DNA of 64,000 nucleotides, from assembly GCA_965238075.1 (NCBI GenBank), contig OZ250173.1, positions 2,144,001 to 2,208,000 of the forward strand. The letters run 5' to 3'. Both the position numbers and the translations under genes were made by a program. The stretch comes from Candidatus Entotheonellaceae bacterium. Lineage in GTDB: Bacteria > Tectomicrobia > Entotheonellia > Entotheonellales > Entotheonellaceae. Under the pieces are notes generated by a model. It was not told the DNA's origin, ran no database searches, and saw only the letters and a list, made by a program, of their open reading frames with translations. Below, piece by piece: positions 1-64,000 of the stretch (position 1 is its first letter; every line of letters starts with the position of its first letter).

Positions 1-1
1 C

Positions 2-1645
2 TACATTTCCGGCTTCCTGCGCGAGAACCCCGACGGTTCCACGACTCTGGAGAGCGGCCGTCTTGAGCTGTTCCGGAACTTCGACGAGCACGGCAATCCG
101 CTCGCCCGCCCGCACACGCTGCTCATCGACAGCGAGCAACTCGAATCCGGGCAGGCGCTTGACAGGAACTTCCGCCGCATGGCCGCGGACGAGATCGAGC
201 GTTTCCGCCGCGAGATCGTCGAGCGCACGGGCGACCGCCAACAGGCCGAGAACCTCTCCGACCAGGATCTACTGCGCGAGGTGATGAACACCGTGGGCAA
301 GGCGGGCAGGCTCGGCGGTGCGACCCGCTGCGTCGTTTCAGTCTCGATGCTGACGGAAGGCTGGGATGCCAACACGGTCACCCATGTCCTCGGCGTGCGC
401 GCCTTCGGCACCCAACTTCTCTGCGAGCAGGTGATCGGTCGGGCGCTGCGCCGACAATCCTACGACCTGAATGAAGAAGACCGCCTGGACGTTGAATATG
501 CCGACGTGCTCGGCATCCCGTTCGACTTCACGGCCAAGCCGGTGGCCGCCCCACTGCAGCCGCCACGCCCGATCGTGCAGGTCAAGGCGATCAGCCCGGA
601 CCGCGACGCATGCGAGATCCGCTTCCCGCGTGTCGCGGGCTATCGCATCGAGTTGCCGGACGAGCGATTGCAAGCCAGGTTCGACGACGATTCGACGCTG
701 GAACTCACCCCCGAGATCGTCGGTCCCTCGATCACCCGCAACGAGGGAATCATCGGAGAGGGTGTGAACTTGAGCCTTGAGCACCTCGGCGATTTGCGTG
801 TCTCGACGCTTCTTTTTCATCTCACGAAGCGACTGATCGAGACGAAGTGGCGCGATCCCGGCGAGGAGCCGAAGCTCTTCCTCTTCGGCCAGCTCAAGCG
901 AATCACGCGCCAATGGCTGGACAGCCATCTCATCTGCAAGGGCGGGACCTACCCGGCGCAGCTCATGTACCAGGAACTCGCGGACATGGCCTGCGAGCGC
1001 ATCACCAACGGAATCGTCGAGGCGCATGTCGGCGAGCGCCCGGTCAAGGCCGTTCTCGACTCCTACAACCCCGCCGGTTCGACGGCCCATGTCCGCTTCG
1101 CCACCTCGAAGAAGACTCTTTGGAAGACCGATTCGCGTCGCTGTCACGTCAACTGGGTGGTCTGTGACAGCGACTGGGAGGCGGAGTTCTGCCGCGTTGC
1201 GGAAGCGCATCCCCGGGTCCGCGCCTACGTCAAGAACCAGGGCTTGGGCCTGGAGGTGCCCTATCGCCGCGGTGCCTCGGCTCACACCTACATCCCCGAT
1301 TTCATCGTGCGGGTGGACGACGGGCTCGGCGGCGACGATCCGTTGCACTTGGTCGTCGAAATCAAGGGGTATCGGGGGGAGGACGCGAAAGAAAAGAAAG
1401 AGACCATGGACACCTACTGGGTGTCCGGCGTGAATCGGCTCGGCACCTACGGGCGCTGGGCCTTCGTGGAGTTTGCGGATGTGTATGATATGCAATCCGA
1501 TTTCGAGACCAGAGTGGAGGTCGAATTCAATCGTTTGATGAATCAGTTCCGGCCAAAGGAAGGGGTTGCGGCCGCCGAATGGTCGGCCAGGGTAGGGGGT
1601 AGCGCCCCGGGTATTGAATACGTTTCGCGACGGCGGTCAACATGA
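2..1645 (+). CDS. res: Type III restriction endonuclease Res subunit (BPTD_3080-like), 5' end outside window
   Basis: Frame is open from position 2 (YISGFLRENPDG...TLLIDSEQLESG). Helicase motifs SVSMLTEGWDA and CEQVIGRALRR, C-terminal PD-(D/E)xK nuclease (YIPDFIV...VVEIKGY). A Mod gene lies downstream. Confidence 0.9.
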   Translation, partial: YISGFLRENPDGSTTLESGRLELFRNFDEHGNPLARPHTLLIDSEQLESGQALDRNFRRMAADEIERFRREIVERTGDRQQAENLSDQDLLREVMNTVGKAGRLGGATRCVVSVSMLTEGWDANTVTHVLGVRAFGTQLLCEQVIGRALRRQSYDLNEEDRLDVEYADVLGIPFDFTAKPVAAPLQPPRPIVQVKAISPDRDACEIRFPRVAGYRIELPDERLQARFDDDSTLELTPEIVGPSITRNEGIIGEGVNLSLEHLGDLRVSTLLFHLTKRLIETKWRDPGEEPKLFLFGQLKRITRQWLDSHLICKGGTYPAQLMYQELADMACERITNGIVEAHVGERPVKAVLDSYNPAGSTAHVRFATSKKTLWKTDSRRCHVNWVVCDSDWEAEFCRVAEAHPRVRAYVKNQGLGLEVPYRRGASAHTYIPDFIVRVDDGLGGDDPLHLVVEIKGYRGEDAKEKKETMDTYWVSGVNRLGTYGRWAFVEFADVYDMQSDFETRVEVEFNRLMNQFRPKEGVAAAEWSARVGGSAPGIEYVSRRRST

Positions 1646-2115
1646 ATACCAGGCTTTACACAGACGGGGAGCTCACCGAACTCCGGTTAATGCCGAAACG
1701 GATAACCAACCCGAGGGCACGCTGGTTGGAAAAGCCCAAGGGGAGGCCCGCGCACCATCAACGCAACTTTCAAGCGTCCGGGCAACAAAACGAAGAGGCG
1801 CGTTTCTCGGTTTATCAACGTCAGAACCTAAACGACGACAGCGATTTTTCGTGCGGCATCTCATGCCTCTCGCCCAGCGGTCCGTCTCTGACGCTGGCGC
1901 GTTACAATGGCCCGAGCCATGCGCATGGCGACATCGTATACCGTCCGCACATTCATCGCGCTTCGGAGAGAGCTATCACGGCGGGCAGGAAACCGGAGTC
2001 CGAGGCTGAAGCAACCAACCGATTCGAGACTCTTGAGGGCGCTCTGGCTTGCCTGATGGAAGACTTCAATTTGACCGGACTCGACGCTCAACACGATCAA
2101 CCGAGGATGTTCTGA
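1642..2115 (+). CDS. Hypothetical protein, DUF6978-like (RYNG..H.H...PHIH motif)
   Basis: 157-aa ORF; ATGA overlap with the res stop, and its own stop overlaps the next ATG (TGATG). His-rich motif LARYNGPSHAH...RPHIH. Confidence 0.6.
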   Translation: MNTRLYTDGELTELRLMPKRITNPRARWLEKPKGRPAHHQRNFQASGQQNEEARFSVYQRQNLNDDSDFSCGISCLSPSGPSLTLARYNGPSHAHGDIVYRPHIHRASERAITAGRKPESEAEATNRFETLEGALACLMEDFNLTGLDAQHDQPRMF

Positions 2116-2894
2116 TGATCGACCTCGACGCACTCCGAAAATTGTTATGCGAGCGTCTCTGCGAAGACGTAGGAGTCGAACAGCGCCCAGACGGCGCATT
2201 GATGCTGCGCACGCGCTTTGAGTTTCCTGACGGAGACCGCTACCCGATTCACCTTGCCGAAGCAGGGCCGGGCGGGCTCCGGTTGTCGGACCGCGGGCAT
2301 ACACTCATGCACATCAGCTACGAGCACGACGTGGACGCGTTTCTGGACGCAACCCGAGGAATGCTCCTTGAGCGCATCATGGGTGAGACCGGGCTTCAAT
2401 GGGACGGCGGCGCTCTCTGCCTCGATGCACCACCCGAGCGGTTGCCAGAGGCCATTTTTGCTTTTGGACAGGCACTGACCAGGGTCTACGACCTGACGTT
2501 GCTGTCCCGCTCGAACGTTGGCTCCACGTTCTATGACGACTTGGCCGATCTCCTCTTCAGCACGGTAGACGAAGCCAAGATCGAACGGGATTACCAACCG
2601 GAAGTACCAAACGCTGACGTCTATCCGGTGGATTACCGCATCGAGGGCAAGAGCGGCGTTCCTCTGTTCTTTTACGGTGTGCCAAACCGTGACAAGGCAC
2701 GCCTGACGACCATTATGCTGTCGCATTTCCATCGGCACGCCCTCCGCTTCGAGTCCATCCTCGTATTCGAAGATCAGGCAGAGATTCCGAGGCGGGACCT
2801 GGCGAGACTCTCCGACGTCGGCGGCGACATGATCTCATCGCTGGCATCGCGGGAAGATTTCAACCGAAAAGTCTTGCAGCGCGTCGCAGCGTGA
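2115..2894 (+). CDS. DUF1828/DUF1829-type protein
   Basis: ATG at 2115 overlaps the upstream TGA. N-terminal TRFEFPDGD...LSDRGHTL is typical of DUF1828; C-terminal REase-like segment (YPVDYRI). Confidence 0.7.
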
Positions 2895-2958
2895 CGCCTG
2901 GAGAACGCGTACCGCGCATGCGGCCCTGATGAAATGGCTCCAACGCAAGGAGAGCTTC

Positions 2959-3261
2959 ATGAAGTTGAAGGTAATCATTCACGAAGCCGAAGAAGGCGGC
3001 TATTGGGCCGAGGTGCCCGCCATTCCGGGATGCGCAACGCAGGGAGAGACGTTCGAGGAGTTGCTCGGCAACCTCTATGAGGCCGTCGAAGGGTGCCTCT
3101 CCGTTGACGTCCGCGGCATCTCCGCTTCGATAGTGGCTCAGTTTGAATTTTCTCCCTCACCCCAACCCTCTCCCAGAGGGAGAGGGAGCATCAATTTCCC
3201 AAAGAAGAAGGTCCTCTTGCCCTCTGGAGCGCTTAATCCCCCTCCCTCTGGGAGGGGCTAG
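2959..3261 (+). CDS. hicB: Short HicB-family antitoxin; C-terminus replaced by MITE sequence
   Basis: [42 protein letters not shown] signature, SD GGAG upstream. From 3129 the frame reads through the MITE. Confidence 0.8.
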
Positions 3262-3328
3262 GGGAGGGCTTAGGGAGGGGGCGATGCGCCGGCAGAAGTG
3301 AAGGGGCATTTGAAACTGAGCCACTACC
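3129..3328. mobile_element. 200-bp MITE with 19-bp terminal inverted repeats and 8-bp target duplication (IS1595-like ends)
   Basis: Left end GATAGTGGCTCAGTTTGAA, right end reverse complement GGTAGTGGCTCAGTTTCAA. TCCGCTTC is duplicated at 3121-3128 and 3329-3336. Interior holds CCCTCACCCCAACCCTCTCCC..GGGAGAGGG palindromes. Confidence 0.85.
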
Positions 3329-4354
3329 TCCGCTTCCGGTGCACGGCGAGGCGGCACTGAAACGAGGCCTGCAAAGACATCTGATGAAGCTTGGGGATAT
3401 TGATGAATCGGAACTGTAACAACGCGCCGTCCGCCACGCGCGCCGGAGGCTGATTCACATGGCCAGATCACGCGGTAAGTCTCTGAAGAGCGTCGAAACG
3501 CTGGTCCACGGTCAGGCGGCGCGGCGCAACATCCCGACGGCAGAGTATCACCCGGTGCTGCCGGATGAGGACAAGGCACCGATCCGGGTCGCCTACGAAC
3601 GCCGCAACCGCGACCTCGACCCGCAACTCGTCTGGCGCGGCAAGGACATGCAGGACTGGTCCGATCTGGTGGTCCAGGCACCGCCGCTCTACATCCAGGA
3701 GAAGGTGCACCCCAAGGTGCTGATCGACGACCTGCTAAGGGAGTCGAAAGCGCGGGCGAAGCAGGACGTGCCCGAGACGCTGGACTTGTTCGCGGACTTC
3801 AACGGTCTGCCGAGTGAGGACGCCAAGACCGAGTTCTATCAGCACGATGCCAACTGGTCGAACCGAATGATCCTCGGCGACAGCCTGCAGGTGATGGCGT
3901 CGCTGGCCGAGCGTGAGGGGCTGCGCGGCAAGGTGCAGTGCATCTATATCGACCCGCCCTACGGCATCAAGTTCAACTCCAACTTCCAGTGGTCGACCAC
4001 CAGCCGTGACGTAAAGGACGGCAAGGCTGATCACATTACCCGAGAGCCGGAACAGGTGAGGGCCTTTCGTGATACGTGGCGGGACGGCATTCACTCATAC
4101 CTGACGTATCTCCGTGATCGGCTGACCGTGGCGCGGGACCTGTTGTCGGATAGCGGGTCGATCTTTGTGCAGATCGGCGATGAGAATGTTCATCTCGTTC
4201 GAACATTACTTGAAGAAGTGTTTGGCTCTAAACTTCGTGAGTCAGATTAGCTTCGCGAAGACCACCGGATTTTCGGGCGACTATCTGTCTAACGTTTCAG
4301 ACTACCTACTTTGGTTTTCAAAATCTTTCGACAGATTGAAATTTCGGGAACTAA

Positions 4355-5280
4355 GAACTTATCCTTAAATAGAAATAATCTTCCTGTACGTGATGATAGC
4401 AGCGGCCAATTGCAGCAGGGCGACATGGGTCGCATGGTATTTCTCGAACCGAACCAGGAGCTTGCGAAACCGGTTGAACCATGAATGGCTCACTTCAACA
4501 ATCCATCTCCTGGCCTTATAGCCAGGATTGGCTTTTTTCTCCCGAATCTCTTCACCCCGTTGCTTCACGTACGGCACGTAGCCATGCGAGACGATAATCC
4601 CTAAGGCCGCTTTACCACTGTAACCTTTGTCCGCACACAAGTGCTGTTCAAGACCCTGGGGTCGAACCATGACGATTGCTTCCAAGACCCTTTCGAGTTG
4701 GCTGACATCATGCCGGTTCGCTCCAGTTACGACGAGCGATAGCGGGGCGCCACGACCGTCGACCAACAAGTGACGCTTGCTACCTTTTTTTCCCCCTGTC
4801 GGTGGGGTTTCGACCCACGCTTTGCTGGGCCAGTGGGGCTTTGACCATGGCGCCGTCTATGCTTTGCCATCGCCAGGCGATGCCTTCCATGTCGTCGTAT
4901 TCGGCTAGCCCGGCTCGCCACAAAGACAAGAAGAACCCCGCTTCGGTCCAGCGCATAAAATGGGCATGGATGGCACTGGGGCTGCCATATGTTTCCTTGG
5001 GCAGGGCTTTCCATTGACAGCCGGTGCGCAAGACATAGACGATGGCCTCGAAGACACGTCGTGGCGCTATGGGTTTTCTACCGGCGCCGGGTTTGCGCTT
5101 GTAGGTCTTGTTCGGGTCGCGTTTGGGGAGTGGTATGAGGGGCTCGACTTTAGCCCAGAAGGAATCCGATACTTCCCACGAGTGTAGGGTTGCCATAGAG
5201 TCTCCATGCGCTCCGGGTTGAACGTGAAGACGAAGACAGGATAGGACATACCAAATACCATGCTATTTAAGGATAGGTTC
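4355..5280 (-). mobile_element. IS5-family insertion sequence (926 bp, IS427/IS1031-like)
   Basis: 18-bp TIRs GAACTTATCCTTAAATAG / GAACCTATCCTTAAATAG; TAA target duplication at 4352-4354 and 5281-5283; two-ORF transposase. Confidence 0.93.
4365..5196 (-). CDS. IS5-family DDE transposase, orfA (4780-5196) + orfB (4365-4769) joined by a probable -1 frameshift
   Basis: orfA has VLRTGCQWKALP and SIDGAMVKAP; orfB has LCADKGY and RWIVEVSHSWFNRFRKL. Slippery G5A7 run on the minus strand near 4785-4796. Confidence 0.9.
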
Positions 5281-7206
5281 TAAGCCTCGTGAAGCAACCC
5301 GGAGAACCGGGAGCAACCGCTTATCGCAGTTTATCCGAGCTTCCAGGGGCGTTTGACCAATTCGAGCCGACGCGCCTTGCGACGTCAGATCAGCTGACGT
5401 CGCAAGGCGCGTCGGTCAATACAGAACAATCGTTCAATTTTAGGGAATGCGTGAGGACGCCCCCGAAGGGCCTCCATTGGAAAACCACAGTCGATGGAAT
5501 GATGCGATTGGACAAATGCGGTCGCGTCTTTTTGGTTGGTAACACTCTTCGCTATCTGCGGTTTCTCGACGACTTTCCAGTAGTTCCGTTCACGAACAAC
5601 TGGACTGACACTGGAATAGCCGGTTACACGGCTGACAAAATATTTGTAGTGCAAACGCTCCCCAAAGTCATCGAACGTTGTGTCCTGACAACCACCGACC
5701 CCGGCGACTTGGTGCTCGACCCAACCTGCGGCTCCGGCACCACCGCCTACGTCGCCGAGCAGTGGGGCCGGCGCTGGATCACCATCGACACCAGCCGCGT
5801 GGCCTTGGCTCTGGCCCGCGCCCGAGTTATGGGCGCGCGCTACCCTTACTATCTGCTTGCCGACAGCCGGGAGGGTCAGCGGAAGGAAGCTGAGATCAGT
5901 CGCAGGGCGCCGTCCGATGCACCGACCCACGGTGATATCAGACAAGGTTTCGTTTACGAACGTGTCCTGCACATCACCCTCAAATCCATCGCCAACAACG
6001 CCGAGATCGACGTGATCTGGGAGAGGTTTCAGGAGACGCTGGAGCCGCTCCGCGCCCAGCTCAACGCGGCGCTCGGCGAGAGCTGGGAAGAGTGGGAGAT
6101 TCCGCGCGATGCGGCGGAGGACTGGCCCGATGAGGCCAAGGAGGTTCACCGCGACTGGTGGGCGGCGCGTATCGCCCGCCAGAAGGAGATCGACGCCTCC
6201 ATCGCCGCCAAGGCGGATTACGAATATCTATACGACAAGCCCTATACCGACAATTCCTGCATCCGAGTCGCTGGTCCGTTCACGGTCGAGAGTCTCGCGC
6301 CTCACCGGACGCTGGCCGTGGACGAAAACGACGAGATTGTCCGCAATCTCGCGGAGGCGAAGCTGGGCTACGGCGAGTCGCAGGATTTCGCCGCCATGGT
6401 CTTGGCGCATCTGGCCATGGCCGGCGTCCAGCAGGCGCACAAGGAGGACCGTATCGCCTTCTCCTCGCTCGCGCCCTGGCCGGGCGACTATGTCTGCGCC
6501 GAAGGGCGCTATGTCGAGGGCGATGACGAGACCGGCATCGAGCGTCGCGCCGCCGTCTTCATCGGCCCCGAGTTCGGCACGGTCTCGCGCCCGGATTTGG
6601 TCGCCGCGGCGCGCGAGGCGGCCGACGCGGGTTTCGACGTGCTGATTGCCTGCGCCTTCAGCTACGACGCCCATTCCGCCGAATTCGAGAAACTCGGGCG
6701 CATCCCGGTCCTCAAGGCGCGCATGAACGCCGACCTCCACATGGCCGGCGACCTCAAGAACACTGGCAAGGGCAATCTGTTCGTCATCTTCGGCGAACCC
6801 GATATCGACATATCGGATGCCGGTGGCGAGCAGATCCGGGTGAAGATCAACGGCGTCGACGTCTTCCACCCCAACAGCGGCGAGGTGCGCGCCGCCGGCG
6901 CCGACGGCATCGCCTGCTGGTTCATCGATACCGACTACAACGAAGAGAGCTTCTTCGTCCGCCACGCCTACTTCCTCGGCGCCAATGACCCCTACAAGGC
7001 GCTCAAGACCACGCTGAAGGCCGAAATCGACCCCGACGCCTGGGCGACGCTCAACAGCGACACCTCCCGCCCCTTCGACCGCCCGCAATCCGGACGCATC
7101 GCCGTCAAGGTCATCAACCACCTCGGTGACGAGGTGATGAAGGTGTTCCGGGCATGAACGGAAGTGGCGAACCGGATCGGTGTGCCGATCACGGTGGAGA
7201 CCTGAG

Positions 7207-9285
7207 ATGGAGTTCCGCATTGCCGACACGTTCACCGACAGCCTCGCCAAGCTGACGGGACAGGAGCAGAAAGCAGCCAAGACCACGGCCTTTGACCTCC
7301 AGGTCGACCCTGCAAACCCGGGCCTTCAGTTTCATAGGATCGATCGAGCCAGGGATCGGAGCTTCTGGTCGGTTCGCGTGAATCGGGATATTCGCCTGAT
7401 CGTTCATCGAACCGCGTCAAGCCTTCTCTTGTGTTACGTCGACCACCACGACGATGCCTACCGCTGGGCCGAGTGCCGCAAGATCGAACGGCATCCGACG
7501 ACCGGTGCCGCCCAGATCATCGAAATGCGAGAGATGGTAGAGGAGGTCAAGGTCCAACGGCCCGCCGAAGACGCAGCTCCGGGCGTGGAACAGCCGCTAT
7601 TGTTCGCACCAGTGGCTGATGATGAGTTGCTGGGCTACGGTGTGCCCTCGGAATGGCTCGATGACGTGAAGCGCGCCACGGAAGACACCCTCTTCGACCT
7701 CGCCGAACACCTGCCTCAAGAAGCCGCCGAAGCATTGCTGGACCTGGCGACTGGCGGAGTCCCACAGGTGGTTGCATACGCACTCCCTGGCGCGGACCCG
7801 TTCGCCCATCCGGACGCGCAACGCCGATTCCGGGTTATGGCGAACGCGGAAGAGCTGGAAAGCGCGCTCGAATACCCGTGGGAGAAGTGGACCGTCTTCC
7901 TCCACCCGGCGCAGCGCCGGATCGTCGAGCGTGGCTTTGGCGGCCCGGCCCGGGTCTCGGGGTCGGCCGGAACCGGGAAGACGATCGTGGCACTTCATCG
8001 GGCCGTCCATCTCGCCCAGGCGCATCCGGACGCTCGGGTTCTCCTCGCCACCTTCTCCGACACACTCGCGAACGCCCTGCGCGTCAAGCTGAGGCGCCTG
8101 ATCGGCAACCAGCCCAACATCGGCGAACGCCTCGAAGTGCACTCGATGGGCGGCATCTGCCGGCGCCTCTACGAAGCGAACTTCGGCCCGCCCAATCTGG
8201 CGACCAACGATCAGGTTCGAGAGCTGCTCGCCCGGGCGGCGGCCGAAGTGGAAGGGCATAGGTTCAGCCCGCATTTCCTTTGGACGGAATGGAACAGAGT
8301 GGTCGATGCCTGGCAGCTTGAGACTTGGGAAGACTACCGGGACGTTGTACGGCTCGGCCGCAAGACACGCCTGGCGGAACCGCAGCGGGCCGTATTGTGG
8401 TCGATCTTTTCCAGGTTGCGCGTCGCCCTTGCTGATCAGGGATGCCTCACGGAGCCCGGCCTGTTCCGTCGCCTGGAGCGGCACTTTGCGAACGCGCGTC
8501 ATTTGCCGTTCGATTTCTGCGTCATCGATGAGGCTCAGGATATCGGCGTGCCGGAGCTTCGCTTGCTCGCCGCCCTCGGCAGTGGCCGGCCCGACTGTCT
8601 GTTCTTCGCGGGCGATCTGGGTCAACGTATCTTCCAGACGCCGTTCTCGTGGCGGGCGCTAGGCGTAGACGTGCGCGGGCGCTCCCATACCTTGCGCATC
8701 AACTACCGGACCTCCCATCAGATTCGACGACAGGCGGATCGACTTCTGCCGGGCGAGCTCGCCGACGTGGATGGCATTGCCGAGCGGCGAGGCGGCACGG
8801 TCTCGGTGTTCAACGGACCGGAGCCGCACATCAGAATGCTTGAATCGCCGGATGAGGAGTGCGCAGCCATCGCCGAGTGGCTCGCTGCGCGGCGCCAGGA
8901 AGGGTACATGCCGCACGAGATCGGCGTGTTCGTCCGGTCCGATGCCGAGATGGAACGGGCGATCGAGGCCGTCCACGCTGCCGGAATGTCCGCGGCTCTA
9001 CTGGACGAACGCTCGGACGCCGCATCCGGCAACGTCGCGGTCGGAACGATGCACCTCGCCAAAGGCCTGGAGTTCCGCGCCGTAGCGGTCGCGGCGTGCG
9101 ACGACGAGATCCTGCCGCTGCAATCCAGAATCGAAAGCATCGCCGACGAAGCCGATCTCGCGGATACCTACGAGACCGAGCGGCACCTTCTCTACGTGGC
9201 TTGCACACGCGCCCGGGACCACCTTCTGGTTACTGGCGTCGAGCCGGCGTCGGAGTTTCTGGAAGACCTGCGGATGAACGAGTAG
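7207..9285 (+). CDS. UvrD/Rep SF1 helicase with N-terminal RelE/ParE-like domain
   Basis: Walker A GSAGTGKT, VIDEAQD, NYRTS, TMHLAKGLEF, LLYVACTRAR. N-terminus GLQFHRI..FWSVRVNRDIRLIV is RelE-like. Confidence 0.85.
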   Translation: MEFRIADTFTDSLAKLTGQEQKAAKTTAFDLQVDPANPGLQFHRIDRARDRSFWSVRVNRDIRLIVHRTASSLLLCYVDHHDDAYRWAECRKIERHPTTGAAQIIEMREMVEEVKVQRPAEDAAPGVEQPLLFAPVADDELLGYGVPSEWLDDVKRATEDTLFDLAEHLPQEAAEALLDLATGGVPQVVAYALPGADPFAHPDAQRRFRVMANAEELESALEYPWEKWTVFLHPAQRRIVERGFGGPARVSGSAGTGKTIVALHRAVHLAQAHPDARVLLATFSDTLANALRVKLRRLIGNQPNIGERLEVHSMGGICRRLYEANFGPPNLATNDQVRELLARAAAEVEGHRFSPHFLWTEWNRVVDAWQLETWEDYRDVVRLGRKTRLAEPQRAVLWSIFSRLRVALADQGCLTEPGLFRRLERHFANARHLPFDFCVIDEAQDIGVPELRLLAALGSGRPDCLFFAGDLGQRIFQTPFSWRALGVDVRGRSHTLRINYRTSHQIRRQADRLLPGELADVDGIAERRGGTVSVFNGPEPHIRMLESPDEECAAIAEWLAARRQEGYMPHEIGVFVRSDAEMERAIEAVHAAGMSAALLDERSDAASGNVAVGTMHLAKGLEFRAVAVAACDDEILPLQSRIESIADEADLADTYETERHLLYVACTRARDHLLVTGVEPASEFLEDLRMNE

Positions 9286-9739
9286 CTTCATCCGCCGAGC
9301 GGACGGCTGGTCGGTGTGTGCGTGTCGGCCACAAACAGCCTACGCAGGAAAGAAATATGGGGTCCAGGTGGCGGATCTGGGGATCGCCTTCGGCGAGCTT
9401 GAGAGTTTGCATGATGTGTCAGAACGACAATCCGCCGTTGCATCAGCGTGTATTAGAACTCTGGCTTGAAACTTCTTTCGATGCACGCTTCTCGCGGCTG
9501 AAGGACACGACCACGGCGAACCACGCTGGTTTTGGTCACGTCGCCTTCGTCCCAGTCAATGGGCTGGCCAGTGTATCGGGTGGTTCGTATCCGCCTTGGG
9601 TGCGATTAAACGACCTGACGTCAATCGCCGCGCCAAAATGGAAATGGCTCTAACGGATGGCGGCGGCATGCCAAACGCGGAAGCGGCGGCACGTGGCAGA
9701 CGGGCGTGTCGCGCCACCGCCATTCCGTGCCCGATGCCA

Positions 9740-11059
9740 TCAAGCGGCAGGCTCTCTTCGGCGCCTGACGGTACCGCCTCCGGACGCAGGCGGCTGGACA
9801 TGCACTGGTGCCAGCCGTTTGACGAGGGTTCCGATCGTAAGCCCTTGCACCAGAATGGAGAACACGACGACGGCATAGGTCATGTAAAGAATCAGATCCC
9901 TCGATAGCTCCGGGGTCAGGGACAGGGCTAGCGCAATCGAAATGCCGCCGCGCAACCCGCCCCACGTGAGCAGCGCGATCGTGGCGCCAGGGTGTCCGTA
10001 GCGCAGTTTTGTGAACGGCAGTGGAATGGCAACCGAGACCGCACGTGCGAGCAACACCGCAGGAATTGCCAGCAGCCCTGCGACGAGATAGGCGACTTGG
10101 AAGTTGTGAGACAGCCCCAGGAGCACCAGCCCCATGAGCGTGAAGAGCACCGCGTTGAGAATGTGGTCGATGGCGTCCCACAGGTCGCTGAGGTGCCGCC
10201 GTTCGGATGCTGTCGCGTCTTTCGACCTGATACGCCGGCCGACGACGAGTCCGGTGACCACAAGCGCCAAGGCGCCGGAGACGTGAAGTCTGGAGGCAAG
10301 GGTAAAACAGCCCATGACCGCGGCGAGCGTGATGAGGACATCGGTTGTTGGCGCGCGGGCCAAGCGCACGAAACGGTTCGTCAGCCATCCGAACGCCAGC
10401 CCCAGAATCACGCCTCCGGCCGCTTCGCGGCCCAACAGTGCCACAGCGTCCACGATGACTGATTCTCTGGAATCGAGGCTCTCGCCGGCGCCAGCGATAT
10501 TCAGGAGGGTCAGGAATACGACGACGGCCACCCCGTCGTTCAGCAGGCTTTCTCCGGCGATATCGGCTTGTATGGATTTTGGCACGGCGGTCGCTCTGAG
10601 AATGGCGAGAACAGCGATGGGATCGGTCGGAGAGATCAGGGCGCCGAACAGAAGACAGTGCAGGAACGGCACATTATGGAGACCCAGCAGCCAGACAATC
10701 GCGTAGGCAAGGCCGCCGATGATCAACGTGGAGAGAACAATGCTAATTGTGGCGAAGCTCAGAATCGGCCAGCGGTCACGCGCCATGGACTCGGAATCTG
10801 CCGTGAATCCCCCTGCGAACATCAGAAACCCGAGCGCGATCTCGAGGACGAAGAAGCTGAAATCGACCTTCTCGACCTCGCGGCAGATATCCATGATCGG
10901 GGACGGAAAGGCTAGGCCGAACAGAATGACGGCAACGCTGGCCAGGAGCCCGGTCGCCATGAGGCCAATCGTCTCGGGGAATCGCAGAACCCTGCTGTTG
11001 AATACGCTGAACAGCGCGCTGAGGCCAAGGATAGCCGCAGCCAGTGCATAGATGTCCAT
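9740..11059 (-). CDS. nhaP: CPA1-family Na+/H+ antiporter (NhaP-like)
   Basis: Polytopic membrane protein with ISPTDPIAV, GESLLNDG and WGGLRGG motifs. Confidence 0.9.
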   Translation of the reverse strand: MDIYALAAAILGLSALFSVFNSRVLRFPETIGLMATGLLASVAVILFGLAFPSPIMDICREVEKVDFSFFVLEIALGFLMFAGGFTADSESMARDRWPILSFATISIVLSTLIIGGLAYAIVWLLGLHNVPFLHCLLFGALISPTDPIAVLAILRATAVPKSIQADIAGESLLNDGVAVVVFLTLLNIAGAGESLDSRESVIVDAVALLGREAAGGVILGLAFGWLTNRFVRLARAPTTDVLITLAAVMGCFTLASRLHVSGALALVVTGLVVGRRIRSKDATASERRHLSDLWDAIDHILNAVLFTLMGLVLLGLSHNFQVAYLVAGLLAIPAVLLARAVSVAIPLPFTKLRYGHPGATIALLTWGGLRGGISIALALSLTPELSRDLILYMTYAVVVFSILVQGLTIGTLVKRLAPVHVQPPASGGGTVRRRREPAA

Positions 11060-11129
11060 GGCCCCCGTCCTTAGTCAGCCCCTACGACGTCGGGTGCAAT
11101 TTTCCTGAGCCCCCATCCGATCGCTTCCA

Positions 11130-11282
11130 ACGTAGCGCCTCGGTTTGAATTTTTCCCTCACCCCGCCCTTTCCCTCCGGGGATGAGCAGCAATTCCCCAC
11201 CACGGGTGAGGGCCAGCCATCGCCGTCCGGCTTGACCGGAGGGAAGGGGGTACGAGCCGTTTGTTTCAACCTGAGGGACGAC
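11130..11282. mobile_element. Degenerate MITE related to 3129-3328
   Basis: Ends CGTAGCGCCTCGGTTTGAA / TTCAACCTGAGGGACGAC resemble the TIRs at 3129, followed by the same TTTT.CCCTCACCCC start. TCGCTTCCA is repeated at 11121-11129 and 11283-11291. Confidence 0.6.
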
Positions 11283-11410
11283 TCGCTTCCAGCCCGAGTT
11301 GCCAACCGCAAATGGCTCGGCGGCGAGGCGCGTCAGAACTACCGTCATGTCCGAATTCGTGCCGGGCGGGCGAGACGCCGCCGCGCCCCCAGGGTCATGC
11401 AAAGCCGCCG

Positions 11411-12424
11411 CTACGCATCGGTGAGGCGGACGAGCATTTTGCCCATGTTGTCGCCGGTAAACAGGCCAATGAACGCCTTGGGGGTATTTTCCAGGCCATC
11501 GACGATGGTTTCTTCCCACTTGAGCTTGCCGGCTTGAATCCAGGCGGTCATGTCGGCGTGGAACTGGGGTTGGCGGTCGGCGTGGTCGGAGACAATGAAG
11601 CCTTGCAGGGTGAGGCGCTTGCGCACGGCGTGGGTCAGGTTGCTGGGACCAGGGGCGGCTTGGTTGTATTGCGAGATCATGCCGCATAGGGCGAGGCGGC
11701 CGAAGGGGTTCATGTGTTCCAGCGCCGCTTCCAGGTGGGCGCCGCCGACGTTTTCAAAGTACACGTCGATGCCGTCCGGGCACAGGCGGCCGAGTTCTTC
11801 AATCAGGGAGGCCGCTTCTTTGTAGTTCAAGGCTCCGTCGACGCCGGCGACGTCCCGCAGCCACTGCACCTTGGCTGCCGAGCCGGCGCTGCCCACCACG
11901 CGGCAGCCTTTGATCTTGGCAATCTGGCAGACCACCATGCCGACGGCACCGGCAGCGCCCGATACGAACACCGTTTCGCCTTCTTGCGGTTTGCCGATGT
12001 CGAGCAGCCCGACGTAGGCCGTCAAACCCGGCATTCCCATGGTGCCGAGGTAGGCTTGCGGCGGCACGCCCTGGGGCTCGATCCTGGTCAGATCCCCACC
12101 GTCGGAAACGTAGCACTCGCGCCAGCCGGAGCGGCTGGAGACGTAGTCACCCTCCTGGAAATCTTTGTTCCCCCGCGACGCAATGACCTGCCCGACACAG
12201 CCGCCCTCAAGCACCTGGCCGATCTGAAACGGCGGCACGTAGCTAGGGCGGTCGTACATACGGCCGCGCATGTAGGGATCGACGGACAGGAAGTGGTTAC
12301 GCACCAGTACCTCGCCCGCTGCCGGCTCGGGAAGCGACACTTCGACCAAAGCGAAGTCGTCCTCGGTCGGCAGGCCGACGGGGCGGCGTTTGAGATGGAT
12401 TTCGTGGCTCCGGGTGGCGGTCAT
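11411..12424 (-). CDS. NADP-dependent oxidoreductase (MDR, CurA/prostaglandin reductase-like)
   Basis: LSVDPYMRGRM, GMPGLTAY, VSGAAGAVG, YFENVGG, CGMISQYN, GDNMGKMLV; start MTATRS after GGAG. Confidence 0.92.
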   Translation of the reverse strand: MTATRSHEIHLKRRPVGLPTEDDFALVEVSLPEPAAGEVLVRNHFLSVDPYMRGRMYDRPSYVPPFQIGQVLEGGCVGQVIASRGNKDFQEGDYVSSRSGWRECYVSDGGDLTRIEPQGVPPQAYLGTMGMPGLTAYVGLLDIGKPQEGETVFVSGAAGAVGMVVCQIAKIKGCRVVGSAGSAAKVQWLRDVAGVDGALNYKEAASLIEELGRLCPDGIDVYFENVGGAHLEAALEHMNPFGRLALCGMISQYNQAAPGPSNLTHAVRKRLTLQGFIVSDHADRQPQFHADMTAWIQAGKLKWEETIVDGLENTPKAFIGLFTGDNMGKMLVRLTDA

Positions 12425-12566
12425 GGTCACTCCTTGCAAAGCGTTCGGTTGCGGAATCGTATAGGCTGAACAGCTCGGCGCCCTTGGAAAGGGGCGGCAT
12501 TCTACGTCACGTATGTGCCGGCTCACAAGGGCCTTAACCGGCGCCTTTGCAGGCCGATTTTAGGAT

Positions 12567-12595
12567 TTGCAGCAGAAAATCTAACACGCTATAGT
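12567..12595 (+). promoter_or_regulatory. Candidate sigma70 promoter for the respiratory supercluster
   Basis: TTGCAG-17 bp-TATAGT in the AT-richer divergent intergenic region. Confidence 0.45.
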
Positions 12596-12870
12596 ATGCG
12601 CCGAAATATGCACCGAAAAAAACGCGCTCTGCTCCGACACCCCCCTTGTACGTTGTCGGTGGCTGTCCGATGACCTGCCGGGCCACGATGCTCAGGCGCA
12701 CAATTTCTCACTTGCGCCAGGTAACGCCCGCGAGCCGTGGCCTATGACGTAGGTATCAATCAAATTGATGGCATTCTTCACCAGTTTCACACCAGGCGGT
12801 GCAATTCAAGGTCAGGACTCGCCGGCGGCCCGCAACCCACAGGGTTCTGTCGGTATGGAGAGCTAAGGCT

Positions 12871-15096
12871 ATGCGAGGTTACCGAGTCAACGACGCGCAA
12901 GGGCGGGCGGCAACGTGCCGGTCTCTGGCTCTGGCGTTCCTGGTTGGCCTGCTGCTGCTCGGCGTCGGCGCCGAAATCGTGCAGGCCGTGGAGGTGCCGC
13001 TGCCGACCAAGGAAGACATGGTGTACGGCGACTTCCCGGTCGTTGGCCGACGCGTCGCGATATGGGTCATCGCGCAATTACACCTGATGTTCGGCGCCTT
13101 CGTGGTCGGCGTGCCGTTGTTTATTCTGATTATCGAAATCCTGGGCGCCGCAACGAAGAACCAACAGTACGACGACTTGGCGCACGAATTCACCCGCCTC
13201 CTCAGTGTTGCCTTTTCCACCACCGCCATTTTCGGCGGTATCTTGGTGTTTTTCCTGATCGGTCTCTATCCCACCTTCACGAATTTCCTGGTCAGTATTT
13301 TCTTCCCCTCCATGGTGGTCTATGTCTTCCTGTTCTTCGGCGAAAGCTTCAGCATGTATCTCTACTACTTCGGCTGGGACGTCCTGAAAGGCACGTCGCG
13401 CAGCGTCGGGACGGTGATCGGCACGACGGCCCTGAGCGTGCTGGTGCTATACCCGGGGCTCCTGTTGCTGCTGGCGCTGCCGTCCCTGTTCATGGTTGGC
13501 GGCTGGGCGGTGAGTTTCCCGGTGTCGTACGGACTGGCCGGGGTCCTGTTCATCGCGCTGTTGGCGCACGGGTTGCGGCCAGGCAAGAGCAGTTTTGTTC
13601 AGAGCCGCAAATGGATGCATATCTGCTTCGGTATTCTGCTGAACTACTTCGGTCTGACCCTGATGATGATCGCTAACTCGTGGGCGACGTTCATGACGTC
13701 GCCGTCGGGGATCAATCTGGACGCCGGGGTGTTCCAGGGCACGACCTGGGACGCGATGCGCAACTTCACGTGGATGCCGGTCAACCTGCACCGGTTCATC
13801 GCCAATATCGCCTTTGGCGGCTCGATCGTGGCGGCGTATGCGGCGTTTCGCTTCCTGTCGTCGGCGCGCAATTCCCCCGAGCGGGCGCACTACGACTGGA
13901 TGGGGTACATCGGCAATTTCATCGCTCTGATCGGGCTGATCCCGCTGCCCTTCGCGGGCTACTGGCTGGGCCGGGAAATCTATGGCTACGATCAGCAGCT
14001 CGGCATCACCATGATGGGCGGCATCTTCTCCTGGCTGTTCATCCTGCAGGCGGTGCTGATCGGCGCTCTGTTTCTGGGCGCCAACTACTACCTGTGGCTG
14101 GGCATGGAGCGCATTCCGGGGTCGGAGCGCTACCGCAAGTTTACGCCTGTCATGCTCGGCGTGCTGACGGTTTGCTTCCTCGTGTGGCTGACGCCGCACA
14201 GCCTCGTGGCCAGCCTGGAAGAGGCCCGCAGGATGGGTGGGGCACACCACCCGATGCTCGGCGTCTTCGGGGTCATGTCGGCCAAGAACACCGTCGTCAA
14301 TCTGATGATTCTGACCACTTTCCTGAGTTTCCTGCTCTACCGCCGCGGCAACAAGGGTGAACGGCTTCCCTTTGCCCAGCAAAGCGGTGCGTCGAAAGTC
14401 GCGCTGATGATCGTGGCGGCCTTGGGGATTGTCCTCATGTGGCAACTCAGCGCGCCGCTTGCCGACCCGGCGCTGATGACCGGGCGCCTGCTGCTGTGGG
14501 GCTTCGAGACCCTGGCCGTGGTCGCTGCGGTGGCCCTCACCCTGAACGACCGCGGCACCCTGGGGCAGGGGCTGCTCTTTGCCATGTCGGCGCTGGTGGT
14601 GGTGTTTTACGGAATCTACGGCTACTACGTTGAAGCTATTGTGCGCATCGGTTTTTCCATCCTGCAGGTGTCATCGGTGCTGCTCGTGCTGCTGGTGGCG
14701 ACGACCATCGACATCGTGATCTTCCGCCGTGCGCCGCTCGTCGGCGAAATCAATTGGGGCCGGATTCCGGAGCGGTCGCAGTACGTCCTGTTCCTGCTTG
14801 CCACCTCGTTCACGTGGCTGATGGGCTTGATGGGCTACGCGCGTTCGGGCCTGCGCACGCACTGGCATATCTTCAACGTTATGCGGGATTACTCGTCGGA
14901 TGCCTTTACCCCGACGTTGGGTTATGCCTGCGGGGTGATTTCGATCATCGTGCTGGTGTTTATGCTCCTGGTGAGTTTCATTTTCTGGTTGGCCCATATG
15001 GGCTCGTTGGGGCATGCGCAGGAGGAAGCGGTGCTGCATGGAGCCCCGTCCCCGGTGTTGCAACCCGGCGGGGCAGCCGGCGGAGGCGCAGACTAG
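12871..15096 (+). CDS. Cytochrome bd subunit I (CydA)-like protein, Nitrospira-type bd-like / OR-N-like; no CydB adjacent
   Basis: AQLHLMF (H19-like), FFGESF (E107-like), IANSWATFMTSP, NLHRF (H186-like), GYARSGLRTHW in place of E.GRQPW; many TM helices. Start uncertain (12799 or 12871). Confidence 0.8.
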   Translation: MRGYRVNDAQGRAATCRSLALAFLVGLLLLGVGAEIVQAVEVPLPTKEDMVYGDFPVVGRRVAIWVIAQLHLMFGAFVVGVPLFILIIEILGAATKNQQYDDLAHEFTRLLSVAFSTTAIFGGILVFFLIGLYPTFTNFLVSIFFPSMVVYVFLFFGESFSMYLYYFGWDVLKGTSRSVGTVIGTTALSVLVLYPGLLLLLALPSLFMVGGWAVSFPVSYGLAGVLFIALLAHGLRPGKSSFVQSRKWMHICFGILLNYFGLTLMMIANSWATFMTSPSGINLDAGVFQGTTWDAMRNFTWMPVNLHRFIANIAFGGSIVAAYAAFRFLSSARNSPERAHYDWMGYIGNFIALIGLIPLPFAGYWLGREIYGYDQQLGITMMGGIFSWLFILQAVLIGALFLGANYYLWLGMERIPGSERYRKFTPVMLGVLTVCFLVWLTPHSLVASLEEARRMGGAHHPMLGVFGVMSAKNTVVNLMILTTFLSFLLYRRGNKGERLPFAQQSGASKVALMIVAALGIVLMWQLSAPLADPALMTGRLLLWGFETLAVVAAVALTLNDRGTLGQGLLFAMSALVVVFYGIYGYYVEAIVRIGFSILQVSSVLLVLLVATTIDIVIFRRAPLVGEINWGRIPERSQYVLFLLATSFTWLMGLMGYARSGLRTHWHIFNVMRDYSSDAFTPTLGYACGVISIIVLVFMLLVSFIFWLAHMGSLGHAQEEAVLHGAPSPVLQPGGAAGGGAD

Positions 15097-15108
15097 GAAA
15101 GCGGCGAC

Positions 15109-15945
15109 ATGTTGACATTTCTGAAAGTTATGGCGTTTAACGGTTTGGTAGTTCTGTTCTTCTGGTACGTCGGCAACAGTATTCCGCAGCAGCGGAAAGA
15201 CCCGCCCAAGGAGTCCACCCTGACGGCGGACATGGCGCCCGAGGTGTTCGTCGCGGCCGGGCAGGATATCTTTTACGGCAAGGGCACCTGCGCACTGTGT
15301 CACACGATTGGCGAGAAAGGCGAGCGCTGTCCGAATCTTGCCGGTATCGGCCAGCGGGCCGGCGCGCGGGTGGAAGAAGCCAGTTACCAGGGGGATGCGA
15401 GCAATGGCGCCGAGTACGTGGTGGAGTCGTTGCACAACCCGGCGGTGTACGTGGTGGACGGCTATCAGCCCACCATGCCCGCTATGGGGCGCCAGTTGAA
15501 CGATCTCGAAATAGTCGCCGTGGTTGCCTTTATGCAGTCGCTGGGTGGCGAAGTGACCGTAACGGGCGAGACGCTTTTTCCCAAGTACCGCGCCGACAGC
15601 GGTGCGGCGGTGGCCGCGGCGCCGGCCGCCGGGGCGGCCCCTGCAATGGTTGCGGCGTCGGGCGGCACGGGCTCGGAGTTGGTGGCGCAGTGGGGATGTA
15701 TCAGTTGCCACAGCCTGGACGCGCCGGTTCGCCTGGTCGGGCCCAGCCTGTGGGACATCGGGGCGCGCCAGGACGAGCACTTCATTCGTGAGTCCATTCT
15801 CAAGCCGGACGCCGTGGTGGCGGAGGGCTTCCCGCCGAGTTTGATGAAACTGACGTTGGATGGCCAGGGCTTTTACCAGAAGCTCGCCGTGCAGGACCTC
15901 AATACGCTGGTGGATTATTTGGCATCCCTCAAGGGCGGCCAGTAG
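15109..15945 (+). CDS. Membrane-anchored diheme cytochrome c
   Basis: N-terminal hydrophobic helix; CALCH and CISCH heme motifs separated by an Ala/Pro linker. Confidence 0.9.
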   Translation: MLTFLKVMAFNGLVVLFFWYVGNSIPQQRKDPPKESTLTADMAPEVFVAAGQDIFYGKGTCALCHTIGEKGERCPNLAGIGQRAGARVEEASYQGDASNGAEYVVESLHNPAVYVVDGYQPTMPAMGRQLNDLEIVAVVAFMQSLGGEVTVTGETLFPKYRADSGAAVAAAPAAGAAPAMVAASGGTGSELVAQWGCISCHSLDAPVRLVGPSLWDIGARQDEHFIRESILKPDAVVAEGFPPSLMKLTLDGQGFYQKLAVQDLNTLVDYLASLKGGQ

Positions 15946-15981
15946 GGCCGGGAATGGGTTCGACCCGGAATTGGAGCAACC

Positions 15982-16770
15982 ATGAGACGTGGATTGTCTA
16001 TTCACCTTAAATCGCTGCTCGTCCTCCTTGTGGCGCTGTTTGTCTTCAGCGTTGTGGTGCCCTTCGTTTCCGCACCGATCCCGGGACAACTTTATGGCTG
16101 GTACGTCATCACAACGCTGTTCGTGATCTTCCTCTACGTCTCCTCCAGCGAGGCGTCGCTGGAAGAATTCATGTTGCCGGTGCGCCAGCTCCTGTTGGCG
16201 CGTACGGCGTTGATGAAGCCGTTGCGCATCGTCGTGTTCATCGTCGTGCCGCTCGTCTGCGGCTGGTATTTCTCCACCTGGGCAGCGGGCGGCTCGGCGT
16301 CGCCGGGCGGTCAGCGGGTCATTCACCCGACGCCGCCTACGGCGGTCAATTTCCAGGGCAAACGCCTGGTGCTGCAGGATATTTCGATCAGCCCTGTTCG
16401 TGAGGATGCGGCGCATCTCGCCGAGCACATCGAGAAGGGCCGTATCGTGTATTACGAAAATTGCTTCTTCTGCCATGGCGACGCGCTGCAGGGCAAGGGG
16501 CATTTCGCCGAGGGATTCAATCCGTCTCCGGCGAATTTTCAGGACACTGGGACGATTGCACAGTTGTCGGAATCCTACCTGTTCTGGCGCATTGCCAAGG
16601 GCGGGCCGGGATTGCCGGGTGAATCGGCGCCGTGGGATTCAGCGATGCCGGTCTGGGAGGACTTCCTCACGGAAGAAGAAATCTGGCAGGTCATTGCTTA
16701 CCTGTATGACGCCACAGGACACGCACCGCGGGTCATGGACCACGGCGGCGGTGAAGGTGGCGGACACTAG
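15982..16770 (+). CDS. Membrane-bound monoheme cytochrome c (about 3 N-terminal TM helices)
   Basis: CFFCHG motif and distal Met in SAMPVW. Confidence 0.88.
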   Translation: MRRGLSIHLKSLLVLLVALFVFSVVVPFVSAPIPGQLYGWYVITTLFVIFLYVSSSEASLEEFMLPVRQLLLARTALMKPLRIVVFIVVPLVCGWYFSTWAAGGSASPGGQRVIHPTPPTAVNFQGKRLVLQDISISPVREDAAHLAEHIEKGRIVYYENCFFCHGDALQGKGHFAEGFNPSPANFQDTGTIAQLSESYLFWRIAKGGPGLPGESAPWDSAMPVWEDFLTEEEIWQVIAYLYDATGHAPRVMDHGGGEGGGH

Positions 16771-16785
16771 GTGCGAGGAGTGACG

Positions 16786-18405
16786 GTGAGCGAGCAACGG
16801 AAAACACGGGGTCGAAGCATAAGCGCGCTGGCATGCTGTATGGGGCTGTGCCTGTTGGCCGGCGTGGCGCTGCTGAACGCCCCCATGGTAAACGCCCAGC
16901 CCACGCAGGCGGACCTCGAAGCCGGTGAGCAGCTATACCTCCAGCGCTGCGCCCATTGTCACGGCACGGAAGGCGACGGCGTTGGCGCTTCGGCGGATGT
17001 CGTCTATCCCAAGCCGCGCGATTTCACCTCCGGCGTTTACAAGTTCCGTACCCACCATGAAACCGAAGACGGCAATCCGCTGGCCGCCGACGCCGACATC
17101 GCCCGCAGCATTCGAGAGGGGCTGCACGGCTCGTCGATGCCGGGATGGGAAGCGATTCTGAGCGGTCGGCAGATCGACCAGTTGGTGCACTACATCAAGA
17201 CGTTCGCCGAGGTGTTCGAGGAAGACGTGCCGGGGCCGGCACTCAGCTTTGCCAACGAGATTGCCTCGTCGCCGGAGAGCATTGCCAGGGGCAAGGAGAT
17301 TTTCGAGACCGTTTTCGAATGCCATACCTGCCACGGAACGGACGGCCGCGGCAACGGTCAGCAGGCCCTCGATGGCCTGGAAGATGATTGGGGTTATCGT
17401 ATCTGGCCGGCCAATCTGGCCAAGCCCTGGACGTACCGCGGCGGCAGCGGGCGGCGTGACATCTTCCGCAACATCGCCCTGGGCATTTTGGGCACGCCCA
17501 TGCCGGCCTTTGCCGACCCGGATCCGCTGGTCGAGGCCCGCGAGACGGATGACCCGGAAGAGAAACAAGAGATCGAAGCGCTGGCGCGGGAGTTGCGGGA
17601 GGACATCTGGCACACTGTGAACTACGTCCAATCCTTGTGGACCTACCCGCAGCAGCCCGAGGTCAAGGCGACGTTGACCGCCAAGCGGGTTGACGGCGCT
17701 CTGCCCATGAGTCCCGATGACGCGGCGTGGCAGGAGGCCCCGGTCAACTACTATCCGTTGGTTGGCCAGGTGATCCAGGAGCCGCGGCTGTTTGCCCCCA
17801 TGACCGTAGGCGTGGAACTCCAGGCCCTGCACAACGGCGAGGAAATTGCTTTTCGGCTGGTGTGGGACGACCGCACCGACAGCAAACCGGGAGAGAGCGA
17901 CGAGATGGAAACCTACGTGGATGCCATCGCCCTGCAGTTCTCTTCCAAGCCGCTGTCCGGTATGGAGAAGCCGTATTTCCTCATGGGCGGCGCGTCCTAT
18001 CCGACCGACCTGTGGTATTGGCGAAACGACCCCGGCGATGCGGTGCTGATTCAAACGCAGGGCGCCAGGTCATTTCAGGTCGGCGATAATGCCGGCGGGC
18101 TGGTCAGCCAGGGACAGTTGGACAACGGGCAATACCGCTTGGTGATCCAGCGGGCTTTGCAGACGGAGCAGACTGACACGGAAGTTCAGTTTCCAATCGG
18201 CGCCTTCATCCCGTTCAGCGTGACGGGGTGGGACGGCTCGAACGGCGAGTTCGGCGGCTACAAGCGGACGGTGATGGCCTGGTACAACCTGTACCTGGAG
18301 CCGGAGTCTTCGAAGGCGCCGCTCTATCTTTTGTTGGTCGGCATTGGCTTTGGATTGATCGTGGAATTCTCGGCGCTGTTTGTGACGCGAAAAAATCATG
18401 GCTGA
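16786..18405 (+). CDS. Diheme cytochrome c fused to an ethylbenzene-dehydrogenase-gamma (EB_dh/DOMON heme b)-like domain with C-terminal TM anchor
   Basis: Signal peptide; CAHCH and CHTCH; LHNGEEIAFRLVWDDRT, DAIALQF, PYFLMG, WYWR, GWDGSNGE; C-terminal hydrophobic helix. GAGGAG precedes GTG at 16786. Confidence 0.82.
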   Translation: MSEQRKTRGRSISALACCMGLCLLAGVALLNAPMVNAQPTQADLEAGEQLYLQRCAHCHGTEGDGVGASADVVYPKPRDFTSGVYKFRTHHETEDGNPLAADADIARSIREGLHGSSMPGWEAILSGRQIDQLVHYIKTFAEVFEEDVPGPALSFANEIASSPESIARGKEIFETVFECHTCHGTDGRGNGQQALDGLEDDWGYRIWPANLAKPWTYRGGSGRRDIFRNIALGILGTPMPAFADPDPLVEARETDDPEEKQEIEALARELREDIWHTVNYVQSLWTYPQQPEVKATLTAKRVDGALPMSPDDAAWQEAPVNYYPLVGQVIQEPRLFAPMTVGVELQALHNGEEIAFRLVWDDRTDSKPGESDEMETYVDAIALQFSSKPLSGMEKPYFLMGGASYPTDLWYWRNDPGDAVLIQTQGARSFQVGDNAGGLVSQGQLDNGQYRLVIQRALQTEQTDTEVQFPIGAFIPFSVTGWDGSNGEFGGYKRTVMAWYNLYLEPESSKAPLYLLLVGIGFGLIVEFSALFVTRKNHG

Positions 18406-18431
18406 CCCTGTAAGACCCCGGAGGGAAATGA

Positions 18432-19241
18432 ATGCTTGAGCAGATTATCGAACTTATGAACCGGCTGAACGTCAACATGTTGCGTTGGCTGCCGGAGGCC
18501 GCCTCAACGTACGCGCTGGCAATCGACGAGGTCTTCTACATCATCTATATCATTACCGGGTTGGCGTTCCTGCTGGTGACGGTGGTGATGTTCTGGTTTC
18601 TCATCCAGTTCAAAGCCAGACCCGGACGCAGGGCGCGCTATTCGCACGGCTACGTGGTCCTGGAGCTGATCTGGACAATTGTCCCAACCATCGTGTTCCT
18701 GGGCATTTTCTTCTACAGTCAGTCCACCTGGTCCATCATCAAGTACCCCTCCACGTTTCCCGAAAGCAGCGTCCAGGTACGGGTCGTGGCCAAGCAGTTC
18801 GCCTGGGAGTTTCATTACCCCGGCCCGGACGGCGAATTCGACACCGAGGATGACAAGATGTTCGACGGCGACATGGTCGTGCCGGTGAACCAGGTCGTGG
18901 GCCTGACGCTGCGCGGCTCGGATGTGATTCACAGCTTTTTCGTGCCGGAGTTTCGCCTGAAGCAGGACATACTGCCGAGCCGGGACATCCCGGCGTGGTT
19001 TAATGCCACCAGGACCGGGCGATTTGAAACGCCCTGCGCCGAGTTGTGCGGTCCGGGGCATTCCGGCATGAAGGGGTGGGTGAACGTTTACAGTGATGCC
19101 GAGTATCAGGCCTGGGTTGCCGAGCAGTGGCCGGCGCCTGTGGATACCGGCGCAGGGGAAATGGGCCAAGAGGACATGCCGCAGGGCGACGTGGACCCAA
19201 TGGACCAAGAGGACAGTGGCCAGGCCGATACCGCGCAATAG
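18432..19241 (+). CDS. coxB: Cytochrome c oxidase subunit II (CuA, no fused heme c)
   Basis: LELIWT, KQFAW, DVIHSF, CAELCGPGHSGM. Confidence 0.96.
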   Translation: MLEQIIELMNRLNVNMLRWLPEAASTYALAIDEVFYIIYIITGLAFLLVTVVMFWFLIQFKARPGRRARYSHGYVVLELIWTIVPTIVFLGIFFYSQSTWSIIKYPSTFPESSVQVRVVAKQFAWEFHYPGPDGEFDTEDDKMFDGDMVVPVNQVVGLTLRGSDVIHSFFVPEFRLKQDILPSRDIPAWFNATRTGRFETPCAELCGPGHSGMKGWVNVYSDAEYQAWVAEQWPAPVDTGAGEMGQEDMPQGDVDPMDQEDSGQADTAQ

Positions 19242-19271
19242 CGTTTTTCGCACTTGTTGAAGGGGAGAGTC

Positions 19272-21056
19272 ATGAGTGAATCCAGCGCCGCCACGCACGC
19301 CGGGCATCACCGAGAGGGTTTTGTAAAGCATTATTTTTTCTCGCTCGATCACAAGATGATTGGTCGTCAGTTTCTCTTCACCGGCCTGTCCATGCTGGTC
19401 ATCGGCGGCCTGCTGGCCATGATGGTTCGCTGGCAGCTCGGCTATCCGGAAGAACCGTTGCCCTTCATGGGCGGTTTTTCCGAGGACTTCTGGGACGGCG
19501 AGTCGTGGTGGGCGCAGACCGCTCCCTACGGTATTGTGACGTCCGAGTTCTACAACACGCTGTTCACCATGCACGCCACCATCATGATCTTCTTCGTGGT
19601 CATGCCGATCATGATCGGCGGTTTCGGCAATTTCCTCGTTCCCATCTGCATCGGCGCCAAAGACATGGCGTTTCCGACGCTGAACATGCTGTCATACTGG
19701 ACCTTTGTGCCCGGCGTCCTCCTGATGCTCCTGTCGTTCTTCGTGCCCGGCGGCGCGGCGGGCGGCGGCTGGACCAGTTACGCCCCTCTGGCCGCAGTGC
19801 CGGATTACGCCGGCGTCGAGGGACACTGGGGCGTCACGCTGTGGTGCATCAGTCTGTTCATCATCGGCTTCTCCTCCCTGATGGGCTCCATCAACTACAT
19901 CACCACCATCATCAACATGCGGGCGCCGGGCATGCGCCTGTTCCGCATGCCGCTGACCATCTGGTCCCTGTTCATCGTCGCCATGCTGCTGCTGCTGGCC
20001 CTGCCGGTGCTGACCTCAGCCCTGGCCATGATGGTCTTCGACCGTATGTTCGGCACCCACTTCTTCATTCCCGACGGCGGCGGCGAGCCATTGTTGTGGC
20101 AACACCTGTTCTGGTTCTTCGGCCACCCCGAGGTGTACGTCCTGGTGCTGCCGGCCATGGGCGTGACCTCCGACGTGCTGTCCACCTTCGCCCGCAAGCC
20201 GATCTTCGGCTACCGCGCCATGGTCTACTCGATGTGCGCCATCGCCTTTCTGTCGTGGGTCGTCTGGGGCCATCACATGTTCCAGAGCGGCATGGACCCG
20301 GTGCTCGGCACCGCCTTCACGCTGACCACCATGCTGATCGCGGTGCCGTCGGCGATCAAGACGTTCAACTGGCTCGGCACCCTGTGGGGCAGTTCCATCC
20401 GGTTCACCACGGCCATGTGGTTCGCCCTCGGGTTCGTATCGCTGTTCACCATCGGCGGCCTCAGCGGCATCTTCATGGCGTCGACGCCGGTGGACATTTT
20501 CATCCACGATACCTACTACATCGTGGCCCACATTCACTACGTGGTGGCGGGGATCATTTTCGGCATCTTCGCCGGGTTGTACTTCTGGTTTCCGAAAATG
20601 TTCGGACGCATGATGAGCGAAACCCTGGGCAAGCTGCACTTCGTGCTCACCTTCGTGTTTTTCAACCTCACCTTCTTCCCCATGCACTTTCTCGGTGTCG
20701 GCGGCCACATGCGGCGCATTTACAACCCGACGCAGTATGAATTTCTGCAGCCGTGGCAGGAGATGAACACCTTCATCACGATGATGGCGCTTTGCCTGGG
20801 TGCCTCACAGATTTTCTTCGCGATCAACTTCATCGGCTCCCTGATCTGGGGCCGGCGCGCCGAAGATAACCCCTGGGAGGCCAACACGCTGGAGTGGGAT
20901 ACGCCCTCGCCGCCGCCGCATGGCAATTTCCTCGAGGATCCGGTGGTTTACCGCGGCGCCTACGAATACAGCTCGCCTGAGGTCGAGGAGGATTGGTTGC
21001 CGCAGAGCGTGTATCTGGAGCCAGCGGTGGCCGGGCCGGAGGAGGGTCACGATTAG
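19272..21056 (+). CDS. coxA: Cytochrome c oxidase subunit I, family A1
   Basis: TMHAT, DMAFPTLN (D-channel), FGHPEVY, WGHHM, AVPSAIK (K-channel), AHIHY. Confidence 0.97.
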   Translation: MSESSAATHAGHHREGFVKHYFFSLDHKMIGRQFLFTGLSMLVIGGLLAMMVRWQLGYPEEPLPFMGGFSEDFWDGESWWAQTAPYGIVTSEFYNTLFTMHATIMIFFVVMPIMIGGFGNFLVPICIGAKDMAFPTLNMLSYWTFVPGVLLMLLSFFVPGGAAGGGWTSYAPLAAVPDYAGVEGHWGVTLWCISLFIIGFSSLMGSINYITTIINMRAPGMRLFRMPLTIWSLFIVAMLLLLALPVLTSALAMMVFDRMFGTHFFIPDGGGEPLLWQHLFWFFGHPEVYVLVLPAMGVTSDVLSTFARKPIFGYRAMVYSMCAIAFLSWVVWGHHMFQSGMDPVLGTAFTLTTMLIAVPSAIKTFNWLGTLWGSSIRFTTAMWFALGFVSLFTIGGLSGIFMASTPVDIFIHDTYYIVAHIHYVVAGIIFGIFAGLYFWFPKMFGRMMSETLGKLHFVLTFVFFNLTFFPMHFLGVGGHMRRIYNPTQYEFLQPWQEMNTFITMMALCLGASQIFFAINFIGSLIWGRRAEDNPWEANTLEWDTPSPPPHGNFLEDPVVYRGAYEYSSPEVEEDWLPQSVYLEPAVAGPEEGHD

Positions 21057-22015
21057 TGTCTTCGTCGCCGACGCCGCTATGGGTGCACCGCTTGGCGGTG
21101 GCGCTGATGGTCGCCACGCTGCTGCTAATCGCCATCGGTGCCTCCGTTACCAGCACAGGCTCCGGGCTGGCGGTGCCCGATTGGCCGTTGTCCTTCGGGC
21201 AGGTATTCCCGCCGATGGTGGGCGGCGTGCTGTACGAGCACGGCCATCGCATGGCGGCGGCCGTGGTCGGCATGCTGACGGTTACCTTGATGGTCGTGAT
21301 GACCCGCTGGGAATCGCGGGCGTGGATGCAATGGATATCCCGCACTGCAGTGCTGGCGGTGGTATTGCAGGGGTTGCTCGGCGGCATCACGGTGCTGTGG
21401 CTATTGCCGACGGCGATATCGGTCAGCCACGCGTGTCTGGCGCAGGCGTTTCTTTGCCTGACCGTCACGCTTGCGGTGTGCACGGGGCCGAGTTGGCAAC
21501 AACGGTGGGCCAGTCGGGAGGAAGACTCGCAGCCGCGTCTGGTTGTGCTGGCGGGTGTCACCACGGGGATGATTTACGTGCAACTTATTCTGGGTGCCCT
21601 CATGCGGCACACCGGCGCCGGCTTGGCGATTCCCGATTTTCCGCTCGCCTTTGGCGGCTTGGTGCCGCCCTTGGATTCCCCGGCGGTGCTCATCCATTTC
21701 CTGCATCGCGTCGGCGCGTTGGCGGTGACGCTGTGCATCGCTTGGACCGTCTCGCGGGTCATTCGCCAGCACGCTGGCGAACGGCAATTGCTGCGGCCCG
21801 CGCTGACGTTGAGCGGTTTGCTGCTGGTGCAGCTCACGCTGGGGGCGCTGACCATCTGGACGCGCCGGGCGGTTCTGCCGGTCACCGCGCACGTGGCGGT
21901 GGGCGCAGCGGTTCTGGCGACAAGTCTGTTTCTCACCCTGCGAAGTTTGCACTTGCTGAACCTTCGTTTTGGGGCTCAAGAGCGGCATTTCTTGACTGAG
22001 CAGGTATCGGCATGA
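21056..22015 (+). CDS. ctaA: Heme A synthase (COX15/CtaA)
   Basis: GLAVPDWP, YEHGHR, SHACLA, HFLHR, TAHV. GTG overlaps the coxA stop with GGAGGAGG upstream. Confidence 0.9.
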   Translation: MSSSPTPLWVHRLAVALMVATLLLIAIGASVTSTGSGLAVPDWPLSFGQVFPPMVGGVLYEHGHRMAAAVVGMLTVTLMVVMTRWESRAWMQWISRTAVLAVVLQGLLGGITVLWLLPTAISVSHACLAQAFLCLTVTLAVCTGPSWQQRWASREEDSQPRLVVLAGVTTGMIYVQLILGALMRHTGAGLAIPDFPLAFGGLVPPLDSPAVLIHFLHRVGALAVTLCIAWTVSRVIRQHAGERQLLRPALTLSGLLLVQLTLGALTIWTRRAVLPVTAHVAVGAAVLATSLFLTLRSLHLLNLRFGAQERHFLTEQVSA

Positions 22016-22923
22016 CAGGACTGCAACTGGCCACACCGCGCGTTGAAAGCACGCCCCTCGTCCACAAGGTGCGCGACTATCTGGTGCTCGCCAAGCCGCG
22101 TGTCGTGGTCATGGTGATGGCGGTGACGGCAGTGGGCTATTACCTGGGCGCGCTTGGCGCCCCGGACTGGTTGCGCCTGCTGCATCTCATGTTCGGAACG
22201 GCCTTGGCGGCGGGCGGCACCCTGGCCCTGAACGCTTATGTTGAGCGCACCGAGGACGCCTTGATGAGTCGCACGGAGTTGCGGCCCCTTCCGGACGGTC
22301 GCCTGGAACCAACAGCCGCTTTGCGTTTTGGTCTTGCCGCCGCCTTGATCGGTTGTTCTTATCTGTTGATCATGGTGCACCCACTTTGTGCCGCTCTCAT
22401 TGCGCTTACCACTCTGATCTACCTGTTCGGCTACACGCCGCTCAAACGCAGGACCTCCCTCTGTACGCTTGTCGGCGCCATTCCCGGCGCCTTGCCGCCC
22501 GTGGTCGGATGGGCCGCGGCGCGCGGCACGCTGGTGGGCGAGGTCTGGATCCTGTTCGCCATCCTGTTTCTGTGGCAACTGCCCCATTCGCTGGCCATTG
22601 CCTGGTTGTACCGTGAGGACTACACCCGCGCAGGGTTCCGTCTCCTGCCGGTGATTCACCCGGACGGCCGCAGCACGGGGCGCCACATCGTTATGAATAA
22701 TCTGGCCCTCCTGGCCGTCGGCCTGCTGCCGACTCTGGTCGGCCTCGCCGGCACCGTTTACTTTGTCGCTGCCTTTGTCCTGGGCCTGATGTTCCTGGGA
22801 TTCGGTCTCGAACTGGCGCTCGTCCGAACTACTGCCGCGGCACGGCGCCTGTTGCTGGCCTCACTGGTGTATCTGCCGGTGATGTTCTTGTTCATGGCAC
22901 TCGATAAAGTGCCGCAGTTTTAG
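22012..22923 (+). CDS. ctaB: Protoheme IX farnesyltransferase (heme O synthase)
   Basis: LAKPRV, DALMSRT..RPLP.G, YTPLKR, GAIPGALPP, LWQLPH, YREDY. Confidence 0.95.
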   Translation: MTGLQLATPRVESTPLVHKVRDYLVLAKPRVVVMVMAVTAVGYYLGALGAPDWLRLLHLMFGTALAAGGTLALNAYVERTEDALMSRTELRPLPDGRLEPTAALRFGLAAALIGCSYLLIMVHPLCAALIALTTLIYLFGYTPLKRRTSLCTLVGAIPGALPPVVGWAAARGTLVGEVWILFAILFLWQLPHSLAIAWLYREDYTRAGFRLLPVIHPDGRSTGRHIVMNNLALLAVGLLPTLVGLAGTVYFVAAFVLGLMFLGFGLELALVRTTAAARRLLLASLVYLPVMFLFMALDKVPQF

Positions 22924-22934
22924 CAGGTAGCGAG

Positions 22935-23042
22935 ATGGCTTCCGACACGAAACGGCAACAGAACCGCTGGACGGCGGGCGCCTTGGTGCTGCTCCTGCTG
23001 GCGTTGTTTGGGGTGGCTTTCAGCCTGATGTTGTCGCGTTGA
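22935..23042 (+). CDS. 35-aa single-TM microprotein in the cox operon (below the ORF-track cutoff)
   Basis: MASDTKRQQNRWTAGALVLLLLALFGVAFSLMLSR: basic N-terminus plus hydrophobic helix; fills the ctaB-coxC gap. Confidence 0.6.
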   Translation: MASDTKRQQNRWTAGALVLLLLALFGVAFSLMLSR

Positions 23043-23078
23043 TGCAAAGGGTGTTCATCGTGTCCGAAGGGGGAAACG

Positions 23079-23786
23079 ATGGCCGAAGACATGTCCGCAA
23101 CCGCTACGCTGGAGCCTGCGCTCGAAGAGGTTGAATCGGACGTTCGCCCGCAGGGGCCGCCGCCGTTCTTTCCTGAGCCGCCCGGCGGCTCGGGGGGTGA
23201 TGACCGGTTTGGCGATGACGACGATCACGCCGGTCCGCCGTTAAGCAATGCCTACCTGGGGCTGCTGATCTTCCTGGGCGCCGAAACGATGTTCTTTGCC
23301 GGGCTGATTGGCTCGTTCCTGGTCTTTCGGGTGGCTCATGAGGTATGGCCGCCGGCAATGCTGCCGCGTTTGCCGGTGGGGGCTACGGGTGTCAACACGC
23401 TGATTCTGCTGGCCAGCGCCCTGACGATGCGGCGGGCGAAAATTGCAATCCGCAGCGGCGGACAGCGCGAGTCGGTCCGCATGCTCTTGGTCACCGCGGT
23501 GCTGGGCATCACGTTTCTCCTCGTGCAGGGATACGAGTGGCTCCGGCTACTGCAGTACGGGCTGACCTTGGCGTCGGGCGTTTACGGCGCCACGTTTTAC
23601 GTTCTGGTTGGGTGCCATGCCGTGCACGTGCTCGGCGCCGTCATCTGGCTGGTGAGCGTGTTGTGGTGGGCCGTGCGGCGCCGTTACACGGCCAAGGGTT
23701 ATACGGGTGTGGCGCTGTGCGCCATGTACTGGTATTACGTGGTGGCGTTATGGCCCATTCTTTACGGGCTGGTTTACCTGTATTGA
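23079..23786 (+). CDS. coxC: Cytochrome c oxidase subunit III-family protein (first paralogue)
   Basis: FLGAETMFF, NTLILLAS, QGYEW, LVGCHAVHV, MYWYYV. Confidence 0.88.
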   Translation: MAEDMSATATLEPALEEVESDVRPQGPPPFFPEPPGGSGGDDRFGDDDDHAGPPLSNAYLGLLIFLGAETMFFAGLIGSFLVFRVAHEVWPPAMLPRLPVGATGVNTLILLASALTMRRAKIAIRSGGQRESVRMLLVTAVLGITFLLVQGYEWLRLLQYGLTLASGVYGATFYVLVGCHAVHVLGAVIWLVSVLWWAVRRRYTAKGYTGVALCAMYWYYVVALWPILYGLVYLY

Positions 23787-23839
23787 TCACAGCGGTGGCG
23801 CTGGGGCCACCTGACATTCTCAGGATAGGGAGATAAACA

Positions 23840-24115
23840 TTGCAGATGCGCAGGCCAGTCAAACGGATTGTCGCAGTGATCGTGTTTGCGGCGGGGTTGC
23901 TGCCGGCACTGTCGCACGCTTGCAGCGTTTGCTGGGGAGCGGATGATGCCCTCGCGCATGGCCTGAACGTCAGCATTCTTTTTTTGATGTCGATGCCTTT
24001 CTTGATTGGCGGGTCGATTGTGGGTGTTCTGTTCGTCGCTCAGCGACAGCATAAGGGCCGGCGTCGGTCGATACTCGGAAGCCTCATCCCGATGCAGAAG
24101 GAGCGTGTAAAGTGA
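23840..24115 (+). CDS. Small membrane protein with CxxC after a signal peptide
   Basis: SHACSVCWG followed by one TM helix; GTGA overlap with the next gene. Confidence 0.65.
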   Translation: MQMRRPVKRIVAVIVFAAGLLPALSHACSVCWGADDALAHGLNVSILFLMSMPFLIGGSIVGVLFVAQRQHKGRRRSILGSLIPMQKERVK

Positions 24116-24723
24116 GTGAAGCGGTTGCGATGCAGAACGAGTCTTATGAAACGCCTCTGACTCCCGAAAGTTGGGGCAAGCTCGGGATGTGGGTTTTTCT
24201 GGTTGGCGACGCCATGTCATTCGGGACGCTGCTGGCGGCTTACGGCGCCATGCGCTACAGCAGTGGCGACTGGCCCATTCCGGCTGACGTTCTCGGCGTT
24301 GCCTTATCGGGTTTCATGACCTTTCTGTTGATCTGCAGCAGCGTGACGATGGTGAAAGGGCTTGAGGCGGCGCAGAGGAACGATCTCGACGGCTTCCTGC
24401 GCTTCATCGGCCTCACCATCCTGAGCGGCGCGATCTTCCTGGGCTTGCAGGCTTATGAATGGACGCACTTCATCCACGGCGGCCTGGGATTCGCTAGCAA
24501 TCCCTGGGGCTCGCCGTTGTTTGGCACCACGTTTTACGTCATCACGGGCTTCCACGGCATGCACGTGACCGGTGGCGTCATCTATCTGTCGTGCATCTGG
24601 TTCAAGGGCCGCAACGGCGCCTATTGCGGCGAAAACGCTTCACACGTCGAAATTGCCGGGCTGTACTGGCACTTTGTGGATTTGGTGTGGATCATGGTTT
24701 TTACCTTCATATACCTGTTGTAG
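24112..24723 (+). CDS. coxC: Cytochrome c oxidase subunit III-family protein (second paralogue)
   Basis: GKLGMWVFLVGD, ITGFHGMHV, GLYWHFVDLVW. Confidence 0.92.
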   Translation: MSEAVAMQNESYETPLTPESWGKLGMWVFLVGDAMSFGTLLAAYGAMRYSSGDWPIPADVLGVALSGFMTFLLICSSVTMVKGLEAAQRNDLDGFLRFIGLTILSGAIFLGLQAYEWTHFIHGGLGFASNPWGSPLFGTTFYVITGFHGMHVTGGVIYLSCIWFKGRNGAYCGENASHVEIAGLYWHFVDLVWIMVFTFIYLL

Positions 24724-24745
24724 AACGGAGGAGGAGAGCAACAGC

Positions 24746-25069
24746 ATGGCCGAGCACCATCGGGCAACCAATTACTGGGCGGTGTGGGTATGGTTAGCCG
24801 TTCTCACCATTTTTGAAATCGGCGTTACGTTGATTCCGGAACTCGCGACGCTTTACAAAGCCATTCTGCTGGTCGCCTTGGCGGTGGGCAAAGCGTTTTT
24901 GGTGGCGCTGTACTTCATGCACCTACGCTTTGAAACGCGTACGCTGGGGGCAATCGTGTTGACCCCCTTTGTAATCTGTGTGTTTCTCGTTTTTATGCTG
25001 ATGCCCGATGTCGGTTTCGAGCCGCGCGAGTCGCCCATACGTGCGGAGCACGTGGAATCGGATCATTGA
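24746..25069 (+). CDS. coxD: Cytochrome c oxidase subunit IV-family protein
   Basis: YWAVWVWLAVLT..E and KAFLVALYFMHLRFE; strong SD GGAGGAGG. Confidence 0.88.
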   Translation: MAEHHRATNYWAVWVWLAVLTIFEIGVTLIPELATLYKAILLVALAVGKAFLVALYFMHLRFETRTLGAIVLTPFVICVFLVFMLMPDVGFEPRESPIRAEHVESDH

Positions 25070-25106
25070 TGCCCTGGGACGACGGCATTGAGCCCGGGCG
25101 GGAAAG

Positions 25107-25541
25107 GTGGCGGACGGATTCGTTATGGTCGCTCTATCGACTTGGCCGTTGTTGAACGCCGTCTTGAATGGCACCAGCGCCCTGCTCCTCAGCAGCGGTT
25201 TCGTCGCCATCCGTCGCCGCCGAATAGCGGTCCACAAAGCGTGCATGCTGACCGCCTGCGCGACGTCGGTTCTGTTTCTCGTGTCGTACCTGCTGTATCA
25301 CTATCAGGTCGGTTCTACGGCTTTTACCGGGCAGGGTACGATTCGGGTCGTGTACTTCACCGTGCTGATCTCGCACACCGTTCTCGCGGTGGTGATTGTG
25401 CCGCTGGTCATCATGACGCTGCACCGGGCGTGGCGGGAGCAGTGGCCGCGTCATCGGCGGCTGGCGCGTTGGACATTCCCCCTGTGGCTCTATGTATCCG
25501 TAACCGGTGTGGTCATCTACATCATGTTGTATCAACTGTAA
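25107..25541 (+). CDS. DUF420 (CtaM-like) membrane protein
   Basis: LNAVLNG, HKACM, FLVSYLLYH, LISHTVLA, HRRLARWTFPLWLYVSVTGV. Confidence 0.9.
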   Translation: MADGFVMVALSTWPLLNAVLNGTSALLLSSGFVAIRRRRIAVHKACMLTACATSVLFLVSYLLYHYQVGSTAFTGQGTIRVVYFTVLISHTVLAVVIVPLVIMTLHRAWREQWPRHRRLARWTFPLWLYVSVTGVVIYIMLYQL

Positions 25542-25595
25542 GCGCCTCAAGTTCCCCCGTCCGCGGGGAAGTCGCATAAAAACCGGAGGGTAGGT

Positions 25596-25937
25596 ATGAG
25601 ACGCCTTTGGAATCTCCTCGACGTTTTCTTCTTCGCTATTGTGATCCTGGCCTTGGCGATTTGGCAGTTCAAGCATGGCACCAGCGGCGAAATGATCGTT
25701 TCCGCGTTGGCGATTCTCGGCGGTATCGGCTTGCTGTTTACCGGTCGATGGGGTCTTGTGCTCACCTGCATCGCGCTGCTCTTGGCGATCGCGGTCTATT
25801 TCTGGCAGATGTGGTACCAGCCGATTATCGAGGAAGACATCAATCTGGTGCTGCCGAACGTCTGGAAGATGCTCGTCGCCATCGTCCTGTTCATCTACAT
25901 CGGCCGCGAACGTATTGACCACCGCATGGCCTCGTAG
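25596..25937 (+). CDS. Hypothetical 4-TM membrane protein
   Basis: Strong SD GGAGG; four hydrophobic segments. Confidence 0.7.
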   Translation: MRRLWNLLDVFFFAIVILALAIWQFKHGTSGEMIVSALAILGGIGLLFTGRWGLVLTCIALLLAIAVYFWQMWYQPIIEEDINLVLPNVWKMLVAIVLFIYIGRERIDHRMAS

Positions 25938-25974
25938 GCGGGTCAGTGGTTGAGCGCCGGCAGGTCCCGGCTCG

Positions 25975-26346
25975 GTGGCCGGGATGACGTTGAAGCGGGC
26001 GCTGGGACTGCTTGGCCGCGGCCTGCGGCTGCGTTGTCCGCGCTGTGGAGCCAAGACGCTCTTCCGCAAGGGCTTCGCCATGCATGAGCGCTGCCGTGTC
26101 TGCGCCTATCGCTTTGAGCGCGAGCAGGGTTACTTCGTCGGGGCGATGTACATCAATTACGGCGTCACGGTGCTCATCATCGTGGTCGGCTACTTCGCTC
26201 TGGAATGGTGGACGCCTATCACCCTGGCCCAGCAGCTCGCTTTGTGGTCCGGCGTCGGCATCATCCTGCCGGTGGCTTTCTTTCGGCAAGCGCGTGGATT
26301 GTGGTTGGGATTCGACTACATCTTCAATCCCGGCGAGGACGACTGA
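25975..26346 (+). CDS. DUF983-family protein
   Basis: RGLRLRCPRCG...LF...CRVC...EREQGYF plus two TM helices. Confidence 0.85.
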   Translation: MAGMTLKRALGLLGRGLRLRCPRCGAKTLFRKGFAMHERCRVCAYRFEREQGYFVGAMYINYGVTVLIIVVGYFALEWWTPITLAQQLALWSGVGIILPVAFFRQARGLWLGFDYIFNPGEDD

Positions 26347-26381
26347 TTCAAGCCCGCCGGGGGCGAACCACTGGAGCCGCC

Positions 26382-26912
26382 ATGTTCACGGGCGCCTTTG
26401 ACGTTCTCGTCTCCTTCCGGGTGCTGATTCTTTGCCTTCACGTGCTGGCCGTGTTGACCTGGGTCGGGGGTCTGGTCTACCAGGTCATCGTCGTCTTGCC
26501 GGTGGTTGGAAAAGGCATCGCCAGCGTCGCCTCGCTGCGCATCGGCTTGGGCTGCGAGGCGCGCTTCCGAGCCGTGATGTGGCCCGCGGTGGGTATTGCG
26601 CTGTTTACCGGATTGGTGAACCTGATGAACGTCTGGAACGGCCTGCGTCAGGTTGGCGCCAGCCTTCCGGCTGCTTTCGCGTCGCTACTGGTCATCAAGT
26701 TGCTGCTGGTTGCGGGCATGATCCTTTTGCAGGCTGGTCAGCAGTTCGTGGTGTATCCCAAACGCCTGGGCTTGATGGCTCAGGTGGCGCCGGACGCAGC
26801 GGTGCTTCCGGCCGATCTGGCGATCTGGCAACGCCGGGCATTCTGGCTGCATGTCGCCACGGTTTGTCTGGCTGTTCCGGCCATTTTGTGCGCCCTTCTG
26901 CTGCGCGGCTAG
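26382..26912 (+). CDS. CopD-like membrane protein
   Basis: LHVLAVLTWVGGL, FTGLVN, LVIKLLLV. Confidence 0.65.
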   Translation: MFTGAFDVLVSFRVLILCLHVLAVLTWVGGLVYQVIVVLPVVGKGIASVASLRIGLGCEARFRAVMWPAVGIALFTGLVNLMNVWNGLRQVGASLPAAFASLLVIKLLLVAGMILLQAGQQFVVYPKRLGLMAQVAPDAAVLPADLAIWQRRAFWLHVATVCLAVPAILCALLLRG

Positions 26913-26936
26913 GGCTTGCGGCGGGCGCCTTTCGGC

Positions 26937-26966
26937 TTGACGCAAGCCGCGCCGGTTGCATACAAT
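26937..26966 (+). promoter_or_regulatory. Candidate sigma70 promoter upstream of the soluble cytochrome c / USP module
   Basis: TTGACG-18 bp-TACAAT in intergenic DNA. Confidence 0.55.
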
Positions 26967-27080
26967 GGCCCCGTTCTTTCATCCATTTACAATACCAGCC
27001 AAGTTTGCGTTACGTGGGGTAACACACGGCATTTGAGTGACCTGTCAGCGGGTACAGGGAGGAAAGGAGAAGTAGGAATC

Positions 27081-27698
27081 ATGCGAGTGTTAGTGGGGCT
27101 TATCTGTCTTGGCTTGTTCGTTCTTCCGGCACTGGCTGCCGATAAAATTGCCGAGCGGGTTGCCAAAATGGACATTTCAGAAGAACAACTGTTCGCAATC
27201 GGTGAGACGCTGTTCAACACGGAGGGCGCCAACACCTGCCTGAAGTGCCACGGCGCCGGCGGGCACGGCGGCGACCAGGCCGGCGCGGCCGACCTGCGGC
27301 ATCCGCGCACGTGGCGCTCTTATCAGGCCCTCGGCGGCGACGAAGCCTTTAACGCTGACAAGGACGCCTTTCTTGCCAATATGGCCACCGTCATCCACTT
27401 CCTCATCCGCGCGAGCGCCCCGATCTGGAACCTGCGCTTCGCCAAGTCCCACAAGGATATCGAGATGGATTGGTCGCAGGTGACCATCCCCGACAAGGTC
27501 GACAAGTACAACAGCATGATGAAGGGTATCACCTCCGGCCCGATGAAAAAGGCCCTGAAAGCCATGGCCAAGCAGTTCAAGGCCGACAACGGCACAAAGC
27601 TCAAATCAAAGGATCAGAAAGACGTGGCGGCCGTGGGCGCCTATTTGTATGTCCGCTCTTTCGATGATGGTAGCGACAAGGCCGGGGTGTTCAAATAA
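27081..27698 (+). CDS. Periplasmic monoheme cytochrome c, Lys-rich
   Basis: Signal peptide ending ALA, CLKCH, candidate distal Met (NSMMKG). Confidence 0.85.
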   Translation: MRVLVGLICLGLFVLPALAADKIAERVAKMDISEEQLFAIGETLFNTEGANTCLKCHGAGGHGGDQAGAADLRHPRTWRSYQALGGDEAFNADKDAFLANMATVIHFLIRASAPIWNLRFAKSHKDIEMDWSQVTIPDKVDKYNSMMKGITSGPMKKALKAMAKQFKADNGTKLKSKDQKDVAAVGAYLYVRSFDDGSDKAGVFK

Positions 27699-27768
27699 CC
27701 GCTCGTCAGGGAAGCGTGTGTGAGGGCTTGGTGGTTGGTTGTTGGGAAGCTCAAACGAAGGAGAGGCG

Positions 27769-29592
27769 ATGTTCAAGAAAATCTACGTGCCTGTTGATAA
27801 TTCCGAATACGCGAATCACGCCATCGATCTGGCGTTGACACTTGCCAAGCCCTGGAATGCCACCCTCGTGGGCAGTCACGTCTACGCTGCCAAGATGCAC
27901 GATTACCGCTTCAAGCAAATGGAATATACCCTGCCGGAGGAATACCAGGACGAGACCGAGCTGGAGCGGCAGCGCAAGATTCACGACTCGCTCATCACCC
28001 TCGGGTTGCGGCTCATCTCCGATTCCTACCTCGATGTCCTGAAGGCGCGCTGCGAAGAAGCGTCCCTGCCGTTCGAGGCCAAGACGTTCGACGGCAAGCA
28101 CCACAAGGTCCTCGTGGATGACATCGCCCAGAGCGACTACGACCTGGTTGTGATGGGAGCCCTCGGCATTGGCGCGGTGAAGGAAAGCCAGCTCGGCAGC
28201 GTGTGCGAGCGCGTCGTTCGACGGGTGCAGCGCGACGTGCTGGTGGTCAAGAATTTCCGACCGCCTACCGCCGGAGACAAAATCCTCGTCGGTATCGACG
28301 GCAGCCCGCAGTCCTTTGGCGGCCTCAAGACGGCCATCGAGCTGAGCAAGACTTACAACAAGCCCATCGAGGCGATCTCCGTTTACGACCCCTTCCTGCA
28401 CTATGTTGCGTTCAATGGCATCGTCGACGTGCTGTCGGAGCAGGCTTCCAAGGTCTTCCGCTTCAAGGAGCAGGAGCAGTTGCATGAGGAGATTATCGAC
28501 ACCGGCCTGGCCAAGATCTACCAGTCCCACCTGGAAGTGGCCCGCGACATCGCCCGGCAGGAGGGTGTCGACATCGAGTTGACGCTGCTGCCCGGCAAGG
28601 TGTTCGAAAAGGTGTTGCGGCATGCCCACAAGATCCAGCCGTGGCTGTTGATCCTCGGGCGTATCGGCATTCACAGCCAGCGGGACGAAATGGACCTCGG
28701 CAGCAATACCGAAAATCTCCTGCGGCTGGCTCCCTGCCACGTCCTGCTTTCCAGCAGCGTGTACGTGCCGCCGCTGGATCAGCGGGCCGAGGAAAGTGTC
28801 AACTGGACGGAAGAGGCCGAAGCGCGCATGGAGCGCGTGCCGCCTCTGGTCAAGGGCATCGCCCGCACGGCCATTCTGCGGTTCGCCATGGAGGGCGGCA
28901 ACTCGGTGGTCACGTCGGACGTCATCGAACAGGCGATGGTCGCCTTCATGCCGGGATATACCGGCAAGATGATGGGCAAGGCGGCCAAGGTGCTGGCCAT
29001 CGACAAGGTGCGGCAAGAACCCGCGTTGACCTACATCTGCTCGTCGTGCGGCTACACCGCCAAATCGGCGAATCCGGCGCGATGCCCGGTCTGCAGCGCC
29101 ACTGCCGAGCAGTTCCAGGTCATTGATCGTCAGGTCGTGGAGGCGATTGCCGAGGCCGAGGGAACGACCCTGGAAGAGGCCGCCTTCGACGGCAAGAAGC
29201 TGAAATGGTCGGCAGAAGCGCGGCGCGCCCTGCGTGAAGTGCCGGACGCCTATCTCCGGCGGCGTGCCAAGGCGCGCATCGAAAAGGCGGCGCGCATGCA
29301 GAAGCTGCCGACCATTACCCGCGACCTGGCGCTGCCGTTTATCGACGAGACGGTCGGCAGCGACCGCCTCGACGCCACCGGCTCCGCCGAAGCGGCTGCC
29401 GCCGCGCCTGCTGAGAACGGCGAGCGCCGCCCCGTGCCGCGCCCGTCGCAGCCGCTGCGCACCCAGCCGGGCGTTTCTGATAATCCCGCCCTGGACTGGA
29501 CCAATGATGACGGCAACCTGAACGAGATTGGCGCCGGCCGGGTCGTGATTACCTCGATGCCCGCGCATGGCGATTCGGACAGGGGAGAGTAG
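27769..29592 (+). CDS. Tandem universal stress protein fused to PCP_red - rubredoxin-like - PCP_red domains
   Basis: Two USP starts (KIYVPVDNS, KILVGIDGS), WTEEAEARMERVP, CSSCGY...CPVC, WSAEARRALREVP. Confidence 0.82.
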   Translation: MFKKIYVPVDNSEYANHAIDLALTLAKPWNATLVGSHVYAAKMHDYRFKQMEYTLPEEYQDETELERQRKIHDSLITLGLRLISDSYLDVLKARCEEASLPFEAKTFDGKHHKVLVDDIAQSDYDLVVMGALGIGAVKESQLGSVCERVVRRVQRDVLVVKNFRPPTAGDKILVGIDGSPQSFGGLKTAIELSKTYNKPIEAISVYDPFLHYVAFNGIVDVLSEQASKVFRFKEQEQLHEEIIDTGLAKIYQSHLEVARDIARQEGVDIELTLLPGKVFEKVLRHAHKIQPWLLILGRIGIHSQRDEMDLGSNTENLLRLAPCHVLLSSSVYVPPLDQRAEESVNWTEEAEARMERVPPLVKGIARTAILRFAMEGGNSVVTSDVIEQAMVAFMPGYTGKMMGKAAKVLAIDKVRQEPALTYICSSCGYTAKSANPARCPVCSATAEQFQVIDRQVVEAIAEAEGTTLEEAAFDGKKLKWSAEARRALREVPDAYLRRRAKARIEKAARMQKLPTITRDLALPFIDETVGSDRLDATGSAEAAAAAPAENGERRPVPRPSQPLRTQPGVSDNPALDWTNDDGNLNEIGAGRVVITSMPAHGDSDRGE

Positions 29593-29620
29593 GACCGATC
29601 GGATTCCGTTATCGTTTCCT

Positions 29621-29651
29621 GTGAGGGGCATGGGCTTGCCATGCCCCTCAC
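29621..29651. repeat. Perfect 13-bp-stem intergenic hairpin (REP-like)
   Basis: GTGAGGGGCATGG-gcttg-CCATGCCCCTCAC. Confidence 0.7.
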
Positions 29652-29668
29652 GTTCGTTTAGGAGCCTT

Positions 29669-30565
29669 ATGCCAAAGCGCTACCGGGACATCACCGGCGA
29701 CGGCGGCTCGAACATTGCTGGCCAAGTGTCGGCGCAGGCCGAGCGTCTCAAGGCCCGCATGGCCGGTGTTCGGCACACTATCGCGGTCATGAGCGGCAAG
29801 GGCGGCGTGGGCAAGAGCGCCATCACCACCAACTTGGCGGCGTACTTCGCCAGGGAAGGCTGGCGCGTTGGGGTCGTTGACGCGGACATCAACGGACCCT
29901 CGATCGCCAAGATGCTCGGTGTGCGCGGCCATTCGCTCAACCTCGACGCCGGCGGCGTTTTCCCGGCCCTCGGCCCCCTCGACATCCGCGTGATTTCCAT
30001 GGACCTCTTCCTGAAGGAAGATCAGACGCCGGTCGTCTGGGACGGCCCGCAAGCCGAGACCTTCGTCTGGCGCGGCACCATGGAAATGCACACCCTGCGC
30101 GAGTTTCTCGCCGATGTGCATTGGGGCGAACTGGATATTCTGCTTATCGACCTTCCCCCCGGCACCGACCGCTTGGCTACCCTCCACGACCTGCTGCCCG
30201 ACCTGCACGGCAGCGTCGTTGTGACCATTCCGTCGGCTGTTTCCCAGCTGATCGTCTCGAAGTCGATCACCATGGCGCGCGATCTCTTGCACACGCCTGT
30301 CATTGGCCTGGTGGAAAACATGACGGCCTACGTCTGCCCCACCTGCGGCGCCACGCACCCGCTTTTCGCCCCCCCGCCGCAGGCTGAGACGCTTGCCGGC
30401 GTGCCATTGCTGGGCCGCGTGCCCTTCGATCCCCGCATGGCGCTGGCCGGCGACAAGGGGGTGCCGTTCATCCTCGAAGACGCCACGTCCCCGGCTGCCC
30501 AAGCCCTCGCGCAGGTGGGGGAGGGCGTCCTGAACTTTGTCAACTCCGGGAGTCCCGTATCATGA
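29669..30565 (+). CDS. mrp: Mrp/NBP35/ApbC Fe-S carrier ATPase
   Basis: SGKGGVGKS, DADINGPS, DLPPGT, GLVENM...CPTC. Confidence 0.92.
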   Translation: MPKRYRDITGDGGSNIAGQVSAQAERLKARMAGVRHTIAVMSGKGGVGKSAITTNLAAYFAREGWRVGVVDADINGPSIAKMLGVRGHSLNLDAGGVFPALGPLDIRVISMDLFLKEDQTPVVWDGPQAETFVWRGTMEMHTLREFLADVHWGELDILLIDLPPGTDRLATLHDLLPDLHGSVVVTIPSAVSQLIVSKSITMARDLLHTPVIGLVENMTAYVCPTCGATHPLFAPPPQAETLAGVPLLGRVPFDPRMALAGDKGVPFILEDATSPAAQALAQVGEGVLNFVNSGSPVS

Positions 30566-31062
30566 AATTTGTCTGTATCGAGTGCGATGAGCCGATGAAG
30601 TTTGCCAAGAACGACGGCCTGGATGACGACGGCTCACTGTCGGTGAGCTTTCTGTGTCCCAGTTGCGAGTGGGGCGTGACGCTCTTGACCAACCCGCAGG
30701 AAACGCAGATGGTGCGGTCGCTGGGCGTGAAGATCGGCGGCAGCACTGTGCCCCCGAAGCCCATGGAGATGCTGCAAACGCATCTGGCCGGGCAGCGCTC
30801 CGAATCCCGGGAAGTGGCCGTGCAGGAGCCCGCCAGCGGCTCGGCCTGCCCGTTTTCCGCCCTGGTTCAGGACGTTTATCAAGAGACCGAGGCGCCGGTC
30901 GCTCTGCCGTGGTCTGCAGAGGCGACCGAACGCCTGCAACGGGTGCCGGAATTCATTCGGCCCATGGCGCAGAAGGGAATCGAGACGTTTGCCCGCGAAC
31001 AGGGCGTCGCCGAGATCACGCCGAACGTGATGGAAGCGGCCCGGGAACACATGGGCATGTAA
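30562..31062 (+). CDS. Zn-ribbon-like (2x CxxC) + PCP_red domain protein
   Basis: CIEC...CPSC, central CPF, C-terminal WSAEATERLQRVPEFIRPMA. Confidence 0.8.
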   Translation: MKFVCIECDEPMKFAKNDGLDDDGSLSVSFLCPSCEWGVTLLTNPQETQMVRSLGVKIGGSTVPPKPMEMLQTHLAGQRSESREVAVQEPASGSACPFSALVQDVYQETEAPVALPWSAEATERLQRVPEFIRPMAQKGIETFAREQGVAEITPNVMEAAREHMGM

Positions 31063-31076
31063 GGTGAGGGGCGGGG

Positions 31077-31529
31077 TTATTCTTTTTTGTGCATATAGCC
31101 CAGCAGGCGGCGCATTGAGCGGTGGTATTCCTGTATGCTGCAACGGCTGCAAACCTGGTCTTTCTTCTCGATGCCCTTGTCGCTGGCGCGCGTCATGTAG
31201 AGCCAATTGAAATAGCCCTCGTCCACGTGGTAGAGCCGGTAGACCACGTCCACGCCCAGTATCTCCCGCACCTGCACCAGACAGTCGTCCTCGTTGCAAT
31301 TCGCGGCTTGCGCCTCTGCCTGCTGCACCTGTTCCCGCGGCAGCAGCGTGTAATATTCCGATAACGCCGCCCACAGACCGTCTGTCACGGCCTTCTTTTC
31401 CTCCGAGCCCACACCCTTCATCAGGGTGGTCATCACCGCCGCGTTCGTCTTCTCCTCAGCCTGCGCAAAAGGCCCCGCGAGGCACGTCAGCAATACCATG
31501 CCGCAGGCCAGTCCCAGCTTCCACCTCAT
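31077..31529 (-). CDS. Hypothetical secreted protein
   Basis: Signal peptide, CNEDDC and CSRC, SD AGGAG. Confidence 0.65.
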   Translation of the reverse strand: MRWKLGLACGMVLLTCLAGPFAQAEEKTNAAVMTTLMKGVGSEEKKAVTDGLWAALSEYYTLLPREQVQQAEAQAANCNEDDCLVQVREILGVDVVYRLYHVDEGYFNWLYMTRASDKGIEKKDQVCSRCSIQEYHRSMRRLLGYMHKKE

Positions 31530-31552
31530 CTACGCTTCTCCTTTGTCCTTGT

Positions 31553-31700
31553 GGTCCCCTCCCCCCTCCGCGGGGGAGGGCTAGGGAGAGGGGGATGCTC
31601 CCGCATGCTGCCCGCTACCCACCCACAATCAGGCGGGCTTCAAAACACACGAAATCGACAAGATGTCTCCCGGCTCCCGCCAGGGGAGAGGGGGAGGAAA
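31553..31700. repeat. GC-rich REP-like palindromes (CCCCTCCCCC..GGGGGAGGG family)
   Basis: GGTCCCCTCCCCCCTCCGCGGGGGAGGGCTAGGGAGAGGGG is the reverse complement of the unit at about 49224-49264. Confidence 0.75.
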
Positions 31701-31842
31701 AACGCCTTGTCTCAAACGGGAAGCATATATAGAAATTCCAACCATGGTGTCATTTGGCAGCCAAGCCAAACGAGAAAGGTCGGAGGCGAACCCCCGACCG
31801 CCCCAAGTATTCCTGTCGGGCAGGGGGTTTGTCAACCGGCTG

Positions 31843-34260
31843 TCACGCCTCGTCGTGCATCCGCCAAAACGCCGCGATGTCCTGCTGAAAGTCGCTCGTG
31901 ACCAGTTCGCGGGGCGTTTTAGCGTACCAATGGGACGGGAATAGCGACGCGTAGTTGCTGTGGGAAAACCGTTTGTCCACCAGCACGACGATGCCGACAT
32001 CCGTTTCCGAGCGAATGACCCGGCCCGCTGACTGCACCACGCGGTTCATGCCTGGGTAGAGATAGGCATAGGCAAAGCCCTGCGTGTACTTCTCCTCGTA
32101 GTAGGCGCGAATGAGCTCCTGTTCGCCGTCGACGCGCGGCAGGCCGGGTCCCACCACGATGACGCCCGACAGCATAGCGCCCGGATAATCAACGCCCTCC
32201 GCGAAAATCCCGCCCTGTACGCCCATCAGCAAGACCGGCTCGGTGTCGGGCTGCCGCAATCGCTGCAACACCCGTTCGCGGTCCGCCTCCGACATCGTTC
32301 GCGCCTGCTCGATCACCCGGTGGGCCGGCACCTGCCGCATGAAGGCGCGCACCATGCGCAGGTATGCGAAGCTGGGAAAGAACACGCCGTAATTGCCGGG
32401 CCGCTGGGCCACGACGGTCTCGATAATGTGCGCCGCTTGCGGCGCGTCCCGCTGCCGCTCGCGGTACGTGGTGGCGATGTCCGGCACGACCAGAATCTGC
32501 CGGTTGCGTTCGGGAAACGGCGACGGAAACTCCGCCGTCGTGCTGCGCTCGGGCGGCATGCCCAGCACGTCTTGGTAAAACGGAAACGGCGTCAGGGTGG
32601 CCGACATGGCGATGACGCTGTGGAACCCGCGCAGCCGATCGTGCAGGAAGCGTGACGCATCCTTGCACAGGATTTTGAACGCCGCGCCCTCGGGATGATG
32701 CTGGTAGAGGTAGGAAAACTCGTCGCCCTCCAGCGCCAGCACGTCGCAGAAGCGCTGGAACAGGTAGTAGAACTCCTGCACCGGGTCGCCGTCCTCAGCG
32801 GCCGGCCCGGCCCGGCGGCGGTAGATGGCGTAATCCACCATCAGCCCTTCGAGTTGCCGCCGCAACTCGGCGAAGCGCTCCACGGGCGGCTCGACCCGGA
32901 GCAGCGTCGCCCCTTCGGCAGCGTCCTCGGAGCTGAGCGGCAACAGCGTGATCAGGTTGTCCAGGTCCTGGAAGAACGCTTCGAAGTCGCGGAACAGGCG
33001 CGTCGGCTGGCTGGCGCAGTGGGTCAGCAGGTGACGCAGGGCCTGCTGGCGCAGTATCGGGGAGTAATAGTCGCGCCCGCGGCTGTACAGGTTGTGGGCT
33101 TCGTCGATGATGAGGACGCAATCGTCGTAAGGCGCGTCCTGAAAGAACCGCCGCAGGTGGGCGCCGGGGTCGAAGACGTAGTTGTAATCGCCGATGATGA
33201 CGTCCGCCTCCATGGCGGCGTCCAAGGATAGCTCAAAGGGGCAGACGCGATGCCGGAAGGCCGCCGCGGCACACGCCGCCGGGCCGATCAACGGTAGTTC
33301 GAGAAGCGAGTCCACGATCCCGGAGCGTTCCAGCTTGCCGGCGTAATCGTGCGCAAACTCGCACACGCTCTCGTGGCAATAGAACACCTCGTTGACGCAG
33401 CTCTTGGCCTTGGCCCGCAGGTGCACGGCGGTAAACGCGCCGCCGTCGGCGGCAAACCGTTGCAGCGTATCGGCGGCGAGGGTTTGCTGGGTGGTCTTGG
33501 CAGTGACGAAAAACACCCGCAGGCCGTCGCGCAGGGCGTGCTGCAAGGCCGGGTAGAGGACTGCCACGGTCTTGCCGATACCCGTCGGTGCCGCGATGAG
33601 CGTGCATTCATGGTCGCGGATGGTCTTGTCCACGTGCTCGATCATCGCCGTCTGATAAGGACGTACCGTGTCGAAGGGAAACCGCAGCGCTTCCGGGTTG
33701 CGCTTGGCTGCCCGGGCGATGCGAGCCTCGTAGCGCGCCAGAATGCGCCGCACCGGCTCGACGATCAGTGTCTCGTCGTCCCCGGCTTCCACAACCAGCA
33801 CGGTGCAGGCGTTGTCCGTCAGATTGATCAGCACTAAGTGGCCGCGCACCGGCCCGTCGTGCTGCCGATGCAGCAGCGCGATATAGAGGGCAAGTTGGCG
33901 CTCGTAGGTGGGATAATGCCCCAAAGCGATGGCGTCGAATTGCTCCTGCGGCACCAGCAGGCTCTTGATTTCTTCCACCACCAGGGCGTCGTCGGCCTCA
34001 TAAAGCCCGTCGAGGCGTCCGTGCACGTGCACCGTGTAGTCGTCCACCTGCAGTTGCTGCCGGAGGGTGACCTCGGCCTGATAGGCGGGCAGGCGGGATT
34101 GCTGCGCCGCCTGGTAGCGGGCATGCAGGTCGCGGCCCATGGCCGCCCGGCTGCGCAGCCGCGGTACGAGCTGCACGCTGCCGGGGAAGATCATCCCCGC
34201 GAGCAGGTCGCCGATACTCAGCCACAGGGTGCGGGATGGGTGGTCAAATCGAATCGTCAT
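31843..34260 (-). CDS. DinG/Rad3-family Fe-S helicase with N-terminal PD-(D/E)xK (Cas4/AddB-like) nuclease
   Basis: HGRLDGL...VEEIKS, APTGIGKT, Cys cluster C..CHESVC..CPFE, IDEAHN, MSATL, FFPSF, QSAGRVIR. Confidence 0.88.
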   Translation of the reverse strand: MTIRFDHPSRTLWLSIGDLLAGMIFPGSVQLVPRLRSRAAMGRDLHARYQAAQQSRLPAYQAEVTLRQQLQVDDYTVHVHGRLDGLYEADDALVVEEIKSLLVPQEQFDAIALGHYPTYERQLALYIALLHRQHDGPVRGHLVLINLTDNACTVLVVEAGDDETLIVEPVRRILARYEARIARAAKRNPEALRFPFDTVRPYQTAMIEHVDKTIRDHECTLIAAPTGIGKTVAVLYPALQHALRDGLRVFFVTAKTTQQTLAADTLQRFAADGGAFTAVHLRAKAKSCVNEVFYCHESVCEFAHDYAGKLERSGIVDSLLELPLIGPAACAAAAFRHRVCPFELSLDAAMEADVIIGDYNYVFDPGAHLRRFFQDAPYDDCVLIIDEAHNLYSRGRDYYSPILRQQALRHLLTHCASQPTRLFRDFEAFFQDLDNLITLLPLSSEDAAEGATLLRVEPPVERFAELRRQLEGLMVDYAIYRRRAGPAAEDGDPVQEFYYLFQRFCDVLALEGDEFSYLYQHHPEGAAFKILCKDASRFLHDRLRGFHSVIAMSATLTPFPFYQDVLGMPPERSTTAEFPSPFPERNRQILVVPDIATTYRERQRDAPQAAHIIETVVAQRPGNYGVFFPSFAYLRMVRAFMRQVPAHRVIEQARTMSEADRERVLQRLRQPDTEPVLLMGVQGGIFAEGVDYPGAMLSGVIVVGPGLPRVDGEQELIRAYYEEKYTQGFAYAYLYPGMNRVVQSAGRVIRSETDVGIVVLVDKRFSHSNYASLFPSHWYAKTPRELVTSDFQQDIAAFWRMHDEA

Positions 34261-34272
34261 GCGGCTTCCGGG

Positions 34273-35146
34273 TCATACCGTACGGGGTAGTATATGGCGC
34301 TCGGGAGAGCGCCGTATGGTTAGACGCCTCAAAAGCCGATTATGCACCCCGTCGAAGGGGTCGCGTCGGTGTAAGAGAAAGCCATTGTCCCACATTACCA
34401 CGTCGCCAATCTGCCACGTATGCCGGTAGACGAACGCAGCCTGTGTGGCATGGGCCGTAAGGTCATCGAGTAGCTGTGGCCATCGCCATCGGACTTGCCG
34501 ACAATGCCGGAGGTCGTACTGGGGTCGAGATAGATCGATTTTTCGCCTGTGTGAGGATGGACATTCACAATGGGATGGACGACGTCGGGCGTTTGGCGCT
34601 TGACCGCGGCGGGAAGCGGTTTTTCCTCATGGTATCCGGCTTGGCGCTTGGCATAACTGAACACCGCGCAGGTTCCGTCGAGTTGCCGCTTCATGTCGGG
34701 TGGCAAGGCGTCATACGCCAGGCGCAAATTGGCCCAATACGTCTGCCCGCCTGCGGGCGGCATTTCCACCATGTAGGGCAGCGCCCCGGTGGCCGGCTGC
34801 GCCATATGTAAGACTGATCAGAGTGCCATGCCAAGTCGTTTGAGCCCAATCCGCCAATCCGCTCGCCCGCTTCGTTGCGCATGTTCGAAATACGGATCAC
34901 TTCAGGACGCTTCTCCGACCGCCAATCTTGCCGGACGACCGTCTCCAAGACACCAAAACGGCTGGCGAAGGCGATGAGTTCGTCCTCTGAAAGGGCCTGC
35001 CGTCGGAAGATCAAAACGCCGCACGTACGCCATATCTCTTCGAGCAGGTCCACGGTTGTCTGATCGACGTCAGCCCATAAGGCAATATCGCGTACTTCCT
35101 TGACAAAACTGCAACCCGTCGCCTGAACGGTGAGATTCATGGTCAT
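34273..35146 (-). pseudogene. TauD/TfdA 2-oxoglutarate dioxygenase with two frameshifts
   Basis: WHSDQSY, then a 2-bp AT duplication near 34806, GGQTYWAN, a second shift near 34478, then HTWQIGDVVMWDN..LHRR...R to TGA at 34273. Confidence 0.85.
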
Positions 35147-35183
35147 TCCTCCCTGTAGCGGGTTTCAATCCGCTTGCGGCCTT

Positions 35184-36098
35184 TTACCCTGTCGAGCGCA
35201 GACGGGGGTCGAGGGTATCGCGCACGGCATCTCCAAAGAGATTGAAGGCAAAGACCGAGACGGTAATCGCCAAGCCGGGGAAAATAGCCATCCAAGGCGC
35301 GCTCTCGGCATACTCCTCAGCGCCGCCCTGAAGCATCAGCCCCCAGGCCGGCGTGGGTTCTTGAACCCCAAGTCCCAGGTATGAAAGCGAGGCTTCCAGC
35401 AGGATCGCCTGTCCCAGGAACGCCGTCAGCATGATCAGGTAAGGCGCCATGACATTCGGCGTCATATGGCACAGCATGATGCGGGCGTGGCTGAAACCGC
35501 ACGCCCGTGCGGCATCAATGTAGGGCAGTTCACGCACGGCGAGAGCGCTGGAACGTACCACCCGAGCACAACGTGGAATAAAGGGCACAGTGATCGCCAC
35601 GACGACATTGTGGGTGTCGGTGCCAAAGATTGACACGATGGCGAGCGCCATGATGATCAGCGGGAAAGCCATGAAGATGTCCATCAGGCGCTGAAAAAAG
35701 AGGTCGAAACGGCCGCCGAAATACGCACTGGCCACGCCCAACATCAACCCAAGGGAGGCCCCGATAAACGAAGCGACCAGCCCAACGAGCATGGCGGTGC
35801 GAGCCCCATAGACCAGCCTCGACAATACATCGCGGCCAAACTGATCCGTACCAAACCAGTGGGCCGTGCTGGGCGGAACATGCATACGGTCGAAGGCGTT
35901 GCGGACGGGATCGTAGGGGGCGATCACCGGTGCCAGCAGGGCCACCAGGAGCATGCCCAGCACGATGACCGCTCCGGCCGCCCCGAGGGGCTTCTGGCGT
36001 ACCCAGGACAGGGTGGCGCGTCCCAGCCTAACGCCTGTCAAAGCGCCTGACGTTGCTTCACGGGCAACCTGAACAGGGGGCTCCGAAGCGGTCATCAA
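35184..36098 (-). CDS. ABC peptide/nickel transporter permease (DppC-like)
   Basis: HWFGTDQFGRDVLSR, YIDAARACG, EASLSYLGLG, FNLFGDAVRD. Confidence 0.92.
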   Translation of the reverse strand: MMTASEPPVQVAREATSGALTGVRLGRATLSWVRQKPLGAAGAVIVLGMLLVALLAPVIAPYDPVRNAFDRMHVPPSTAHWFGTDQFGRDVLSRLVYGARTAMLVGLVASFIGASLGLMLGVASAYFGGRFDLFFQRLMDIFMAFPLIIMALAIVSIFGTDTHNVVVAITVPFIPRCARVVRSSALAVRELPYIDAARACGFSHARIMLCHMTPNVMAPYLIMLTAFLGQAILLEASLSYLGLGVQEPTPAWGLMLQGGAEEYAESAPWMAIFPGLAITVSVFAFNLFGDAVRDTLDPRLRSTG

Positions 36099-36105
36099 GC
36101 CTCTC

Positions 36106-37077
36106 CTAACGGTAACGAATGCGTGGATCGATCCAGACGTAAATCAGATCAATGACAAAATTGGTCATGATAAATACGAGGGCCACGAGCATGACCAACG
36201 ACTGTGTTAGCGTGTAATCATGATTTCCCACCGATTCAACGAAAAGCTTGCCAAGACCGTTCAAATTGAATACTTGCTCGGTGACGACCAGCCCGCCGAT
36301 CAGGAAGGCAAATTCGATCCCGATAACCGTGACGACAGGCAGCAAGGCATTTTTCAGGGCGTGCCGATTGATGATCAAGTGCTCCACCAATCCCTTGGCG
36401 CGTGCCGTGCGTATGTAGTCCTCCTGCAGAACTTCCAGCAAAGCGGAGCGGGTCATGCGCGCCGCCACGGCGGAATACCGATAGCCGGTGGCCAAAGCCG
36501 GCCACACCAGTTGCGACAGGTTGGCAACCGGGTCCACCCAGATCGGCGTGTACTGGATAGGCGGCATCCAAGGCGTGCCCCAGAGCGCCTGCGTACCGAT
36601 CAGGAGCGCCAGAATAATCAGGATGCCCAGCCAAAAGGAAGGCATGGCCAGGCCGGCAATGCTGAAGGCGCGTACCCCATAGTCGATCCACGTGTCCTGG
36701 TTAATGGCCGATAGGGTTCCGAGTGGAATCGCCAGGAGAATGGCCGTCATCGTGGCCATGATGGCCACTTGCAGCGAGAGTTGAAAACGCAAACCTATTT
36801 CGTAGACGATCGGCCGCCCGGTCCACATGGAAACGCCAAAATCACCGCGTACCATGCCCCATATCCAGTCGAGAAATTGCCTTGGCAGCGACTTGGTCAG
36901 CCCGGCCTGCTCACGGCAGAGCTGGATGGCCTTCTCATCAGCGTAGGCCCCTTCACCAGCGAGCCTGAGTTCGCAAACGTCGCCTGGAATGAGACGCATC
37001 AGCAGGAAGACGAACACGGCCGCCCCCAACAAGGTGGGAATCATCAAGAGCAGCCGCTTGCCAATATACCTCGTCAT
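36106..37077 (-). CDS. ABC peptide/nickel transporter permease (DppB-like)
   Basis: GDFGVS, EDYIRTARAKGL, HALKNA, IDPRIRY. Confidence 0.92.
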   Translation of the reverse strand: MTRYIGKRLLLMIPTLLGAAVFVFLLMRLIPGDVCELRLAGEGAYADEKAIQLCREQAGLTKSLPRQFLDWIWGMVRGDFGVSMWTGRPIVYEIGLRFQLSLQVAIMATMTAILLAIPLGTLSAINQDTWIDYGVRAFSIAGLAMPSFWLGILIILALLIGTQALWGTPWMPPIQYTPIWVDPVANLSQLVWPALATGYRYSAVAARMTRSALLEVLQEDYIRTARAKGLVEHLIINRHALKNALLPVVTVIGIEFAFLIGGLVVTEQVFNLNGLGKLFVESVGNHDYTLTQSLVMLVALVFIMTNFVIDLIYVWIDPRIRYR

Positions 37078-37110
37078 GCGCGTGCACCCTGCGCTGATCA
37101 TGCCGGCACG

Positions 37111-38730
37111 CTATGGCGCCAGCCATACCGTAGACAGATCCTGATTCAAGTAGTGGCTCGGGCCAATTGTCCACCCGCGCACGTTCGAGCGATGGGGAAT
37201 GATACGGTACCACCACAAGGTCACCAGCATGTGGGCCTGCTCATCAAGGGCGCGCTTTTCAAAACGCCGCATGAGCCGTCGCTGCTCGGCCGCGTCCGGG
37301 GTACGGTTCATCCGGTCAAACAGATCGTCGAGCACCCGGTCCTGGTAATTGGCGTAGTTATTCCCCGAGCGGTCATTGGAGACAAACTTCGACACGTCGA
37401 GCAGAGGATTGACGACCGCCTGACAGTTAAAGTCGATACTGACGGCAAAGCGCTTGCTCTGACTTCGCAGGATTTGAAAAAAAGGCCCGGTTGGCTGTAC
37501 CCACTGCTCGGCATTAAGGCCAATATGGCGCCATTGATCGATCAACCAGGTGCCGATGATCTTGTACGGCTGATCCACGCCGCGATTATGCAATTTAAAC
37601 CTGAAACCCTCAGGCACCCCGGCCTGTTGCAACAGGCGGCGCGCCTCGGCCCGTGAGGCCTCGAGGTCCGGCCAGTACCCCGCGATGTCCTGCAGTTCGT
37701 CCGCCGTTGCAGCGAGGGGATGACCTGGAAAGACCACCCCACCCACTGTTTTGACCACGGCAATCTTCGACAGGTACATCGAGCCCCCCCAACGGTCGAT
37801 CGCCAGCGACAGCGCCCGGCGCACGCGCGGGTCGTCAAAAGGTGGCACGAGATGGTTCGGGGTCACCAGGAGGACACAATTCCAGTCAGACTCTTGCACG
37901 GTGATGGCCTCTCCCAGAGCCCGCACCAAGTCCTGGCGGCTTTTTGGAGGAAAGCCGCGAAATTCGATCATGGCCCGGCCCCCACGGATCGCCTGCACAC
38001 GCAACGACTGCTTTTTGGCAAAAATGGCCCGGAAGCCGTCAAGATAGGGTTGGCCCGCATGATGATAGTTCGGATGACGCCTGCCGGTAATAAAGGCGCC
38101 GGGCTGGTGCTCGGTGAAGATAAACGGCCCGGACCCCAGCACCTGGTGCTCGTACCAGTGCATATCCTGCGCCAGTTGCTTGGCGCTGTAGATAAAGTTG
38201 AACGGGCTTGCCAGAGCCGGGATGAATGCCGCTGAAGGGTGGTGCAATTTGAAGACCACGGTGAACTCATCGCTGGCATAAAAGGTGTCCACCATACTGA
38301 AAAAGGCCCGGCGCGCACTGGCCACATCGGCGGGTGGAAAGATGATCTTGTTGAACGTGGCCACGACGTCGTCTGCAGTCACCCTTTGTCCATCCGCGAA
38401 GGTGGCGTTTTGGCGCAGCTTAAACGTATAGGTGGTGCCGTTATCCGTGGGTTCGGGCACCTCGAGGGCCAGATCGCCTACAAAATCGGTTGGAGACCCC
38501 GGATTATCCGGATTGACCCGAATCAGCACGCTGTAGAAGGGGGCAATCGGGTGAATCAAGGCAAAGGTGGTCTCACGATGGCCATCGAAGCTGGGGGGCT
38601 CCGCCGGCACGACATAGGTCAGAATGCCACCGTATGTCGGCGTTTCAGCAAGCGCCGGGCAGCAAGCCACGCCTATCAACAGACCCATCACGACCCACAC
38701 CAGCCCTAACCGTCGTTGGATGCGTTGCAT
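37111..38730 (-). CDS. ABC transporter substrate-binding protein, family 5
   Basis: Signal peptide, YGGIL, TYTFKLR..ATFADG..VTADDV, GSGPF, PYLDG. Confidence 0.9.
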   Translation of the reverse strand: MQRIQRRLGLVWVVMGLLIGVACCPALAETPTYGGILTYVVPAEPPSFDGHRETTFALIHPIAPFYSVLIRVNPDNPGSPTDFVGDLALEVPEPTDNGTTYTFKLRQNATFADGQRVTADDVVATFNKIIFPPADVASARRAFFSMVDTFYASDEFTVVFKLHHPSAAFIPALASPFNFIYSAKQLAQDMHWYEHQVLGSGPFIFTEHQPGAFITGRRHPNYHHAGQPYLDGFRAIFAKKQSLRVQAIRGGRAMIEFRGFPPKSRQDLVRALGEAITVQESDWNCVLLVTPNHLVPPFDDPRVRRALSLAIDRWGGSMYLSKIAVVKTVGGVVFPGHPLAATADELQDIAGYWPDLEASRAEARRLLQQAGVPEGFRFKLHNRGVDQPYKIIGTWLIDQWRHIGLNAEQWVQPTGPFFQILRSQSKRFAVSIDFNCQAVVNPLLDVSKFVSNDRSGNNYANYQDRVLDDLFDRMNRTPDAAEQRRLMRRFEKRALDEQAHMLVTLWWYRIIPHRSNVRGWTIGPSHYLNQDLSTVWLAP

Positions 38731-38782
38731 GGCACTCGTTCTCCTTATTGGCTCCTGATCGGGGTCGGGCAGGTCGCCCGGT

Positions 38783-39805
38783 TTAGATCTCTGTGCACGC
38801 CACCCAATGTCCGGGCGCCGTCTCTCGCAAGGCCGGCGCCTGACGACGGCAGCTGGCAACGGCCATAGGACAACGCGGATGAAAGACACAACCACTTGGG
38901 GGATTGAGCGGGCTTGGCACCTCCCCGGTGAGGATCACGCGCTGGCGACTGTCCTCGACCTGCGGGTCTGGAACCGGCACAGCGGAAAGCAGGGCCTGGG
39001 TGTAGGGATGTTCAGGATGCTCAAAAAGCGTGTCACAGGTGGCCATCTCGACAATCTTGCCCAGGTACATGACCGCCACCCGATGGCACAGATGACGTAC
39101 GACGCTCAAATCATGCGCAATGAAAAGATACGTGAGATGAAAGGCGTCGCGCAGCTCTTCGAGCAGATTGATGATCTGCGCCTGAATGGACACGTCGAGC
39201 GCCGAAACGGGCTCATCGCAGATCAACAAGGCTGGTTGCGTCGACAGGGCCCGCGCAATGCCGACCCGCTGGCGTTGCCCGCCGCTCATCTCGTGTGGAT
39301 AACGTTGGGCCATCTCCGGGCTCAGGCCACAACGACTCAGGAGTTCGTTGACACGTTCCCACCGCCGCCGTCTATCGGGCTCAACGCCGTGTACCTTCAT
39401 GGGTTCCGCAATGATCGCGCCGATCTTCTGACGTGGATTGAGAGCGCTGTAGGGGTCTTGAAAGATCACCTGAATTTTTTGCCGCAGCGGCCGCAACTCC
39501 TGCTCATTGAGTTCAACGAGGTTCGTCCCCTCAAAGCGTATCTGTCCGGCGGTAGGGCGATCGAGCTGCAAGATGCAGCGCCCCAGGGTGGTTTTGCCAC
39601 ACCCGGACTCGCCAACCAGGCCAAGCGTTTCCCCCTGGCTGAGGCGGAAACTCACGTCATCAACCGCCTTGACATGCGCCACCCTCTTCTGGAAGAACAT
39701 GCCTTGGGGGATGGGGAAATACTTTTTGACACCCACCACGTCGAGCAGGCACGCCTCCGTAGCCCTGCCTTCTGCCGCAGGGGTATTCTCAGTCAGCGCT
39801 GTCAT
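38783..39805 (-). CDS. ABC ATP-binding protein (DppF/OppF-like)
   Basis: GESGCGKT, MSGGQRQR, CDEPVSALD, C-terminal GCVFHPRC. Confidence 0.94.
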   Translation of the reverse strand: MTALTENTPAAEGRATEACLLDVVGVKKYFPIPQGMFFQKRVAHVKAVDDVSFRLSQGETLGLVGESGCGKTTLGRCILQLDRPTAGQIRFEGTNLVELNEQELRPLRQKIQVIFQDPYSALNPRQKIGAIIAEPMKVHGVEPDRRRRWERVNELLSRCGLSPEMAQRYPHEMSGGQRQRVGIARALSTQPALLICDEPVSALDVSIQAQIINLLEELRDAFHLTYLFIAHDLSVVRHLCHRVAVMYLGKIVEMATCDTLFEHPEHPYTQALLSAVPVPDPQVEDSRQRVILTGEVPSPLNPPSGCVFHPRCPMAVASCRRQAPALRETAPGHWVACTEI

Positions 39806-40800
39806 CAGGCCACCCCCTGGGGCTCACCAAGCTGGTTCTGTTGCCAACACGCCGAGCCATGGCCGTTTTCCAGATGCACCAGGTGGGGCACCTCAAGGGC
39901 GCAGCGTTCCACTTTGAAGCCGCAGCGCGGCATAAAGGCGCAGCCGTTTGGCAGCCGCATCAGGTCGGGTGGCTGCCCTGGAATCGACTCCAGCTGGCGT
40001 CGGCGAGGCTGATCCAGACGGGGAACCGACCGCAATAACCCCAAGGTATAGGGGTGGCGCGGATGCCGGTAGACATCGCGGGCCTTACCCTGCTCGATGA
40101 TTTTGCCGGCGTACATGACATTGACCCGATCGGCGTAACGCGCCACCACCCCCAGGTTGTGCGTAATCAGGATCAAAGCCACCCCGAGGCGCTGGCTCAG
40201 ACCTTTCATCAACTCCAGGATCTGGGCCTGAATCGTGACATCGAGTGCCGTGGTAGGCTCATCCGCAATGATCAACGTCGGTTCACAGCACAGCGCCATG
40301 GCAATCATGACGCGCTGACGCATACCGCCGCTGAGGTGGTGCGGATACTGCTTGAGACGCTGCTCGGGCTCGGGAATCCCCACCATCTGCAAGTACGCCA
40401 CGGCTCTTTTGGCGCTCTCTGCGCGACTGATGGCCAAATGCTGCACCATGGTTTCCGTTAACTGCAAGCCAATGGTCAGCACGGGGTTGAGCGAGGTCAT
40501 GGGCTCCTGGAACACCATGGCGATTTGACGACCGCGTACCGCACGCATGTCTTCGTTGCCCAGTGCCAGCAGATCTTGACCCAGAAAGCGAATCGCACCA
40601 GACACAATGCGCCCAGACGGAACCGGAAGCAGCCTGAGGATCGACAGCGCACTCACAGACTTGCCGCACCCCGATTCGCCAACAATCGCCACCGTTTCCC
40701 CCTGTTCCACGTCATACGACATGCCATCGACGGCATGGACGGTGCCCGAAGGGGTGTGGAATTGGGTTCTGAGGTCTTGGACTTCCAGCAGTTTCGCCAT
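39805..40800 (-). CDS. ABC ATP-binding protein (DppD/OppD-like)
   Basis: GESGCGKS, LSGGMRQR, ADEPTTALD, GCAFMPRC. Confidence 0.94.
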   Translation of the reverse strand: MAKLLEVQDLRTQFHTPSGTVHAVDGMSYDVEQGETVAIVGESGCGKSVSALSILRLLPVPSGRIVSGAIRFLGQDLLALGNEDMRAVRGRQIAMVFQEPMTSLNPVLTIGLQLTETMVQHLAISRAESAKRAVAYLQMVGIPEPEQRLKQYPHHLSGGMRQRVMIAMALCCEPTLIIADEPTTALDVTIQAQILELMKGLSQRLGVALILITHNLGVVARYADRVNVMYAGKIIEQGKARDVYRHPRHPYTLGLLRSVPRLDQPRRRQLESIPGQPPDLMRLPNGCAFMPRCGFKVERCALEVPHLVHLENGHGSACWQQNQLGEPQGVA

Positions 40801-40945
40801 GCGCCGGATTATACGTCATGTGAAGGGATGAAATGGGAGTCGATGCCGACCCAGTGCAGTTCGTCGCCGGCAACGCTCTCAACTTGCCCGGTTCCTTGCC
40901 TCGTGCCGTCCTACGATTCTTACGACGCTAACTTGCACAGCGCCA

Positions 40946-41236
40946 TCATGGACTGGGTTCTCCAGGCAATTGCGCGCCATGCCAGACGGCGATGACCCAT
41001 ACCGTTTGGTCTTGGATACGGTAGAAAAATCGGTACGGTGTGACGATGATCTCTCGATAGGCGAGTTCTGGAAACTCCGGAATTTCCCGACCTGATGCAG
41101 GAAATTGCTCAAGTCGCCGTAGAATGGCCTCTGTCCGCTGTCGAAACCGCACCGCTGCTGCGGGATTATCTCGTCGAATGTAAGCCAGCGCTGCCAGAAA
41201 TTGTTGTCGTCCTGTAGCCGTGAAGCGGACTCTCAC
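40946..41236 (-). CDS. RelE/ParE-family toxin
   Basis: YIRRDNPAAA, FPASGR, YRFFYRI, VIAVWHG; GTGA overlap with the antitoxin. Confidence 0.88.
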   Translation of the reverse strand: MRVRFTATGRQQFLAALAYIRRDNPAAAVRFRQRTEAILRRLEQFPASGREIPEFPELAYREIIVTPYRFFYRIQDQTVWVIAVWHGAQLPGEPSP

Positions 41237-41514
41237 TCCGGGTCCTCAGCGAGCAGGTCGTCGGCTTCAGCCAGCACCTCATCGAGGTCATAACCAACGC
41301 CGGTGGCGATTTCCTGCTCGCCTCGCACGAGAAGGCTTAACAAGTCCTGGGTATGGGCCAGGCGTTCGTATGCTTCCACGCTCAACATGATCGCTGCCGC
41401 GCGGCCCCGCTGGGTGATGACGAGCGGTTGTTGGGAGGCCTGGACGCGTTTCAGGATCATTGCGGCGTCTCGACGCAGGTCGGATACGGGAATGATCTCG
41501 GGAACTTTAGACAT
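41233..41514 (-). CDS. Phd/YefM-family antitoxin
   Basis: IIPVSDLRR...PLVITQRGRAAAIMLSVEAYE. Confidence 0.9.
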   Translation of the reverse strand: MSKVPEIIPVSDLRRDAAMILKRVQASQQPLVITQRGRAAAIMLSVEAYERLAHTQDLLSLLVRGEQEIATGVGYDLDEVLAEADDLLAEDPE

Positions 41515-41625
41515 GGGGAATTATCTCCAAGAGTACGTTTAACCATATCAATAAAGATACTGTTAGGAGATATTATCGCCAAGTGACAGATGGAGGCCAC
41601 TTGAAAAGTTCAATCGTATCTGCGA

Positions 41626-41814
41626 AGTAACCCCATGACCAATACCATGAGCTACAAAGGCTATTCGGCCGGGATTGAGTAGGACGACGATGACGGCATC
41701 TTCACCGGCAGGATCGCCGGCATTCGTGACGGCGTGGGCTTTCATGCGGATACGGTAGACGGTCTGCGAGAAGCTTTTTACGAGGCGGTGGAGGATTACA
41801 TCGAGACCTGCGCC
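41626..41814 (+). repeat. 189-bp direct repeat copy 1 (hicA 3' end / hicB 5' part)
   Basis: Matches 46812-47000 with 2 substitutions; both copies carry the same in-frame TAG at hicB codon 16. Confidence 0.93.
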
Positions 41815-42159
41815 GTCGATTCCGAGCGCGTCATCGGCCGTGTAGCCTTCCGCCGCTCGTGGCTCCGCAAGCAAGGTCTCACTGTCGATCAGTGCTGTGT
41901 CATCCACGTCGTTGGTGAATCAATGGAGCCGACGTTGCCCAACGGATGCTCGATTCTGGTCAATCGGGCGCAGCGCAGGCGCCGCCTCAACCGAATCTTC
42001 GTGGTCAGAACTCATGATGGGTTGCTCGTGAAGCGGGCGGGCAAGAACGAGGCCGGGGGATGGCTGTTGGTGAGCGATCATCCGGCCTGGGGGTCAGTAC
42101 CGTGGCCCGCCGATGCCGAGGTGATCGGCGAGGTGCGCTGGATGGCAAGGACGCTTTAG
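41815..42159 (+). pseudogene. S24/LexA-like peptidase domain lacking its HTH, fused in frame to the hicB fragment (array unit 1)
   Basis: VVGESMEPTL (Ser), LLVKR (Lys), WLLVSDHPAW...VIGEVRWMARTL*. Confidence 0.85.
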
Positions 42160-42169
42160 GAGGATTCTG

Positions 42170-42430
42170 ATGAAACTGAGGCTTTTTTTTCCAATAGCCT
42201 TGGGTTTTGCCTTATTGGGTGCCGCGGGCATAACTGCTGGCACGACTGGCACGGACATACAACTGACAGGGTTCGAAAGATTGGTCGACACGGTATTGGT
42301 ATGGGTGCCTAGAATAGCCATGGGCCTGCTGCTGATTGCGGCTTTTTGGTGTTATTTCACTGGCCGCAGGAGGGAATTATTTTTCTCTCTTATAGGAATG
42401 ATTGTCTTCTGGGTGTACACATGGCTATAG
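42170..42430 (+). CDS. Small membrane protein (cargo 1)
   Basis: 86 aa, about 3 hydrophobic segments, lower GC; the SD AGGAGG overlaps the S24 stop. Confidence 0.65.
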   Translation: MKLRLFFPIALGFALLGAAGITAGTTGTDIQLTGFERLVDTVLVWVPRIAMGLLLIAAFWCYFTGRRRELFFSLIGMIVFWVYTWL

Positions 42431-42454
42431 GGGGCCGGTTGGGATTTTTCAAAG

Positions 42455-42586
42455 GTAAGAGCGGGCAATAGCAAACACGGAGAATGGATATTGGTGAGCG
42501 ATCACCCAGCGTGGGCGCCGATGCCATAGCCTGCTGCCGAGGCCGAGATGGTGGGCTAGGTGCGCTGGAGGGCGAGGGAGCTATAG
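42455..42586 (+). repeat. Degenerate S24 3' tail (array unit 2)
   Basis: Translates VRAGNSKHGEWILVSDHPAWAPMP*PAAEAEMVG*VRWRAREL*. Confidence 0.85.
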
Positions 42587-42605
42587 GGAGCCAAGGGGAA
42601 AGCAG

Positions 42606-43306
42606 ATGCCGGAAACAGTACGACTCTATCACTTTATGCGGGTAGAGCATGCCTTGCAGGCTATAGAAAGGCGTCGATTGAAGATTGCCGAACTAGACAA
42701 GGTAAATGACCCTTTCGAGTGCCTGGCAATTGCCTCAACAGCCGCAAGGACGAAGAGTTCTTTTTGAGTTACCAGAGGGACATCGCGAAGGAATATGGTG
42801 TGGTTTGTTTTAGCGAGACCTGTCAAGACCCCTCATTATGGGGTCATTATGCCGATAGATTTAGGGGAATATGCCTTGGTTTTGACACCGCTTTCCATGG
42901 AGACGACGAGGAGGACTTGATTGGTAAAGTTAACTACGTCCAAAAACGGATAGACACAGGAAAATTCCGTGACCTGCTTACTTATTTTAAGAGTAGTAAT
43001 TCACAATACGACAACAACATCTCAACTCAAATCCAAACCCTTATGTATACAAAGTCATTCAACTGGGCTTACGAGAAAGAATGGCGTTTGTGGGTCGAGA
43101 AAATGCATCAGGACCCAGTTACCGGGCTACATTTTGCTGATTTTGGCCCACTGGTTCTTCGTGAGATATTAATTGGGTTTCGATGCCCCGAAGAAGACAT
43201 AGAGTCTAGACTTGACAAATTGGTTGCCAGCTACTCTGATCCACCAAAGATTTCCTTCACCCGCCGGTCGCTATCCACTTTTGAAATCGTGAGAGAGCCC
43301 TCGTAA
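42606..43306 (+). pseudogene. DUF2971-family protein, frameshift near 42735 (cargo 2)
   Basis: RLYHFM...VNDPFE in one frame; CFSE...LWGHYAD..GICLGF and KSFNWAYEKEWR in the next; low GC. Confidence 0.82.
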
Positions 43307-43411
43307 GGACCGACACGCTCATCGGCTTGTGCTCACGTACCTCGTAAGGAGGCGACGGGGCCGCGCATGCATGGCTCGGCTGCAGGCAATGAATAAGGAG
43401 CAAGTGTCATC

Positions 43412-44012
43412 GTGAGAGGTACTTTGCGATTTGCCCTCTGTGTCGCACTCCTGGGGGTTTGCGTGGCGCCATGCCCGGTAACGGCACAAGACGCTGATGT
43501 CCCGGACTGCCTAAAGACCCCTCAGACGCTCGAGGCGAAGGTCGCCGCGTGTCAGGCAGCCGCTGAGGGCGGAGATGCGAAGGCACAGTTGGAATTCGGC
43601 CTCATGTACGCCTTTGGAGAGGGTGTTCCGCAAAACGATGCCGAGGCGCTAGTATGGTTTCGCCGGGCCGCTGAGGGCGGATATGCGGAGGCGCAGTTCA
43701 ATCTCGGCCTCGTGTATTACAGGGGCAAGGGGTGTGCCACAAGATTATGCCGAAGCCCTGGTGTGGTATCGCCGGGCCGCTGAGAGCGGATATGCGAAGG
43801 CGCAGTTTGCAGTCGGCACCATGTACATCGGCGGCGAGGGTGTTCCGCAGGATTATGTTCTGGCTCACATGTGGCTGAATCTCGCCGGCGCAGGTGGCCG
43901 CGAACGTGCCGGCGAATTGCGTGACTTGCTTGCACGGCATATGACCCCGGCTCAGATCGCCGACGCTCAGCGCTTGGCCCAGGAGTGGATGCAAGCGCAT
44001 CGGGCAGAGTAG
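43412..44012 (+). pseudogene. Secreted Sel1/TPR-repeat protein, +1 frameshift in a G run near 43730
   Basis: Signal peptide, three Sel1 repeats (AQ..LG.MY..G.GVPQ..AEALVW.RRAAE.G), AHMWLNLA...MTPAQIA tail. Confidence 0.88.
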
Positions 44013-44050
44013 GACGGGGGGCTAAGGGGTACCGGTCGGGATGGTCCAGG

Positions 44051-44179
44051 GGCAGGGGCCGACAGGGTGAGGCTGGAGAATGGCTGCTGGTAAGCGATCA
44101 TCCGGCATGGGCGTCAGTGGCGTGGCCGGGTTCGGCTGAGGTGGTCGGGGAAGTCAGGTGGATGGCGAGGGAGCTTTAG
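44051..44179 (+). repeat. S24 3' tail (array unit 3)
   Basis: GEAGEWLLVSDHPAWASVAWPGSAEVVGEVRWMAREL*, followed by GAG (TAGGAG). Confidence 0.88.
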
Positions 44180-44293
44180 GAGCGAACGGTTCTGAGCAAC
44201 GCGGCCCTGATCGTACAGCGCTACGGGATGGTGGTGGGACGGGAGTGAGGGCCGAACCGCGTTAATCCGAGTGACGACACAAGGAGATCCACT

Positions 44294-45103
44294 ATGATTT
44301 CTTCTGAGGAGAACGATCAGGCGAGATTGCAGGCATGGTTTTCAAAATGCCTGGAGCGATGGGAAACCCTAACAAAGGACCTGGAACCTGAAAACGTTGC
44401 CCGTTTTCCAAAGGGATACTACGCCGCTGCGTATATTCTCGCGGACGTTCAGCAGCCGTTGGCAGCGAATCAATTACCTGGGGCGCTCCGCCTTGGCATC
44501 ATCAGGCACACGGGCAGGCCTCCGTTCTCGGTTCCAGCCAAAAGCGGACTCGAGCCCCGTGTGTATGATGGAAACGTAGAATGCTGGATTGGTGGGACAA
44601 TACAAAACGATGGGCCAGCTCATGCTGACTTCTGGCGCGCATCTCCGGACGGCATGTTCTTTTTTATGCGAGGGTACCAGGAAGACAATCACGTACGAGG
44701 GTACCAGGAAGACGATCACGAGAAAGTACAAATCGATCCCGGAAGCAGTTTTGATCTTACTCTGCCGACCCGGCGTCTGGGTGAAATTCTGCTTCACGCC
44801 TCAAGCATGGCCCACCAGTTTGAATCCGAGGATACAAGGGTTCTGTTGAAGGTCCAATGGACCGGTCTTGACGAGCGCAAATTGGTAAGTATTACAAATT
44901 CTAACCGTGCATTAATCCATACACATATTTCTCAACAAGCAACCTACTCCAGAATCATTGAGGCACAAGCCAACCAAATTCCAAAAACACTCCCAGAGCT
45001 TGTGGAGAGTGTCGTGAGGCCACTTTACGAGCAGTTTATCTTTCAGCTACCGGCTGGACTTGTTGTTGAGGAATTGAACAAAATGCAGAAAGCTCAGTTA
45101 TAG
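44294..45103 (+). CDS. Hypothetical protein resembling the C-terminal region of AlbA_2/Schlafen-domain proteins (cargo 3)
   Basis: HTGRPPF, VECW, HADFWR.SP.G, RGYQED (duplicated); SD AAGGAG; lower GC. Confidence 0.55.
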   Translation: MISSEENDQARLQAWFSKCLERWETLTKDLEPENVARFPKGYYAAAYILADVQQPLAANQLPGALRLGIIRHTGRPPFSVPAKSGLEPRVYDGNVECWIGGTIQNDGPAHADFWRASPDGMFFFMRGYQEDNHVRGYQEDDHEKVQIDPGSSFDLTLPTRRLGEILLHASSMAHQFESEDTRVLLKVQWTGLDERKLVSITNSNRALIHTHISQQATYSRIIEAQANQIPKTLPELVESVVRPLYEQFIFQLPAGLVVEELNKMQKAQL

Positions 45104-45546
45104 CCGGGGTAAGGGAATGGCGGAAACGTCCTCGTGAAGAGTGGAGTATACCGGATTGCGACGCTGAAGGAAGATCGAATGAGCGGCCGTGTGGCTTGGG
45201 TATAGCCGCAGCCCGCGGGACGGTGACGCTAATCCCATTTCCCGCAGCAGCACAGACTGCGCCACCTGGGTCAGCGCCAGCGCCTGAGACATCGTTAGCC
45301 CCGCTTGCCGAAAGCCCACGTCGTACAGGCCGTCGGTGTCGTCCAGGAACAGGACCAGCGCCTTGGTCGGAGTCGTGCTGCTCCGTCACTTCCGCCAGGG
45401 CGTCAGTCAGCATTTGCTCAACATTCCAGCGGGAGCCGTCGGCCGTCTTGTGGCTCAGGCAAGAGACCTTGTTGTCAGTCATATGTGCCTACGCCGCATC
45501 AAAAGGGGCCTAACCCAGAAGGACAAATGAGGACAAACCGGATTTG

Positions 45547-46062
45547 ATGGATAAGTACACCAGCCCGTACATGATTGAGAACGCGAAATCGTTGCAGCGT
45601 GTTGTGGAGGAAATGGAATTGAACGGGTCCGAGTCCCCTCTGTCGGACCTATCTCTCTTCCAGGGAAAGTTTTTGGCAGGTCCAATCTTACTATCCCTGG
45701 CGACAGAGGTTGCACTGAAGGCATGGCAATGTCGAGAACGGAACGGAGCCCCTGACCAAACTCATGACTTGCTAAATTTGTTCGATGGGTTGGAGCCGGG
45801 CACACAAGACCTAATCGCACAAGGTTTGGCAGGCCAAGAACACCTACTTGTGTCGTCTCGGGGTAGTGAGGAATATGTACTGCCGTTCCAAATTGGCGAA
45901 CAGATACCCCGCGTTAAGATTTTGCGTGCCATTCTGAGATATTATCGGAACTCTTTCACGGATTGGAGGTACTTGTACGAAAAACGCCGTGGCATGACAT
46001 TTGAGCTATCTGCACTCGACGCAATACTAACGGGGGTAATCGACGCCTACTGCAAGAGATGA
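45547..46062 (+). CDS. HEPN-like protein
   Basis: LSLATEVALKA...THDLLNLF...DWRYLYE. Confidence 0.65.
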   Translation: MDKYTSPYMIENAKSLQRVVEEMELNGSESPLSDLSLFQGKFLAGPILLSLATEVALKAWQCRERNGAPDQTHDLLNLFDGLEPGTQDLIAQGLAGQEHLLVSSRGSEEYVLPFQIGEQIPRVKILRAILRYYRNSFTDWRYLYEKRRGMTFELSALDAILTGVIDAYCKR

Positions 46063-46108
46063 GACCGCTCAGCCTAAAGTTCGGACTCAGTTGGAGTTGA
46101 TTCTTAGC

Positions 46109-46149
46109 GAGGTATCGGGGAAGTCCACTGGATGGGGAGGGAGCTTTAG
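46109..46149 (+). repeat. Short degenerate S24 3' tail (array unit 4)
   Basis: GAGGTATCGGGGAAGTCCACTGGATGGGGAGGGAGCTTTAG = EV(I)GEVHWMGREL*, followed by GAG. Confidence 0.75.
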
Positions 46150-46584
46150 GAGACGGGGAGGGCATCAGAATTTGGGGCTTGGCGATTGCGGCTTTGGCCT
46201 TGCTAGTCCTTGTGACTCCTTCTGGCGTCCTAGTAGTCCAAACTGAGGGAGAGGAAACCCCATATGAGAGGTAGCGCCTTTTTACCTCATGCGCGGTGTT
46301 TGGCTTTAGGGCGACACGCAGTTGAACGTCTGGCTTGGTCCGGTCTTACTACCAACTTCAACGTCTGAGAAATCGTAGTACAATCCGAAGCCATTTGGTT
46401 CGATGATAAAGGAGTAGTTTTTCTTTCCTTCCCCAAAATCCCACCGCCGATTGAACCCGAGAACTCGAAAATATGCTCGGTAGGTGACACCAGCTACCGA
46501 CACGTCGCCAAAGCCAAGATCTTCGCCGTCCCCTGCTACCCGAGTCAGCCTGACCAAGACTGTTTTCTTAGAATAGTCGGACTC

Positions 46585-46824
46585 CGCAAAACCCTTGCCG
46601 CCGTGTTCACCAATCCGGTGTCAGGCACCATTGAATGGACGGCGATCGAGGGTCTGCTTCTCGCCGCTGGTGCGCGGGTGATCGAGGGGCGAGGCTCACG
46701 GGTACGATTCGAGAAGGATGGCGAGGTCGAAACGTTTCATCGGCCGCACCCCGCTAAGGAAGCCAAACGCTATCAGGTCCGGGCCGCCCGCGCGTTCCTG
46801 GAACGGATCGGAGTAACCCCATGA
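46585..46824 (+). pseudogene. hicA: HicA toxin, 5'-truncated
   Basis: RKTLAAVF.NP...IEW..IEGLL...EGRGSRVRF...FHRPHP.KEAK.YQV; the native start is missing. Confidence 0.82.
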
Positions 46825-47000
46825 CCAATACCATGAGCTACAAAAGCTATTCGGCCGGGATTGAGTAGGACGACGATGACGGCATCTTCACCGGCAGGAT
46901 CGCCGGCATTCGTGACGGCGTGGGCTTTCATGCGGATACGGTAGACGGTCTGCGAGAAGCTTTTTACGAGGCGGTGGAGGATTACTTCGAGACCTGCGCC
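46812..47000 (+). repeat. 189-bp direct repeat copy 2
   Basis: Near-identical to 41626-41814. Confidence 0.93.
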
Positions 47001-47153
47001 AAGGTCGGCAAAGCGCCGCAGAAGGCTTTCTCCGGCCAAGTGATGTTCCGTATCAGCCCGGAGGTTCACCGTAAGGCTACCCTCGCAGCTGAGCTCTCCG
47101 GCAAGAGCCTGAATCAGTGGGCAGAAGAAGTGCTGGGCCGCGCCGCCGGCTAG
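46821..47153 (+). pseudogene. hicB: HicB antitoxin with premature TAG at codon 16
   Basis: MTNTMSYKSYSAGIE*DDDDGIFTGRIAGI...FSGQVMFRISPEVH...GKSLNQW. Confidence 0.88.
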
Positions 47154-47301
47154 GGCCAGCGCATTGGACCGGCTCCTATCACGTTCTCTATACACGCGGC
47201 GCCAAATTGCGGCAGCAAGGCGCATTTGCTAGACTGCGCCCCGCTCCAGGAGTCCCCCCGTAACCCTTTGCGGTGCTGTCGCAAACAGCGTAAGGCCTGC
47301 C

Positions 47302-48750
47302 GTGTCATCACTCCCGCCCCACAGCGTGCCCTCGGAAGTCAGCCAGTACTATCACGGCTCGGCGATGTTTGCCGACCCGGTCCACAGCTACGTGCCCTTT
47401 ACCGTGCCGCTCGATCTGCACGGCGGTGCGCGCGAGGTGGCGGAAAAGGACGTCATCGACACGCCGTGGGTGCAGCGCCTGCGCTACATCAACCAGTTGC
47501 AGAGTGCCCGCTGGGTCTACCCGGGGGCCGAGCACAGCCGCTTCCAGCATTCCCTCGGCGCCATGCACGTCGCCGGGCGCTTCGCCCGGCAACTCTACCC
47601 GTCCTTGCGCGCGGTGGAGCCGTCCTGCCCGTCGCTGCCGTACGTGGAGGAGGTTCTGCGCATGGGCGCCCTGCTGCACGACGTCGGCCACGGCCCGTTC
47701 GGCCATTTCTTTGACGACAACCACTTGGCGCAATTCGGCATCGGCCACGAGGCCCTCGGCCAGCAGATCATTCTGCGCGAATTGGCCGACACCCTGCGCG
47801 GCCTGCGGCGCGGGCCCAGCGGCGCGTTCGCCGCCGATGAAGCGCTCGAACCGGCGCACGTCGCCTTCGTGATGCAGAAGAAGGATACCGCCGCGGACGC
47901 GCCGCGCTGGCTGCGCCATATCAAACCGGTGCTCGGCGGCATCTACACGGCGGACAACCTGGACTACGTGCTGCGCGATTCGTACATGTGCGGGGTGGCC
48001 ATCGGACCCATCGACCTGGAGCGGCTGCTGCATTACAGCGTCATCACGCCGGACGGCCCGGCGCTGCACAAGTCCGGCGTCAGCGCCCTGACGATGTTCC
48101 TCAACGCGCGACTCTACCTCTATGCCAACGTCTACTTTCACCGCACCGTGCGCGCCATCGACCTGCATCTGCGCGACGTGTTCCCCGCCACCTTGCGCCA
48201 CCTGTTCCCCGACAACCCGCTCGACGACCTGCGGCGCTACGTGCGCCTCACCGACTGGTCGGTGCTGGAGGCGGTGCGCGGCTGGGTCGATGACCCATCG
48301 CCCGACAAGCGCGCCCTCGGCCAGGAGTGGAGCCGGATTCTGGGCCGCAAGCTGAAATGGAAAATGGCCTACGATGCCACGCTGCCCATGCGCGGCCGCG
48401 AGCGCCGCACGGCGCAGAGTTTCGCACCGGAGCACCTCGTTGAACGGGTGCGAAGCGCCCTGCCGCCGGACAGCGGGGCGCTGGAATTTCAGCTCGATAC
48501 CGCCGTGCAGGACCCGAGAAACCTCAACCCGCTGGCACTCGGCGAATGGCCGATCAGCATCTATGACCCTGCCACCGGCGAGGCGCACCGTGAGCTGCTG
48601 GAGGACATCCTGGCACCCATTCCCGCCGAAATGGTGCATTACCGGTTGTACACGACCGACCGCACCGCGGTGCCCATGCTTGCCCGCGCCTGCGAGTCGG
48701 TCCTGGAGTCGGGGCGCGTCAACCGCACGTCTCAGGCCGCCGGCACTTGA
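47302..48750 (+). CDS. HD-domain phosphohydrolase (SAMHD1/YwfO-like dNTPase family)
   Basis: QRLRYINQL, YPGAEHSRFQHSLG, LLHDVGHGPFGH, ADNLDYVLRDSY, VYFHRT. Confidence 0.9.
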   Translation: MSSLPPHSVPSEVSQYYHGSAMFADPVHSYVPFTVPLDLHGGAREVAEKDVIDTPWVQRLRYINQLQSARWVYPGAEHSRFQHSLGAMHVAGRFARQLYPSLRAVEPSCPSLPYVEEVLRMGALLHDVGHGPFGHFFDDNHLAQFGIGHEALGQQIILRELADTLRGLRRGPSGAFAADEALEPAHVAFVMQKKDTAADAPRWLRHIKPVLGGIYTADNLDYVLRDSYMCGVAIGPIDLERLLHYSVITPDGPALHKSGVSALTMFLNARLYLYANVYFHRTVRAIDLHLRDVFPATLRHLFPDNPLDDLRRYVRLTDWSVLEAVRGWVDDPSPDKRALGQEWSRILGRKLKWKMAYDATLPMRGRERRTAQSFAPEHLVERVRSALPPDSGALEFQLDTAVQDPRNLNPLALGEWPISIYDPATGEAHRELLEDILAPIPAEMVHYRLYTTDRTAVPMLARACESVLESGRVNRTSQAAGT

Positions 48751-48799
48751 CGCCGGGCGCGGCCTTTTTTCGCCTTCGCCACCATGCAAAGGAACCGTG

Positions 48800-49141
48800 A
48801 TGACGATGTATACGCTGCAGGAAGCCCGCGACCTGCTGCCGCAGGTCAAGGAAGTGACGCAGCATTACTACGATGTCGTTGAGGAGATGCGCGAGCAGCT
48901 TGAGAACCTGGAGGAGCCGCGCGATGCCAAGCGCCTCGAAGGACTCATGAATGACGAGGTTGGCAACTGGGTCAAGGCGGTCAGGAACCTCGGGGTGGAA
49001 GTCAAAGGCCTGTGGGTGGCGGATTTCGATTCGGGCGACGGCTATTACTACTGCTGGAAGCTCGGCGAGGATGACATCGAACATTTCCACCGCTACGAAA
49101 CGGGGTTCGCCGGGCGCCGTCCCATCTCGTTGCTGGATTAG
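48800..49141 (+). CDS. DUF2203-family protein
   Basis: YTLQEARDLLP...VKG...DF...CWKLGE...H....GFAGRRPI. Confidence 0.88.
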   Translation: MTMYTLQEARDLLPQVKEVTQHYYDVVEEMREQLENLEEPRDAKRLEGLMNDEVGNWVKAVRNLGVEVKGLWVADFDSGDGYYYCWKLGEDDIEHFHRYETGFAGRRPISLLD

Positions 49142-49216
49142 GACGGCGGCATGTCGGATTGCGCGACGCTGGAGTATTTCCGTATCGGATTGCAACGGGG
49201 AGCTATCGGCCGGCTC

Positions 49217-50401
49217 ATGCGTTCCCCTCTCCCTAGCCCTCCCCCGCGGAGGGGGGAGGGGACCAGATCTAACCCTCCAACGCAAAAGGGGTTTACTCCC
49301 TCTCCCCTGGTGGGAGAGGGTTGGGGTGAGGGGGAAGCCCCGGCTAGCAAGCCATATTGGTCCGTAAGTGCCCTAATCCGACCTACACTTCTACTCGCCG
49401 CCGTGCTGCTCCTGAACGGCTGCGGCGTCGGGCACCTGTTGCACCTGGCAAAGGGGCAGGCGGACTTGCTGCGGCAGCGCCGCCCGGTGCAGGAGGCGCT
49501 GCAGGACGCCCGGCTCAGCGACGCCCAGCGCGACAAGATTCGCCTCATCCTCAAGGTGCGGGCGTTCGGCATCGAGCACCTCGGGCTGTACGACAGCGCC
49601 ACCTACACCACCTTCGTGCACCTGGACCAGCCGTTCGTCAGCTACAACCTCACCGCCTCGCCGGTCGACGCCATCGAGCCCTATGTGTGGCGCTATCCCT
49701 TCGTCGGGCGCATGCCGTACCAGGGCTTCTTCAGCCAGGATGGCGCCCTGGCCGCGCAAGGCGAACTGCAACAGCTCGGCTACGATACCTACCTGCGCGG
49801 CGTGCGCGCCTACAGCACCCTCGGCTATTTCGCCGATCCGATCCTCTCCAGCATGCTGTCCTACCCCGACGGCGCCCTGATCGAAACCGTCCTGCACGAG
49901 ATGCTGCACCAGACGGTGTGGATCAAGGGCCACGTCAGCTTCAACGAAAGTCTGGCCAGTTTCGTGGGGCAGAAGGGCGCCGAAGCGTATGTGACGCACC
50001 ATGACGGCGTGGATTCCCCAGCCCATCGGGATTACCTGGACCGCCGCGCCGACGCCGACCTCCTGCGCACCCATCTGCAGCAACTCATCTCCCGCCTGCA
50101 GGATCTCTATCAGGAGCCGGTCAGCCGGGAGGAGAAGCTGCGCCGCCGCGAAGCCCTGTTCGACGAGGCCGTCGCAACCTGGCCGGCGCTCTTTCCTCGT
50201 ATGAAAACCCACGCCTACCGCCGCTTCTTCGAAGGCCGAACCCTCAACAACGCCCTGCTGCTTTCCTTCCGCGTCTACAACCGCGACACTGATTTCTTCG
50301 ACGATGCCCTCGCCGCTCACGATGGCGACCTGCGCCGCACCATCGCCTACTTCAAAACCCTCCGCGCCCGTGATATCCCCGACGCCTTCCGCACGCCGTA
50401 A
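49217..50401 (+). CDS. Lipoprotein zinc aminopeptidase (Aminopep/DUF2265 family); start uncertain
   Basis: Lipobox LNGC, W.YPFVG.MPYQGFF, AYSTLGYFADP, HEMLH...FNESLA. Confidence 0.82.
   Translation: MRSPLPSPPPRRGEGTRSNPPTQKGFTPSPLVGEGWGEGEAPASKPYWSVSALIRPTLLLAAVLLLNGCGVGHLLHLAKGQADLLRQRRPVQEALQDARLSDAQRDKIRLILKVRAFGIEHLGLYDSATYTTFVHLDQPFVSYNLTASPVDAIEPYVWRYPFVGRMPYQGFFSQDGALAAQGELQQLGYDTYLRGVRAYSTLGYFADPILSSMLSYPDGALIETVLHEMLHQTVWIKGHVSFNESLASFVGQKGAEAYVTHHDGVDSPAHRDYLDRRADADLLRTHLQQLISRLQDLYQEPVSREEKLRRREALFDEAVATWPALFPRMKTHAYRRFFEGRTLNNALLLSFRVYNRDTDFFDDALAAHDGDLRRTIAYFKTLRARDIPDAFRTP
49222..49336. repeat. Pair of GC-rich REP-like palindromes
   Basis: CCCCTCTCCCTAGCCCTCCCCCGCGGAGGGGGGAGGGG and CCCTCTCCCCTGGTGGGAGAGGGTTGGGGTGAGGGG; same family as the 3155 and 31553 units. 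Confidence 0.8.
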
Positions 50402-50454
50402 AGGTGTGTCAGTCGGATTTGCCGGGGTGGAAGCCGGAGGGTATCTAACCTACA

Positions 50455-51819
50455 ATGAACGCCATGAGATCATCTCACCCCGAGGCCGCCGCCGAATCAA
50501 ACCTGGCAAACCCGTTGCCGTCCTCGCCAGGCTTCCGCGATACCACCTTCACGGAGAATCACGAGGTTGCCCTGCATCGCTGGGTGCCCTGGATCGCCGG
50601 GTTCTCCGGCTCTTTTGTCGCCGGGGTGCTCGATACCGTCAGGCAGCGCGGCAAGATGCGCGTCCTGGACCCCTTCGCCGGGGTCGGCACCACCCTCATC
50701 GAAGCCCTGAAAAAAGGCGACGATACCATCGGGTTCGAGATCAATCCCTATGCGGCGCTCGCCTGCAAGGTGAAGGCCAACGCCGGGCACTATGACGTGG
50801 CGAACCTGGATGGCCTGATCGCCCGCTTCGAGGCGTACGGCGCGGCGGCATCCTGGCTGCACACAAAGCCCGCCTCAGCACGCCCGGCGGGTTTTCGCAG
50901 CCGCTCACCGTTTTTCAGTGATACCGTGGAACGGCAGGTATTGGCGTGCCTGGATTTTGTCGCCGCGGAAACTACGGATTGGCTGAAGGACCTGTTCCAC
51001 GTCGCCTTCGGTTCCGTGATGGTGAGCTTTTCCAACTACACCTATGAGCCGAGCCTCGGTACGCGCGCCGGCGCGGGCAAGCCCGACATCGCCGACGCCG
51101 ACGTCTTCGACATCGTCCGGCGCAAGTTGCAGGAAATGCGGGACGATATCGTCAGGTTCCAGGGCTGGTTGGCCAAGCACAAGCCGGTTCCGCGCGCCAC
51201 CGTGCACCCGTTGTCCTACCTCGACCACGCCCACTTGATCGAGCCCCGCAGCATCGACGTGCTCATCACCTCACCGCCGTACCTCAACAACTATCACTAC
51301 ATCCGCAATACGCGCCCGCACCTCTTCTGGCTCGGCCTGGCGCAGTCGCCTGTCGACCTGAAGGCCATCGAACGCCAGAGCTTTGGGCTGTTCTGGCAGA
51401 CGGTGCGATCGGGTCCGCCGGTTGCTCTGCAGCCCGACCTGCCCCACCTGGCCGAGCAGATCGAGCAGCTTCGCGCCCTGCATCCCGAAAAAGGTCCTTA
51501 CGGCGGCTCCGGCTGGGCCAATTATGCCGCTGCGTACTTCAACGACTGTCAGCGCTTCTGTGCCGTCACGCTGAGCCGCATGCGTCCCGGCGGCGCCGTG
51601 GTCGTCGTGATCGGCAACAACATCCTGCAGGGCATCGAGTTTCAGACGGACCGGCTGTTCGCGGAGATTGCGGAGCGGGCGGGGTTCAAGCTCGTGAAGC
51701 TGCACGAGGTGCGCAAGCGACGGACGGGGAATAGCATCGTCAATTCATCGGTGCGGATCGGATCGGCGCGTCAACGGGCACGGCTGTACGAAACCGCGGT
51801 CGAGCTGCGGGCGCCGTAG
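50455..51819 (+). CDS. DNA amino-methyltransferase, alpha class, probably m4C
   Basis: VLDPFAGVGTT (motif I) precedes ITSPPY (motif IV); convergent with the REase. Confidence 0.85.
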   Translation: MNAMRSSHPEAAAESNLANPLPSSPGFRDTTFTENHEVALHRWVPWIAGFSGSFVAGVLDTVRQRGKMRVLDPFAGVGTTLIEALKKGDDTIGFEINPYAALACKVKANAGHYDVANLDGLIARFEAYGAAASWLHTKPASARPAGFRSRSPFFSDTVERQVLACLDFVAAETTDWLKDLFHVAFGSVMVSFSNYTYEPSLGTRAGAGKPDIADADVFDIVRRKLQEMRDDIVRFQGWLAKHKPVPRATVHPLSYLDHAHLIEPRSIDVLITSPPYLNNYHYIRNTRPHLFWLGLAQSPVDLKAIERQSFGLFWQTVRSGPPVALQPDLPHLAEQIEQLRALHPEKGPYGGSGWANYAAAYFNDCQRFCAVTLSRMRPGGAVVVVIGNNILQGIEFQTDRLFAEIAERAGFKLVKLHEVRKRRTGNSIVNSSVRIGSARQRARLYETAVELRAP

Positions 51820-51826
51820 TCCGGCC

Positions 51827-52399
51827 TCAATCCAGCAGCGCCAGAACATCCTCAACGGTCTCGTCGGTCCGCAACGCCTCGGCCCAGGGCCGTCCCGGAT
51901 GCACGACGTCCCATCGGGGGCGCCGCATGGCGCGTCGGCCGCGACCGGGATCGTGGTTGCCGAAGCCGTCGATCACGGTATTCCACACCGGCCGGAAGTG
52001 TTCGAGCAGGAACCGCTCCGCCAGGTCGATCCATACCGGGACAACGACCAGATAGCGGCACCTGAACTCGCTCAGATGCAGATTGCGGGCCTGCTCGACG
52101 GACCTGCTGTGTTGCCGCAGGCGGCGGAACAATTCGCCGCTGCTGCCGTCCGCGCCGCTGCTTCTGCCGCCCTTTCGCCCCCCGGCCGGCGCCGCCTTGC
52201 CGACGTAGATGGGGGTATGGCACTCCTGAGAAGCGATCCCCTCGTAAAACGGCAGCCCGCCGGCATAGTACAGCGCGTAAACGCCGGAGCCGGAAAACTC
52301 GGTTGCCGGCGGCATGGCGACGGCTTCCGCTTCCAGCAGCGCCTTCACGACGCTGCGAGCCAGATTCTCGTAGTGCAGGGGATCGTACGCCTCCACCAT
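51827..52399 (-). CDS. Eco29kI-family GIY-YIG type II restriction endonuclease
   Basis: YDPL.Y.NL, GVYALYY, PIYVGKA, RL..H..S, AE..L, PVWN..IDGFGNHDPG.GR, WD..HPGR.WA. Confidence 0.9.
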   Translation of the reverse strand: MVEAYDPLHYENLARSVVKALLEAEAVAMPPATEFSGSGVYALYYAGGLPFYEGIASQECHTPIYVGKAAPAGGRKGGRSSGADGSSGELFRRLRQHSRSVEQARNLHLSEFRCRYLVVVPVWIDLAERFLLEHFRPVWNTVIDGFGNHDPGRGRRAMRRPRWDVVHPGRPWAEALRTDETVEDVLALLD

Positions 52400-52448
52400 T
52401 CGCTTGGTCTTTCCTGCTGAAAATAGACCCGTCCAAAGCCTCCCGAGT

Positions 52449-52551
52449 CGTCATTCCGGGCTTGACCCGGAATCCAGCATCCCGGATTGAGTCTGGAGCA
52501 GGCTCTTTGCTCCCGGAGAAGCCCTGGATTCCGGCTTTCGCCGGAGTGACG
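52449..52551. repeat. REP/REPIN-like inverted repeat (CGTCATTCCGG family)
   Basis: CGTCATTCCGGGCTTGACCCGGAATCCAG ... CTGGATTCCGGCTTTCGCCGGAGTGACG. Confidence 0.75.
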
Positions 52552-52673
52552 GATCAGGACCCATTTTCACGACTCTTATACGGCCTGCAAGATCATCGGG
52601 GATTGCAATGAAGACGGCAGAGGTCCGCGCGACGGTTGAGGCTCACGCCGTTCCGCCGCATGGCGACGGTCCG

Positions 52674-53879
<1,206 letters not shown>

Positions 53880-54002
53880 GGATTCAATTCTCCTTAAGGG
53901 GGATGCTGGTAGACATTTTGCGGGGGTTTGCAAAGGGCGCATTCTACCATAGCGCCCGTGGCGTCGCATCCTGATGCCTCACTGGAACACGGGCTCAGCT
54001 CT

Positions 54003-54044
54003 GTAGGTTGGGTTAGCCGGAGGGCGTAACCCGCATTCCGACAT
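54003..54044. repeat. GTAG-family REP
   Basis: GTAGGTTGGGTTAGCCGGAGGGCGTAACCC..CCGACAT. Confidence 0.65.
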
Positions 54045-54643
54045 CAGGCGTGTGTAACAGGCGTCAGCCACGGCATCAGCCGCTGCCACAGGCGCAGGCG
54101 GCCCTCGTGGTTGTGGGACGAAAACAGCAGGAGCGGCTCGTCGTCCGGCAGGGCGAGGCCGCGGCGGATTTCCCGCTCGTGGGCGGCGCGCTGGTTGCGT
54201 TTGACCTTGTCGGTCTTGGTGGCGACCGTCAGCACGGTGACCTGCTTGTTCAGCAGCCAGGCGCGCAATTGCCAATCCAGCTCGCTGGGCGTGTGGCGGA
54301 AATCGATGATGTGCACCACAGCGCGCAGCATGTCTTGGTGCTTCATGTACGCCTCTACCATCGGCCGCCAGCTCGCCTGCATCTCGCGCGGCACCCGGGC
54401 GTAGCCGTAGCCGGGAAAATCGACAAAGCTGAATCGTCCATTGACCACGAAGAAATTGAGGGTGCGCGTCTTGCCGGGCGTGCCGCTGGTTTTAACCAGG
54501 TTCTTGCGGTGCACCAGGGTGTTGATCAGCGAGGATTTGCCGACGTTCGAGCGTCCGGCGAACGCCACTTCGGGGAGCCGTTGGCGCGGATATTGCGTTG
54601 GGGACGCGGCGCTGGTAACGAATTCGGCGGAGATGATTTTCAT
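54044..54643 (-). CDS. yihA: Ribosome biogenesis GTPase YihA/EngB
   Basis: GRSNVGKSS, TPGKT, DFPGYGY, TKTDK. Confidence 0.95.
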   Translation of the reverse strand: MKIISAEFVTSAASPTQYPRQRLPEVAFAGRSNVGKSSLINTLVHRKNLVKTSGTPGKTRTLNFFVVNGRFSFVDFPGYGYARVPREMQASWRPMVEAYMKHQDMLRAVVHIIDFRHTPSELDWQLRAWLLNKQVTVLTVATKTDKVKRNQRAAHEREIRRGLALPDDEPLLLFSSHNHEGRLRLWQRLMPWLTPVTHA

Positions 54644-54657
54644 AACGTGTATCCACA

Positions 54658-54689
54658 GTAGGTTGGATTAGCGCAGCGTCATCCGACAT
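54658..54689. repeat. GTAG-family REP
   Basis: GTAGGTTGGATTAGCGCAGCGTCATCCGACAT. Confidence 0.7.
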
Positions 54690-54693
54690 TTCG

Positions 54694-57450
54694 CTATCTG
54701 ACCGCTCTCAAGTCTCTGCTGCGATGCCGGTGGTCCTCGGCGCGGCGGTGCACGATGGCTTCCAACTCGTCGTACGAATACCCCGGCGCGGCTGCCCGGG
54801 TTGCTTGGGCATTCTGCCAACGGGCTGTCCAGGCGGCCGGCAGGCTGATCTGGCGCACCGCGATTTCCGCCACGAAGACGCCCAGGGCCGCCAGCACGAA
54901 CCACGGCCAGAAGTCGTTCAGCGGGCGCCCCGGTCCCGATGGGAGATCGGCCGGCTGTGCGGTGCTGAACAGGATGCCGGCGGCATCCTCGGGCGCGTCG
55001 GCAGGAAGCACCTGACCGCCGGTGCGCTCCGCCAGGCGGGTCAGCAGGTGGCGGTTGACGGCCAGCCCCAGGTACTCCGCCGAATAGGGCAGGGCGATGC
55101 CGACGGTTTTCGGCCCGATGGTCGCCTCTCCCTGTTGGCCCACGAGGCTGAGAAGATACTCGCCGCGACCGCTGACGGCAAACCGCCCCTGGTAGCGGCC
55201 CGGCGCTGTCTGCGTCAGTTCCAGCGGCAGGGTGTCCTTTTCCGGCGTCAGCACGCGGCTGCCCTGCAGGTCGAGGCGGTTGACGAACCGATCCTCGGCG
55301 TCATACACGTCGGCCTGCACGATGGCTTGGCCCTCGCGCACGTCCACCCGCACGTCAACGCTCTCGGGCGTGTTCGTGCGCTGCACCCAGCGCACAAGCT
55401 GGGCGGCGAACGGACCGAACTGCGGCCAGTGCAGCCAGTCCTTGCCCCAGCGCGGCCCCAGATCGGCGGTGAATGCCGCGGTGTGCCCCAGGCCGTAGCG
55501 CTGCACCGCCAGCAGCGGATCGTCGTTTGGGGTGGTGAGCAGCACCTCGGCGGCCGGCTTGCCGTAGGTCACCACGTAGCCGTACAGCGGCGGCGCCTCG
55601 TCAATTCCCACGCCGCGCAACAACTCGTGATTGCGCTGCAAGAGCGGCTGGAACGCGCCCTCCTCGATCAGGCTGCGCGACACCAGAATGGTCTCGGCGG
55701 TGAAGATGCGCGGGATGTTGAGGGCGTCGTCGGTGTAATAGCTCCGCCCCTTGCCCCAGTGCGCGATGGCGTCCATGAGGGTGCGGTCGGCGTCCTGCCC
55801 CAGCGCCACCGTGGTGACGGTGATGTTGTCGGCCACGGCGTCGCGCATCAGCGACTCGAACTCCATGTTCGGCGTCAGGCCGTCGGACAGCGCGATCAGG
55901 TGCTTCTTCACCGCCGGCACGTCGCGCAGCGTGCCGAGCCCTTCCTGCAGGGCCTTGAACAGATCGGTGCCGCCGCCGTGGGTGAGGGCAGCCAGCCGAC
56001 CGGCGATCTGCTCGCGCTTGCCCGCCTCGCTCATCGGCACGCTCCAGTCCCACTCGGCGTTGAAGGCCAATACCCCCACCTGGTCGAAGGGATTGAGCAG
56101 CTTCATTGACGAAAAGGCGGCGATCTTGGCCACCTCCAGCTTGGTGGTGCGGTCGCCGAAGCCCGACGCCGGCGCGCCGCTGACGTTGCTGCCCATGCTG
56201 TCCGAGCGGTCGATGACCATGACCATCGCCAGGCTGGGGATCGACACCTTGGTGGGCACGTCCATGTCCACCGGCAGGATTTTCTCCAGCGGCGTGCGGT
56301 AGTAGCCGCCGGCGCCGAAGCTCTTCTCGCCGCCCAGCATCAGCACGCCGCCGCCCATGTCGCGCACGTAGCGCTCCAGCACCTCCATCTGCGACACCGA
56401 AATGCCGAAGCCGGGCACGTTGTCGAAGACAAGGGCAGCGTACTCCAGGTAATCGCTGAGCATGTGGGGGAGGTCCTGCCACGGACGGCTGCGCACGTCG
56501 AGCCCCTGCTGCTGCAACGCCTGCACGAGCGGCGCGTCTTGGTCCGGCGGGTCGTAGAGCCGCAGCACCTTGGGGCGGCCGCGCACCTCGGTGAAGGTCT
56601 GCCGGTGGTTGTTTTCCGGCATGGTGTCGTGCGGGCTGTTGACGACGATCTGGTAGAGCTGCATGCCCTCGTCCTTGGCCTGTTCCAGGAAGCGGTGGCG
56701 GTTCTTGCCGGGCCGCAGCACGACCTCCTGCCGCGCCACGAAGGACCCCTCGTGGAACAGTTCCAGCGACGCCGGGGTTTCGATGCTGCTGAAGACGACG
56801 GCCTCGACGTGATAGGGCGTGCCCATCCGTATCTGCTTGGGGGCGACCAGCTCTTCCACTCGCACCTCGGGCTCCTGCTGCCCGCGCCCCAACGGTACCG
56901 GAAAGACCGACACGCCGAGGGAGCGGGCGATCAACACGGCCTCGGCCGCCGAGGCGACGTTCTCGTTGCCGTCGCTGAGCAGCACCAGCCGCTTGGCGCC
57001 ATCGGTCGGGAAGCTGGCGGCGCTGACTTGCAACGCGCGGGCGATGTTGGTGGCGCTGCCGTCCACCTCGGAGGCGATCTCGGGCAGGCTGAAGCGCTTG
57101 GCGACATCGTGTTCAAGGAAGGCGTCGGTGCCAAACACGACGAGCCCGGCACCATCCTGCGGGCGCTTGTCGCCGCTGACGGCGCGGATGAAATCGAGCG
57201 CCTGCTGGCGTACGGCAGCGCTGAGGCTGTGCGACAGGTCGAGCGCAAAGACGACGTTGGCCTGCTCGTCGGGTTGCGTCAGGGCGAAGCGCGCCAAGCC
57301 GCCGACCAGCAGCAACAGCGCGAGCAGCCGCAGGCCGCTGAGCAGACGCCGCCGCATCGGCGCGAGTCGCCGGGGCGTGCGGCGCAACCACAGGAGCAGC
57401 AGCGGCGCCAGCAGTAACAGGGCGATGAACCAGGGATAGAGTACGCGCAT
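54694..57450 (-). CDS. Membrane protein with two vWA domains and a GATase1-like domain
   Basis: MIDAS-like DLSHS and DRSDSM, LLSDGNEN, GGEKSFGAGGY, QRYGLG. Confidence 0.85.
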   Translation of the reverse strand: MRVLYPWFIALLLLAPLLLLWLRRTPRRLAPMRRRLLSGLRLLALLLLVGGLARFALTQPDEQANVVFALDLSHSLSAAVRQQALDFIRAVSGDKRPQDGAGLVVFGTDAFLEHDVAKRFSLPEIASEVDGSATNIARALQVSAASFPTDGAKRLVLLSDGNENVASAAEAVLIARSLGVSVFPVPLGRGQQEPEVRVEELVAPKQIRMGTPYHVEAVVFSSIETPASLELFHEGSFVARQEVVLRPGKNRHRFLEQAKDEGMQLYQIVVNSPHDTMPENNHRQTFTEVRGRPKVLRLYDPPDQDAPLVQALQQQGLDVRSRPWQDLPHMLSDYLEYAALVFDNVPGFGISVSQMEVLERYVRDMGGGVLMLGGEKSFGAGGYYRTPLEKILPVDMDVPTKVSIPSLAMVMVIDRSDSMGSNVSGAPASGFGDRTTKLEVAKIAAFSSMKLLNPFDQVGVLAFNAEWDWSVPMSEAGKREQIAGRLAALTHGGGTDLFKALQEGLGTLRDVPAVKKHLIALSDGLTPNMEFESLMRDAVADNITVTTVALGQDADRTLMDAIAHWGKGRSYYTDDALNIPRIFTAETILVSRSLIEEGAFQPLLQRNHELLRGVGIDEAPPLYGYVVTYGKPAAEVLLTTPNDDPLLAVQRYGLGHTAAFTADLGPRWGKDWLHWPQFGPFAAQLVRWVQRTNTPESVDVRVDVREGQAIVQADVYDAEDRFVNRLDLQGSRVLTPEKDTLPLELTQTAPGRYQGRFAVSGRGEYLLSLVGQQGEATIGPKTVGIALPYSAEYLGLAVNRHLLTRLAERTGGQVLPADAPEDAAGILFSTAQPADLPSGPGRPLNDFWPWFVLAALGVFVAEIAVRQISLPAAWTARWQNAQATRAAAPGYSYDELEAIVHRRAEDHRHRSRDLRAVR

Positions 57451-57451
57451 G

Positions 57452-59311
57452 TCAGAAGTCCCGGCACCAGGTGAACCACTCGGCGCTCAGCACGGCCACC
57501 GCGCCCAGCGTCAGGGCGAGCCACAGCGGCGTTTCGGCGCTGCCGGCAGGGGCCGAGGCAGCGGCTTTGCCGGGTGTCAGCGGCGGCAGCTTGTTCGCGG
57601 GGTTGATGTCCGACTCGCCGTCGTCCAGCAGGTTGACCGTCAGATAGCGCTTGAACGTGTCCCCGGCGCGCAGGGTGTACACGCCGACGCGCCGGGTGTC
57701 GGAAAAAATCCACGGGTTGCCCTGTACCTCGTACTCTCGCTGCCGACCCTCCGGGTCCTGCACGGAGATGCGCGATAGGGGGGTATCCAGGTACAGCGGG
57801 TAGGGGGTTCCGGCCTGAATCTGGCCGCCGCCGTTGGATTCCGGGGGCGCCAGCCAGCGCAGCAGGTTACCGATGAATACCGGGAAGGCGACGCGCAGCG
57901 GCAGGTCCGACTGCATCAGGTCGAAGCCGAGGACCACCAGGCGCAGGTGTGGCTCCTCGATGACACCGAGCAGCGGCGTGTCCGGCGCGTCGACGAGGCT
58001 GTGGGCGCCGTCTTGCAGCGTCAGTTGCAGGGCCTCGGCGATGTGCACGTCAGCCAGATCGACGAAGCGCAGCAGTGGATGCTGACGCTCCCAGTCCACC
58101 ACGCGCGGCTGCGCCACCGTGCCGGTGTGCCGCACCCGGTCGTCCGGCGGCACGGCGTTGATCAGCAGGTAATTGCCGCGCAGCAGCGGCGGCGGCGTGA
58201 CGCCGTTAAAAATGATCAGGCGGTTCGACGCCAGCAGGCGCGGCAGGATGTCCGCCGATACCTGCGGCACGACGTTGACGAACACGCCGGGGATGGCGGT
58301 GAGCAGCGTTTCCAGGAAGTAGTTCGGCTCGCCGACGAGCAGAATCCAGGTCTGTGACGGCGCGGCGGCGACGCCGTAAGCGCGGTTGTCCAGCGCCAGG
58401 TCGTCGTCCAGCGCCAACTCGGCCTCGGCGACGCCTTGCAGGGGGCCGGCGACAGTGGACACGATGACTTCCTGCTGGCCGGGTTGCAGGTTCAGTTGGC
58501 GCTCCAACGGTTGTTGCGGCGGCATGCTGAGGCGTAGGGGCACCGCGACCGGTTGCGGCGAGAAGTTCTTCACGGTCAGCAGCACCTCGTAGAGTCCTTG
58601 AGCGTCCGGGACCTGCCGGAAGGCGAAGCGCGTGATGCCGACGTTGGTGTCGCCGCCGTCGACCTGGATGTGTCGCAACTGGTGGCCGAGTTGTTGGCGC
58701 AGTTGCGTCAGCTCGGCGATCCGCGGGTAGGCGCCGTCGCCGATGACGATGATCTCGTGCGAGCCGCTGCCCTGGGTGAGCGACAGTGCCAGAAACAGCG
58801 CTTCCCGCATGTTACCGGTGGTGTCGCTGGCCTGCAGGTCGCGGATGGTCTGCCGCAACAGGGCCTTCTCGCTGCTGAAAAACGCCGCCACACGCGGCTG
58901 TCGGCCGGCAGTGATGACGGCCATCTGGCGCCCGGCGGGCAATTCCTGCAACACCTGCAGGGCGTGTTCCCTGGCCTGCGCAAAGCGCGTTTCCTGCCCG
59001 GTACGGGTCTGCATGCTGGCGCTGACGTCGAGCACCAGCACGACATCGCGGCTCGGCACGGCCTGGCCGGTGAGCGCCGGTTCGGCGAGCGCCGCGGCCA
59101 GCAGGCAGACGAGCAGGATTTGCAACAGCAGCGGCAGGTTCTGCACCAGCCGCCGCAGGCCGAGGCTGCCCTGCGCCTCGCGCGCCACGCTCTCCCACAG
59201 GAACAGCGTGCTCACCCGCACGTCGCGCCGCCGGTAGCGCAGCGCGTGCAGCACGAGGAGCACGGGCACCAAGGCCAGCAGAGTAAATGCCGCCGGGTTG
59301 AGCCAGACCAT
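57452..59311 (-). CDS. BatA N-terminal + vWA domain protein
   Basis: W.NPAA...VSTLFLW...LLLQ, LVLDVSASM, C-terminal TM with EW. Confidence 0.85.
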   Translation of the reverse strand: MVWLNPAAFTLLALVPVLLVLHALRYRRRDVRVSTLFLWESVAREAQGSLGLRRLVQNLPLLLQILLVCLLAAALAEPALTGQAVPSRDVVLVLDVSASMQTRTGQETRFAQAREHALQVLQELPAGRQMAVITAGRQPRVAAFFSSEKALLRQTIRDLQASDTTGNMREALFLALSLTQGSGSHEIIVIGDGAYPRIAELTQLRQQLGHQLRHIQVDGGDTNVGITRFAFRQVPDAQGLYEVLLTVKNFSPQPVAVPLRLSMPPQQPLERQLNLQPGQQEVIVSTVAGPLQGVAEAELALDDDLALDNRAYGVAAAPSQTWILLVGEPNYFLETLLTAIPGVFVNVVPQVSADILPRLLASNRLIIFNGVTPPPLLRGNYLLINAVPPDDRVRHTGTVAQPRVVDWERQHPLLRFVDLADVHIAEALQLTLQDGAHSLVDAPDTPLLGVIEEPHLRLVVLGFDLMQSDLPLRVAFPVFIGNLLRWLAPPESNGGGQIQAGTPYPLYLDTPLSRISVQDPEGRQREYEVQGNPWIFSDTRRVGVYTLRAGDTFKRYLTVNLLDDGESDINPANKLPPLTPGKAAASAPAGSAETPLWLALTLGAVAVLSAEWFTWCRDF

Positions 59312-59325
59312 GGGTGTTTCCTATC

Positions 59326-59359
59326 GTAGGTCGGATTAGCCGCAGGCGTCATCCGACAT
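59326..59359. repeat. GTAG-family REP
   Basis: GTAGGTCGGATTAGCCGCAGGCGTCATCCGACAT. Confidence 0.7.
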
Positions 59360-59367
59360 TCCGCTTC

Positions 59368-59715
59368 TCAGATATAGCGCACTTGATTTTGCATTTCCTC
59401 AGCGGTCACATGATTGAGGATCTGCAGGAGGCGCCGGGTAATCTCTTGAGGCGGACGACGCACGGCGATAATGATGCCGTGATGGGTTCGATCTGACGCG
59501 AAGTAGCCCTGAGCCAGCGTCTCGAAATCGGTGCGGTTATGGGTCAGAAGAGCATAATGACAGCTCGCGGCATAGGCCAACTGGTCGTCATCGCTGTTGT
59601 GGAGTTGTCCGGCTTCCCGGGTTGTGGTGGCCGTGAACCCGCGCGCTCGTATGAAGTCTGCGACCAAGACATCCACGTCTTCATCGAGATACAAGGCAAC
59701 AAAGAGATCGTTCAC
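59368..59715 (-). CDS. DUF5615 PIN-like toxin
   Basis: LYLDEDV, SDDDQL.YA, LLTHN..DF, HHGII. Confidence 0.85.
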   Translation of the reverse strand: MNDLFVALYLDEDVDVLVADFIRARGFTATTTREAGQLHNSDDDQLAYAASCHYALLTHNRTDFETLAQGYFASDRTHHGIIIAVRRPPQEITRRLLQILNHVTAEEMQNQVRYI

Positions 59716-59993
59716 GGCTCGCGCACCAATGGATCAATCAGGGCGTCTGGAATCCGGTTGCGAGCAATATAGGCGTTGATCTCGGTCTGATGATCACTGT
59801 AATAACTCAGGGCATCAAATACTTGTGCCGAGGTGAGATGGGGCAAGCGGCTGGGGATTTCCTCCGCTAGGATCCCCAGCCGCCACACCTCTACGACCGC
59901 ACGTACTGGGGTACGTGTTCCCTTGATAATCGGCTCGCCACTCAGAATCCGATCATCGGTGACGATATGGCAGTGTTCTGTTGCTTGTACCAT
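59712..59993 (-). CDS. DUF433 antitoxin
   Basis: ILSGEPIIKGTRTPV...LT.AQVFDALSYY. Confidence 0.9.
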   Translation of the reverse strand: MVQATEHCHIVTDDRILSGEPIIKGTRTPVRAVVEVWRLGILAEEIPSRLPHLTSAQVFDALSYYSDHQTEINAYIARNRIPDALIDPLVREP

Positions 59994-60017
59994 CCTGTCT
60001 GTTCTCCATAAGTGACG

Positions 60018-60944
60018 CTAACTGAGATACAACCCGCGCCGCAGGTACCGCAAAACGACATCCTCAAACGGAACGGTGGTGACGGCGCGCAGATACTCAA
60101 TGTTGCGCCGCTGGCAATACGTCTCGATGCCGTCGAAGTACGCCGCCACCTTTTCGCGGTAGCGGGCGAGCAGGCGCTGGTTGACCGTCAGGCGGCGTTG
60201 CTGGCCGGTCTCGACGTCATGCAGGCGCACGGCGCCGTTGAAGGCCGGATTGATCTCCGACTCGGCCACCACCTGGATCACCAGCGCGTCGAAGCCGGCG
60301 TAGGCCAGGGCGTCCAGGCCGCCGGCGTAGCCCTGCGGGTCGAACAGATCGCTGATGACGATGGCCAGGCCGCCTCTGGCTGGCAAGCTTTGAGTCTGCC
60401 GGGCGTAGGTGCGCAGCACGCGGTTCAGATTAGTGCCGCCTCCGCAACCGAGGGCCTCGAAATAGCGCAGCATGGTGACGATCTGCTGCCGCCCGCGCTG
60501 CGGCGGCCTGGGGCGGCCCAGTTCGTCGGCAAACGACACCACGCCAACGCGGTCCAGGCTGTTGAGGCCGATGTAGCCCAGCGCCGCGGCCACCCGGCGG
60601 GCGAAGTCGATCTTCGACGGCTGGCCCTCTTGCATCGAGCGGCTGGTATCGACCAGCAAATGGATGGTGAGGTCCTCCTCGGCGGCGAAGACCTTGAGGA
60701 AGAGGCGGTCCAGTCGGCTGTAGACGTTCCAATCGACATAGCGAAAGTCGTCGCCGGGCTGGTAGCGGCGGTGGTCGGCGAACTCCAGGCCCATGCCGCG
60801 GCGCAGGGTGGTGCGGTCGTTCTGGCTCTGCCCCCGAAACAGCTTGCGTGCCAGCAGGTGCAGGGTTTCGAGCTTGCGCATAAAGTCGGCGTCGAAGAGC
60901 GCCAGGGCAGACTCGGCCGGTGGGGTGAGGGGTGATGCGTCCAT
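60018..60944 (-). CDS. DUF58 protein (MoxR-associated)
   Basis: GLEFADHRRYQPGDDFRYVDWN, LLVDTSRSM, VISDL. Confidence 0.92.
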   Translation of the reverse strand: MDASPLTPPAESALALFDADFMRKLETLHLLARKLFRGQSQNDRTTLRRGMGLEFADHRRYQPGDDFRYVDWNVYSRLDRLFLKVFAAEEDLTIHLLVDTSRSMQEGQPSKIDFARRVAAALGYIGLNSLDRVGVVSFADELGRPRPPQRGRQQIVTMLRYFEALGCGGGTNLNRVLRTYARQTQSLPARGGLAIVISDLFDPQGYAGGLDALAYAGFDALVIQVVAESEINPAFNGAVRLHDVETGQQRRLTVNQRLLARYREKVAAYFDGIETYCQRRNIEYLRAVTTVPFEDVVLRYLRRGLYLS

Positions 60945-60974
60945 AAAGCGAGTGTTTCCAGAGTTCACGCAGCA

Positions 60975-61289
60975 TCAAGGTGCGTCGGGCGCCGTCGTGC
61001 CTCGGCGTTGCTGCTCCAGGATGGTCTCGATTCGGGTTGCTTGGTTGTCGAGGTCGCCGATGTCCTTACGCAGGGCGAGCAGTTCCTTGCCAACTCCTGC
61101 AAAGCCTGCGTCCATACGCCTGCTGAGCGCCCGTATGTCTTCTCGAAGCGGCGCAAACGTTCTGGAGATAGCCCACATTGTGGTGCCGAAGATCGCGACG
61201 ACGATGAGAAGGACAATGACCGCGAGGACAGCGAGTTCTTTGTAGCCGATCAGGACGCTGTCGGGCGCCGTCGTTTCCTGGATGGACAC
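60975..61289 (-). CDS. Hypothetical TM + coiled-coil protein
   Basis: Strong SD GAGGAG; one TM helix then a heptad-like segment. Confidence 0.65.
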   Translation of the reverse strand: MSIQETTAPDSVLIGYKELAVLAVIVLLIVVAIFGTTMWAISRTFAPLREDIRALSRRMDAGFAGVGKELLALRKDIGDLDNQATRIETILEQQRRGTTAPDAP

Positions 61290-61537
61290 GACGGACTCCT
61301 CAATTTACCGGACCTGCGGGGTTCACAAGCCTACCCTTACCCAGGCTCCGATTCCAGCCTTGTTTTTCGGGCCTGCGAAGTTGGGGGTCAACCGTTTTTG
61401 GAGCAGGCGAAAGTTTCCCAAATGGACTGTCCTCGGCGGCAATGAAGCCGTAGTCTGGCCGTTCACCCCTATGCCGTCCGGTCCGTGTAGTCGGACGCCT
61501 CTTGCCGTCAAGCTGACTTCCTCATCGGCGCGCAGGC

Positions 61538-61993
61538 TCATAATTGGCTCTCCTCTTTGAGGAGGTCATTCAAGACAACGACGGACAGGTTAGGGACGCG
61601 ACGAAAGTCGCCGTCGTTAGTGATAAAGAGGGTGCACTGGACGTGTAGGGCTGCCGCCGCGTGCAGCGCGTCAGGTGTCTTCAGACCCGTGATGGCGCGC
61701 GGGCGGGCAGCCTCTTCCCATAGCTGGCGGGTGGCCGGGACCAACATCACCTCATCGGCGTCGAACAGCTCACGAAAGAGCCTTTCGACAGCCGTGTCCG
61801 TATCGCGCAGAGGCTTGACGAGGGTTTCCAACACTACCAAGTCGCTACTCACGATGACAAACTGTCCGGCCTGAGCCTGCCGCCACAGGGGATCGAGCAA
61901 GGTACGGTAGGGTTCGATGCGCTCCACGCTGTAGATGAATCCACTGGCATCGAGATAGATCGGTCCGTTAGGCGGAAGGATCAGCGATTCCAT
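61538..61993 (-). CDS. vapC: VapC/PIN toxin
   Basis: IYLDASGFIY, VLETLVKP, LKTPDALHAA, FITND. Confidence 0.9.
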   Translation of the reverse strand: MESLILPPNGPIYLDASGFIYSVERIEPYRTLLDPLWRQAQAGQFVIVSSDLVVLETLVKPLRDTDTAVERLFRELFDADEVMLVPATRQLWEEAARPRAITGLKTPDALHAAAALHVQCTLFITNDGDFRRVPNLSVVVLNDLLKEESQL

Positions 61994-62214
61994 GACTCTC
62001 GTTCATCCTTCAGGTAGGACTCGACCTCTTCTGCGGTCTTGAAGACACGCTGCCCCGGCGCCTCGGCCAGAATGTCAACGGCAGACCGACGCGGTGATTC
62101 GGGGGAGTGACGCACGACCACGTCAACGGACTCCCCAACCGGGAGCTCCTGGTCCACGATTTCGATTCTGCCCCCGGGAAGTACAGTCGTCTTCAGATGC
62201 AACACTTTCTGCAT
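61981..62214 (-). CDS. Putative antitoxin of the PIN toxin
   Basis: 77 aa (TTVLPGG.IEI...AEEV..YL..ER.SW) overlapping the PIN start. Confidence 0.75.
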   Translation of the reverse strand: MQKVLHLKTTVLPGGRIEIVDQELPVGESVDVVVRHSPESPRRSAVDILAEAPGQRVFKTAEEVESYLKDERESWNR

Positions 62215-62368
62215 GGCTAGCGCTTCCTTCTTCAGCCGCTACGCGATGTCGGCTGGATGGTCGCCACTTCGTCGGAGCCGGGTGAACTCGGAGCTGGCCG
62301 CTTGAACCAAGGTGGGCGGCATGACGGCTATGCTCTCTATCTGCCGATACAGTTGCCTCAAGGCAAGT

Positions 62369-62575
62369 TCACCCCTCTCGCCGCATCCGGTAGTTGATGA
62401 AGAAGTCTAGCTCCTCCACCGTGAAGCCGTAGCGATGGGTAGAGTACTATCGATTTCATCAATGATCGGGTTAGTCTTTTGTATCTTACAATTCCGCTTC
62501 CCACAAACGAGCCACCAGTTCCCGCAAATCCACATCGCTTAGCCGGAGTAGTTGATCCTTGGGGGTATCAAACAT
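62369..62575 (-). pseudogene. Chimeric defence-gene remnants: N-terminus of an REase/NTPase-type protein joined to the C-terminus of an Eco57I-like (type IIG) R-M protein
   Basis: MFDTPKDQLLRLSDVDLRELVARLWEAEL*, then frameshifted PIIDEID...YGFTVEELDFFINYRM. Confidence 0.55.
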
Positions 62576-62977
62576 TCATCCAGTGCCTTCAACGTTTGGA
62601 TGGATCATTGGCAACCCGCACCCTTCACGACAACTAATCCTGCCGTGCGTCGGCGTTGCCCTCTCTGCCTTGGCGGCTTCGCGTCAAACGCGCCGGCCAT
62701 GCGCAGGGCGTATGTGCTGATGAATGGGCCGTTGCAGATGACGGTGAGGAGGTCGGCTTGGTTGGCCCGAGCAGCCGCGCCCAACTTCACCGAGTTCGCG
62801 CTGGCCGGATTGTCGAGAATCAGTAGCAGCTTGTTGGAGGCCGCGAGCTTGCGTGCGAGGGCTTCCCTCTATCGCTAGGCGCGGCGTGGGCGATGATGAC
62901 TTGGCGACGCCTAAGGGGGACTGTACTGCGAACTTTATGCTGGGAGGTTCCGCTGTAGGGCTCATAACTCCCTCTTA

Positions 62978-64000
62978 TTACGGCAGAACGCATACGGTGC
63001 AGCGCCCTCTGTTTTCGAAGTCATGTTTTAGCTTTTCACGGTCGGCGATGGCTCGTTGGGGATCGTAGACAACGAACATGATATGGGCTTCCTGCGGGTA
63101 TTTCGTCAAATCGGCAGCCATTCCTTCAGTGACTTTGACCCCTCGGGGGCGTGCCCCTCCTGATGTATTTCCCTTCAATCAGCAGGTGTCCGCGGTCTGG
63201 AGAGAAGTCGGGCACGACGCCTGCACCTGCGAACGGCACAGCAGGATGCTCCCGGCATAAATCGCCACGCCATCCTTCTAGCAACCCCTCAATCTTGTCG
63301 TTCAGGTCGTCCTCGTTCGCTGGCGACGTGCTTCGAAAAGATTTGGGTAGCGCAGTCTGAAGGCGATCCTGAATAGCAGTCACCAAACGTTCGATAGGTT
63401 CCTTCAGGACGGTTTCTCTGTCAGACACTACCTTGAGTAGAGAGTTTGGTACTAAGGGGTCGAAGACGGCCTCATGGATGGCCCTCATTCGCCGAAGGGC
63501 GCGAGCCACTTGCTGCCCATGTCGAGAGCAAAGGTCCCACACCTTGTCTACAAGATCGATTTCATCTTCGCATTCTGTAATCCATCCAAGAAGATGCTGT
63601 AAGTCGTCCAGCAATTGGCTGTAAAAATAGTCCTGATTCCAATTGGAAAAGTTCGCCGCCTGCCTCAAATAATCTACTACAGTTGTCTTGCCTTCCTGGG
63701 AAGGTATCCCGGCCATTATGATGTCAGTGGCGTATAGACTTGCATTATCGAATCTGTCGGCTACTGCACCGTAAACCCCGATACGGCGGTCGAGACACTG
63801 AAAGCATTCCCCGCAGTGCGTGGCATGAGTTCGGGCGTTGAAAGTGTGACCGCACGATACGGAACTCGGGAGCAACTGTCCGTGCCCCGCGGTTTTCAGA
63901 TATTCCACCACTTCGGTTTTCGTGTTCCAAAGGAACGGTGTTTCTATGGTGAAGGTTTGTTCTGCAATAGTTGAGAACAGGGAGGCAAGCCTTCCAACAG
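62978..64000 (-). pseudogene. QueC-like (QatC/Cap9-like) protein with C-terminal PD-(D/E)xK nuclease; 5' end outside window, frameshift near 63145
   Basis: PFLWNTKTEV, SVSC...HCGECFQCLDRR; then VPDF...LLIEGKY, and in another frame KVTEGMAAD..KY...FVVYDP. Confidence 0.72.

Follow-up and report, generated by a model that had tools for sequence, protein, structure and literature searches.

Four-gene bd-like membrane complexes have been catalogued before but never purified. The CydA homologue named OR-N2 (Murali, Gennis and Hemp, bioRxiv 10.1101/2021.01.16.426971) is described as keeping His19, having lost the quinol site, possessing about 14 core membrane helices and lying in an operon without a second cydA-like gene. 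No activity is known for OR-N proteins; O2 reductase activity with cytochrome c as the donor has been proposed for the uncharacterized OR-N2, and bd-like genes are present in aerobic nitrite oxidizers without any other known oxidase (PMC13768755). In the published model the oxidase consists of a pair, OR-N1 with OR-N2. Similar gene blocks are TO_1 of Ca. Manganitrophus (bd-like protein, two cytochromes c, and periplasmic haem b protein/alternative NxrC; bioRxiv 10.1101/2021.11.15.468770), bd-like_2 and bd-like_3 of Nitrospira moscoviensis (two cytochromes c and alt_NxrC; PMC6606698), and the same block in the Nitrospina nxr cluster, which also contains cupredoxin-like genes (PMC3578206). In Kuenenia stuttgartiensis, kustd1712-1709 encode cydA-like, dihaem, monohaem and dihaem proteins with uspA (kustd1706) nearby, a likeness by annotation and not by sequence; this host is anaerobic, and the cluster as listed is nxr-linked and has no cox operon (PMC6423088). 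A different arrangement is that of alternative complex III (ACIII) or bc1 before aa3/caa3 oxidases, where a membrane subunit and a haem c chain are encoded directly upstream of coxBA.

The locus described here shares features with both. It lies in a 64,000-nucleotide stretch (the window) from an Entotheonellaceae-type bacterium whose genome assembly (G000) is 93% complete, and comprises the following genes.

12871..15096, plus strand: CydA-like (OR-N2-type) membrane haem protein, 741 aa (Pfam PF01654, E 7e-12, match limited to the N-terminal part)
15109..15945, plus strand: membrane-anchored dihaem cytochrome c, with a second His/Met haem domain after an Ala/Pro-rich linker
15982..16770, plus strand: monohaem membrane cytochrome c (CxxCH at 161; Met222 and His115 invariant)
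16771..18405, plus strand: alternative NxrC, with two His/Met haem c domains, an EB_dh/NxrC-type haem b domain and a C-terminal membrane anchor
18432..19241, plus strand: CoxB, CuA ligands intact (H167, C202, E204, C206, H210, M213), no fused haem c
19272..21056, plus strand: CoxA, A1-type haem-copper oxidase subunit I, of the subtype co-occurring with the module
21056..22015, plus strand: CtaA haem A synthase, its GTG start overlapping the coxA stop
22012..22923, plus strand: CtaB haem O synthase
23079..23786, plus strand: CoxC (subunit III-type), copy 1
23840..24115, plus strand: small conserved ORF, 91 aa, of no family, retained between both coxC genes in relatives
24112..24723, plus strand: CoxC (subunit III-type), copy 2
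24746..25069, plus strand: CoxD, subunit IV
25107..25541, plus strand: DUF420 membrane protein
25596..25937, plus strand: hypothetical membrane protein, 113 aa
25984..26346, plus strand: DUF983 protein
26382..26912, plus strand: CopD-like membrane protein (score under the Pfam cut-off)
27081..27698, plus strand: secreted monohaem cytochrome c
27769..29592, plus strand: Usp-Usp-PCP_red-rubredoxin-PCP_red fusion, an accessory gene that adjoins the module in other phyla
29669..30565, plus strand: Mrp/ApbC Fe-S carrier ATPase, accessory gene of the module
30562..31062, plus strand: protein with a Cys-rich N-terminus and a PCP_red domain, accessory gene of the module

The open reading frames and the PF01654 match bear out the CydA-like gene and three c-type cytochrome genes (2 + 1 + 2 = 5 CxxCH) of the initial annotation, and its assignment of the four genes to the Nitrospira/Nitrospina bd-like module holds as well: they match the published set of an OR-N2-type CydA and three c-type cytochromes (TO_1). 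The block here differs from TO_1 and its Nitrospira and Nitrospina counterparts in running into coxBA, where those blocks follow Rieske/cytochrome b or are nxr-linked; its genome has neither NXR nor an OR-N1-like partner. Gaps below about 40 bp, claimed for the whole run, were found as far as ctaB (12, 36, 0, 26 and 30 bp from the cydA-like gene to coxA) but not beyond, with 155 bp between ctaB and coxC and 53 bp between coxC and the 91-aa ORF; all genes from coxB to coxD have the same strand as the module. The unit runs past 26912, since the Usp-PCP_red-rubredoxin, Mrp and PCP_red genes at 27769-31062 accompany the module in other phyla. Gene order is retained in relatives, indicating that the arrangement is not due to chance. 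No Rfam match was found within the window, and promoter and terminator scans gave counts at chance level (3 versus 4.3 expected and 17 versus 16.1, respectively) and so do not indicate transcript limits. Metatranscriptome contigs spanned 18405-18432 in 4/4 runs examined (three studies; 4 of 14 RNA runs), with no silent control; two also crossed the divergent upstream region and three runs contained records of 31-43 kb, making DNA carry-over in the RNA runs likely.

The explanation that we prefer, with a probability of roughly 0.4, is that the module forms a cytochrome c wire shared by two electron sinks. Its CydA-fold haem protein would join the three membrane-anchored cytochromes in a single periplasm-facing chain at the level of cytochrome c. 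One sink would be the CuA of the neighboring A1 oxidase, which lacks a fused haem c, and the other a site in the bd-like subunit where O2 is probably reduced. Electrons may enter from a Rieske/cytochrome b complex, or from periplasmic dehydrogenases via the haem b domain, and would pass along the His/Met haems c. CuA would receive them from the dihaem cytochrome, through its tethered second domain, and in other phyla from a blue-copper protein. A stable supercomplex of module and oxidase is possible but not required.

The predicted structure of the CydA-like protein shows the whole CydA fold with extra helices and no Q-loop (Z 32 to 36 against canonical CydA over ~350 residues, rmsd 3.1 to 4.3, at ~17% identity). 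The model has 18 long helices (16 segments by hydropathy), four of them, additional to those described for OR-N2, inside two lineage-specific insertions (~174-244 and ~505-560); its core matches the ~14 transmembrane helices expected of OR-N2. A search for internal repeats matched no other part of the protein to its N-terminal bundle. In our own CydA tree, the query fell with the copies that head the module and with P0134, a protein with a Nitrospinae name; four long-branch copies that come first in a pair, taken as OR-N1-like, stood separately. Its membership of the OR-N2 clade is putative.

Residue conservation bears on whether this subunit reduces O2. His71, Glu158, His250 and His307 are retained, and equivalents of canonical His19, Glu107 and His186 are present in 126 to 130 of 132 CydA-like sequences; an equivalent of His126 is also found. 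The first helical bundle is present, and H71 (conserved in 128/132) falls at the alignment position of His21 in 5doq and His18 in canonical CydA. Positions of the canonical quinol site are substituted: the Lys and Glu of PxKLAAxE correspond to L377 and M382, in an alignment extended a few residues beyond its end, and the region is helical in the model. Together with the family's occurrence in nitrite oxidizers that lack another known oxidase, the identical residues of the Nitrospira-like copies, and a complex III or ACIII already present in the hosts, these features suggest, by analogy with the family and not from this protein, that the bd-like subunit is a probable O2 reductase and not a quinol oxidizer. 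Other features argue against the oxidase role. The Glu99 position is occupied by Tyr151 (Tyr in 128/132) and that of Glu445 by Ser659 (Ser in 124/132), while the Met393 region did not align. Neither CydB (PF02322) nor a second CydA was found in the genome, which has a single PF01654 locus, at odds with the published pair model; the lack of characterized OR-N activity, the occurrence of the same module in the Kuenenia nxr cluster, and the A1, cbb3-type and qNOR-like haem-copper enzymes already encoded by the host also weigh against it.

The same substitutions favor a rather unlikely alternative in which the module represents a third form of complex III. Its CydA-like subunit would oxidize quinol at a new site and send the electrons via the c haems to CuA without reducing O2, perhaps within a supercomplex that includes the A1 oxidase. 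The lost Glu99 and Glu445 equivalents and the missing CydB or second CydA would fit, and the invariant, family-specific H460, H666, M382, M469 and M651 could bind other cofactors. After canonical CydA, the next-best fold matches are ActF (Z 21.9), ActC (18.8) and PsrC (15.9), a comparison with no canonical CydA control for the ActC and PsrC values; the likeness to these two probably reflects a shared helical-bundle scaffold. The substituted canonical quinol positions are a further point against quinol oxidation.

Genomic context weakens this alternative further. As the initial annotation stated, no cydB, Rieske, cytochrome b or Act genes occur in the cluster, and the module has neither ActB/ActC/ActD nor any Fe-S subunit; this absence does not extend to the genome, which carries a Rieske/cytochrome b6/subunit IV/pentahaem c operon at G000:C1:3113714-3117509 (ActD was not found in G000, and its two NrfD genes sit in other operons). 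ActD was present in 19/19 module-bearing Gemmatimonadota genomes and cytochrome b in 11/15 named genomes with the cox link (one match weak). The anticorrelation with bc1/ACIII that had been predicted therefore fails, and the module is unlikely to replace complex III. Its place upstream of coxBA is indeed that of complex III, but gene position is ambiguous, because in Nitrospira-like loci (L046, L082, L083 and L104) the module follows the Rieske/cytochrome b genes, in the slot expected of an oxidase. Nor is a complex III-like, non-oxidase role a new idea (put forward in 2013 in PMC3578206; also PMC6606698), although its publication for Nitrospina, the module's presence in anammox bacteria and the co-occurrence with one CoxA subtype count in its favor. 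In a fuller version of this alternative, likewise rather unlikely, the CydA-fold haem protein no longer reduces O2 but trades electrons with the quinone pool at a new site. A tethered cytochrome c or blue-copper shuttle would bind it to a dedicated A1 oxidase subtype, and the Entotheonellaceae Rieske/cytochrome b complex would have captured the shuttle domain to reach the same oxidase.

The link to the oxidase itself is better defined. CoxA carries the GHPEVY motif, confirming an A1 oxidase, along with the His ligands and D- and K-channel motifs, and CoxB provides CuA in subunit II; CoxA scored above the TIGR02866 cut-off and 647 bits versus 671 for TIGR02891. CoxB contains no CxxCH, as had been noted. 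A synteny survey rejected the possibility that linkage is confined to this genome. Among 47 informative loci, a non-independent set chosen for its similarity to the query, 31 from several bacterial phyla have coxB within 2 kb downstream of the module, 20 of them via a blue-copper gene whose product has an invariant His...Cys-x2-His-x2-Met site and matches amicyanin and blue-copper structures; the other 16 have different neighbors (usp, NXR or other). Across 71 Gemmatimonadota genomes, the linked CoxA subtype (at least 65% identity to the linked CoxA; next best, 51%) was found in 19/19 genomes with the module, always on the same contig, and in 1/52 without it. Linked CoxA proteins fell on one branch in 35/36 cases (SH-aLRT 94; quick tree leaving out pieces shorter than 380 aa or with stops). 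This conserved link, the specific CoxA subtype and the amicyanin-like protein encoded between module and coxB in most lineages make electron transfer from the module cytochromes to CuA plausible.

These data also bear on an unlikely explanation, namely that module and oxidase are independent respiratory enzymes whose genes sit together for the sake of joint regulation and a common biogenesis of haem and copper centers, with no electrons passing between module and CoxB. The link is not obligatory: module and oxidase are split in one genome (G012, loci L008 and L124), and another (G111) has the oxidase without the module. Such separation and the 16 loci with other neighbors tell against the wire reading as well as for independence, as do, for independence, the interleaved biogenesis genes (ctaAB, copD-like, mrp and usp) and the tendency of adjacent genes to transfer together. 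Evidence against independence comes from the near-exclusive co-occurrence with one CoxA subtype, the gene for a redox carrier that separates module and coxB in 20 loci, a CoxB without its own haem c, and the descent of linked modules from several deep branches. No cultured host with the cox link was found among the best 120 Gemmatimonadota-type homologues (only MAG or unnamed entries). We found no description of the linkage in the open literature: the accessible part of the OR-N2 preprint does not mention it, although its supplements on OR-N operon contexts may bear on it, and PMC8239418 and PMC8076601 contain nothing about the module.

The cytochromes suggest how electrons might enter and leave. 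The count of three given by the initial annotation stands, but the third is more than a cytochrome c: its C-terminus is an EB_dh/DMSO-reductase type II haem b domain (PF09459, E 1.5e-17; TIGR03477, E 8e-30) matching anammox NxrC (7b04_C) and EbdC (2ivf_C), hence the name alternative NxrC. In the 544-aa ORF, Met405 and Lys498 occupy the aligned positions of the EbdC Met and Lys. On the oxidase side, the terminal domain of the pentahaem c subunit of the host Rieske/cytochrome b complex is 46% identical to residues 123-276 of the dihaem cytochrome (E 1e-37). Copies of this tethered haem domain occurred in 8/19 complex III loci examined, all 8 of the Entotheonellaceae type, the lineage without the copper gene in the cluster (the domain tree, with 93 columns, is weak). 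The shared domain, the cox linkage, CoxA co-occurrence and the haem c-less CoxB all favor the shared wire, although the domain could dock on the module instead of CoxB.

The haem b domain also raises a quite unlikely alternative, that high-potential electrons from the periplasm enter respiration with the module as their hub. A soluble enzyme would dock on this domain; most of the electrons would run downhill to the A1 oxidase, and the CydA-like subunit would drive some of them uphill to quinone. Such reverse electron transfer has been proposed for nitrite oxidizers and anammox bacteria (PMC3578206, PMC6606698). The Met/Lys pair is retained in this protein, yet the Met is found in just 34 and the Lys in 28 of 54 alternative-NxrC homologues, where alignment slips are possible. 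NXR-like genes adjoin the module in two loci (L023 and L077) as in Kuenenia, and the host encodes a periplasmic PQQ alcohol dehydrogenase and its cytochrome c. A package of module, blue-copper protein and dedicated oxidase also resembles self-contained high-potential branches. However, no NxrA or NxrB orthologue was found in G000 (best tblastn E 2e-6 over short stretches), so a tie to nitrite oxidation in this host was rejected, and users of organic donors would have little need of uphill transfer.

The module and both hypotheses about it are already in print: one proposal makes OR-N2 bd-like proteins the terminal oxidase of Nitrospira and marine Nitrospinaceae, and the other gives them a quinone-linked role. 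The occurrence of the module outside nitrifiers and its tie to a single subtype of a well-understood oxidase point to a general respiratory device and offer defined partners (the CuA domain, the tethered haem domain and the blue-copper protein) for separate expression and assay. Quinol oxidation, if true, would be a new function in the bd superfamily; an oxidase role, if true, would settle how major nitrite oxidizers breathe.

The module opens with the following gene.

Window 12871-15096: CydA-like gene (741 aa)

ORF calls in the window agreed with the positions in the initial annotation. In the window annotation, the CydA-like gene is followed by three cytochrome c genes (dihaem, monohaem, and again dihaem; 5 CxxCH) and then by coxB, after which come coxA, ctaA, ctaB, coxC, a 91-aa ORF, coxC, and coxD. 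The short gaps described for this run hold up to coxA (12, 36, 0, 26, and 30 bp) but not at ctaB/coxC (155 bp). As originally described, CoxB lacks haem c; its set of CuA ligands is complete. CoxA contains the A1 motif GHPEVY. Overlooked at that stage was an EB_dh/NxrC-type haem b domain at the C-terminal end of the third cytochrome, which at this locus retains the Met and Lys aligning with EbdC (presumably haem ligands). The distal Met is invariant or near-invariant for all five c haems; such ligation is typical of high-potential class I cytochromes.

The small ORF between the coxC genes (window 23840-24115) is kept in relatives, matches no family, and has a Cys-x2-Cys-like stretch near its N-terminus. 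The region's best promoter-like match (26937-26966; the number of such matches is at chance level) precedes a gene for a secreted monohaem cytochrome c (27081-27698). Beyond it lie Usp-PCP_red-rubredoxin, Mrp, and PCP_red genes (27769-31062), which directly flank the module in other phyla and are here separated from it by the cox operon. Elsewhere in the window are transposase-like ORFs (4365-5196) and a stretch of lower GC (41000-48000; 54-58%) whose short ORFs are either toxin-antitoxin-like or hypothetical.

We compared 110 loci (30 genome, 80 metagenome), of which 63 were too short to assess. Among the 47 informative loci, coxB lay ≤2 kb after the module in 31, directly in 11 (all Entotheonellaceae-like) and with one gene between in 20; these counts are not independent events, since relatives were compared and similarity guided the choice of loci. 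The linked modules derive from several deep branches; among the named loci that show the link are Gemmatimonadota, Elusimicrobiota, and Anaerolineales. The bd-like and cox linkage noted initially was seen in several phyla; no description of it was found in the literature searched. The remaining 16 loci had usp next (5), the intervening gene without coxB (1), or another neighbour (10). The product of the intervening gene, in which His154, Cys191, His194, and Met197 are invariant, has structural matches to amicyanin and other blue-copper proteins.

In the window's phylum, the CydA-like gene occurs in 16 of 17 genomes. coxA lies downstream on the same contig in 11 genomes, two more have the cytochromes running on into coxB at the end of a contig, the cluster of G012 is split, and three genomes were not assessable. 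The module was present in 19 of 71 sampled Gemmatimonadota genomes. A CoxA ≥65% identical to the linked query was found in all 19, always on the module's contig (one interrupted by a contig end), and in 1 of the 52 without the module (G111); the next CoxA class reached ≤51% identity. A quick tree built from 65 CoxA sequences put 35 of the 36 linked ones on a single branch (SH-aLRT 94), together with two unlinked sequences (G111 and G012), and the Elusimicrobia linked CoxA formed a long branch outside the main linked group. The arrangement is real and conserved: it couples a module already known, though uncharacterised, with a specific A1 oxidase. Mere co-regulation of module and cox genes we regard as unlikely.

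Other arrangements were also observed. At one locus (L042:3770-21532) a different cox operon precedes the module, and radical SAM, usp, and mrp genes follow it; the CoxA encoded there falls outside the linked branch. In the rearranged relative G012 (loci L008 and L124), ctaA follows the module and coxB-coxA-ctaB is on a separate contig. In a record named Hydrothermarchaeaceae archaeon (putative binning; L023:133-8744), NxrA/NxrB-like genes follow the module, and the sole domain of its third subunit is the haem b one.

The source genome (G000; 3.35 Mb, single contig, 93% complete), in which the window spans C1:2144001-2208000, has nearest loci at 92-98% identity that are named Tectomicrobia or Ca. 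Entotheonella. It encodes one CydA-like gene, a cbb3-type oxidase, a PQQ alcohol dehydrogenase accompanied by a cytochrome c, and a qNOR-like enzyme (assigned from COX1 match, length, and N-terminal look). Searches across this 93% complete genome found neither CydB nor ActD, and likewise no NXR. The proposal that the module replaces complex III fails, since a complete operon in G000 encodes a Rieske protein, a cytochrome b6, a subunit IV, and a pentahaem cytochrome c; a search of 30 named genomes found cytochrome b in 23. Nor was the expected anticorrelation with bc1 or ACIII seen: ActD was present in 64 of 71 Gemmatimonadota, including 19/19 with the module. In four Nitrospira-like loci (L046, L082, L083, and L104) the module lies downstream of a Rieske/cytochrome b pair, so gene position favours neither role. 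That the module is a quinol-oxidising complex III analogue is also improbable, albeit ahead of co-regulation. At G000:C1:3329840-3334317, genes for a tetrahaem c, a ferredoxin-like protein, NrfD, and more cytochromes form a possible second quinol-linked complex distinct from ACIII.

The module and the Rieske/cytochrome b complex share a haem domain. Residues 123-276 of the module dihaem cytochrome and the last haem domain of the G000 complex III cytochrome share 46% identity, a match that takes in part of the linker.

G000:C1:3116190-3117509 (L119:3691-5007): pentahaem cytochrome c whose last domain duplicates the tethered haem c domain of the module

One or two copies occur in 8 of 19 Rieske/cytochrome b loci (all 8 Entotheonellaceae-type; some of the other 11 are truncated), with two in other Entotheonellaceae genera (L161-L165). 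These copies are 43-61% identical to the module second domain (Gemmatimonadota module copies, mostly 30-40%) and nest among module domains in a weak tree (93 columns). We infer that the domain may be a shuttle at the cytochrome c level, which complex III would have acquired for access to a shared acceptor, either CuA or the module itself. The Entotheonellaceae-type cluster lacks the blue-copper gene, a homologue of which adjoins cbb3 genes. In G000 this homologue (L120, C1:1513358-1514143) is upstream of metallophosphoesterase, monohaem c, SoxYZ-like carrier, and cbb3-type oxidase genes.

The AlphaFold2 model of the CydA-like subunit (132 sequences) was confident (pLDDT 91.6, pTM 0.90). It best matched solved CydA chains (Z 32-36, ~350 residues), followed by ActF (21.9), ActC (18.8), and PsrC (15.9); no unrelated fold scored above 7. 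Profile alignment against four canonical CydA sequences placed H71, Y151, E158, and H307 at His19, Glu99, Glu107, and His186. Read a few residues beyond the alignment end, the quinol-site Lys and Glu fall on L377 and M382, and S659 occupies the Glu445 position when the C-terminal GRQPW is aligned with GLRTHW. We assume the numbers His186, Met393, and Glu445 and the roles of the quinol-site residues; His19, Glu99, and Glu107 are in E. coli numbering. The latter three follow the Murali preprint (bioRxiv 10.1101/2021.01.16.426971). Y151 (128/132 homologues) and S659 (124/132) are substitutions across the whole family, common to Nitrospira-like and divergent first-of-pair copies; the protein here is therefore not marked out as a non-oxidase. 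H460, H666, M344, M382, M469, M651, and M654 are also near-invariant. A separate radical SAM protein that resembles AhbD/NirJ and carries a PCP_red tail (L179, G000:C1:629638-630975; below all cut-offs), with close homologues in 22 module loci, possibly makes or modifies haem for this subunit.

The fold, the retained His19, Glu107, and His186 equivalents, and the genes' presence in aerobic nitrite oxidisers argue for O2 reduction; such oxidisers without other known oxidase carry bd-like genes (PMC13768755). Against it stand the lost Glu99 and Glu445 equivalents, the absent partner subunit, the other oxidases in G000, and the presence of the module in anammox bacteria. High-potential electron entry with reverse transfer is the least likely alternative. 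The simplest reading for all contexts is that the module cytochromes would form a membrane-bound wire serving two sinks, with the bd-like subunit reducing O2, to which we tentatively assign a probability of about 0.4. Such a wire would account for CoxB without haem c, the module-associated CoxA subtype, and the continued need for complex III. An electron link between the module and CoxB is plausible, and its components can now be tested.
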